A stretch of 32,000 bases of DNA from an uncultured Chloroflexia bacterium (GTDB taxonomy: Bacteria > Chloroflexota > Anaerolineae > Anaerolineales > Anaerolineaceae). The translations under genes and the position numbers were made by a program. The notes below the pieces were generated by a model. The model was not told the origin of the DNA. It did no database searches and was given only the letters and a program-made list of their open reading frames with translations. Numbering within the stretch: position 1 is the first letter of the stretch; the number at the start of each line of letters is the position of its first letter. Below, in pieces: positions 1 to 32,000 of the stretch. The stretch is taken from NCBI GenBank assembly GCA_963704755.1, contig OY969938.1:3660001-3692000 (forward strand). Direction: 5' to 3'.

Positions 1-513
1 ATTGAACGCGGCGTTGATGTCTTTGCCGACCGTCACGATGCCATGGTTCGCCATCAGACAGGCGTTGTAGTTACCAATTGCTTCGACAATACTATCGGAC
101 AGCGCCTGGGTGCCAAAGGTGGCGTACCTGGCCAGGGGAACCTTATTCCCGGAAAATCCCACCAGATAATGTACTGCCGGCAGTTCCATATTCATACACG
201 CGATGGTGGTCGCATAAATTTGATGCGTATGCAGCACTGCGTTAGCATCGGAGCGTTTGGCCAGCAACGCCAGGTGAAAGCGAACCTCACTGGAAGGCAG
301 CAGATCGCCATCCACAACTTTGCCATCCATGTCGACTACGACCACATCGGCGGGTTTCATTTCCAGGTAATCAACCCCGGTTGGTTTAATCGCCACCAGG
401 TTTTCTTTGCGATTCATGATACTGAGGTTGCCCCCCGATCCAGTCGTCAGTTGTGAGGCAATCATTTTCTTGCCATATTTAACGATCAGTTCACGTTCTT
501 CTGCAAGTAACAT
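1..513 (-). CDS. class II aldolase/adducin-family protein (FucA / ribulose-5-P 4-epimerase-like); C-terminus lies beyond the left window edge
   Basis: It is absent from the ORF track because no stop lies in the window. Hand translation of the minus strand from ATG 513-511 gives MLLAEERELIVKYGKKMIASQLTTGSGGNLSIMNRKENLVAIKPTGVDY...AVLHTHQIYATT...CLMANHGIVTVGKDINAAF. The GGNxS, HTH and ANHG motifs are typical of zinc class II aldolases. It is on the same strand as the PTS genes and closely packed with them. Confidence 0.8.
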   Translation of the reverse strand, partial: MLLAEERELIVKYGKKMIASQLTTGSGGNLSIMNRKENLVAIKPTGVDYLEMKPADVVVVDMDGKVVDGDLLPSSEVRFHLALLAKRSDANAVLHTHQIYATTIACMNMELPAVHYLVGFSGNKVPLARYATFGTQALSDSIVEAIGNYNACLMANHGIVTVGKDINAAFN

Positions 514-549
514 TTTTTATCCCTTTTCATTTATCAAAGCAGAATTAAA

Positions 550-846
550 TCAGGCATTCAAAACAGGCGCTAGCTCCTGAGCTAACGCATCGACCAATTT
601 CTTTTCGCCTTCATCGGGTTTTGCCTGAGCCGTCAGGCAGGAAATCGTAACAGACGTTTGCGCACCGGGACGGCAAGTCACACTGATTACCCTTGTCTTC
701 CCGTCTATCTCTTTACTCACCTGAATCAACCAGGCAAAGTCTCGCTTGTGCATGACTTTAAAGCCGTGCGATAGCAGGTAATCTACAGAGCCCCGGTAAG
801 AACTGGAGGCATCCTTTTTGGAGGATATGGTTACATCATAAGCCAT
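550..846 (-). CDS. hypothetical small protein (98 aa), no recognisable motif
   Basis: The ORF fills the gap between ptsI and the aldolase on the operon strand. An aagga SD-like sequence lies a few nt upstream of the ATG. I recognise no family. Confidence 0.5.
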   Translation of the reverse strand: MAYDVTISSKKDASSSYRGSVDYLLSHGFKVMHKRDFAWLIQVSKEIDGKTRVISVTCRPGAQTSVTISCLTAQAKPDEGEKKLVDALAQELAPVLNA

Positions 847-859
847 TCATTAATTCCTT

Positions 860-2584
860 TTAGGTACCCTGGCCGGGCTGAACACTGCACAGGTATGCGC
901 GGACAGCTTCTGCATCCTCTAATTCGAGTGCATGGGCGGCCACTTCCTGTGCTTTTTGGATGGACCACTTGCGGATCGCCTCTTTGACCTCAGGAATGGA
1001 CGCTTTACCCATGCTAAACTCGTCCAGGCCCATCCCGAGCAGCAGGGGTACCGCCAACGGGTTTCCGGCCAGTTCTCCACATAGCCCAATCCAGATCCCC
1101 GCCCGGTGCCCGGACTGGATGGTGTTTTTGATCAAGCGCAATACAGCCGGGTGAAAGGCATCCGCCAGGTTTTGCACAGATGCGTTCATACGATCCGCAG
1201 CTAAAGTGTATTGAGTCAGGTCGTTGGTCCCAATACTGAAAAAGTCAACGTGGCGGGCAAGGGTGTCGGCGGCCACAGCCGCGGAGGGAACTTCGATCAT
1301 GATCCCGATTTCTACTTTCGAACAGGGAATCTGGCGGGTTTCCATCTCTACCAAAACATCCGCCACTATTTTCTTCGCCTGAAGTATTTCGCCGACCGTT
1401 GAAACCATGGGGAACATGATTTTTAGATTGTGACCGGCCGAGGCTCTATAGATGGCCCTCAACTGGGTCTTGAAAATTTCAGGCATGGTCAGGCAAAGGC
1501 GCAATCCGCGTAACCCAAGAAACGGGTTGTCTTCGGGTTCCATGGGCAGATAGGGGAGGCGTTTATCCCCGCCGATATCCATGGTGCGAATAACCACCGG
1601 TTTCTCCCCAAACACATCACCGATGGCGGCATACTGCCGGTATTGCTCGTCCTCGTCCGCCGCTTCATTCCGGTCGATAAAAAGGAACTCGGTCCGCAGC
1701 AGCCCTACGCCTTCAGCGCCATTTTCGACCGCCGAGGCTGCCTCAACAGCCTGGCCGATATTGGCCACCACTTCCACCTGAGTTCCATCGAGAGTCCTGG
1801 CCGGTTCGAGTGCATGCTTAAGCGAGCGCTCATTTTTGGCCTGTAAAACGCGCTGTTTCTCTTCGTACTGCCGAACAGTGGTTTGGTCGGGATCGATGAG
1901 CATTAATCCCTCGCCGCCATCCAGAAGCGCAAAGCGTTCTTTGGCGCATAATTTCAAAACCTCGCTGCCTGCTCCGACAATGGCCGGTATCCCGAGGCAC
2001 CTGGCGAAGATCGCCGCATGAGCAGTAGGTCCACCCAGGGCAGTGATAAAGCCTTTGACTTGAGCAACATCCATCTGGGCCGTATCGGAGGGGAACAGGG
2101 TTTCGGCCACGATGATACACGGCTGTGGGAATGAATCGAGGCGCGGGCCGGGCACCCCCAGGAGAGCGCGGATCAACTGATTACCAACGTCCACAATGTC
2201 CTGTGATCGTTGGCGGAAGTACTCATCCTCCATGTTTTCAAACAGCACCTTTATATCGGAGGCGACTTCCAACGTGCAGAATTCGGCATTCAAGCGTTTT
2301 TGGGTGATTTGCTGCTTGATTTCTCCGATAAACATCGGATCCTGGAGAAACATACGATGGGCTTCGAAGACCTGGGCATCTTTTTGGGCAGCTTTCTGCG
2401 CAAGGGTATTGGCCGAGGCCAACAGGTCATGATCCACTGACTCGATCGCGCGCTCCAGGCGATCGATCTCGGCGTCGGCATCCGCAACTTCCTGGGCCGA
2501 AACAGGAGGAATTTGAGGCAGATACAGGTAAGTTGGGCCTATCGCGACCCCGTTTGATGCCGCAATCCCACGAATGCTGTTCAT
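860..2584 (-). CDS. ptsI: phosphoenolpyruvate-protein phosphotransferase (PTS Enzyme I)
   Basis: The 574 aa length and domain order are typical of Enzyme I. The phospho-His region is GGPTAHAAIFAR. The C-terminal PEP-utiliser TIM barrel shows RTMDIGGDK, FSIGTNDLTQY and GLCGE. It overlaps the HPr gene by 4 nt. Confidence 0.95.
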   Translation of the reverse strand: MNSIRGIAASNGVAIGPTYLYLPQIPPVSAQEVADADAEIDRLERAIESVDHDLLASANTLAQKAAQKDAQVFEAHRMFLQDPMFIGEIKQQITQKRLNAEFCTLEVASDIKVLFENMEDEYFRQRSQDIVDVGNQLIRALLGVPGPRLDSFPQPCIIVAETLFPSDTAQMDVAQVKGFITALGGPTAHAAIFARCLGIPAIVGAGSEVLKLCAKERFALLDGGEGLMLIDPDQTTVRQYEEKQRVLQAKNERSLKHALEPARTLDGTQVEVVANIGQAVEAASAVENGAEGVGLLRTEFLFIDRNEAADEDEQYRQYAAIGDVFGEKPVVIRTMDIGGDKRLPYLPMEPEDNPFLGLRGLRLCLTMPEIFKTQLRAIYRASAGHNLKIMFPMVSTVGEILQAKKIVADVLVEMETRQIPCSKVEIGIMIEVPSAAVAADTLARHVDFFSIGTNDLTQYTLAADRMNASVQNLADAFHPAVLRLIKNTIQSGHRAGIWIGLCGELAGNPLAVPLLLGMGLDEFSMGKASIPEVKEAIRKWSIQKAQEVAAHALELEDAEAVRAYLCSVQPGQGT

Positions 2585-2868
2585 TGATCGGCTTCTTCTC
2601 CAAAGTTTGAATTGACCAGTTCGGTCAGGTTGTGAATGGCTTCGTCGGCATCATTGCCTTTGGCAGAAATCAAGATTTCATTGCCCTGGCAAATGCCAAG
2701 AGTCAACACGGACAGGATGCTTTTCGCACTGACCGGGCCTTTTCCGGCTTTTAGATTGGTTACCTGGATTTCTGAAGCATATCGGTTGGATAACTGAACA
2801 AAAAGGGAAGCCGGGCGGGCGTGCAATCCGGAAGCATGTTTTACCACCAAACGGGTTTCTTTTTCCAT
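2581..2868 (-). CDS. ptsH: phosphocarrier protein HPr
   Basis: 95 aa. It has the His15 motif SGLHARPAS and a Ser46-type region AKSILSVLTLG. Confidence 0.9.
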   Translation of the reverse strand: MEKETRLVVKHASGLHARPASLFVQLSNRYASEIQVTNLKAGKGPVSAKSILSVLTLGICQGNEILISAKGNDADEAIHNLTELVNSNFGEEADQ

Positions 2869-2880
2869 AATCGCCTTCCT

Positions 2881-3951
2881 TTACTTCCAGGGGATGATTA
2901 ATGACTTTAGAGATTCCCCACCTTTTAGCAACAACTGGATCGCATCTGCCACGTTATCGAGTCCAAACCGGTGCGTGATCAGTGACTGGGCATCCACGCG
3001 TTTGGCCTCCAACAGGTCCAATACAGCCCGTGTCTCTATTTGGGTCGCAGAATAAGAAGAGTTTATCGTGATTTCCTTGAAATACATCTGGTTGGGATTT
3101 AATTGGACCACATCTTCCGGAGCGACCGGGGCATTATAGTGGAAAAAGGCGCCCTTTTCACAAAGTGCCAGGGCGGTGCCCCAAACCTTGCCCGAAGGCA
3201 CGGTCAGGACGACCATATCGGCCAGGCGACCCTGGTTAATTTCTCTTAGGGCCGTTTCGGCATCCTCTTTTTGAGGGTTGATGGTATGGGTAGCGCCAAA
3301 AGTGCGGGCCTTCTCCAGCCTCCAATCGTTGAGATCCAGCGCAACGATTCTGGCAAAGGGGTACAACTGAGCCAACTGGATGAAGCACATCCCCATAAAT
3401 CCACTACCCACCACGGCGATCGTATCGCCTGGATGAATTTCGGCGTGCTTAAACCCCTTCAGGCAGCAAGCCATTGGCTCAACGATGGTCCCTTCTTCAA
3501 ACGAGACGTTATCCGGAAGGACATAAGTATCCAGGCGGGCATTTTCTTCAGGGACACTAAAATATTCGGCGAAACCACCCGGGTGGATATTGGTCTTTCC
3601 AAAATGTTCACACAGGCTGTAATTTCCGCGATTGCATTGATGGCAGGACATGCAGGCCACGTGATGGTGCACAGATACCCTGTCTCCAACCTTGAAGGCT
3701 GTTTGCCCCGATCCGACTTTCACGACCGTCCCGGTTGGTTCATGCCCAAGGATTTTTGGCGCGCGTGGAGCCAGGTACCATTCCATTGTTTCGCCGCCAC
3801 ACAGGCCGCATGCTTCGGTCTTGACCAGCAATTCGCCGGGGCCAATTTCTGGAATCGGCCTTTCTTCCACTTTGATTACCTGGTTATTATAATAAACAGC
3901 AACTCTCATCGTATCCTTTTGGGAAATCATATTAGATCCTTTCGGGTTCAA
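2881..3951 (-). CDS. zinc-dependent alcohol/polyol(-phosphate) dehydrogenase (MDR family)
   Basis: Catalytic Zn motifs are CGLCGGE and GHEPTG. The structural Zn cluster is CMSCHQCNRGNYSLC. The Rossmann motif is VVGSGFMG. The track start overlaps the upstream gene by 20 nt, so the true start may be an internal Met (MISQ at 3930 or MRVAVYY at 3909). Confidence 0.85.
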   Translation of the reverse strand: MNPKGSNMISQKDTMRVAVYYNNQVIKVEERPIPEIGPGELLVKTEACGLCGGETMEWYLAPRAPKILGHEPTGTVVKVGSGQTAFKVGDRVSVHHHVACMSCHQCNRGNYSLCEHFGKTNIHPGGFAEYFSVPEENARLDTYVLPDNVSFEEGTIVEPMACCLKGFKHAEIHPGDTIAVVGSGFMGMCFIQLAQLYPFARIVALDLNDWRLEKARTFGATHTINPQKEDAETALREINQGRLADMVVLTVPSGKVWGTALALCEKGAFFHYNAPVAPEDVVQLNPNQMYFKEITINSSYSATQIETRAVLDLLEAKRVDAQSLITHRFGLDNVADAIQLLLKGGESLKSLIIPWK

Positions 3952-4999
3952 TTGCCATTTTGATTACTTTGCCTTCGGACATAGCCAGCAAAGCTTCTTC
4001 TACTTTACTCAATGGGACCTGTGCGGTAATCAGTTTTTCGATATTCAATGTCTTCGACACAATTAACTGATAAGCATGGTAAACATCCAGGGGGGTACAG
4101 TGATAAATACCGTACATGGTTAATTCGCCATAATGGATACTGTAGCTATCCACCGGAACCTGGGTTCCCTGGGGCAGCCCGCCAAACCACAGTATCCGGC
4201 CGCCTTTGCGGACCACTTTCATTGCCATCACCCAGGCATCCGCAGAGCCCGCCGATTCGATCACGGCATCCACCCCAATTCCGCCGGTCAAGTCCATGAT
4301 GGCGGAGACTGGATCCACTTCGGTAAGATTAATCGTTTGAGTGGCTCCTAATTCTTTGGCAACCTGCAGGCGAAAGTCTTTCATATCCACCGCAATGACC
4401 TGGCTGGCTCCCCGTAGAAGGGCAAGCTGCAAGTGCATCAACCCGATCGGGCCGCCGGCTCCAATTATGGCTACCCGTTCCCCCGGTTGGATATCCAGCT
4501 TGGACTGCCCGTGAACCACGGTAGAAAGCGGCTCGAGGATTGCCGCGTGGGCATAAGGGATATCGGCAGGCACTTCATAGGTGTTCAATTCAACAATGCG
4601 CCCCGGCACAACGATGTATTCAGCAAATGCGCCAAAATTGTAGATGGGGCTCGAGCACATGCTTTGTTGGTGATGTTTGCACCAGTAACATTTTCCACAC
4701 GGGGCTGAGTTATGGGCCACCACGCGCATGCCAGGGTAGAAATTCTTGACATTTTTTCCCGCTTCGATAACATCTCCGGAATATTCATGCCCGAACAAAG
4801 TAGGGGGGAGGATGACGGGATGCCCGCGTTTGAAAGTTTTCAGGTCGGTTCCGCACGTGAGCGCGGTTTTAATTTTCACCAGTAAATCATCTGGCCCAAT
4901 TTCTGGTAATGGCACCTGGCGATACTCCAATTTTCCCGGTCCCAGGTACATCACGGCATTCATCATTGCTTTTTGATTCATATTTGTTGCTACCATCAC
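3932..4999 (-). CDS. zinc-dependent alcohol/polyol(-phosphate) dehydrogenase (MDR family, GatD/threonine-DH-like)
   Basis: Motifs seen: CGTD, GHEYSG, the structural Zn cluster CGKCYWCKHHQQSMC, and the Rossmann motif IIGAGGPIG. The start among several N-terminal Met codons is uncertain. Confidence 0.85.
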   Translation of the reverse strand: MMVATNMNQKAMMNAVMYLGPGKLEYRQVPLPEIGPDDLLVKIKTALTCGTDLKTFKRGHPVILPPTLFGHEYSGDVIEAGKNVKNFYPGMRVVAHNSAPCGKCYWCKHHQQSMCSSPIYNFGAFAEYIVVPGRIVELNTYEVPADIPYAHAAILEPLSTVVHGQSKLDIQPGERVAIIGAGGPIGLMHLQLALLRGASQVIAVDMKDFRLQVAKELGATQTINLTEVDPVSAIMDLTGGIGVDAVIESAGSADAWVMAMKVVRKGGRILWFGGLPQGTQVPVDSYSIHYGELTMYGIYHCTPLDVYHAYQLIVSKTLNIEKLITAQVPLSKVEEALLAMSEGKVIKMAIEPERI

Positions 5000-5207
5000 T
5001 ACACCTCATTTAATTTAATCGAAGATAACCACTCAGGTTTGTGCAAGAAATTCCCAAATTTGTGGTTCTTATCCATCCGGCAGAGAAGTTACAATCCAGA
5101 AACATTTTGTAAACTTGCAACACGAAACAGTACCCTTATCTCTTCTAAAGGGCAGAAGTTTACTTACACGCAGAATAAGTTTTAGGAACGAGAGCGGGAG
5201 GGAGAAA

Positions 5208-5501
5208 TTATGCCTTCAACGCCTCGAGGATATCTGCTTTTAACTTATCGATCCCAATTCCGGATAAAAATGGGACTCCATTCAACACAGGAACCCCTAA
5301 GTCCTTCGGAACAGGCGTCATGGCGATGATCAGTTGCGGGTTAAAGACTTGCACCCTACCGCGAATTTCCATCGCTTTACACTGAACAACTTCAACAGGC
5401 ACCCCAGCCTGGTCTGCTAATTCCCGTACTTTTGAAGCAGCAACTGTTGCCGTGGCAATAGAAGTCCCACAAGCAACTAAAACTCTCTTTTTTACAGTCA
5501 T
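5208..5501 (-). CDS. gatB: PTS galactitol-family EIIB component
   Basis: 97 aa. The active-site Cys context VLVACGTSIATATV and the C-terminal PFLSGIGID segment resemble GatB. It overlaps the IIA gene by 4 nt. Confidence 0.8.
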   Translation of the reverse strand: MTVKKRVLVACGTSIATATVAASKVRELADQAGVPVEVVQCKAMEIRGRVQVFNPQLIIAMTPVPKDLGVPVLNGVPFLSGIGIDKLKADILEALKA

Positions 5502-5971
5502 TTTGCTTCCTCCATTTCAGGTAAACGAGAATTGATCAACCAAGCAATTTTCTCGGGGTCGGATGAAGTGCATATGCTGCGCATGAATTCGGAATTCTGG
5601 AAGATCCCGATCAATTCTCCCAATAAATCGACCATTGCATCAGCCCGGGTAATTGCAAGCATACAGATCAAATCAATTTTTAAAGTAGAATCAGGGTTCC
5701 CCATTTCCTGGAACTCTACCGGATCGGCCAGAATCCCAAATGCCATGGCTGGGCGAATAACGTGCTCAGGATCCGTATGAGGAATAGCCACTTTAAAGTC
5801 AGGGGTGGGTAACCCCGTGGGATAAACCGCTTCGCGTGCTAAGACCGCTCCTTCGAACGATTCGTGAACGTACCCCTGTTGCAGAAGAATACCGGCCAGT
5901 TCTTTGATGGCCGCCTCAGAACTTTGGGCTTTCATGTTCGTTACAATGAGGCTTTCGGTTGTCCATTTCAT
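5498..5971 (-). CDS. gatA: PTS EIIA component (galactitol/fructose/mannitol EIIA-2 family)
   Basis: 157 aa. It carries the AREAVYPTGL...VAIPH phospho-His motif typical of the EIIA-2 family. Confidence 0.8.
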   Translation of the reverse strand: MKWTTESLIVTNMKAQSSEAAIKELAGILLQQGYVHESFEGAVLAREAVYPTGLPTPDFKVAIPHTDPEHVIRPAMAFGILADPVEFQEMGNPDSTLKIDLICMLAITRADAMVDLLGELIGIFQNSEFMRSICTSSDPEKIAWLINSRLPEMEEAK

Positions 5972-6009
5972 ATTTATAAAGTCGAACCTCTCTGATCAGC
6001 CTGGAATGT

Positions 6010-6414
6010 TCAATCCGGCAAGAAATGATTCTGAACCAAAATATTCTGGACCCATTCGGGTGAAAAACCGATCCGTGATTTCACGTTATCCATCGTCGCG
6101 GGAATTGGCCAGATCTCCAAACGGTTGGGGATGAACCAGGCCAATTTGTGCAGTTGAGGGTTCCATTCGCGAAGAACCTGCTCGAACAGCCTGGCGGGGT
6201 CAATTTCGCGACCCTGGCGCTGCCAGTCACGGGCCAGGTCCAACGTGGCTTTCTGAAGATACGACTCACTCCGCTTGAGCTGCAGCTTGCTGGCCCAAAA
6301 CAGAATACACCAGCCAACAAAGATTGCAGCGAGCAGCACCGGACGGGCCGCCAGCCAGGGGATTGCTACCCTACTCCAGGGGCCCAGAACCATGTATACG
6401 AATTCGAGAACCAC
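6010..6414 (-). CDS. hypothetical membrane-anchored protein (134 aa)
   Basis: The ORF fits exactly between the regulator stop (6418) and the IIA start on the operon strand. It has one or two N-terminal hydrophobic helices. The start is GTG with no clear SD; an alternative ATG lies at 6393. A competing plus-strand ORF 6148..6483 exists. Confidence 0.4.
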   Translation of the reverse strand: MVLEFVYMVLGPWSRVAIPWLAARPVLLAAIFVGWCILFWASKLQLKRSESYLQKATLDLARDWQRQGREIDPARLFEQVLREWNPQLHKLAWFIPNRLEIWPIPATMDNVKSRIGFSPEWVQNILVQNHFLPD

Positions 6415-6417
6415 GGT

Positions 6418-7440
6418 TTATCCTTTCAGGAGGTGAAACGCGACTGCCGAATCGGTTGCCAACATATTGACGATACGCGCTGAAATTGCCGTCTTAATCG
6501 CTTCCACTTTTGGAAGACCGGTGGCTACGCCAATGACGATGGGAATTTTGCGCAAGTTTTCCAGTTCGATACAGACCAGGCGATGGTCGATCTCGACGTT
6601 GACCATTTCTTCGCCATTCTTCCCGAAAAACCTTCCGGCAACATCGCCTAAAACACCCTGCTTTGATAGCTCCAACAACTCTTCCCGCGTGAGTGACTTG
6701 TTCCGCACCAGGCTGTTTACTTTGGGATCCATGGCGCCGATACCCACCAAAGCAATGTCGGCGTGTTTCGCCCGTTCCAAAACGGCCCGGATGCTGGGTT
6801 CCTTGAGCAGAATTTGAGTGGAAATAGGATTTTCTAAAATCAAGGGCGCGTGGAGAAAGTGAAGGGTTCCCGAGTAACGGCCGCGCAGAAACATGGCGAT
6901 ATCCGAGCCGTCATTCAACAGGTCGCCCATCGCTCCTTGAATTTGAACGACATCCACTTTCAATTCAGGCTTTGCCTGTAAAGCCTCGACGGCAGAATAA
7001 ACACCGCTGCCACGAGAAATGGCCAGAGTATTTCCGTACTCCAAATATTTCTCGACCAGCCGGGCGCCCATAACGCCGACCCCTTTGCGAATTTCTGTCT
7101 CGGTTAACCCATCTGCATTGAGGACCATCGCGTCCTGCAGGCCATAGGCCTTCATCAGCTCGGATTCTAGCTGGGGACTGTTTCGCCAGGGATAATTGAC
7201 CTTTACTTCCACCAGCTTGGTCTGGCGGGCTTCGGTAAGCAATCGCGAAACCATCGGTTTCGACAACTGCAAGGTTTGAGCGATCTCAGCCTGGGTAATG
7301 TCTTCTTCATAATACATGCGTGCAATCTTGACCATCAAGTTCAGCTTTTCTTCTGCATCCCGGACGATATCGATTTGAATACCGGAATTCATTGCAGAAG
7401 ACCCAAAGGATTCATTTTGCTCTTTTTCGACTTTACGCAT
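6418..7440 (-). CDS. SorC/DeoR-type sugar-binding transcriptional regulator
   Basis: 340 aa. The N-terminal HTH is ARMYYEEDITQAEIAQTLQLSKPMVSRLL, followed by a SorC-type sugar-phosphate-binding domain (ISRGSGV, ALVGIG, GDVAGRFF). Confidence 0.85.
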   Translation of the reverse strand: MRKVEKEQNESFGSSAMNSGIQIDIVRDAEEKLNLMVKIARMYYEEDITQAEIAQTLQLSKPMVSRLLTEARQTKLVEVKVNYPWRNSPQLESELMKAYGLQDAMVLNADGLTETEIRKGVGVMGARLVEKYLEYGNTLAISRGSGVYSAVEALQAKPELKVDVVQIQGAMGDLLNDGSDIAMFLRGRYSGTLHFLHAPLILENPISTQILLKEPSIRAVLERAKHADIALVGIGAMDPKVNSLVRNKSLTREELLELSKQGVLGDVAGRFFGKNGEEMVNVEIDHRLVCIELENLRKIPIVIGVATGLPKVEAIKTAISARIVNMLATDSAVAFHLLKG

Positions 7441-7456
7441 ATACTTACCTCAGGCC

Positions 7457-7496
7457 TAGAATAAAATGTGATCCTAACTTGAAATATTTTATTCTA
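7457..7496. promoter_or_regulatory. 11 bp perfect inverted repeat tagaataaaat / attttattcta (18 bp spacer) just upstream of the sorC-like gene
   Basis: The arms at 7457-7467 and 7486-7496 are exact reverse complements. The repeat lies 17-56 bp upstream of the regulator start codon (7440, minus). It is a candidate operator or promoter element. Confidence 0.4.
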
Positions 7497-7497
7497 T

Positions 7498-7531
7498 CCT
7501 AGATAGGGAATCTCTCCATTCCCTATCTAGG
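7498..7531. repeat. perfect 14 bp-stem palindrome (cctagatagggaat ctctcc attccctatctagg) between IIC and the regulator gene
   Basis: The arms at 7498-7511 and 7518-7531 are exact reverse complements. No T-run follows on either strand, so this is not a canonical intrinsic terminator. Confidence 0.6.
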
Positions 7532-7595
7532 AATTACTGCTTGACCCAAAACCTGCCCGCTGTTTCAGCGGAATTGGGCCACCTGAACCAGAAAA

Positions 7596-9018
7596 CTAGA
7601 TGGTTTCACCTTCGTAGACTGCGCCCGCAACCTTGCTCCAGGACTTGCGGCGCTTGTTGAGGCCAAGAAAAGCCCAAACCAGCAGAGCTACGACGACGAT
7701 CAACACAATTGCTTCGGTAAAAACGCCGCCTATGGTCGAGGGGAAAATCAAGGCGGCGGCGGAAGTAACCCAACCATCGCCCATGTTCGTGATCATCGAT
7801 GCGCCTTCCGGGATGGTGACGCCGGCCATGGGGGCGGCCAGGGTCTGAATTGGAGCCATCCAAGATGCCATGTACAATCCAACGGCTGCGCAGATCGTAC
7901 CGATGATGGTCATTCTGACCACATTACCCTTGGTAATCGGGGCAAACATACAAACGAAGAACGGGATTGCGGCCAAATCGGCAAAAGGCAGCATCCGGTT
8001 ACCAGGGAGGATGATGGACAACAAGATGGTAATGGGGACAAGCAGCAGGCTCGTGGCGATCACGGAAGGATGGCCGATCAGGATAGCAGCATCCAGGCCA
8101 ATGTGAATGTCCCTTCCGCCGGCCCGTTTGGCCATGAATTCATGGGCAGACTCGGACAGCGGAATCAAGCCTTCCATCAAGATCTGAACCATCCGAGGCA
8201 GGAGCAGCATAACTGCGGCCAGGTTGATACCGCTGGTCAGCACCGAAATGATCGCTGTGGTCCAGTTGGTATCTGCGGATGGCGGGAAATAAGCAATGGC
8301 GCCTAAGATGAGGCCAATTACAAGGCCCAAAATGAGGGGCTCACCGAATACACCCCATTTCTTCTGGATGGACTCTGGGGTCGGCTTTCCAATCGCGCAC
8401 GCCCGGGATACGGTCCAGCAGCCAGTTGAGTGGAATGGCCAGCGGTGCAAAAGATTGAGCGGAAGCCGTGGTAATGCTCACCCCCGGCATTCCAAAGAAA
8501 TCTTGTACCCCCTTCTGAGTCCAGTCTGCAATGAACAAGGCAAAAATACTGGCCACTGCAGCTGCACAAAGACCCAACACCAGGTTGTTCGTGACGACAA
8601 ACACCATCGTTCCCACAAAGGCAAAGTGCCAGAAGTTCCAGACATCGATATTCAATGTTCTGGTCAAGCCGAGGAAAAGGAATAGCAAGTTAACAATGAG
8701 AACGACTGGGATGATGAATGTGCCAACCTTTGACCCGAATGCGATCGCTGCTGCGGTAGGCCAGCCGACATCAACTGCGGTGAGTTGGACGCCGGTCTTC
8801 GTGACGATTGCTTGAGAAACGCCGCTTAGAGCTGTCCACATCAAACCAATGACCAGGTTGATGCCGACAAATGCGACCCCAATGGTGATCGCAGCTCGAA
8901 AGGCTTTCCCTGGCTTGGAACCAAGAATCAGCGCCAGGATGAAAATGACAATAGGGAGCATAACGGAAGCACCCATTGCACTGATGATAGACTGAAGCGA
9001 AGTAAAAAATGCAGCCAT
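7596..9018 (-). pseudogene. gatC: PTS galactitol-family EIIC component, interrupted by a +1 frameshift (or a sequencing error)
   Basis: Two overlapping ORFs (8341..9039 and 7596..8450, different frames) are together colinear with a GatC-type IIC of about 470 aa. Frame a reads ...LLDRIPGV then RDWKADP...stop. Frame b reads AIGKPTPESIQKKWGVFGEPLILGLVIGLILG, the conserved continuation. The junction implies one extra base in cccgggcgtgcgcg (plus 8394-8407). The likely start is ATG 9018 (MAAFFTSLQ), preceded by a purine-rich SD. Confidence 0.8.
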
Positions 9019-9131
9019 CTTTTCCTTTTCCCTTTTCAATTGTAATGCGAGATTCTTTTTGCCAATTACTTTCTACAAGCAGATTTATGAATAATGGATG
9101 TTTACCTCCTTTCGGTTTGGGCGACATTCTT

Positions 9132-9160
9132 TCCTCCTGCCAATTCAATTGGCAGGAGGA
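9132..9160. repeat. 29 bp perfect palindrome (tcctcctgccaatt c aattggcaggagga) between the transketolase C subunit gene and the IIC gene
   Basis: Exact 14+1+14 dyad. No flanking T-run. It is intercistronic within the operon. Confidence 0.6.
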
Positions 9161-9167
9161 TCAATGC

Positions 9168-10175
9168 CTATAAAGCTTCGACTTTCGATTCGCTGTGGAC
9201 AGGGGTAAGGTGGACCGATTTCAAGTCCCCGTCCGAAATTTTAAAATGGGTATCGAGCAGCCCCTCTACTACACTGACCAGCCCCATAGCATCGAAACCA
9301 TACTTTTTCATCAGATAAGGCCTGCTTGCGCCATGGGCATAAACATCCTGTAAGCCCATCCGGACTAATTTCTTCCCTAACCCGTTTTCGGCGATCATTT
9401 CGGCGACCGCAGTTCCCAGCCCGCCGACAACGGTGTGATTTTCCATCGTAATGATGCCGCCGCGGTTCTTGGCTAAGGCTTCGAGGACCAGCGGATCATT
9501 GAACGGTTTGTGGGTGGAAATGTGCAGGTGCTGGATGCCTACCCCTTGCTGGCGTAGGAGCGAAGTCACCCGCATGGCCTCTTCGGTACAAATCCCGCTG
9601 CTCAAAATTGTGATATCGTCTCCGGTGCTGAGCACGCGCGCTTTGCCCAGTTCCATCGGCTCGGAAACTGGGAACAATCGTGAAACCTCTCCGCGGAGCA
9701 TACGCACATAAACGGGGCCAGGGATCTCGTGGGCGAGCGCAATCACACTCTCGACTTCGGTTGCATCCCCACATTCCAGAATCGTCATATTGGGGATGGC
9801 TCTAACGAGGGCGATATCATCGGTAGCCTGGTGGGTCATTCCACCGGGAGTCATAATGCCCGGGAGAAACCCAATCAGTTTCACCGGTAAATTGGGATAA
9901 GCGATCGATACGGAAAGTTGGTGGAATGCCTGGCGATAGATAAAGACTGCAAATGTGTGCACGTACGGAACAAAGCCCTGCCTGGACAGGCCGGCGGCCC
10001 AACTAAGCATATTTTCCTCGGCGATTCCCATCGAGAAGAATTTATCGGGATAAGCGTTGCGGAAATCGCTGGCTTCGCAGGAACCGGTCAAATCGGCGGA
10101 CAGAACGACCACTTCCGGATGGTCTTTTGCAAACGCGACAAGATTGTGCGCATGAGGATTTTTTACAATTTCCAT
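9168..10175 (-). CDS. transketolase, C-terminal (pyrimidine-binding) subunit
   Basis: 335 aa. It shows the typical split-transketolase C-subunit pattern (VVLSADLTGS, FSMGIAEENM, PVKLIG, GMTHQATDDIA). Confidence 0.9.
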   Translation of the reverse strand: MEIVKNPHAHNLVAFAKDHPEVVVLSADLTGSCEASDFRNAYPDKFFSMGIAEENMLSWAAGLSRQGFVPYVHTFAVFIYRQAFHQLSVSIAYPNLPVKLIGFLPGIMTPGGMTHQATDDIALVRAIPNMTILECGDATEVESVIALAHEIPGPVYVRMLRGEVSRLFPVSEPMELGKARVLSTGDDITILSSGICTEEAMRVTSLLRQQGVGIQHLHISTHKPFNDPLVLEALAKNRGGIITMENHTVVGGLGTAVAEMIAENGLGKKLVRMGLQDVYAHGASRPYLMKKYGFDAMGLVSVVEGLLDTHFKISDGDLKSVHLTPVHSESKVEAL

Positions 10176-10180
10176 GATGA

Positions 10181-11134
10181 TTACTCCCTGGCCACCTTGG
10201 CCGACACCAGATCCTCATAAAAGGCTTGATACGCACTTCGTTCCTCTTCGCTCTTGAAGCGAACATAATGGAGGAAGGGCCGGCGCGCTTCAAGGAGAGG
10301 CAATCCTTTGCAAGGATTTGTATAAGCCAGCACAACGACGGGCTTTTCTTTACCCATTTGCTCTACCGGGGCCACCAAAGCATCGAGATCGTGCCCGTTT
10401 ACTTCCACTGCAATTGCTCCAAAAGCGTCAAGCCTTTTCTGCAAGGGCTCGACGTTCATCACGATGGACGTGGGACCATCACATTGCTGCCCATTAATGT
10501 CGATGTACACGCAGACGTTCCCTAATTTGTAATAAGCCAGGGCGGCGACGGCCTCCCAGACCTGGCCTTCTTCCATCTCGCCATCCGTCATAAAAACAAA
10601 CACCCTTCCGGGCTCCCCTTTGAGCTTGCGCGCGTGCGCAACCCCGCCGGCCACGCTGATTGCCTGGGCTAAGGAACCCGCCATGACCTCGAAACCGGGC
10701 GAATGGTCTGCCCCGATCATTTCCAGGGTGCTGCCATCCTTGTTGAACTCGGATAATCCGCCGACGTCCATTCTGCCCGCCTCAATCAGGGCTGCGTATT
10801 CTACTAGCGCATAATGGCCCGGCGAAACAAAAAAGCGATCATACTGTGGGGCGATTGGACCGTTATAGTCTGCCCCACGGATTGGGTGGGGGTTGTTCGG
10901 GCCAGGCACCGTATTGAAAGAAGGTGGAATCATAGGAGCTTGACTGGGACCTAATTTCAGTACTTTTGTGTAAAGCGCAGCAAAAATTTCTGCTGAGGAG
11001 CAGGCCTGGCTAAGATAGCCCCCATTATTTTTCAAAATATGCTCCAGCACCCGTGATCGAATGCCGTCAGCAACCTTTTGAGCCTGTTCCTGCCAATCCT
11101 GCTTTTCAAGAACGACTGCTTCATTCATGATCAA
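10181..11134 (-). CDS. transketolase, N-terminal (thiamine-diphosphate-binding) subunit
   Basis: 317 aa. Motifs seen: GGYLSQACSSAEIFAALY, SPGHYALVEY, and the TPP motif MTDGEMEEGQVWEA. Confidence 0.9.
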   Translation of the reverse strand: MIMNEAVVLEKQDWQEQAQKVADGIRSRVLEHILKNNGGYLSQACSSAEIFAALYTKVLKLGPSQAPMIPPSFNTVPGPNNPHPIRGADYNGPIAPQYDRFFVSPGHYALVEYAALIEAGRMDVGGLSEFNKDGSTLEMIGADHSPGFEVMAGSLAQAISVAGGVAHARKLKGEPGRVFVFMTDGEMEEGQVWEAVAALAYYKLGNVCVYIDINGQQCDGPTSIVMNVEPLQKRLDAFGAIAVEVNGHDLDALVAPVEQMGKEKPVVVLAYTNPCKGLPLLEARRPFLHYVRFKSEEERSAYQAFYEDLVSAKVARE

Positions 11135-11488
11135 AGTAATCTCCCGAAATATTTACTTGAAATTTATTTCATGTTATGAAAATTATTTCATTGGATAGGT
11201 CAATTATAGGAGGATCTACGGTTTGAAAAAAATGACATTCCTCATATTAAAGTTCGCTGTTTGTCATATTGAGGCGAATCGGGTAATTTTCGCCACATCC
11301 TGCGGCCTTGCCTCTAACCAAAACGGCACAATTGGGCCAGGGATGCCCGGTCAAATAATCTCTGACACCATGGACCTTCTCGGATCGATTGGGATCCTGC
11401 TGAGGTTCGGCCGGAAACATCTATTTGGAATGTATCCATAGGCTTGAAAAAAGAAGCAGCGTTCTTCGAATAGGTTCATCGATAATTA

Positions 11489-11929
11489 ATGGCCGATTTT
11501 ATCGGCGCGTACACCTGGGAAGAAATTTGTCGCGAATGGACCATCCGGGCAAGCAATCGTGGAATCCTGGCCCTCTATCCTGACCGTGTGGAAAGTGATT
11601 GGGGAAAAGATTACCAGGTGGATGTCGTCGGTATCAATACGATGAAAAGACACCTGATCTTAGGTGAGTGCAAATGGATCAAAGAACGTGGAAAGGCAAC
11701 TATTTTATAGGAGCTGGTTGAGAAAAAAACGCCCAAAGTTGTTCCGCCTTCCGGGAACTGGCAGGTATACTTCCTGGGGTTCTCGCGTGGTGGCTGGAAC
11801 GAAAATGCCGTTGAATATGCGCGGAATCTCTCTCAAGCGCATCCGGCGGGTATAAATTGGCAAATGCAAGGAATCCGGTTACTCACGCCGGAGGACATAG
11901 ATACAGATTTGCGTGAATGGGCAAATTGA
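11489..11929 (+). pseudogene. 5'-truncated, amber-interrupted copy of the C-terminal (DUF234-like) part of the ATPase gene at 30482..31967
   Basis: It aligns codon for codon with 31524..31967, with about 85 percent nt identity over the first 100 nt by hand count. The first 73 aa differ at 7 positions. An in-frame TAG at 11708-11710 replaces the CAG of the full copy. The frame otherwise stays open to TGA 11927-11929. Homology stops abruptly upstream of 11489. Confidence 0.8.
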
Positions 11930-12071
11930 TAATTCTGCTAATTTCTCAACCCATGCTGTAACGATAGCATTTTTGTGGAACCAACCATTTTCCTTCCCCC
12001 TGCGGGTACGATGAGGCATCGGGGAGAGGGATTTCCCCACTTGTGATCGACGGTTGGCAGACGGTACAGCT

Positions 12072-12734
12072 TCAAAGCTCGTTCTTTTTATAGATCAGCT
12101 TTGAAAATGAACTCGAAATCAGCACCAGAATTAATCCCAATCCGATAGCGGCAATCCCCCAAATCATCGTTTGATTGGGAGAGAAATATTGAAACTCCTG
12201 GCTCAGTTGATGCAGAAAATTGGTCTTCTTCACCAGATACACCAGGGACACGGCCACCAGATAAACGGGTAAATTCGAAAAGATATAAACCTTTGAAAAA
12301 GAGAAGTGAAAATAGAGCGGCAATTGGATTGAAATATACAGGCAGACGTAAAGGAAAGCAGCAGAAAAGAAGGTCAAGAATTCCAGGTAACCTATTCTGA
12401 CGTTGAGGATCTGCGAAAGGATGCTTGCAAGGATCCCAGAAAAAACCTCGTTGAACATGCCGAAAAGCAAGGCGTAGGCATATCTGCCGATCACGACTTC
12501 CGATCTTTTCAGAGGCAAGGTACCATACAGCTTGCTGAGGTTGTTCCTTTCGTAGGCCAAAAAATACACACTTATGAAAGGCGCCGCAACAACCGTAACC
12601 ACCGGTATGGTGACCACCGGCACTTTGAAAACGATAGCGATGACCGCCGCGAGCACATACACCATCATAAAGATCTTATAGTACGCCTTGAGAACAGCGT
12701 GATCCAGCTTGATCGATTTTATAATGTTAGCCAT
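12072..12734 (-). CDS. ABC-2-type integral membrane protein (putative permease partner of the adjacent ATPase)
   Basis: 220 aa with about 6 hydrophobic helices. It lies immediately downstream of the ABC ATPase in a GntR-ABC-permease arrangement typical of YtrA-type modules. Confidence 0.6.
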   Translation of the reverse strand: MANIIKSIKLDHAVLKAYYKIFMMVYVLAAVIAIVFKVPVVTIPVVTVVAAPFISVYFLAYERNNLSKLYGTLPLKRSEVVIGRYAYALLFGMFNEVFSGILASILSQILNVRIGYLEFLTFFSAAFLYVCLYISIQLPLYFHFSFSKVYIFSNLPVYLVAVSLVYLVKKTNFLHQLSQEFQYFSPNQTMIWGIAAIGLGLILVLISSSFSKLIYKKNEL

Positions 12735-12741
12735 GATTGCC

Positions 12742-13587
12742 CTATCTCTTACTGATCGCCACCAGAATTTCGTCGATCGAGGGAGGGGCGGTAACGATCT
12801 CTTCGGGTAAATATTTTTCTTCCGAGGCCGGGATAAGCCCGGAAAAGCCGGTTTTATTTTTTTTGAGGCCGATGATCTTCTCCCCGAATGGTTCCAGTAG
12901 ATCTTTTGGCCCGCCCTTGACGATCCGGTAGCTGTCGATCAGGTCATCTTTTGTCCCGGAGTAAAAAATACTCCCATCCTCGATCAGGGTGATATAGTCT
13001 GCAATTCGTTCCAGGTCGTTCGTGTCGTGGGTCGAAAGGAGAATGCTTTTCTCTTCGTCGACATAGTCGCTTAATATTTGAATAAGTTCGTCACGGGCCA
13101 CGGGATCCAGCCCGCTGGTCGGCTCATCCAGGATCAGCAGTTTCGCCTCGTGCGACAACGCCACGGCAAGCATCAGATTCAATCTCATCCCACGCGAGAG
13201 GTCTTTGACTCTCTTGTCCAAAGGCAGGCGGAATTGTTGCGCATATTGGCCGAATGCGGCGCTGTTCCAGTTAATATAGAAGGGTTTCAGGGTTTGCTCG
13301 ACTTCGCGCACGGTCCATTGATTGAAAAAAAAGATTTCATCCAGGACCACGGCAACATCCTGCTTGATTCTCTGCTCATCGCGCAGATTATCCAGGCCCA
13401 ATAATTTAACCTCGCCCCCTTCACGGCCGGTCATATTCAGCAAGAGCCGGATGGTGGTGGTTTTGCCGGCGCCGTTTTGGCCCACGAAGCCCATGATGTA
13501 GCCGGTGGGTAAAGAAAAGGATATATCCTTCAGGGTAAAATCCTTGTATTCCTTGTGAAGATTTCGGACCTCGATGGCATTATCCAT
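12742..13587 (-). CDS. ABC transporter ATP-binding protein
   Basis: Walker A is GQNGAGKTT, the signature is LSRGM, and Walker B is LLILDEPTSGLD. I place the start at MDNAIEVRNL (13587), an 8 nt overlap with the GntR stop. The longer track ORF (to 13710) would lie inside the GntR gene. Confidence 0.9.
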   Translation of the reverse strand: MDNAIEVRNLHKEYKDFTLKDISFSLPTGYIMGFVGQNGAGKTTTIRLLLNMTGREGGEVKLLGLDNLRDEQRIKQDVAVVLDEIFFFNQWTVREVEQTLKPFYINWNSAAFGQYAQQFRLPLDKRVKDLSRGMRLNLMLAVALSHEAKLLILDEPTSGLDPVARDELIQILSDYVDEEKSILLSTHDTNDLERIADYITLIEDGSIFYSGTKDDLIDSYRIVKGGPKDLLEPFGEKIIGLKKNKTGFSGLIPASEEKYLPEEIVTAPPSIDEILVAISKR

Positions 13588-13963
13588 CCCGATTTTCCCC
13601 CAGTACGAAGTCGAGAATCTTGAATAATTCGTCGCGGGATAAGTTGGCCACCCTGGCGGCGTTGGCCGCGGCTGAAAAATTATCTTCGATCTTGCGCAGG
13701 AGCTGCTCACGCACCATCTCGCTGTTTTTCGGCAAGACGAAGCAGCCCCGACCCTGTTGGATGGCGATATAGCCTTCCTGCTCTAGCTCGGCATAGGCCC
13801 GGTTCGTCGTGATGACACTGATTTTCAAATCCTTCGCAAGCTGCCTGATCGAAGGGAGCAGGTCACCCTCTTTCAATTCATCACAGAGGATCGACTCCTT
13901 GATTTGTTCCTCGATCTGTTCATAGATGGGCTCTTTTGAAGTATTTTGGATAATGATTCGCAC
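13580..13963 (-). CDS. GntR-family transcriptional regulator, YtrA subfamily
   Basis: 127 aa. The short effector domain and winged HTH (PIYEQIEEQIKESI...LPSIRQLAKDLKISVITTNRAYAELEQEGYI) fit the YtrA subfamily. The start is GTG, with agggtg SD 6 nt upstream. Confidence 0.9.
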   Translation of the reverse strand: MRIIIQNTSKEPIYEQIEEQIKESILCDELKEGDLLPSIRQLAKDLKISVITTNRAYAELEQEGYIAIQQGRGCFVLPKNSEMVREQLLRKIEDNFSAAANAARVANLSRDELFKILDFVLGENRDG

Positions 13964-14047
13964 GGTCTTTCACCCTTTAGCCTGAACAAGCGACCAGAAA
14001 AGCTGGCCGCGTTTTGTGGGCCATGCAAAAGATGGACATGGAGATTG

Positions 14048-14078
14048 CTCTGCAACGAACCAGTGGTTCGTTGCAGAG
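14048..14078. promoter_or_regulatory. perfect 14 bp-stem palindrome ctctgcaacgaacc agt ggttcgttgcagag upstream of the ytrA-like gene
   Basis: The arms at 14048-14061 and 14065-14078 are exact reverse complements. It lies 85-115 bp upstream of the GntR start and 124 bp downstream of the DUF1254 stop. No T-run follows. It is a candidate YtrA operator or a transcript-end hairpin. Confidence 0.45.
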
Positions 14079-14201
14079 ACAGGTACCGACATGGAATACA
14101 TTGTAACCCGGATAATGCCAGGGCTCCTGGCGCTGCCCACTTCTGATGCCAGGATTTCTGATGCGGCATAGGGCAAGTGTAACATTCGTATCGAATGAGT
14201 G

Positions 14202-14801
14202 CTACTGACCTGGTTTCCATTGGCTCAATGGGGTGAGCTGGATCTGCTTTGAAAGATCATAAACGGTCGCTATGTCGCTGTCGCTTGCCACGAGGGCCCT
14301 TACGATAAGCAGCACAGAGTTATTCGGAGAGGAAACCTGCTTCATTCCGCCTGGCGCCTCTCCTTTCCAACCACGCCCCGCAATGAGATAGTCGCCCGCT
14401 TGCGTCCCTGTGGTGCGCGTGCCGACGTAGGCAAAATTCGTATTGTATGACGGGTTCGTGAACTGCACGCTGTAATAGCGATCGTTCATGTCGGGTACGC
14501 GCAAGACCAGCGGCTCTTTCCTGAGGTCTAACCAACCCAAGGTCAGGAGCGTATCGTGGTTCACGCCGGCTGTCGCCGAGTTCGAGCCGGTTTGCATTGT
14601 GATGGGCTCTGCAAAGAGTTTTTGGGGCTGGGTGTAAAGCGTATTGATCGGAATGGGGCCGTCGCCGAAGCCTTTAACAAGGATCGCCCGCTTGAACACG
14701 GACAGAAGCATGCGCGGCCAAAAGTAGATCACAAGGCACCATGCGACGACCATGACCACAGCGATAATTAGCAAATGCTGGTAGTATGGCATATCGATCA
14801 C
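14202..14801 (-). CDS. DUF1254-like domain protein with an N-terminal TM anchor (copy 1)
   Basis: 199 aa. After an N-terminal hydrophobic helix it reads GDGPIPINTLY...NHDTLLTLGWLDLRKEPLVLRVPDMNDRYYSVQF...GTRTTGTQAGDYLIAGRGWKG, the DUF1254 pattern as I remember it. A 4 nt ATGA overlap links it to the upstream gene. Confidence 0.75.
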   Translation of the reverse strand: MIDMPYYQHLLIIAVVMVVAWCLVIYFWPRMLLSVFKRAILVKGFGDGPIPINTLYTQPQKLFAEPITMQTGSNSATAGVNHDTLLTLGWLDLRKEPLVLRVPDMNDRYYSVQFTNPSYNTNFAYVGTRTTGTQAGDYLIAGRGWKGEAPGGMKQVSSPNNSVLLIVRALVASDSDIATVYDLSKQIQLTPLSQWKPGQ

Positions 14802-15460
14802 TTCCTTTCGTCGACCGGCGGCACCGTGTATTTGCCCTGGAGAATTTCTTCGCCGGGGATGTACACGCGCAGCCAGAGGATGAAGTTGTCCGCAGGCGCG
14901 GGCAGCCAGTTGGACTCGTGTCCCGCCGGGGCATCCTTCTGAATGTAAATATCGACAGAATCATCGGGGTTTTGCGCAAGGCCGGAACGATCGCTGACGC
15001 TGTAGCGGTTGATCGGATTCGCCACAAAGTGATTTCTCGCGTCTCCCATCGTAATCGACCAGAATGCATGGTTCGGCGGGAGCCCTCCTGCTGGAAAGTG
15101 CATGACGTAATCATGTGCTCCGGAGAGCGCATGGCCCGCGCCATCGCTGTTCGTCCACCAATACTGCGCCTCTTCTGATGTGTTCACCGGGCCGAGAAAT
15201 AGCTGGGCGTGCGCGGCACGCAGGAACATGCCGTTGCCGGGCTCACCCAACCCGTACAGGGTGATCCAGCCGTTGACCTTTTTGGCTTTGATCCGGGCGT
15301 AGATTTGGGCCGAGACGAACGCCAGCCCGAAGCCGATGAGCGCACCCTGGATCAGGTCACTGCTCAAAGTTCTTGGACGGGGGAAGAAGATTACACGGGT
15401 GAGGAAATAGACGCATACCGCGCCAATGAGTATCGTCAGGTAATTGTATGTTTTGCTCAT
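14798..15460 (-). CDS. DUF1214-like domain protein with an N-terminal TM anchor (copy 1)
   Basis: The start is placed at MSKTYNYLTILIG (15460), which forms an ATGA overlap with the upstream membrane-protein gene. The C-terminal NWLPAPADNFILWLRVYIPGEEILQGKYTVPPV is the characteristic DUF1214 end motif. Confidence 0.75.
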   Translation of the reverse strand: MSKTYNYLTILIGAVCVYFLTRVIFFPRPRTLSSDLIQGALIGFGLAFVSAQIYARIKAKKVNGWITLYGLGEPGNGMFLRAAHAQLFLGPVNTSEEAQYWWTNSDGAGHALSGAHDYVMHFPAGGLPPNHAFWSITMGDARNHFVANPINRYSVSDRSGLAQNPDDSVDIYIQKDAPAGHESNWLPAPADNFILWLRVYIPGEEILQGKYTVPPVDERK

Positions 15461-16203
15461 ATTGAAACCTTTTCTTGAGCGGGGATTCCTTTCAGGGGCA
15501 GGAACAGGGTGATCGCAACGACGAAGCAGAGCACCTTGGAGATCGCATTCAAGGCAATCGGGATGGGTGTACCTGGATAGGCGAAACCAAATCCGGCCCA
15601 AATGGCGAACACGAAGAACATGCCGGCCAGGGAGAACAGGGTAGATCTCGACAATTTCACCAATGGCGAGAGGGTAAGCAGGGAGAAGGTTGAAATTACG
15701 ATCAGAAATAACGGCAGGAAATAGAGCCCTCTGAACGGGGTCGCAGGTAATGGCGTGTAAACCTTTCCTACGACGATCAGATCAAAGGGGAGCTCGAATA
15801 TCCATGGTGCGGCCATCGTACCCAGGATGGCGTTGCCCAGCGCAATTTTCCAGCCGTACCGTCTGCAGATGACGAGGAGGATAATGAAGGTCACGACCAC
15901 CGCAGTGAACGTAACCGGCGCGATCCGGTCGGGGGGCAGAACGAACTTTCCCACTTGCCCGCTCGCCCTCTGTAGTTGGAATACGAGCCCATAAATGCGA
16001 GTCGCGTTAGCCGCTGTCACAATCGAGAGGATCCACAGCGCAAACAAGAAAAAGGTGACCGTCTTTCCAGGCCGGGCGGCTGTTAGCGGACGGCGCATGC
16101 GGGTGCCCACAATAATGAGCGCACCCGCGATGATCACCAGGATGATGGCCAGGACAACCGCTCCGCTGCCCGTATAGGGGCTCCAACTGCTATTGTAGAT
16201 CAT
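15457..16203 (-). CDS. polytopic integral membrane protein, unknown family (248 aa)
   Basis: It has about 6-7 hydrophobic segments. It is translationally coupled to the downstream DUF1214 gene. A TATAAT (plus 16248-16253) lies about 45 bp upstream. Confidence 0.6.
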   Translation of the reverse strand: MIYNSSWSPYTGSGAVVLAIILVIIAGALIIVGTRMRRPLTAARPGKTVTFFLFALWILSIVTAANATRIYGLVFQLQRASGQVGKFVLPPDRIAPVTFTAVVVTFIILLVICRRYGWKIALGNAILGTMAAPWIFELPFDLIVVGKVYTPLPATPFRGLYFLPLFLIVISTFSLLTLSPLVKLSRSTLFSLAGMFFVFAIWAGFGFAYPGTPIPIALNAISKVLCFVVAITLFLPLKGIPAQEKVSI

Positions 16204-16365
16204 AGTCTATGCTCCGGTGTGCTGCATGGATTGGATGCGATATTCGCATTATACTGGTCGGAAATGACATAAATACTCATTTAGAGTCTCTTTTTTTCAG
16301 GAACTTAAGCAATCTTAATCCCTTGGTCATTGAATGGAATGGCACAACCGCAGGGCAGTCGAATG

Positions 16366-16992
16366 CTACTGCCCGGGTGTCCATTGGGTCAACGGTGTGA
16401 GCTGGATTTGATTTGCAAGGGCATAGGCTGCCGGCGCGTCACTGTCGCTCTCGACAAGTGTGCGCCCGATCACGAGAACGGCATTGCCCGGCGAGGATAT
16501 CTGCGTGACTCCCGCCGGTACCGTTCCTTGCCATCCCGGACCGGTGATGAGGTAATCGCCAGCGTTTGTACCGGTGGCGCGTGTGCCGACTTCCGAGAAC
16601 ACGATACCCCTCGTTGGACTACAAAACTCAACGCTGTAATAACGCCCCGTTATATCCGGTACATGTAAAATTAAAGGTCCTTTGGAGAGATCGAGCCAGC
16701 CAACGGTGTAGAGCGTGTCGTGGTTCGCGCCGGTGGTCAGAAGATTGGACCCCGAAGCGGCATAGGGTGAAATGAAATTTTTGGCGGTCACTGTATAGAG
16801 CGTGTTGATGGGGATCGGCCCGTCTCCGAGGCCATTCTTGGTTATTCCCGTATAATACAAGCCGTACATCGAGATCGGGAAGACATAGAGGTAGAGGGGA
16901 ACAACGATAACCCACGCCACGAACATGGCCAGGCCGAAGGTGCGCAGGTAGTGTGTCTTTTTGGGTGCGTTCTTTTCCATAGAAGACCTCAT
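16366..16992 (-). CDS. DUF1254-like domain protein with an N-terminal TM anchor (copy 2)
   Basis: It is a paralog of 14202..14801: GDGPIPINTLY, NHDTLYTVGWLDLSKGPLILHVPDITGRYYSVEF, GTRATGTNAGDYLITGPGWQG, and an identical IQLTPL.QW.PGQ C-terminus. Confidence 0.75.
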   Translation of the reverse strand: MRSSMEKNAPKKTHYLRTFGLAMFVAWVIVVPLYLYVFPISMYGLYYTGITKNGLGDGPIPINTLYTVTAKNFISPYAASGSNLLTTGANHDTLYTVGWLDLSKGPLILHVPDITGRYYSVEFCSPTRGIVFSEVGTRATGTNAGDYLITGPGWQGTVPAGVTQISSPGNAVLVIGRTLVESDSDAPAAYALANQIQLTPLTQWTPGQ

Positions 16993-17591
16993 TTCGTCAG
17001 AGTGACAGGCGGCACCTGATATGTGCTGTTTAGAATTGCCGTGCCGGGTAAATAGACGCGCAGCCAGAGCTTGAAGTTGCCGGCCGGCGCCGGCAGCCAG
17101 TTTTGCTCATGACCGGCCGGGGCGGTGTTTTGGAGATAGATATCCACTGAGCCGTCATCGTTTTGGACGAGGCCAGACGCGCCGCCGACGTTGTAGCGGT
17201 TGATAGGATTGTTCACGAATTTTTGTTGAGCGTCGGACATGGTGAGCGACCAGGTGGCGTCATTCGGCGGGAGTCCTCCGGCCGGGAAGTGCAGGATGTA
17301 GTCGTGCTGGCCGTTGAGTGTCTGGCCGGTGCTATCCACGGTCGTCGTCCAATACACTTCCTCTTGCGGCAAATTGACTGCAGGTAGAACACTGGCGCAA
17401 GCGTCTTGAATAAGGATGCCGTTGCCCGAGACTCCGCACTTCAGGGTAGTATTCCATCCGTTGACGGTCGTTTGGATGGCCTTGAACTCAATAATATTGA
17501 AACGCGTAACCATGACCAATGCCAGCACTACCCCAACGATAATTCCCAGGATCACCAAAAGGATGCTTATGATCGTTCTTTTCCAGTTCAT
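16989..17591 (-). CDS. DUF1214-like domain protein with an N-terminal TM anchor (copy 2)
   Basis: It is a paralog of 14798..15460: HDYILHFPAGGLPPN, NPINRYNV, SVDIYLQNTAPAGHEQNWLPAPAGNFKLWLRVYLPG. A 4 nt overlap links it to the downstream DUF1254 gene. Confidence 0.75.
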   Translation of the reverse strand: MNWKRTIISILLVILGIIVGVVLALVMVTRFNIIEFKAIQTTVNGWNTTLKCGVSGNGILIQDACASVLPAVNLPQEEVYWTTTVDSTGQTLNGQHDYILHFPAGGLPPNDATWSLTMSDAQQKFVNNPINRYNVGGASGLVQNDDGSVDIYLQNTAPAGHEQNWLPAPAGNFKLWLRVYLPGTAILNSTYQVPPVTLTK

Positions 17592-17621
17592 GAAGGCGTA
17601 CCTCTTTAATTTAATGGAGCC

Positions 17622-18362
17622 CTATTTCCATTTTGTAAGGATTTCTTCTCGTCTGAACGTCGTCTTGACCAGGTAGAAGACGATGATGTCGATGATGGCC
17701 AAGGCGGCAGCTATGATCAACATAGTGCCCGTGGTCAGCGTCATCACCTTGATTTCAGACAGCAGGTACAGAGCACCTAAAGGTAAAAGGATCAGTGCGC
17801 CGAACTGTTGGGCCGAGCGGACGTCGTTTACTTTTGAAGAGACAATGATGTTATAGCCAACGCTGAGGATGCAGGCCAGCGGAGCCAGCAGGAACAGGAT
17901 AATGGCAAAATTCGAATTGGGGAAATAATAGTAATTTAGAGTGCTGTGAGTGAACAGGTCCATCAGAACGGTAAAGATCAGTGCGCCGATATAGGTAGCG
18001 GCCATGGCCGGCAAGAAGGCGGCAATGCTCTTTCCGGCCAGAATTTCCGCGTCAGTCGTCGGCGTGGCCAGCAGGGGTTCCAAGCTTTTTTGAACTTTTT
18101 CGCCCACCAGGCTGTAAGCGGCGATCCCCAGGGGCGCTAAGCTGGCGCCGATGACGTACAGGAATGAGAAGGCATCCAGCAGGGTCGGAAGGATGGATGC
18201 GGCGGGTACCTTGGTGTTTCTGCTGGCGACGAACCGCATAAGGAACGGGAGGCCGATCGAGACGATCAACTCGAAATAGATGATCGTATAGAGGATGCTC
18301 TTCCTTTTCGTAAAAGTTTTAAAATCCTTGGATGCGACAATCCACGCTTTTGATAGTCTCAT
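17622..18362 (-). CDS. ABC-2 family transporter permease
   Basis: 246 aa with about 6 TM segments. A 4 nt overlap links it to the upstream ABC ATPase gene. Confidence 0.75.
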   Translation of the reverse strand: MRLSKAWIVASKDFKTFTKRKSILYTIIYFELIVSIGLPFLMRFVASRNTKVPAASILPTLLDAFSFLYVIGASLAPLGIAAYSLVGEKVQKSLEPLLATPTTDAEILAGKSIAAFLPAMAATYIGALIFTVLMDLFTHSTLNYYYFPNSNFAIILFLLAPLACILSVGYNIIVSSKVNDVRSAQQFGALILLPLGALYLLSEIKVMTLTTGTMLIIAAALAIIDIIVFYLVKTTFRREEILTKWK

Positions 18363-19288
18363 TTTGTTTCCTGAATAACCTTGAGATAAGTCTCTTCCAA
18401 ACTGGGGTTGAGCTGGGTAATGTACTGGATGCGGCCGCCTGCTGAAACGATCTGCTGCACCACCTCGGGGTTTTTCTTCATCGGATCAGCAAGCATCAGG
18501 GTGATTTTATTGTCTTCAAGCTCAATCCCCTTGGGATTGAGCTTGCGGACCGCCTCAAGAATTTGCTCGTTGACCTGCTCTAGCTGGAATACCGTCTTAC
18601 TGGTGCCCCAGGTGGTCGTCTCCAACTGCTCCGGCGTGTTGACCGCCAGCAGTTTGGTCTTCAAAATCCCGATGCGGTCGCAGAGGCGCTGGGCTTCGTC
18701 CAGGTTGTGAGTATTGATGAAAATCGTCTTGCCGTCTTTCTTGAGCTTCAGGAGAATATCCCGCACCACCCTGGCCGCTTCCGGGTCCAGGTTGGCCGTC
18801 GGCTCGTCGAGGAAAAGCAGCTCGGGATCGTGGATCAGCGCCCTGGCGATTGCGATCTTCTGTTTCATGCCTTTAGAATATTCGCTGATATCCTGGTTCC
18901 GCTTGTCCCACAGATCCATCATAGTCAGGTAGTACTCGATGCGCTCTTTCCTTTGCGCCTCGGGACATTCGTAGAGTTTTCCGTAGTAGTCGAGGTTCTC
19001 ATAGGCGGTCAGCTCCTCGTATAGGCCGACATCGCCGGTCACCAGGCCGATCATTTTACGGATAGCCAACGAATCGGCTGCGCCGCCGATGGAGTATTCC
19101 CCGATTTGGGCGTCGCCGTTGCTCTTAGAGATCAGGCAGCAGAGCATTCGGATGGTGGTCGTCTTGCCGGCGCCATTCGGCCCGAGTAAGCCGAACACCT
19201 CGCCTTGCGCCACGTGAAAGGTCAGCCCATCGACCGCGGTTACCTCTCCAAACTTCTTCGTCAGGTTCTTGACTTCGATCATGTTCAT
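18359..19288 (-). CDS. ABC transporter ATP-binding protein (ABC-2 / DrrA-like exporter type)
   Basis: Walker A is GPNGAGKTT, the signature is YSKGMKQK, Walker B is LLFLDEPTANLD, and the H-loop is INTHNL. Confidence 0.9.
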   Translation of the reverse strand: MNMIEVKNLTKKFGEVTAVDGLTFHVAQGEVFGLLGPNGAGKTTTIRMLCCLISKSNGDAQIGEYSIGGAADSLAIRKMIGLVTGDVGLYEELTAYENLDYYGKLYECPEAQRKERIEYYLTMMDLWDKRNQDISEYSKGMKQKIAIARALIHDPELLFLDEPTANLDPEAARVVRDILLKLKKDGKTIFINTHNLDEAQRLCDRIGILKTKLLAVNTPEQLETTTWGTSKTVFQLEQVNEQILEAVRKLNPKGIELEDNKITLMLADPMKKNPEVVQQIVSAGGRIQYITQLNPSLEETYLKVIQETK

Positions 19289-19494
19289 GGGCGTTTGTTA
19301 ATCCCTTTAAAGCCCAGCGCGGACCAGATGGTTATACCGATGAGGATAACGACCGCAACAATCCAGAGGATGAAGGGGGTCATCGGGAACACCCCGGCCT
19401 TCGAACTGATTTTGGTGAAAACGACAATACCAATGATAACGACTGCAATGGTCAATCCCAGGGGGATTCTTATGGATAATCTCATCAGTTTCAT
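19285..19494 (-). CDS. small two-helix membrane protein (69 aa), first gene of the ABC operon
   Basis: It has two clear hydrophobic helices. A 4 nt overlap links it to the ABC ATPase start. An aaaggaaacc SD-like sequence lies upstream. Confidence 0.5.
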   Translation of the reverse strand: MKLMRLSIRIPLGLTIAVVIIGIVVFTKISSKAGVFPMTPFILWIVAVVILIGITIWSALGFKGINKRP

Positions 19495-19668
19495 TTTGGT
19501 TTCCTTTTATTCGAGAGACGAAACCGGTAAATTTAGATTCGTCTCGAAGCCCCTGTATTCGCCATGGTCTGTGCAGGGTATGGCCTTCACCAGCACGAAT
19601 GGACATTTAATAAACTGACAAAATCGCGCCAGTGGTTATACTGTTTATACTCTATATGCAATATAGTA

Positions 19669-19697
19669 TCACCTCTTTCTGGTTTGTAAAGAGGTGA
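19669..19697. repeat. perfect 10 bp-stem hairpin tcacctcttt (9 nt loop) aaagaggtga in the region upstream of the ABC operon
   Basis: The arms at 19669-19678 and 19688-19697 are exact reverse complements. It is adjacent to an AT-rich imperfect dyad (tatactctatatgcaatatagtat) and to a possible TTGCAT-15-TATAAC promoter on the minus strand. Confidence 0.5.
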
Positions 19698-19860
19698 ATT
19701 GCTGCAAGTCCCGCGCAGCCCATTCCAGGCGCGCTCCGTCAGTTTATGATCTTGCCTGAGATCGATCTATCTTTGATATGCCGGTAAAAGAGGCTGCCGG
19801 TGCGATTGGGAAATCCACCGGAGGGGGATTGCGGGGCATATAAAATTGGCATAGGCTTAT

Positions 19861-19888
19861 CAAAAAACCGTAGCCCCTGTGCCTACGG
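19861..19888 (-). terminator. intrinsic terminator (minus strand; possibly bidirectional)
   Basis: The hairpin ccgtag-cccctgtgc-ctacgg (19868-19888) is followed on the minus strand by a run of six T (plus aaaaaa, 19862-19867). On the plus strand ttctcttt follows. Confidence 0.7.
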
Positions 19889-19896
19889 TTCTCTTT

Positions 19897-19930
19897 AGTA
19901 GCGGGGGTCGGATGCGAACCAACAACCTCC
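19897..19930 (-). pseudogene. tRNA 3'-half remnant (T-arm plus acceptor 3' strand), no 5' half
   Basis: The minus strand reads GTTGG-TTCGCAT-CCGAC-CCCCGCT-A, which is a T-stem, a TTCG-type loop, a T-stem, a 7 nt acceptor strand and a discriminator. No complementary 5' acceptor strand or D-arm lies upstream. Confidence 0.6.
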
Positions 19931-20017
19931 ACCCGGCAATTTTCACCTTCAATTATTGCCTGCGCCGCGCGTGTACCTGGAGGTGGGACACCCTATCCGT
20001 TCCCGGTGTTTCTAATT

Positions 20018-21355
20018 TTACATCGCAGGGCTTTTGGGGAGAGGAATGACGATGTTCAAAGTAAACAATCCCCCATCCGCCATGACACTCATTTCGCCAT
20101 GGTATTTCTGGATTGCCATCTCGATACTTTGTAATCCATAGCCATGGTTCTGGCTGTCTGTTTTTGTGCTGAGGAACTTGAGCTGCTTTTTGATCAGACT
20201 ATGCGTGAAACGGTTCTCGAACCGTGCCATCAGCATGTCGTTCACCCGGCCTGTGCGCACCTCGATCCAGCGCAGTGAGGGTTCGTCGTTGCGATCACTA
20301 TTCTCGATAGCGTTGTCCAGGGCATTTCCAAAGATGGTCGCGATATCGACGTCTTGGATCATAGACCAGTGCTTACCATCTGCAACGATGTGCATCTCAA
20401 TGTCCTTGTCTTCCGCCTCGTGCATCTTTTCCGACAAGATAATGTCCAATGTCTTGTTTCCCGTATTACAGATCAACTCATAGTCTTTGATCTCGTTATC
20501 GATGGTCTTGACATAAGTCTTGATCTCAGCCAATGAATTGATGGATACGATCCCGCGCAGGATATGGCGGAGGTCGTGATATTTACGGTTGACCGTTTCG
20601 ATAGTATTGAGTGTGCTCAGATATTGAAGGTGCTGCCTGCGGACCGAATTTTCCACTTTTAGCAGCTCGTTCTGCCTGATGCTATAGCTGAGGTGCTCGC
20701 TCATGATCATATTGGTCAACGCAAAAACGCCAAAAAGGAAGTCGAGATAATGGATCATCAACGGGACGGTGAAAGGGTCGATCCTGAATATGAACGCGTA
20801 GTCGCGCAAAAAGAAATAGGGACCCGCGGGCAGCATAATAATGAGCGCCAGGTTTACATTTGTGATCCCATTGATTTGGAAACGAATGAACTTCTTGATC
20901 GAAACTGTTACACCGATTTTCATGACCAGCAGAACGATGTGTGCGATCACCCTCTCTAAAAAAGTTCCTTTGTCGATGAAGTCAAAATGAAAAAACGACG
21001 ACATCAACGAGATTAACAGGACCAGACAAATGTCGTTCGCCAGGACGGCCAGGATGGTGAGATAAATCCGTGCGCCCAGGGGTGAGTTGCTGCATTTTGC
21101 CGAGAACACCAGCAGCAATAGGAAATGGATCGCATAAAAAATGAGGAAGTTGGCCTGCTCAACGGTCCTTCCATTGAAGACGAGTTGCGAAGAAACCATG
21201 ATCAGAAAAATGGCTGCGAACCATATCCCCCAGGATCGATTCTTACGTACTTGCTTACGGCTCCCGTTGCACAGATAGAGTAGCAGCAGCATGTCAGATA
21301 ACGACATGAATATAGGAGCAAAACCGGTTTCGATGATCTGAGAGAGGCCGTTCAT
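20018..21355 (-). CDS. AgrC-like (HPK10/GHKL) membrane sensor histidine kinase
   Basis: 445 aa. It has about 6-7 N-terminal TM helices, the H-box KYHDLRHILRGI, the N-box FGNALDNAIEN and the G-box HGYGLQSIEMAIQKYHG. A 4 nt overlap links it to the LytTR regulator gene. Confidence 0.85.
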   Translation of the reverse strand: MNGLSQIIETGFAPIFMSLSDMLLLLYLCNGSRKQVRKNRSWGIWFAAIFLIMVSSQLVFNGRTVEQANFLIFYAIHFLLLLVFSAKCSNSPLGARIYLTILAVLANDICLVLLISLMSSFFHFDFIDKGTFLERVIAHIVLLVMKIGVTVSIKKFIRFQINGITNVNLALIIMLPAGPYFFLRDYAFIFRIDPFTVPLMIHYLDFLFGVFALTNMIMSEHLSYSIRQNELLKVENSVRRQHLQYLSTLNTIETVNRKYHDLRHILRGIVSINSLAEIKTYVKTIDNEIKDYELICNTGNKTLDIILSEKMHEAEDKDIEMHIVADGKHWSMIQDVDIATIFGNALDNAIENSDRNDEPSLRWIEVRTGRVNDMLMARFENRFTHSLIKKQLKFLSTKTDSQNHGYGLQSIEMAIQKYHGEMSVMADGGLFTLNIVIPLPKSPAM

Positions 21356-22053
21356 AATTGCCCGCCGATCAAATCTGTTAGACTGCTGATGAGGTCTTTT
21401 CGTCTGTGTTTGCTGATGGGGACCTTCATCCCTGCGATGATGCAGTATTGCCCTTGTAAAGACTCTACTGCGTATAGATTAATCAAAAAAGCGCTATGGC
21501 AGCGAAAAAATGTCTTGGGTAAATGCTCCTCCAGGTATTGCAGCGTCTTTGCGCAGGCAACCTGGCCGTTTTTCGTTTCAATAAATAGTTTACGGTTTTT
21601 GACTTCAATAAAATAAATGTCGGAAAGGTTGAGGACAAAATAACCCTCATTATTATGCACGGTTAAAAATTCACGATCGGCATTGCCAAGCCTGCGGAAG
21701 GCGCGGGCCATGACGCGCTCAAGCATTTGGGAAGATACCGGTTTAATTAAATAATCCAGCGCCTCAACTGAATACCCCATCAATGAATGTTGTGGATTGT
21801 TGGTGATAAAGATGATTTCCACCCGGTCGTTGGACTCGCGGATCTTCTTCGCGACTTCAATGCCATTCAGCCCCGCCATCTGGATATCCAGGAAGATGAT
21901 GTCGAAGTTCGACGGCCAATTGGCCAGGATATCTTCTCCGCTGCTGTACGAGAGGATCTCCAGTTTAATATTCGGAAGAAGGGACCATTCCCTTAGCTTT
22001 TCTTCCAAGGCCTTACTGTCGATTGAATTATCTTCAACGATAGCAATTTTCAT
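21352..22053 (-). CDS. LytR/AlgR (LytTR) family response regulator
   Basis: The receiver domain shows MKIAIVEDN and IIFLDIQMAGLNG. The C-terminal LytTR domain shows IYFIEVKNRKLFIET...FFRCHSAFLINL. Confidence 0.9.
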   Translation of the reverse strand: MKIAIVEDNSIDSKALEEKLREWSLLPNIKLEILSYSSGEDILANWPSNFDIIFLDIQMAGLNGIEVAKKIRESNDRVEIIFITNNPQHSLMGYSVEALDYLIKPVSSQMLERVMARAFRRLGNADREFLTVHNNEGYFVLNLSDIYFIEVKNRKLFIETKNGQVACAKTLQYLEEHLPKTFFRCHSAFLINLYAVESLQGQYCIIAGMKVPISKHRRKDLISSLTDLIGGQL

Positions 22054-22841
22054 TGTTTACCTGCTTGAGGCCTAATTTTAGAGGGGGCTTTTTGATGCAA
22101 GCCATTTTAACATATTTACCCCGCTAATTGGGCGTTCGGCATGTCTAACGGGGTCACTGCCCAGAACAATGTTGCTTACAATTTGAGTAGAATTTAGGTA
22201 TCGTGTAACCCCCCAAAAGATTGCCTATCGAAAACAAAAATCTCTCTGCGCGAGTTAATCCGGCGGCATTCGCTTCCGGCCAGTCTGGCGCTGACGACCG
22301 GCAGTGCTATCTGCAAGCACCGAAAAGAGAAATTTCTTTTGTGGAGGATTATGGCGCCGATTTATACAGTCGAAAAAGGAAAAGCATTTATAACAAAAAA
22401 CCTACTCCCGAGACGAATACAGCCAATCCGCACAGAATTTTTATCCAGGCCTGGTCAAAATTGGAATACTTAAAAAAACGGGTGCAACTGACCAATATTT
22501 AGTCACACAATTTGATCTTCCAATATAGTAAAGAATTGAAGGGATTGGGCCCTGGAATCCTGGTGATCAATCATTTTTAATACTGCACGCTGCCATTGGG
22601 TTGATGGCCTCCGTGCAGATAAAGGAGGTAAAGCTCAGTTCTGTCTCGTGGAGAACCTGCGACGGATACAACACATAAACCCGTTCATTCAAAATCGATA
22701 ATTCGTTTCGAAGGGTATTTGAGCCAATTCAAGTCCAGGTTGAAGCGCTTTGTTGGGTGACAAAGGTGTCTTTTTTTCACTCTGATCATAGATCGAGTCG
22801 ATGTTGTTAGTAAAAATAAAAAGTAAAGAGGAGAGGTAACC

Positions 22842-25085
22842 ATGGATTTGTCGGAAGATTTAAAAAGAATAAGTCGAAGATACTTCTTGAAAGGGACCGC
22901 ACTTACCCTTGCCGCAGGTGGAATGCTCACGGCCTGTAAGCCGAAAATAGCGGCCACCGATGCAGTTGTTGAACCCGCTGCCGGTTCACAAACGTCTGCA
23001 GTTGCAACCGAACTGATCCCGCAGGCCTATCTCAATCCGCAGAATTACGACTACCGTCAAAATACTACCGACTTCAAAACGCTGTTTTCGCCTCTGAAGA
23101 TCGGCCCGCTCAACCTCAACCATCGCATGGTCAAATCCGCAGCCGGATCGGCCACTTATCTCGCTGGGCTTACCGATGAGCTGCTCCAATACTACGTTAA
23201 CTTCGCCAAGGGCGGCGTTGAGCTTATTTGGGTAGAAATGGTTGAAGAGCTGGAGCCGCCGGCCGACGGCAGTGAAACACCTGCCAAAACCATTGCCTTT
23301 GCTCAGAAACTCGTTGAGGAGTGTGGAAAATACGGCGCAAAGTTAGGCTATCAGCACTATGGCTTTTCAATGAAGTCATCGAACGACTTTACGCACGAGG
23401 ACATTGCTGCGGAACAAGCCCGCTGGGTGGCCATTGCTCAGTTCTTGCAGAAAACCGGCTTTGTTGGGATTGAGCTCAACGCCGCAGGTTTTAACCTCGG
23501 TGAGCAATTCCTTTCGCGTTTCCACAACACCCGTACGGATGAATACGGCACAGGCAGCCTGGAAAACCGCGCCCGTTTTGTGACCGAATTAATAGACCAG
23601 ATCAAAGCAGCCTGCGGTAAGGACTTTGTAGTACAAGTTTTGATCGACTGCATAGAAGAAAACGACAACCTTACCAATGGCGCCTCCTTGGCGACATTAG
23701 ACAACGCTGTTACTACTCCGTTTAGTAAAGTAACGACGATCGAAGAAGGAATTGGGTTTGCCAAGTTGTTCGAAGCTGCCGGATGCGATTCGATGCATCT
23801 GCGCTTAGGTCCGCTAGACAACCACCCGTGTCAATTTGGCAGCGACCTTTACTTTCTCTTGAACGGTATTGAGGGTGCAAGCGGATACGGAACCCAATGG
23901 GATTTCTCGAGGCATTGGCAAGGCCAGCTGATCGGCAACCACAGCGGCGCCGGTATGCTGCTCGACATTGTCGCGCGCTACAAAGCAGCGCTCAGCATTC
24001 CTTGCGGCACCGTCACCTATATGGATCCAGCCCATGCCCCAGATTACTTCGAGCAGGCGCTCGCCGATGGCAAAGTCGACTTCTTTCTCATGAACCGCCC
24101 GTTAAATGTTGACACCGAATACGTCACTAAACTTAAAGCGGGACGTATCGACGAAATCGCCCCCTGCACGCGCTGCTTCCACTGCCACATCGGCGGAAAC
24201 GAGCAGAACCGCCAGATGGGTTATTGCCGCGTGAACGCCTTGACACAGCGGGTCATGACCGAAAATGGACCGGCGACCTATGAGCTTGAACCGGCTACCG
24301 TGTCGAAGAAAGTCATGGTGATCGGCGGCGGTCCTGCCGGTATGGAAGCCGCCCGCATCGCAGCCGCCCGCGGTCACAAAGTCACACTCTATGAAAAGAG
24401 TGGTGCGCTCGGTGGCAAGCTCGCCTTTGCTAGCATGGTCAAAGGACCTCACGAAAACCTCGACGACTTTAAGGCTTATCTGGCCAGGCAACTGGAGGTG
24501 AACGGCGTGACCGTCACCTTGGGTAAAGAAGTCGACGCCGCGCTGATCAACAGTGAATCCCCAGATGCGGTAATCCTCGCAGTCGGTGCTCTGCCGGGCA
24601 AGGTGGACGCAAGTGGCGGCAACGTGCCGGTTATCGACTTTACCAACTTTATGGCTGACGGAACTGGCGACAAAGTCGTTGTCTTTGGCTCAAACGCCCA
24701 GGCTTTCGACTGCGCTCTGTGGCTGACGGTGCATAAGAAGAAGGTCACCATTGTAACGCCGAACCCCATAGAGGATCTCGACAAGCAGCAGTCTCAGCAC
24801 GCTCAACGTTTTATGACGACCTCACTCTATTCACTTGGATTAAAAGTTTATCCAAGCGCTACCATCAAGGAGATTGGCGACGGCAAGGTTACCGTAGCAT
24901 CTGACGGCGGATGGGAGACCGTCATCGCCGCAGACTCCATCATCAACGCCGCCGACCTGGTGCCGAACAAGTCCCTGCTTGACGGCATTTCGGTCAAAGA
25001 GACCTATGCAATTGGTGACTGCGATCAGCCCTTTAACATGGCTTTGGCTATCCGTGCCGGCAACGATATCGGCCGTCAAATCTAG
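22842..25085 (+). CDS. Tat-exported lipoprotein, OYE / 2-enoate reductase / 2,4-dienoyl-CoA reductase-like flavoprotein (FMN TIM barrel + 4Fe-4S + FAD domain)
   Basis: A strong SD (aagaggagagg) precedes it. The twin-arginine motif is SRRYFLKG, followed by the lipobox LTAC. The OYE-like barrel shows ENRARFVTELI. The Cys cluster is CTRCFHCHIGGNEQNRQMGYC. The dinucleotide fold is VMVIGGGPAGMEAARIAAARGHKVTLYEK. Confidence 0.85.
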   Translation: MDLSEDLKRISRRYFLKGTALTLAAGGMLTACKPKIAATDAVVEPAAGSQTSAVATELIPQAYLNPQNYDYRQNTTDFKTLFSPLKIGPLNLNHRMVKSAAGSATYLAGLTDELLQYYVNFAKGGVELIWVEMVEELEPPADGSETPAKTIAFAQKLVEECGKYGAKLGYQHYGFSMKSSNDFTHEDIAAEQARWVAIAQFLQKTGFVGIELNAAGFNLGEQFLSRFHNTRTDEYGTGSLENRARFVTELIDQIKAACGKDFVVQVLIDCIEENDNLTNGASLATLDNAVTTPFSKVTTIEEGIGFAKLFEAAGCDSMHLRLGPLDNHPCQFGSDLYFLLNGIEGASGYGTQWDFSRHWQGQLIGNHSGAGMLLDIVARYKAALSIPCGTVTYMDPAHAPDYFEQALADGKVDFFLMNRPLNVDTEYVTKLKAGRIDEIAPCTRCFHCHIGGNEQNRQMGYCRVNALTQRVMTENGPATYELEPATVSKKVMVIGGGPAGMEAARIAAARGHKVTLYEKSGALGGKLAFASMVKGPHENLDDFKAYLARQLEVNGVTVTLGKEVDAALINSESPDAVILAVGALPGKVDASGGNVPVIDFTNFMADGTGDKVVVFGSNAQAFDCALWLTVHKKKVTIVTPNPIEDLDKQQSQHAQRFMTTSLYSLGLKVYPSATIKEIGDGKVTVASDGGWETVIAADSIINAADLVPNKSLLDGISVKETYAIGDCDQPFNMALAIRAGNDIGRQI

Positions 25086-25180
25086 AACACGAGCGACAAT
25101 GTAGCTTACGGTCTATTGTCAACAATTTTTGTTCTCGATCTGCGTTGTCCTTAGCCAGAATCAAGAGAAAGTAAGGGAAT

Positions 25181-25220
25181 CAAAAACCGCCAGGCATGTC
25201 CTTTTTTAGGAGCCTGGCGG
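25181..25220. terminator. bidirectional intrinsic terminator
   Basis: The hairpin is ccgccaggc ... gcctggcgg (25187-25220). The minus strand follows it with TTTTT (plus aaaaa, 25182-25186). The plus strand follows it with tttgcttt. It can end both the reductase transcript and the tRNA remnant. Confidence 0.7.
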
Positions 25221-25229
25221 TTTGCTTTA

Positions 25230-25266
25230 GGTAGCGAGGGTTGGATTCGAACCAACGACTTCCGAG
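25230..25266 (-). pseudogene. tRNA 3'-half remnant (variable loop, T-arm, acceptor 3' strand), no 5' half
   Basis: The minus strand reads CTCGG-AAGTC-GTTGG-TTCGAAT-CCAAC-CCTCGCT-A-CC. It matches the 19899-19930 remnant at 27 of 32 positions. No 5' acceptor strand or D-arm follows. It abuts the truncated ATPase ORF directly. Confidence 0.65.
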
Positions 25267-25899
25267 ATGATGGATACACTTCAGCAAGCGATGGAACAAG
25301 GCCGGCGCATCCTGATTTCAGTCGGCACCCGCACCGGCAAAACCACGCTTCTCAGCGCTCTATGCAATTTCCTGCCGCCAGCCTGGCGCATCGTGAAGAT
25401 TGAAGACCCGGAGGAAATTTGGGGCTACCGCCCGACCGTACAAACCGTGGAAGCCCGCCCGCAAGCGGTGGGCACAGAAGTGAAACCCTATACCCTGGCT
25501 GATGGGGTGGATGACGCTATGCGCATGTCCCCCGATTACCTGGTCATCGGCGAAGTGCGCGACGGAATGGCAGCCATGAGCTTGTTTCGAGCCTTGATGA
25601 CCGGTCACAGTGGGGCCTGCACCTTCCATGCAGCCAGCCCGCGTGAAGCCGCCCGCCGGCTGGCGACCGTGATGGGGGCAGATGCAGGGGTGAAGCCGCA
25701 TGAAGCCAATCAGATGATTGCTGATGCCGTGGATGTGTTGGTTCAAATTGGCATCCGTCATGAAGTTCGCCGGGTGGTGGCTATATCGAATGTGGCTGAG
25801 GATTTGAAAAACGGGGATGTGTTTTTCGAATCGATTTATTGGTATTTAGAAGAGTCAACAACCCTTGAACCATGTTGGGAGAAGGTTGGAGAACTTTGA
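25267..25899 (+). pseudogene. 5'-truncated VirB11/CpaF/TadA-family secretion or conjugation ATPase
   Basis: The 210 aa ORF begins only about 20 aa before the Walker A motif (GTRTGKTT). It then shows Walker B DYLVIGEVRD and the His box TGHSGACTFHAAS. The N-terminal domain of about 100-200 aa found in this family is missing. Confidence 0.7.
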
Positions 25900-25990
25900 T
25901 AATGTATATTTCGAATAATATGTTTTTTTTAGGATTCATAAAATAATTTGTTACATTATCACAAGCTTATACCTCTTTGAATTTAAAAAA

Positions 25991-26629
25991 TCAAGGAACA
26001 ATCCAGCCATTCTGAACCGCTTTAGCAACAGCTTCAACACGATTATTTACCCCCAATTTATTTAGAGATTTTTCAACATGATATCGAACCGTCCGTTCAG
26101 CAATACATAAACTATCGGAGATCTGTATATTGCTCATACCTTGGCTAAGAAGCTTGAGAATTTCTAATTCCCGCTCACTTAATGAAGGATATATCGCTTC
26201 AGTCTTATGCACAATGTTGGTGGCAATAGCCATAGCCGATAAAGGACTGAGCCACATTTTCCCTTGAGTGATCATTTGGATTCCTTCAATCAACACATAT
26301 GGCTCCTCTTCCTTAAGAACATATCCACTCGCACCTTCTTTCAAAGATTCTTCAATCTTATCGGCATCCCGTTGATGCGAGAGTATGAGTATTTTCATGA
26401 CTCTCTGATTTTTGGAAGAGATTAAATTAGTTATCTGAGAAATTTGAACACCCGGAATACATAATTCGAGCAGTATGATATCGGGATGAACACCAATTAC
26501 TAATTGGGTTACTTCATCGCAGTTTTTCGCCTCGCCGACAATCTCGAATTCCCCATATGGTAAAAGTTGGCTTTGTATTCCACATCGAATTAATGGCTCG
26601 TCATCAGCAATTAAAATCCTAGTTGTCAT
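25991..26629 (-). CDS. NarL/FixJ (LuxR-type HTH) family response regulator with an atypical receiver
   Basis: The receiver shows ILIADDEP...DIILLELCIPG...LKE. The C-terminal LuxR HTH shows LSERELEILKLLSQGMSNIQISDSLCIAERTVRYHV. The phospho-acceptor position is Glu rather than Asp. Confidence 0.9.
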   Translation of the reverse strand: MTTRILIADDEPLIRCGIQSQLLPYGEFEIVGEAKNCDEVTQLVIGVHPDIILLELCIPGVQISQITNLISSKNQRVMKILILSHQRDADKIEESLKEGASGYVLKEEEPYVLIEGIQMITQGKMWLSPLSAMAIATNIVHKTEAIYPSLSERELEILKLLSQGMSNIQISDSLCIAERTVRYHVEKSLNKLGVNNRVEAVAKAVQNGWIVP

Positions 26630-26793
26630 ATTTCCGCCCTGTTTTCTCGATTAGAAATATTAAAAATATAGTTTGACTTGTTCTAATTTTCGCTAACTTC
26701 TACGCATGCTTAGCGAACAGTTTTTGAAAGTCATTATAAAAGGGTATATTCTGCTCCTGAAATCTTATTAATCCTTTTTTTGCTAAATGTGCA

Positions 26794-26829
26794 GGGAACG
26801 AGCGGATTTTTGGAAATCCGCTCGTTCCC
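26794..26829. terminator. perfect 16 bp-stem hairpin 3 nt downstream of the anti-sigma stop
   Basis: The sequence is gggaacgagcggattt-ttgg-aaatccgctcgttccc. No immediate T-run follows on the minus strand, so it is a terminator or transcript-stabilising hairpin. Confidence 0.55.
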
Positions 26830-26832
26830 ATG

Positions 26833-28998
26833 CTATGTTTCTCGGCTTAAGGATTTCACTCGTTGGAGCAGATCCAAAACCTCTTGAGGCGGCTCTTCTA
26901 CTCGTTCTTTTACCGGATAGCTCATCATCTGTATCGTGAGACTGGTGCCATCCTCCAATTGGCTCACCGTTTGCACCATACGGATCAGTCCGCTTTTCTG
27001 GTCGATCCAGGTCTTGAGTTCAGACTGCACTACCGGTTGCGATATTCCAGTCGTTACAAGGGGCGGATCGTATCTGGATGCTAACGTAACTAACAGGCAA
27101 GGTTGACCATCCAAAATGGTTTCCTCACGGATGACGTCGCTGGCATAGTTGGGCCTGAGGATAAGGTCGGGTAAATTCTCTACCCGGGCTTTTGTTTCGA
27201 GTTGAGTGTCTTCCATGGCTGTACCTGTGGTGAAATTGACCTGGGTTGTTCCCACCCGTGCACTTTGTTGCCAGATGTCACCTTCGGGCGTTTTCTCGAT
27301 CCATACTTCCTTACTGATCGTCCCGTCCTGTTCTACATACTGCCAGGTCTCGCCAATGGAATGCGATGGCCCCAACAACCTGCCGCTTTGGTAATTTTCT
27401 GTGTCTTCCGGCTCGATGGTTTCATAGACAACATGGACCCAACCGGGCTGGCCATATAACGTCTGGAAGCCCCTTTCTAATAGCGTGCGTACTTCTTCAG
27501 CGATTGTCTCCCTGGGCGATAAGGTAGCCAGTCCCGTTAGGGTAGGCTGCGGATCAATATTTTCCGTAGAGGTCATAGATGGTGTGGCAGTGACGGTGGT
27601 TACAGGCTGTTGGATGTTCTCTGGTAAAGCCAACGGCTGCCAATCCACTTCCCACGGCCCCTCGATTGAATAGGATAAGCCTCCCAACTCAACCGGAATT
27701 GGGTTCGCCGGCAGATTGTTTAACTCAAGGACCGGATGAAGCATCGCGCCGGATTTATTACCGGGGGCACCGGTGGTCGATTGGTAGCAGATGGGTTGCG
27801 AACAGCGGAACATCACATCTTGCACGCTCTCATCCGGACGTTCAACGTCAAAGGTCAAACGGAAATAACCATCCTCGCCTTTCTGAAGGGTTGCGCCAAC
27901 GACCCGAACGTGAAATGCTCCACTTTCCAATGTTTGATCCAGTTTCCAATGCTGGCCAATGGCCGGCGCAGGACCAAGATCGAGCAAGAATGAGGGCGCC
28001 GATCCGTCCAGTGGCGGTTCATCCACCAACAGCAGGCGCGCTAGCTTCATCTTGAATTCCTGCCCTTCGTTTAAAGACCGCGTTTGGAAAATCGCAGATC
28101 TTCCGCCGATGCCTTCGACGAAGTTCACCGGATAAATCGCATCTTTGTCGTCTTTGAGGGAGAGTTGTGAATACCAGTCAGGAGAAAGGGTGCCATTTAA
28201 GGTGGGTGTATCGAAACGGATGGTTAAGTACGTCCCGTCCGCATCTTGTACAGCTTGCAGCAGGTTCATTGCCACCCCATTTACCGTTGAACTGCTCCAC
28301 GTCCTGGCCCAGGCATCCGGCAATAGATCCTGCGGCTCGACCGGGCGTAACTGAAGTCGAAATTCCCAGTTCTCAGGTGCTTCGCCTTTCAAAGTTTGGG
28401 GAAGTTGCGGTAACAAGAGAACTGCTTCGTCTGTATTCTCTGGAAGAGCAGAAAATTGATATTCGGCATAAAGGGCGTCCCCCACGTAAAAATCACTCGT
28501 GTTCGCCATTAATGGCTGTTGATTTCCGGGGTCAAGTTGTGGCCAGGCAGGCTGGAGTTCCGGGTAGCTAATAAAATCTGACGACTTACGCCACCCTTCC
28601 ACTTTGATCCTCAGCCACGTGCGCTCTCTGGAGGCTACCAGGTTTTCGACCGTAACGGTATAACCATCCCGTTCCACCTGAATAGGCTCTGATAGGACAA
28701 CTACCTCATCCACATTTTTGACGATGCCGACACCCGGTAAATAGCTGAACAAAGATTGAACAGCTGCTAGAACCCTCTGAGGGCCGACCGCAAGAAGAAC
28801 AAAAAGAATCACGAACGCCGTAACACCAGCAATCAACCACGCCGGCCGGAGCACCGGCCAAAGCGGGGTTTTCGGTTCGCTCAATGGCTGTTCTTCCAGT
28901 TGTTTCCATAAGGAGTTGACGAATTCAGGCCGTGCCTGGGGCATAGCCACGGCTCCCTTGATCTTATCTTCAAAATCAATGAGATTAGCCTTCTGCAT
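26833..28998 (-). CDS. putative anti-sigma factor: single-pass membrane protein with a large (about 640 aa) extracytoplasmic domain
   Basis: It overlaps the ECF sigma gene by 14 nt. A cytoplasmic N-terminus of about 50 aa is followed by one TM helix ([18 protein letters not shown]) and a long domain with no recognised motif. No HxxxCxxC zinc motif is present. Confidence 0.55.
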
Positions 28999-29563
28999 TT
29001 TTTACCTCCAACTGATTTTGGAGCCTGCCCAAAAGCCTGGAATGCGCTTTTCGAACGGTATCCTCTCGTTTACCCAAGGTGCTGCCAATTTCGGCAAAGT
29101 TGAGCCCGGCGATGTAACGCAGCCGAATGATTTCTTGCTCTTCTTCAGTAAGGGCCCGAATGAGGTTCCCTAAACGGTTCAACTCATCCGTATGGATGAC
29201 TTGGGCTAGAAGATCAATTTGATCCGGTTTTTGATAGACCTTTTCCAGGGGTATCTCTCGTGAGTTTCTGCGAAAGTGATCGCGGACTATATTTCGAGCA
29301 ATAGTAAACATCCATGCTGAAAAGTAACCTTTATGGTGATATCGGGGAAGCTCTTCAAATACTTTGAGGAATACTTTCGAGGTAAGGTCTTCAGCGTCGG
29401 CAACGTTGCGGACTTTAAAGAATATGTATTGATACATCGGTTGAACCCAGCGGACGTACAGTTTCTTACACTGGGTCCGATCTCGTTGCGCAGCCAAGAC
29501 CAGATCTACTTCCTCATCAACATAGCCAGGATCTGCCAGTATTGTCATGGTCGGTCCACTCAT
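28985..29563 (-). CDS. ECF-type sigma-70 family RNA polymerase sigma factor
   Basis: Region 2 shows [15 protein letters not shown]...[19 protein letters not shown]. Region 4 shows [41 protein letters not shown]. Confidence 0.9.
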
Positions 29564-29640
29564 TTACCTCTCCTAAAATGTCTTTTGAAGCGCTTCTATT
29601 TAATTAAACGCCAATACAGTCAAAATCGGACATAAGTAAT

Positions 29641-29671
29641 AAAAAACTCCTGGTAAAGTGCTTACCAGGAG
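29641..29671 (-). terminator. intrinsic terminator (minus strand) upstream of the ECF sigma gene
   Basis: A perfect 10 bp stem ctcctggtaa-agtgc-ttaccaggag is followed on the minus strand by TTTTTT (plus aaaaaa, 29641-29646). Confidence 0.7.
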
Positions 29672-30424
29672 TGTGTTCACTGGGAATAAATAGGGACAAT
29701 TATGTTATTGCCCTACCGTTTGGGAAAAGTGAAAACATTAAGGTGCCGGCAACCGATCCCCTCCATATACATAGAAAGGAGACAGGCCAGAGACCTTGAA
29801 CTCGTGGGAAGTTTGTACTCGGACTTCGCGAGCCCCACCATAGGGACAATTTTGTAATGGGGAAGTTGATGTTGATGGTCCGACGTAAGCGTGGTTGGTG
29901 TTGTTATTTGCGGCAGCAGGTAGGCTGAAGCCATAGACGACAGTTATCTAGATTTGTAGTTCTTTTGCTATTTACAAATTGGCTTGCAGTTGCGAAAAGT
30001 ATTTGCGAGCCACGGATTCGACTGAAGATTTCAATCCCTGCCTTTCTCAGATATCCGTTTTTGGGATCTGAATAAGTGTTTTGAAAGGATCATGTATTGT
30101 GAAACCATTTATTCCATTTTAGCGAGCCAAGAGATTCATGACAACGGCGAAAGTGGTAATTTCTTTTGGCGTATTTACCAGTTCTCTTTGTTGACAATGA
30201 AAACTCTTTCTTATTCCCACTCGATTTACTTGAGAAAAGTATTGATTGATTTATATTAGCTTTTTGAACGATTCAACCAATAATTAGGTCAATATACCTA
30301 AAGGTCGGTAAACCTAAAATGAACTATTTTACTTCTACCACATGCACTTTACGCCAGTCGCCGTAAATGAGAAATTACTCTGGATAAATTACTACGAAAC
30401 AAATCTTATTTAATCCTTATGAAA

Positions 30425-30477
30425 ACCACTCGCATTGTAATTTCTGTTATAATAATTAAAATTACAATGCGAGTGGT
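30425..30477. repeat. perfect 19 bp inverted repeat (accactcgcattgtaattt / aaattacaatgcgagtggt, 15 nt AT-rich spacer) 4 nt upstream of the ATPase start
   Basis: The arms at 30425-30443 and 30459-30477 are exact reverse complements. The track ORF starting at 30419 merely reads through it. Confidence 0.85.
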
Positions 30478-30481
30478 AGTC

Positions 30482-31967
30482 ATGATAGAATCCCCACCAT
30501 TTGTCGGTAGAATAGCTGAATTAAACCTGCTGGATGACCTGTACGCCAGCAATAAATCTGAATTTCTGGTTCTTTACGGTCGGCGTCGTGTAGGAAAAAC
30601 AAGGCTGTTAACCGAATGGCTCACGACCCGGAAGATCAAACCCATCTTCTTTGTTTCCGAACAAGATTTCAAGAGAATCATTACTGCGCCAGTTTTCGCA
30701 AATAGTTTACAAGAAAGCATTCCCGACTTTACCCGTACCCGAATCATTTTCGTTTGCCAATTGGGGCCAGGTCTGGAACCAGATCGGCGAGCTTGCCAAA
30801 GGGGAAAGGTTGGTTGTATTCATCGATGAATTTACTTACATGATGGCCGCAGATCCGACCCTCGCCAGCAATCTGCAACGCGCCTGGGATGCTGCATTAG
30901 AAAATGCCAATATTTTCCTGTGTATTTCCGGTTCCCATTTAGTTATGATGGTTCGAGGGATATTATCCGGAACTGCGCCATTGTATGGGAGAACCACAGC
31001 CAAAATGGAATTGAAACCGCTTCCTTTTGGCATCACAAAGTCATATTTTAAGCGCTATCCAGCTCCTGAAAGGGTCATGCTCTATTCCGTTTTTGGCGGC
31101 ATTCCCCACTATTGGCGGCTGATTGACCAGAATAAATCTGTTTCGGACAATATCAAGCGCTTATTGTTGTCACCGGGCGGAAATTTGAAGGATGAACCGC
31201 GTATTCTTTTGAACGATTACATCAGTGATCCCAATAATTATATTGCCATCCTACGAGCAATAGCGAATGGATACGCTACACCTAAGGAGATTGAAAATTT
31301 TACCGGGATTCCCAATTTCCACCTGTCACAATATATTTCCAACTTGGTAAGCACAGGATATGTGGTCAAAAAAATGCCTGTTACGGCAGGACTTTCTTCC
31401 AGAGCAGGGCGGCATACAATTACCGACCCATTTTTGCGGTTCTATTACCGTTTTATTCATTCCAGGCTGACCCAGTTGGAAATGGGTGAAATTGACCAAA
31501 CTCTGGAAGAGCTCCAAAAGCATATGGTGGATTATATCGGTACATATACATGGGAAGAAATTTGTCGCGAATGGACTATCCGGGCAAGCAATCGTGGAGT
31601 CCTACCTCTCTATCCTGATCGAGTAGAAAGCGATTGGGGAAAAGACCACCAGGTGGATGTCGTCGGCATTAATACGATGAAAAAGCACCTGATCTTAGGC
31701 GAATGTAAATGGATTAAAGAACGTGGAAAGGCAACCATTTTACAGGAACTTGTTGAGAAAAAAACGCCCAAAGTCGTTCCAACTTCCGGCAACTGGCAAG
31801 TCTACTTCCTTGGGTTCTCGCGTGAGGGGTGGAATGAAAATGCTGTTGGATATGTGAGGAATTTTTCTCAATCCCCTCCAACGGGTACAAATTGGACAGG
31901 GCAAGGAATCCGGTTACTCACGCTGGATGATGTGGATACGGACCTGTGCGAATGGGCAAATTCATAG
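30482..31967 (+). pseudogene. AAA-type ATPase (archaeal-ATPase/Orc1-like P-loop) with a C-terminal DUF234-like domain, interrupted by a +1 frameshift (or a sequencing error)
   Basis: The N-terminal frame (30419..30829) carries FVGRIAELNLLDD and Walker A YGRRRVGKT. The second frame (30651..31967) carries Walker B LVVFIDEF and the DUF234-like end DVVGIN...LILGECKW. The shift must lie in the 30651-30829 overlap, most likely near 30655-30680. The likely start is ATG 30482 (MIESPPFVGR). Confidence 0.8.
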
Positions 31968-32000
31968 TTCTTTTCCTTTCACAAATCATCTTTTAGCATT

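Follow-up and report, generated by a model that had tools for sequence, protein, structure and literature searches.

The gene array

The window analysed here is a stretch of 32,000 nucleotides from an uncultured Chloroflexia bacterium (contig OY969938.1, positions 3,660,001 to 3,692,000), and all coordinates below refer to it. A single gene array runs along its minus strand from 19494 to 14202, with two genes of a two-component system upstream and a GntR regulator with a further ABC module beyond its end:

21352..22053, minus strand: LytTR response regulator (Pfam)
20018..21355, minus strand: GHKL sensor kinase (Pfam)
19285..19494, minus strand: small protein of 69 aa with two hydrophobic segments, first gene in the array (ORF, hydrophobicity scan)
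18359..19288, minus strand: ABC transporter ATPase, 309 aa, DrrA-like (PF00005, ABC_tran, E 7.5e-30)
17622..18362, minus strand: ABC-2-like permease, 246 aa, six hydrophobic segments (PF12679 below cut-off, hydrophobicity scan)
16989..17591, minus strand: DUF1214_A, 200 aa, 'CC' subtype, N-terminal TM helix and predicted extracytoplasmic DUF1214 domain (PF06742, E 1.3e-34)
16366..16992, minus strand: DUF1254_A, 208 aa, N-terminal TM helix and DUF1254 domain (PF06863, E 2.3e-37)
16204..16365, no strand: intergenic gap of 162 nt between pair A and the 6-TM gene (sequence)
15457..16203, minus strand: protein of 248 aa, six hydrophobic segments, no known family (ORF, hydrophobicity scan)
14798..15460, minus strand: DUF1214_B, 220 aa, 'LH' subtype, extra conserved N-terminal hydrophobic segment (PF06742, E 4.3e-33)
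14202..14801, minus strand: DUF1254_B, 199 aa, mainstream subtype (PF06863, E 8.5e-37)
13580..13963, minus strand: GntR regulator (Pfam)
12742..13587, minus strand: second ABC ATPase (Pfam)
12072..12734, minus strand: ABC-2 permease, family PF13346 (Pfam)

An ORF check confirmed the coordinates of all eight genes from 19494 to 14202, together with the order and the gap that a first-pass annotation had given, and the domain assignments it had made for the four DUF genes were borne out in Pfam with E-values from 1e-33 to 1e-37. That annotation had also described overlaps of four nucleotides at almost every junction, and reading of the sequence finds them at five of seven: ATGA between small protein and ATPase, ATPase and permease, DUF1214_A and DUF1254_A, and 6-TM protein and DUF1214_B, and GTGA between DUF1214_B and DUF1254_B. 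The two genes of each DUF pair, hereafter the cassette, are translationally coupled. From the permease to DUF1214_A there is a spacer of 30 nt that contains AAAGAGG. The mechanically called DUF1214_B frame (14798-15601) is too long; starting instead from the ATG at 15460 yields 220 aa, as in its homologues. For DUF1254_A the public gene call (P0001) has 204 aa and starts at 16980 instead of 16992. No terminator-like site was found inside the gap, an Rfam search of it gave no match, and the one promoter-like match of this region (16392-16363) is at chance level. Elsewhere in the window, a PTS EIIC gene and an ATPase_2/DUF234 gene are each broken into two overlapping ORFs.

Relation to the fused family and predicted membrane anchoring

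Significant sequence and structure matches to solved proteins are limited to the VPA0735-like fused proteins, namely Vibrio parahaemolyticus VPA0735 (PDB 2P3Y/3VB9) and VPA0106 (3U07), and Burkholderia cenocepacia 6ANS. These share with the split pair both Pfam domains, the motifs NxDTLY, VPDxxGRYY, FWSLTMY-like, NPxNRY, DGSxDIY and NWLPxP, and likely an extracytoplasmic location. The fused order is DUF1254 then DUF1214 in VPA0735 and in VPA0106, where the domains align at residues 77-193 and 311-434, and thus the split gene order, DUF1214 then DUF1254, is permuted as had been supposed. Residues 26-205 of the split DUF1254 correspond to 43-214 of the fused protein, and 36-197 of the split DUF1214 to about 300-465, whereas no counterpart of fused residues 215-300, a helical central insert of about 85 residues joining the fused halves, was found by residue mapping in the split proteins. 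The split form also differs in consisting of two polypeptides, in bearing N-terminal TM anchors where fused relatives have cleavable Sec, TAT or lipoprotein signals, and in forming a compact clade of about 34 of 3816 clusters at 50% identity. Two single-chain structure models reach moderate confidence (pLDDT 68 and 78). In Foldseek searches, DUF1214_A matched 2p3y and 3u07 (E 1e-10 to 3e-8) and DUF1254_A matched 3u07 (E 1.6e-10).

In a hydrophobicity scan, DUF1214_A (residues 10-28), DUF1254_A (19-37) and DUF1254_B have a single N-terminal hydrophobic segment each. In DUF1214_B the scored segment is at 8-26, and a second conserved helix may lie at about 36-54, judging from the alignment; this N-terminal extension is kept among homologues, and LH-type DUF1214 proteins probably have two N-terminal TM helices. 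The helix of DUF1214_A has conserved Gly16, Gly20 and Ala24 in a small-xxx-small pattern, and Cys52/Cys65 are the conserved pair of the CC subtype. The DUF1254_B helix is flanked by more Lys/Arg on its C-terminal than on its N-terminal side, which is at odds with a simple positive-inside rule. P0249, a natural fusion in the split order, contains three hydrophobic segments, the last two of them separated by an Arg-rich loop; this topology places both its domains outside. Hydrophobicity, homology and this one fusion point to N-termini that are retained as anchors and to domains outside the cytoplasm.

Distribution of the cassette and its two subtypes

The split arrangement had been thought unusual, but this view has to be given up. 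About 4000-5000 stand-alone homologues of about 200 aa exist for each half, already named 'DUF1214/DUF1254 domain-containing protein' by NCBI, and a survey of species-representative genomes yielded 503 loci, from many bacterial phyla and from methanogenic archaea. In 83 of 92 DUF1254 genes from 80 genomes, a DUF1214 gene stops at the DUF1254 start. Members of the split clade are at least 55% identical, yet they occur in Chloroflexota, Firmicutes, Acidobacteriota, Planctomycetota, Proteobacteria, Bacteroidota, Spirochaetota and Methanoregulaceae. The cassette is real and widely spread by gene transfer, but it is common.

The two pairs in the window are paralogous, as the peptides quoted in the first-pass annotation (all present) had indicated, with 54% identity between the DUF1214 proteins and 53% between the DUF1254 proteins. 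The 'two tandem copies' described there are not a local duplication but two old subtypes, 'CC' and 'LH', which co-occur in other genomes and stand in tandem in about 14 loci. DUF1254_A is 85-86% identical to its homologue in one locus (L001) and at most 65% identical to that in every other; DUF1214_B shows 81-87% identity to second-pair genes of many loci, and DUF1254_B 68-80% to most of 80 loci, archaeal ones included. Archaeal loci have a variant order, DUF1254 then DUF1214, beside a degraded upstream DUF1214. No neighbouring gene family common to more than 14 of 81 loci was found.

The exporter and other neighbours

The permease matches ABC2_membrane_2 (PF12679) with 24.8 bits, below the Pfam cut-off of 27.2 bits, and has six TM-like segments, while the small protein has two and matched nothing in Pfam and NCBIfam searches. 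The ATPase scores 274 bits against TIGR01188 drrA (cut-off 312 bits) and 157 bits against the lantibiotic-protection subfamily (cut-off 310 bits). In all of 79 related loci from metagenomes the permease gene comes after that of the ATPase, and the most frequent partner of this exporter is a small 2-TM protein, not a DUF protein; L001, L011, L017, L035 and L085 have a homologue of the window's small protein upstream of their ABC genes. This exporter is near five of the 55 cassettes with at least 3 kb of flank, and a cassette is near three of the 79 related exporters; both counts exceed chance adjacency, which is estimated at about 0.2-0.3 loci. Window-type ABC genes flank cassettes in L001, L011, L017 and L035 in shuffled order; the archaeal loci L020 and L031, as well as L094, L119 and L162, have more distant versions beside theirs. 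Such linkage is found in no fewer than two distinct permease clades, an Anaerolineae-type and a Methanoregulaceae-type, and may therefore reflect some functional synergy. The link is weak in both directions, occasional and not a rule, and the exporter is probably no more than an optional partner.

The 248-aa 6-TM protein matched no Pfam or NCBIfam family, and none of its 885 homologues has a Pfam domain. These homologues lie beside ABC genes (L166, L079), beside DUF pairs without ABC genes (L168), or beside neither (L165, L167). The GntR-ABC module (12072..13963), described as YtrA-like, also follows pairs in L001, L011, L035 and L066, and a GntR gene does so in L084 and L168. No LytTR/GHKL homologue adjoins a cassette in 81 other loci, and therefore a regulatory link is unsupported.

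Likeness to known ABC-2 systems

LanFEG systems are ABC-2-type pumps that act with a LanI lipoprotein or a LanH membrane protein, an immunity based on an exporter plus a surface protein. The window shows a similar grouping, with genes for membrane-anchored extracellular proteins and an accessory polytopic protein next to those for an ABC ATPase and a small polytopic permease, and with a LytTR two-component system and the GntR-ABC module nearby. Unlike LanFEG-type immunity, it has a single permease gene, no LanI-like protein and no bacteriocin genes; its ATPase stays at 157 bits where the lantibiotic-protection cut-off is 310, the two-component system beside the cassette is unconserved, and exporter linkage is occasional. 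In NosDFY-type complexes a periplasmic partner is docked on the ABC-2 permease. The best Pfam match of the window permease, albeit sub-threshold, is ABC2_membrane_2, a family which we take to include NosY, and this permease, itself devoid of a large external domain, has genes for separate external proteins next to it. Unlike NosDFY, the window has neither a NosD-like beta-helix protein nor nos genes, and the linkage is unconserved.

Alternative explanations

How should the pairs and the exporter be understood? The first-pass annotation took them for one machine, in which a surface heterodimer makes or captures a substrate and the pump moves it. Such a machine would resemble immunity or remodelling systems in which an exporter works with a surface protein. 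The tight packing of the array with its overlapping stops and starts, the recurrence of ABC genes beside the cassettes listed above and its excess over chance, the YtrA-like module in the surroundings, and the induction of a Listeria DUF1254 gene by a bacteriocin (PMC12791056) all speak for such a machine. Nevertheless, the exporter is missing at 50 of the 55 cassettes with enough flank, and 76 of the 79 related exporters have no cassette; one of these, a locus whose permease is 87% identical, has 6 kb of sequence downstream. L168 retains a pair/6-TM protein/pair/GntR layout with zero ABC genes, the exporter is most often partnered by a small 2-TM protein, and the permease stays below its Pfam cut-off and the ATPase below those of the drrA and lantibiotic-protection subfamilies. 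We regard a single machine as rather unlikely. The heterodimer part of the proposal stands as the most economical reading of a near-obligate overlapping pair, while coupling to the pump is unconserved; a split arrangement that is common and annotated, and an ABC-2 linkage that is unconserved though above chance, are largely what that annotation had itself named as counting against it.

A still smaller probability is given to the N-terminal segments being cleaved signal peptides of soluble, secreted products, possibly still a heterodimer, as the cleavable signals of fused relatives might suggest. The hydrophobic stretches have 19-23 residues with no Ala-x-Ala-type site after them, the DUF1214 helix residues show sequence-specific conservation over 95 sequences, and the models have continuous long N-terminal helices at 2-36 and 12-53. 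Moreover, cutting at the end of the DUF1254 helix would cost part of the fold, since this end lines up with the first helix of the mature fused domain, and P0249 retains both helices and gains a third with the Arg-rich loop. Scan, conservation, models and this fusion thus favour a retained anchor on each half, as first proposed. Less probable again is that the two proteins act independently, alone or as homo-oligomers, and are adjacent only through joint inheritance and transfer. Their Pfam-domain regions are modelled reasonably as single chains, and archaeal loci show the variant order; against this stand the 90% adjacency at the stop and start across many phyla and unrelated contexts, the thousands of relatives, and three solved proteins, that carry both domains on a single chain, the fusion in split order, and the poor model of DUF1214 residues 28-76 as a lone chain, which is expected if they pack on a partner. 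As for a frameshifted or mis-assembled fused gene, the broken PTS and ATPase_2/DUF234 genes give it some colour, but its probability is close to nil: the gene order is opposite to the fused one, start codon and TM helix are present separately in each half, and the arrangement is repeated in hundreds of independent assemblies, among them cultured isolates (Longilinea arvoryzae KOME-1, Desulfosporosinus sp. BG). The conservation data rule it out.

A probable mobile, anchored form of a VPA0735-like protein

The explanation that we hold to be probable is that the window carries two old, paralogous, self-contained mobile cassettes, each a split and anchored VPA0735-like protein, and that the ABC, 6-TM and GntR modules are separate and optional. 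The four DUF genes would be two copies of a horizontally mobile two-gene cassette, pair A of the CC and pair B of the LH subtype, in which the DUF1214 half matches roughly the C-terminal 160 residues of the fused protein and the DUF1254 half its residues from about 43 to 214. As each half has its own N-terminal TM helix, both globular domains would sit tethered at the external side of the cytoplasmic membrane. The halves would associate via their ectodomains, and probably via their TM helices too, and thereby restore the beta-sandwich module of two domains that the secreted, TAT-exported or lipoprotein relatives have. The rebuilt module may bind or process a ligand outside the cytoplasm. Candidates, judging by its invariant Trp/Tyr/Asp/Glu/Asn/Arg motifs, are an amphiphilic small molecule or a glycan, and the glycan idea also leans on a speculative prediction for a Malassezia homologue (PMC4634964).

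The ABC ATPase/ABC-2 permease/small 2-TM set, the 6-TM protein and the GntR-ABC module would be floating modules gathered around the cassette in an Anaerolineae-type lineage. They may work together with it, perhaps forming an island for envelope stress or detoxification, but would be dispensable for its function. In Listeria monocytogenes, lmo1241 ('DUF1254 domain-containing protein') is induced by garvicin KS, a bacteriocin (PMC12791056), and depends on SigB (PMC7690807). Its induction and SigB dependence hint at an envelope-stress role for the family; its annotation names no domain other than DUF1254, and it may fall outside the split clade.

The gene array and its families

On the minus strand, eight ORFs run from 19494 down to 14202, and they are found exactly where the first-pass annotation had placed them:

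19285-19494, minus strand: small protein of 69 aa, no Pfam match
18359-19288, minus strand: ABC ATPase, PF00005, E 7.5e-30
17622-18362, minus strand: ABC-2-like permease, PF12679 at 24.8 bits, below the 27.2-bit cut-off
16989-17591, minus strand: DUF1214_A, PF06742, E 1.3e-34, 119.5 bits
16366-16992, minus strand: DUF1254_A, PF06863, E 2.3e-37, 128.6 bits
15457-16203, minus strand: membrane protein of 248 aa, no Pfam match
14798-15460, minus strand: DUF1214_B, PF06742, E 4.3e-33, 114.6 bits
14202-14801, minus strand: DUF1254_B, PF06863, E 8.5e-37, 126.8 bits

All four DUF ORFs score above the gathering thresholds (25 bits for PF06742 and 22.2 bits for PF06863), so that DUF1214_A and DUF1214_B are members of PF06742, and DUF1254_A and DUF1254_B are members of PF06863, as had been proposed from sequence. 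When junctions are read from the DNA, ATGA overlaps join the small protein to the ATPase, the ATPase to the permease, DUF1214_A to DUF1254_A and the 248-aa membrane protein to DUF1214_B, and a GTGA overlap joins DUF1214_B to DUF1254_B. A 30-nt spacer containing AAAGAGG lies 5' of DUF1214_A, and a 162-nt gap within the array occupies 16204-16365. The start of DUF1214_B is taken as the ATG at 15460 (220 aa), an upstream TTG start being discarded, and DUF1254_A is 204 aa in the public gene call (P0001), which moves its start to 16980. A hydrophobicity scan gives one N-terminal segment each in DUF1214_A, DUF1254_A and DUF1254_B, two segments in the small protein, and six each in the permease and the 248-aa protein, hereafter the 6-TM protein. 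An Rfam scan of the entire window gave no match, and promoter and terminator scans of 11800-22300 gave counts equal to those of shuffled controls, the 162-nt gap being uninformative. A second small ORF, which precedes the 69-aa gene in L001, a related locus, is absent from the window.

Split and fused forms of the family

VPA0735-like proteins carry both domains on one polypeptide with DUF1254 at the N-terminus, whereas the window has separate genes, DUF1214 then DUF1254. The earlier proposal that the domains are split and their order permuted holds on both counts: each half has its own gene and a single-domain Pfam match, and VPA0106 and seven fused representatives (456-481 aa) do show the order DUF1254 then DUF1214. 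Alignment to VPA0106 puts DUF1254_A on residues 77-193 and DUF1214_A on residues 311-434, and alignment to VPA0735 puts DUF1214_A on residues 362-481. The seven representatives give a consistent mapping, in which residues 26-205 of split DUF1254 match ~43-214 of the fused proteins, and residues 36-197 of split DUF1214 match ~300-465. The central inter-domain segment of the fused proteins (~215-300) is absent from the window proteins, and in the alignment with the seven representatives it has no counterpart in either split protein. By this residue mapping, the split pair is the fused protein minus its central insert, with a hydrophobic N-terminus on each half and the genes reversed. How can such an arrangement arise? 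Simple fission of a fused gene cannot yield it, and a frameshifted fused gene is ruled out by gene order and conservation.

The folds of the two window domains also resemble, domain by domain, those of the solved VPA0735-like structures. With models of moderate confidence as Foldseek queries, DUF1254 matched 3u07 (VPA0106) at E 1.6e-10 and DUF1214 matched 2p3y (VPA0735) at E 1.2e-10, with probability 1.00 and TM-scores, normalised to the query, of 0.5-0.6. The only significant matches were VPA0106, VPA0735 and the Burkholderia cenocepacia protein 6ANS, all three uncharacterised, and outside the family the fold search gave only weak beta-sandwich matches, among them adhesins and carbohydrate-binding modules, none of them with an E-value below 0.01.

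Abundance and spread

The first-pass annotation had taken the split arrangement to be unusual, and this view has to be given up. Searches returned 4964 proteins for DUF1254_A at E 1e-5 or better and 3955 for DUF1214_A; the best 120 matches are all 190-214 aa with PF06863 only in the former, and 187-250 aa with PF06742 only in the latter. Where the source names them, the split homologues are already called 'DUF1254/DUF1214 domain-containing protein'. A scan with one genome per species found 503 loci of the cassette, that is, the two-gene unit of DUF1214 then DUF1254. The best 80 of these are mostly from Chloroflexota (Anaerolineae and relatives), and the others come from Desulfosporosinus, Syntrophomonadaceae, Acidobacteriota, Planctomycetota, Proteobacteria, Bacteroidota, Spirochaetota, Cryosericum, Hydrogenedentota and three Methanoregulaceae/Methanomicrobiales archaea. 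In the same 80 loci, the DUF1214 stop lies at the DUF1254 start for 83 of 92 DUF1254 genes. At the 50% identity level to which the library was clustered, the family comprises 3816 clusters, of which the split clade, scoring better than 1e-30, makes up ~34, and most others are fused proteins of 450-500 aa. From these clusters and the locus counts, the split form is a compact, sequence-rich and widely transferred clade inside a large fused family. No description of it was found in the literature searched; it is an as yet undescribed variant of a known but uncharacterised family, and is already abundant in databases.

Other architectures were met on the way. In the archaeal loci L020 (9416-11241, a Methanoregulaceae MAG), L031 and L074, DUF1254 comes after a degraded DUF1214 fragment and before a full 222-aa DUF1214, which overlaps the DUF1254 stop by 4 nt, so that the domain order is that of the fused proteins; in L020 and L031 this variant archaeal cassette stands directly after an ABC ATPase and permease. 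The ~950-aa proteins P0241, P0254, P0272 and P0306 (913-962 aa) are doubled fused proteins with two DUF1254 stretches. In locus L013 (9320-10591), a 423-aa ORF joins DUF1214 and DUF1254, and may be a real fusion or a long-read assembly indel.

Two old subtypes

Pairs A and B had been read as tandem copies made by local duplication. Their identity is only 54% (DUF1214) and 53% (DUF1254), and each pair is closer to sequences from other genomes than to the other pair; a recent tandem duplication is therefore rejected. Judged from these sequences, the pairs are old subtypes. In the 'CC' group of DUF1214 (n=42), which includes pair A, Cys52 and Cys65 are kept and the proteins are ~197-205 aa in tandem arrays, while many single-copy CC-type genes encode ~220 aa; the 'LH' group (n=39), which includes pair B, is ~220 aa. 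An extra N-terminal hydrophobic segment is conserved in all ~220-aa forms, including some of the CC type. In ~14 of 55 loci, an LH pair stands in tandem after a CC pair. Pair B is of the mainstream type: its identity to most loci, archaeal ones among them, is 68-80%. Pair A belongs to a divergent lineage: it is 84-86% identical to L001 and at most 71% identical to all other loci (at most 65% for DUF1254). In L001, a relative at 85% identity, pair A lies directly 3' of the permease, without a B pair and without a 6-TM gene.

The exporter, the 6-TM protein and other neighbours

The ATPase matches the generic ABC_tran profile and scores 274.4 bits against TIGR01188 drrA, below the cut-off of 312. 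The permease stays below the cut-offs of both PF12679 and PF12730 (19.9 against 27 bits for the latter), and its six hydrophobic segments, together with its place just downstream of the ATPase, are consistent with an ABC-2 permease. The array does not qualify as a LanFEG/LanI lantibiotic-protection system: the ATPase scores 156.8 bits against the 309.75-bit cut-off of TIGR03740, and those systems have two permease genes and a LanI-type lipoprotein, whereas the array has one permease gene and no LanI-like protein. Pfam names no bacteriocin-related family among the other large ORFs of the window, and PADLOC gave generic matches for the ATPase only, and no match to an anti-phage defence system for the DUF proteins, permease, small protein or 6-TM protein.

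Is the cassette coupled to the exporter, as the first-pass annotation supposed? The neighbourhood survey does not bear out a conserved coupling. Among 55 cassette loci with at least 3 kb on both flanks, homologues of the window ATPase and permease occur in 5, the 6-TM protein in 3, and the GntR-ABC module (GntR regulator, second ABC ATPase and ABC-2 permease; 12072-13963, minus strand, in the window) in 4, and no remaining neighbour family is in more than 6. When flanking ORFs of 81 loci were clustered, no family was common to more than 14, and the top clusters were the ABC genes and their own antisense shadow ORFs. In the other direction, a metagenome scan with a permease alignment gave 79 loci with an ATPase-permease pair, and only 3 of them (L094, L119 and L162) have DUF genes nearby; in L085, whose permease is 87% identical, 6 kb of downstream sequence has none. 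The commonest companion of the exporter, and the only one that recurs, is a ~66-aa protein with two TM segments (15 of the 79 loci). The trio of ABC ATPase, ABC-2 permease and small 2-TM protein (L085-L164) is a widespread module in peat, wetland and sediment metagenomes, with more than 527 loci and permease identities of 45-87%. L168 has exactly the window layout of pair, 6-TM gene, pair and GntR without the ABC genes. The 6-TM protein has 885 homologues, none in a Pfam family, and is found elsewhere alone, beside another ABC/ABC-2 pair, or beside GntR, Band_7 and SdpI genes. Given such varied layouts, the modules combine freely. Still, the linkage exceeds chance, with ~0.2-0.3 loci expected in each direction by estimate versus 5 and 3 observed, and the linked permeases are of distinct clades (77-88% identical in Anaerolineae-type loci, ~51% in Methanoregulaceae). 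An obligate cassette-exporter machine is not supported; an optional cooperation may exist.

The LytTR two-component system upstream of the array was considered as its regulator and rejected, no homologue being found beside any other cassette. In two cultured carriers, Pfam gives unrelated neighbours: an ECF sigma factor, an FMN reductase, a transposase, and AAT and APH family proteins.

Several further features of the window deserve a record. At 7596-9039 (minus strand), a PTS EIIC-GAT permease is in two overlapping ORFs (8341-9039 for profile positions 2-196, 7596-8450 for 207-393), a frameshifted pseudogene or a sequencing indel. An ATPase_2 plus DUF234 gene at 30419-31967 (plus strand) is broken into overlapping ORFs 30419-30829 and 30651-31967, and a 73-aa DUF234 fragment at 11489-11710 (plus strand) stands alone in the 11135-12071 spacer beside the GntR-ABC module; together they suggest gene decay or rearrangement at the island edge. 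A 747-aa flavoprotein at 22842-25085 (plus strand; Oxidored_FMN and Pyr_redox_2) resembles 2,4-dienoyl-CoA reductases, and its N-terminus, RRYFLKGTALTLAAGG, has the look of a signal for twin-arginine export, an unusual feature for such enzymes. The 210-aa ORF at 25267-25899 (plus strand) matches only positions 132-275 of the 370-position profile of the T2SSE secretion ATPase and is probably a truncated gene. An ECF-type sigma factor at 28985-29563 (minus strand) overlaps the start of a 721-aa protein at 26833-28998 (minus strand), which has no Pfam match and may be an anti-sigma factor or a membrane partner.

Probable topology and pairing of the halves

The N-termini of the fused relatives are Sec-type signals, twin-arginine signals or lipoprotein boxes, and therefore the family acts extracytoplasmically. 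In the split proteins, the hydrophobic stretches are 19-23 residues long and no cleavage site is evident, and in single-chain models their N-terminal hydrophobic parts form long helices at 2-36 and 12-53. Among 95 sequences, Gly16, Gly20 and Ala24 are kept in the DUF1214 helix as a small-xxx-small pattern, a common helix-packing pattern, and His, Trp and a Tyr-x-Trp-Pro end are kept in the DUF1254 helix. Part of this end lines up with helix 1 of the mature domain in fused proteins, so that cleavage there would cost part of the fold. In P0249 (453 aa), a natural fusion in the split order, hydrophobicity peaks at 11-29, 218-236 and 268-286, and an Arg-rich loop separates the second peak from the third; this third helix and the loop would give the topology needed for both domains to be outside. 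The spread of Lys and Arg around the DUF1254_B helix is not clear-cut in the hydrophobicity scan. From the signals, helices, conservation, alignment and P0249, we favour the first-pass reading that the N-termini are retained anchors, which would place both domains on the outer face. Probably, the two halves form a heterodimer, as suggested by the nearly constant adjacency and overlap of their genes, by the thousands of fused relatives (three solved), by P0249, and by DUF1214 residues 28-76, which are modelled poorly when folded alone.

Possible function

No experimental function of the DUF1254/DUF1214 family was found in the literature searched. A Malassezia homologue has been modelled, speculatively, as a possible glycosyl hydrolase (PMC4634964), and a Listeria DUF1254 gene is bacteriocin-induced (PMC12791056) and SigB-dependent (PMC7690807). 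In both halves, Trp, Tyr, Asp, Glu, Asn and Arg are frequent among the invariant residues; a pocket that binds or hydrolyses some polar or amphiphilic ligand would fit this. A role specific to peptidoglycan is unlikely, because the cassette is also present in methanogens. On our best reading, the cassette probably encodes a membrane-tethered, two-chain version of the secreted module that acts on an external ligand, and in the lineage of the window it sits in an island of envelope-related transport genes. One could go further and suppose that the pair moves horizontally and works, in bacteria and methanogenic archaea alike, as a heterodimer anchored in the membrane, either an ecto-enzyme or a ligand trap; that the ABC-2 pump which recurs beside it and the unclassified 6-TM protein join it in a modular system of a new kind, one that protects the envelope against some environmental compound in anoxic peat and sediment habitats; and that the CC and LH subtypes differ in specificity. 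We consider this whole picture improbable.

What the split clade means for the family

The DUF1254/DUF1214 family has ~3800 clusters at 50% identity and three solved proteins, and its function is not known. The split clade is a natural fragment-complementation experiment, which argues that the two domains act together; it shows that the central helical insert is dispensable, and it would place the action on the outer side of the cytoplasmic membrane. That it has spread, at 55% identity or more, over many bacterial phyla and into methanogens speaks for a function that is selectable and independent of the host, in anoxic soils and sediments. Settling no long-standing question, the split cassette is a useful lead toward de-orphaning the DUF family, and it can be studied experimentally in two cultured carriers, Longilinea arvoryzae KOME-1 and Desulfosporosinus sp. 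BG.

Follow-up and report, generated by a model that had tools for sequence, protein, structure and literature searches.

The Fe-S flavoenzymes, among them FadH, the enoate reductases, BaiCD/BaiH, BilR and daidzein reductase, have been reviewed as NAD(P)H-dependent two-domain enzymes, mostly of unassigned function. In the protein described here, as in this group (E. coli 2,4-dienoyl-CoA reductase FadH, 1ps9, the clostridial 2-enoate reductases, BaiCD, BaiH, BilR and DZNR), there are three domains, with a four-Cys cluster joining the barrel to the FAD domain and a GxGxxG motif for FAD; the difference is that those enzymes reside in the cytoplasm, depend on NAD(P)H and keep the second GxGxxG intact. 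A still closer system is 2-naphthoyl-CoA reductase (NCR, 6qkg), a type III aryl-CoA reductase, which likewise has an FMN barrel, a [4Fe-4S] linker and a FAD domain, as well as a second alpha/beta domain. NCR also has no functional NAD(P)H site, and its single-electron donors enter at the surface FAD (PMC6502838). It is cytoplasmic and acts on a CoA thioester, whereas our protein carries an export signal, and CoA esters would not be expected outside the cell. Trimethylamine-type and histamine dehydrogenases (TMADH and relatives; 2tmd, 3k30, 6de6) share the overall fold, the independence from NAD(P)H and the use of an external protein electron partner, but they oxidize amines and bind ADP in place of FAD.

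The other relevant group is alike in setting rather than in fold: the exported PF00890 reductases for urocanate, cinnamate and itaconate of Eggerthella, Holdemania and Shewanella. These have a signal peptide and an extracytoplasmic location, are encoded by solo genes that adjoin either a two-component system or a transmembrane regulator of HTH type, and optionally carry FMN_bind fusions. Their active site is at FAD, unlike the relay of OYE barrel with FMN, [4Fe-4S] and FAD predicted here; PF00890 (FAD_binding_2) matches our protein only at residues 491-531, the start of the Rossmann fold.

The window analyzed is a 32,000-nucleotide stretch from an uncultured Chloroflexia bacterium, in which the reductase gene (22842-25085, + strand) encodes a 747-aa predicted Tat-exported lipoprotein Fe-S flavoenzyme, with Pfam Oxidored_FMN and Pyr_redox_2 matches. 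The start codon agrees with that of homologues (MDLSEDLKRISRRYFLKG vs MDSSEDGKKISRRYFLKG) and a ribosome-binding site, GAGGAG, lies upstream. A search found 2619 homologues, of which the best 120 are 67-96% identical to our protein and mostly full-length; close homologues (about 120, with 62-96% identity) come from four phyla, i.e. Chloroflexota, Actinomycetota, Bacillota and one spirochaete, and the Tat/lipobox, active-site, Cys, FAD and second-site features detailed below are invariant among them. Sequence identity of 62-86% over four phyla points to strong constraint together with horizontal spread. Carriers include bacteria of gut, rumen, termite, oral and digester sources, and among the cultured ones are Slackia exigua ATCC 700122, Desulfitobacterium sp. 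THU1, Dehalobacter sp. DCM and Bacillus tuaregi; the accessions of these cultured homologues bear generic names throughout. Searches of sequence, NCBIfam and the literature found no characterized close homologue. Identity with BaiCD, BilR or the mycofactocin-associated OYE (OYE_2) was considered and rejected, the NCBIfam scores being 211-281 bits against cutoffs of 750-825.

The N-terminus (residues 1-32; 22842-22937, + strand) reads as a Tat signal peptide with a lipobox. The twin-arginine motif S11-R-R-Y-F-L-K17, with RR at 12-13, fits S/T-R-R-x-F-L-K followed by an uncharged h-region, and the lipobox L29-T-A-C32, which fits [LVI][ASTVI][GAS]C, ends that h-region. Behind the predicted lipid-modified Cys, a low-complexity tether (residues 33-56; 22938-23009, + strand; pLDDT <50) runs to the conserved mature start ELIPQAYLNPQ and is conserved in neither length nor sequence across the family. 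The pair SRRYFLKG and LTAC had been picked out in the initial annotation, and both elements hold up: the N-terminus scores 22.0 bits against NCBIfam TIGR01409 (cutoff 16.7), a profile passed by 9 of 10 family N-termini tested, and all 115 N-terminally complete homologues keep R12, R13 and F15 together with Cys32 of the lipobox. Tat genes adjoin a homologue in two unrelated lineages, with tatA/E genes directly downstream in Dehalobacter and, in a spirochaete, tatC at about 600 bp downstream. The suggested extracytoplasmic, membrane-tethered location thus draws support from a Tat motif and lipobox Cys invariant across four phyla and from the adjacent tat genes.

These data bear directly on the reading of the protein as a common enoate or dienoyl-CoA reductase that works with NAD(P)H in the cytoplasm and whose signal peptide is an artefact of annotation or chance. 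It would suit the database name of the homologues, '2,4-dienoyl-CoA reductase-like NADH-dependent reductase', and the sub-threshold score of the full protein against Pfam TAT_signal (13.8 vs 22.7 bits). Yet the conservation of RR, F15 and the lipobox Cys persists despite the variable tethers, the TIGR01409 score is above cutoff, two lineages have tat genes next to the gene, and the NAD(P)H motif (below) is invariantly absent. Moreover, the cytoplasmic relatives tested are 640-701 aa long without the N-terminal extension, and the exported clade forms a group apart from all cytoplasmic relatives compared. We consider this reading extremely improbable, since the comparative sequence data already contradict it.

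The fold was examined with an AF2 model built from 43 close homologues (pLDDT 67.5, pTM 0.61), in which the active-site loops at 274-294 and 324-369 have pLDDT <50; because its confidence is only moderate, the fold can be assigned, but not the active-site geometry. NCR (6qkg) was the best match both by sequence (E = 1.3e-50) and by structure (Foldseek E = 1e-39, TM 0.72), with 24-25% identity in the fold alignment. The OYE-type FMN TIM barrel noted at first sight (about residues 78-435; 23073-24146, + strand) was confirmed by PF00724 at 85.3 bits (cutoff 27), with Pyr_redox_2 at 68 bits, and local alignments place it with YqjM, OYE1, FadH and NCR. Its residues Q171 and R243 are conserved in the family, as are H319, H328, Y337, H367, Y393 and H398, and its beta6-beta7 insertion is confined to the exported clade. 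A four-Cys cluster follows the barrel as had been described, except that the last spacing is x13 rather than x12: the [4Fe-4S] ligand motif C442-x2-C445-x2-C448-x13-C462 (24165-24227, + strand) aligns to the cluster linker of FadH and NCR, where the spacing is x2/x3/x11. All four ligands are invariant in 121 of 121 sequences, and the full set of invariant family cysteines is 161, 258, 270, 388, 442, 445, 448, 462 and 727. The FAD-binding beta-alpha-beta unit (G495GGPAG, E518) and the segment K534-G-P-H-E-N539 at the flavin face (24306-24458, + strand) are likewise invariant, the G495-G-G-P-x-G500 motif bearing out the FAD fold first read as GGGPAG. Barrel, four-Cys [4Fe-4S] linker and FAD domain thus lie on one polypeptide, as in the Fe-S flavoenzyme class, and FMN, FAD and [4Fe-4S] are the cofactors predicted from their binding motifs.

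The active-site string is non-canonical. This string, E211-L-N213-A-A-G216-F-N218 (23472-23495, + strand), was placed by alignments to canonical OYEs, FadH and NCR: IELNAAGFNL aligns with IEIHGAHGYL in canonical OYEs, VEVMGSEGYL in FadH and VEVCAIVGYL in NCR, so that N213, G216 and N218 take the places of the first His, the second His and the Tyr respectively. E211-x-N-A-A-G-F-N218 is invariant in 121 of 121 sequences and persists as N-S-A-G-F-N at 57% identity. The OYE substrate-anchoring pair (H-x-x-H/N) is therefore absent, with N213 and G216 in its place, as is the proton-donor Tyr (OYE1 Y196, FadH Y166, NCR Y197), replaced by N218. The alignments against OYE1 and FadH uphold the initial annotation's call that both His residues and the Tyr are replaced, together with its call on the second site, but the active-site replacements are less exceptional than it implied, because the His pair is already missing from FadH and NCR; many relatives also have Asn at the first His position. 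Compared with the nearest relatives, FadH with its Y166 and NCR with its Y197, loss of the Tyr is, as judged by alignment, the sole distinctive active-site change. With neither the canonical proton donor nor the substrate-anchoring pair in place, classical ene-reductase chemistry cannot be taken for granted.

The second dinucleotide site is degenerate: V612-V-V-F-G-S-N-A-Q-A-F-D623 (24675-24710, + strand) replaces the NAD(P)H GxGxxG, just as had been noticed, and G616-S-N-A-Q-A-F-D623 is invariant in the family. The whole exported clade has [GN]-x-Q-A-x-D here, versus G-x-G-x-x-G or GGxxxG in cytoplasmic relatives. N539 aligns with W459 of NCR and F424 of DCR, residues that control the NADPH site (PMC6502838); in NCR it is W459 that blocks that site, in place of which our protein has N539. 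N618 and D647 align with N540 and D569 of NCR, which line its proposed donor-docking hollow (PMC6502838). That the enzyme would not use NAD(P)H, as originally proposed, is supported by its predicted outside location, by the clade-wide [GN]-x-Q-A-x-D and by NCR as an NAD(P)H-independent precedent. On this sequence evidence the protein is a member of the FadH/2-enoate reductase/NCR class of Fe-S flavoenzymes, in a distinct, predictedly exported clade without an NAD(P)H site. The accompanying proposal, that electrons come from another carrier, gains support from more distant exported relatives, to which FMN_bind domains are fused that carry flavinylation-type motifs, D-x-x-[ST]-G-A-[ST].

A rival reading is that of an extracytoplasmic dehydrogenase. 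TMADH, histamine dehydrogenase and HisD have the same three-domain fold and occupy ranks 5-9 in the fold search, and a missing Tyr proton donor fits oxidation chemistry as well as reduction. TMADH-type enzymes carry 6-S-cysteinyl FMN; no family member has a Cys in residues 92-105 (beta1 segment HRMVKSAAGSA), which we take to hold the place of TMADH Cys30, making that linkage impossible there. TMADH-type dehydrogenases use external one-electron partners and not NAD(P)H (PMC6502838), as our protein may, but they bind ADP whereas the full FAD motif is kept here, the reductases NCR and FadH are clearly closer, and the gene neighborhood resembles reductase islands. We regard a dehydrogenase as unlikely. 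As an observation in its own right, TMADH and histamine dehydrogenase are structural relatives that run in the direction opposite to a reductase, which counts against the reductase reading.

Gene neighborhoods were surveyed by counting families among 118 flanking genes, taken from 34 loci, with inspection of the 25 most frequent families. The commonest were LuxR-type HTH regulators, with 9 genes, and FAD_binding_2 flavoproteins of the exported type, with 5; PF00890-type flavoproteins occur in the same neighborhoods as homologues of our protein, and the recurrent neighbors are sensor/regulators and exported fumarate-reductase-like flavoproteins. In four actinobacterial loci (Coriobacteriia) a membrane LuxR-type regulator lies 230-290 bp from the gene, and the LytTR system found in our window recurs beside the reductase in a distant host. 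Cytochromes and quinol dehydrogenases had been suggested as neighbors to look for around Tat-signal-bearing homologues; the homologues with a Tat signal were found, but no cytochrome, NapH-like, ApbE or quinol-dehydrogenase family is among the 25 most frequent flanking families. Nor was a linked electron donor present in the five individually annotated contexts, and no redox-related gene is among the annotated genes of the window. Because no donor gene is linked, the electron source is a conjecture. This family has the PF00890-type arrangement, a signal peptide and an adjacent sensor/regulator without dedicated donor genes, and the combination of exported reductase, local sensor/regulator and shared electron chain has been described for substrate-induced respiratory reductases of the PF00890 and PF00384 families (bioRxiv 10.1101/2022.12.26.521950).

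The lack of linked partner or pathway genes is also what one might expect of a broad-specificity surface electron outlet, serving quinones/humics, flavins in free form or metal ions, for example chromate, in extracellular electron transfer rather than one specific organic C=C substrate. OYE-family chromate and quinone reductases are among the PDB matches, Desulfitobacterium and Dehalobacter are among the carriers, and loss of the His pair and Tyr would matter less for outer-sphere acceptors. However, the active-site string and the large beta6-beta7 insertion are near-invariant across phyla, which argues for a defined pocket, and the dedicated sensor/regulator beside the gene in many hosts suggests a specific inducer. 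We give such an outlet slightly less credence than the dehydrogenase.

The explanation we favor, with moderate confidence, is a reductase that is inducible, acts outside the cytoplasm and draws on the membrane electron-transport chain; electrons would run from FAD through [4Fe-4S] to FMN and on to the substrate. The enzyme would be folded and loaded with FMN, one [4Fe-4S] cluster and FAD, and then exported by Tat; lipidation of Cys32 and a tether of about 25 residues would keep it attached to the cytoplasmic membrane, on the outer face. As in NCR, electrons may come in singly at the FAD domain, which is exposed to solvent; they would stem from the membrane chain and be delivered by a protein whose gene lies elsewhere in the genome, be it menaquinol-linked, flavinylated or of another kind, and would cross the [4Fe-4S] cluster to the buried FMN. 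Hydride transfer from FMN would then reduce an extracytoplasmic organic acceptor, with the proton supplied by some residue that is not the canonical Tyr, whose place Asn218 takes. Expression is probably turned on by the neighboring LytTR regulator and membrane sensor kinase when they respond to the substrate or to some related signal from outside, whereupon the enzyme could serve as a terminal reductase of respiratory or detoxifying type. We infer the direction of electron flow, the identity of the donor, the FMN hydride chemistry and the substrate-dependent induction.

The full-text literature searched, whose incomplete coverage precludes proof, holds no description of an exported or Tat-dependent enzyme of the OYE/FadH type, and neither the flavinylation survey nor the Fe-S flavoenzyme review mentions an exported one. 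The surveys of exported 'respiratory' reductases consulted (including bioRxiv 10.1101/2022.12.26.521950) cover only fumarate-reductase-like and molybdopterin enzymes. Tentatively, the core family and its FMN_bind-fused relatives could constitute a superfamily of respiratory reductases outside the cytoplasm that has gone unsurveyed, the third beside those two types, with NCR-like one-electron entry at FAD and FMN hydride chemistry outside the cell. If so, plant-, host- or pollutant-derived compounds beyond the reach of the other two classes might be reduced, by a catalytic apparatus (N213, G216, N218 and the clade-specific loop) unlike that of any characterized OYE. A FadH/NCR scaffold outside the membrane would give anaerobic respiration and the metabolism of xenobiotic and dietary compounds a new catalytic scaffold, and for biocatalysis an NAD(P)H-independent ene-reductase-type enzyme might be run on an electrode or mediator.

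The 5.3-kb cassette beside a LytTR two-component system, which the initial annotation had pointed out, is delimited by comparison with a 96%-identical sibling locus (contig L006): the only DNA in common is exactly 19937-25225, i.e. 5.29 kb at 86-92% identity, and both flanks are unrelated. This three-gene cassette comprises a sensor kinase, a LytTR regulator, an intergenic region and the reductase. The LytTR-family response regulator (21352-22053, - strand; Pfam Response_reg and LytTR) is divergent from the reductase and accompanies it also at L006 and at the distant locus L029. The sensor histidine kinase (20018-21355, - strand) has, by Pfam, a GHKL domain (HATPase_c_5) behind a hydrophobic N-terminal half that is probably multi-transmembrane, as read by eye; it is co-conserved with regulator and reductase at L006, and a shorter kinase ORF takes its place at L029. 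AgrC-like kinases with LytTR regulators are often peptide sensors rather than metabolite sensors, a point against the favored explanation.

Between the divergent genes lies a 788-bp regulatory region and leader (22054-22841). Its scan for promoters gave matches no more numerous than in shuffled sequence, no LytTR-type direct repeats were detected in it with a 7-nt seed, and no known RNA or riboswitch matched the leader in Rfam at E <= 1. A small ORF after the conserved stem-loop and an AAGGAGG was considered and rejected, as its candidate GTG is not kept in L006. The stem-loop itself lies at 22583-22618, within a region that is about 82% identical between the two loci save for an insertion of about 170 nt in L006.

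The reductase ORF (22842-25085, + strand, 747 codons) follows a GAGGAG ribosome-binding site, and its N-terminus agrees with those of its homologues. As the initial annotation had recognized, it combines an Oxidored_FMN barrel of the Old Yellow Enzyme (OYE) type (Pfam, 85 bits, cutoff 27) with a Pyr_redox_2 FAD domain (68 bits) and the FAD motif G495-G-G-P-A-G; the four Fe-S cysteines it listed are also present (Cys 442, 445, 448 and 462), with spacings x2/x2/x13, the last having been miscounted as x12. The Tat motif and lipobox read earlier are there as well, i.e. S11-R-R-Y-F-L-K17, an uncharged h-region, then L29-T-A-C32. Of two Tat profiles, Pfam TAT_signal falls short of its cutoff when run on the full protein (13.8 bits, cutoff 22.7), while NCBIfam TIGR01409 exceeds its own with the N-terminus (22.0 bits, cutoff 16.7).

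We searched 5.8 billion proteins and obtained 2619 relatives; the best 120, mostly full-length and 67-96% identical to the reductase, were aligned with it. R12, R13, F15 and C32 are kept in 115/115 N-terminally complete sequences, and between C32 and the mature start (ELIPQAYLNPQ...) neither length nor composition is fixed in this core family, as would suit a tether. The nearest cytoplasmic relatives tested (640-701 aa) are without any N-terminal extension. Tat components adjoin the homologue in two unrelated lineages: Dehalobacter sp. DCM has two tatA/E genes directly 3' of it, and in an Oceanispirochaeta MAG (L018) it lies between a DDE transposase gene directly upstream (6876-7853) and tatC about 600 bp downstream (10839-11612), which suggests that the reductase travels together with Tat components. 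From these signals we consider export very probable. That the protein is a cytoplasmic NAD(P)H enzyme and its signal spurious is contradicted by the comparative data and deserves almost no credence; an extracytoplasmic, membrane-tethered reductase, as first proposed, holds up as far as computation allows.

E211-x-N-A-A-G-F-N218, G616-S-N-A-Q-A-F-D623 and the four cluster Cys with GGGPxG are invariant in the same alignment (121/121), and relatives at 57-66% identity still have the motifs, a Bulleidia MAG reading N-S-A-G-F-N and G-S-N-L-Q-A-F-D. Carriers are found among Anaerolineae (a Bellilinea MAG at 86% identity), Coriobacteriia (including Slackia exigua ATCC 700122 and a Gordonibacter MAG), rumen MAGs of Oscillospiraceae and Ruminococcaceae, Bulleidia, Desulfitobacterium, Dehalobacter, Bacillus tuaregi and, for spirochaetes, the Oceanispirochaeta MAG. 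High identity across four phyla implies that the core family probably spread horizontally under strong constraint.

HMMER alignments of the active-site string I-E-L-N-A-A-G-F-N-L place N213, G216 and N218 opposite H-x-x-H-G-Y of canonical OYEs (IEIHGAHGYL), so that the reported replacement of both His and the Tyr stands, though it is less exceptional than implied. Exported and 695-aa cytoplasmic relatives alike often have Asn in place of the first His, and in many of them His takes the place of the Tyr (e.g. L-N-A-G-C-N-H-L). Only Tyr-to-Asn and the G-F-N combination, specific to the core family among the relatives compared, are distinctive against the nearest relatives, and the catalytic-residue claim must therefore be toned down.

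The closest solved structure by sequence is 2-naphthoyl-CoA reductase (NCR, 6qkg, E = 1.3e-50), then E. coli 2,4-dienoyl-CoA reductase (FadH, 1ps9, E = 2.7e-38), followed by trimethylamine and histamine dehydrogenases. An AlphaFold model (43 sequences, pLDDT 67.5, pTM 0.61), adequate for fold assignment only, ranks relatives in the same order: NCR (E = 1e-39, TM 0.72), FadH, trimethylamine dehydrogenase (TMADH), histamine dehydrogenase and HisD. Its loops 274-294 and 324-369, both highly conserved in sequence, have pLDDT <50. Such fold relatives, together with the missing canonical Tyr, would suit an extracytoplasmic dehydrogenase of the TMADH type, but this is unlikely: beta1 contains no Cys, the FAD motif is intact, the reductases NCR and FadH are closer kin, and the context is that of a reductase island.

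NCR has no NADPH site, W459 (F424 in FadH) blocking it, and NAD(P)H is not its electron donor; a ferredoxin-like partner gives single electrons to the surface FAD, from which they pass through the cluster to FMN, and Y197 protonates the substrate (PMC6502838). We mapped NCR onto the reductase by sequence alignment, confirming the numbering with Y197 and W459. Y197 falls on N218 (also opposite Y166 of FadH) and W459 on N539, within an invariant K-G-P-H-E-N; N540 and D569, which line the proposed donor-docking hollow, fall on N618 and D647, and Q545, which points at FAD N5, on D623. The second dinucleotide site reads V-V-V-F-G-S-N-A-Q-A-F-D and, as first noted, is not GxGxxG. Taken with the NCR data, the map indicates that NAD(P)H independence is probably common to both enzymes, whereas NCR's catalytic Tyr and its Trp are not. 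The reductase is thus likely to be NAD(P)H-independent, and the initial annotation, which had it unable to use NAD(P)H, is borne out as far as computation allows by the absent motif and by its closest structure.

In a wider search (1.84 billion 50%-identity representatives) the core family collapses to two representatives, and full-length relatives at 38-48% identity form a ring that ranks ahead of ordinary cytoplasmic enzymes. Nearly all ring members bear RR motifs and lipoboxes, and all have [GN]-x-Q-A-x-D at the second site, where cytoplasmic relatives have G-x-G-x-x-G or G-G-x-x-x-G. They share a beta6-beta7 insertion of roughly 20 residues (T-[GS]-[FY]-G-[TS]-Q-x-D-[FY]...H...G) and M-D-P-x-x-A-P at beta7. 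In a neighbour-joining tree, which is rough and does not settle monophyly, the cytoplasmic sequences all group together and the signal-bearing ones fall outside. Two exported relatives at about 40% identity carry Pfam FMN_bind domains, N-terminal in P0136 (residues 66-137, 25 bits) and C-terminal in P0135 (residues 836-901, 39 bits), so these fusions look independent. D-x-x-[ST]-G-A-[ST], which we take to be the flavinylation motif of ApbE substrates, occurs in P0135, P0136 and a further relative, P0138, the FMN_bind domains of the first two reading DAVSGAT and DGVTGAT. Similar N-terminal segments in P0138 and P0140 are unscored by Pfam at E <= 0.001. FMN_bind domains are an established extracytoplasmic electron-transfer module (PMC8238504, PMC11334425).

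We propose that the holoenzyme would be assembled in the cytoplasm, exported via Tat and anchored by Cys32. A membrane-linked carrier would feed single electrons into the FAD domain; these would pass via the [4Fe-4S] cluster to FMN and build up there, and the FMN would reduce an outside acceptor, the proton coming from a residue other than the canonical Tyr. Candidate donors are the invariant H319, H328, Y337, H367, Y393 and H398 in clade-specific loops, and the neighbouring sensor system may induce the gene. As a whole, this scheme of an exported membrane-fed reductase is moderately probable, and a reductive direction of catalysis is somewhat favoured.

Upstream of and divergent from the reductase gene lie a LytTR response regulator (21352-22053, Pfam) and a GHKL sensor kinase whose N-terminal half is hydrophobic (20018-21355, Pfam and translation). 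The window and a sibling contig (L006) with a 96%-identical homologue have only 19937-25225 in common, and both flanks differ; kinase, regulator and reductase are thus a discrete 5.29-kb unit, matching the 5.3 kb cassette described initially. The long leader upstream of the reductase has a stem-loop, CTGCACG...CGTGCAG, then AAGGAGG (22583-22628), kept in L006, where a roughly 170-nt insertion lies further upstream; the stem-loop has no match in Rfam, and no conserved small ORF follows it in the window and L006. Starting 42 bp past the boundary at 25225, a 210-aa ORF (25267-25899, + strand) aligns with no more than positions 132-275 of the T2SSE secretion-ATPase profile (370 positions) and is apparently what is left of a truncated gene; this may be an old insertion or rearrangement point.

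In a Faecalibacterium-like MAG, a LytTR regulator and a shorter GHKL kinase ORF adjoin a homologue with 66% identity, and at four actinobacterial loci, including the Gordonibacter MAG, a multi-TM protein with a LuxR-type C-terminus lies 230-290 bp from the homologue. Neighbours elsewhere are MerR (Desulfitobacterium), a 7TM-GGDEF protein (Dehalobacter) and a PucR-type regulator (Bulleidia), with no obvious partner gene beside the homologue in Bellilinea and B. tuaregi. Among the two genes closest to the homologue on either side (34 loci, 118 proteins), the commonest domains were GerE/LuxR (9), FAD_binding_2 (5), Response_reg (4), and LysR, MerR and ArsR (2 each); cytochrome, quinol dehydrogenase, NapH-like and ApbE families are absent from the 25 most frequent. 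The annotated window genes include no redox chain, the rest being PTS, alcohol dehydrogenase, transketolase, ABC-transporter and sigma-factor genes. A surface outlet of broad specificity, serving quinones, flavins or metals, would be compatible with this lack of partner genes, but fits poorly with the invariant pocket and dedicated regulators, and we hold it improbable. For the exported membrane-fed reductase, the gene arrangement around the core family matches that reported for respiratory reductases that their substrates induce in Eggerthella, Holdemania and Sutterella, i.e. an exported solo reductase, a local sensor/regulator and a shared electron chain encoded elsewhere, in a study that defined reductases via PF00890 and PF00384 only (bioRxiv 10.1101/2022.12.26.521950).

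Of five FAD_binding_2 neighbours that clustering picked out, three bear Tat signals and two FMN_bind domains. In Desulfitobacterium sp. THU1 the homologue (L003 7786-9933) starts 68 bp after a 715-aa lipoprotein containing two FMN_bind stretches and a FAD_binding_2 domain; a MerR regulator lies upstream, and this pair of exported reductases may share a transcript.

The reductase fits no curated family (best NCBIfam scores 211-281 bits vs cutoffs of 750-825), and source annotations of homologues are generic names only. Full-text literature searches turned up no description of exported OYE/FadH-type enzymes, though subscription-journal work could exist, and no close characterized homologue. According to a 2024 review, Fe-S flavoenzymes are NAD(P)H-dependent and mostly of unknown function. 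The reductase is a familiar scaffold in a familiar ecological role (exported inducible reductase), an undescribed combination, with an altered active site.

Elsewhere in the window: (i) A 721-aa ORF (26833-28998, - strand) without a Pfam match lies directly 3' of an ECF-type sigma factor gene (28985-29563, - strand), with which it overlaps; its translation has one hydrophobic segment near residue 55-75, so that it may encode an anti-sigma factor or a surface protein. (ii) DUF1214 (14798-15601) and DUF1254 (16366-16992) ORFs stand amid minus-strand ORFs (14798-16992) beside ABC-2 transporter genes. (iii) Overlapping ORFs at 7596-8450 and 8341-9039 (7596-9039, - strand), the former matching only the C-terminal half of the PTS EIIC-GAT permease profile (positions 207-393 of 394), may represent a permease gene that is frameshifted or split.
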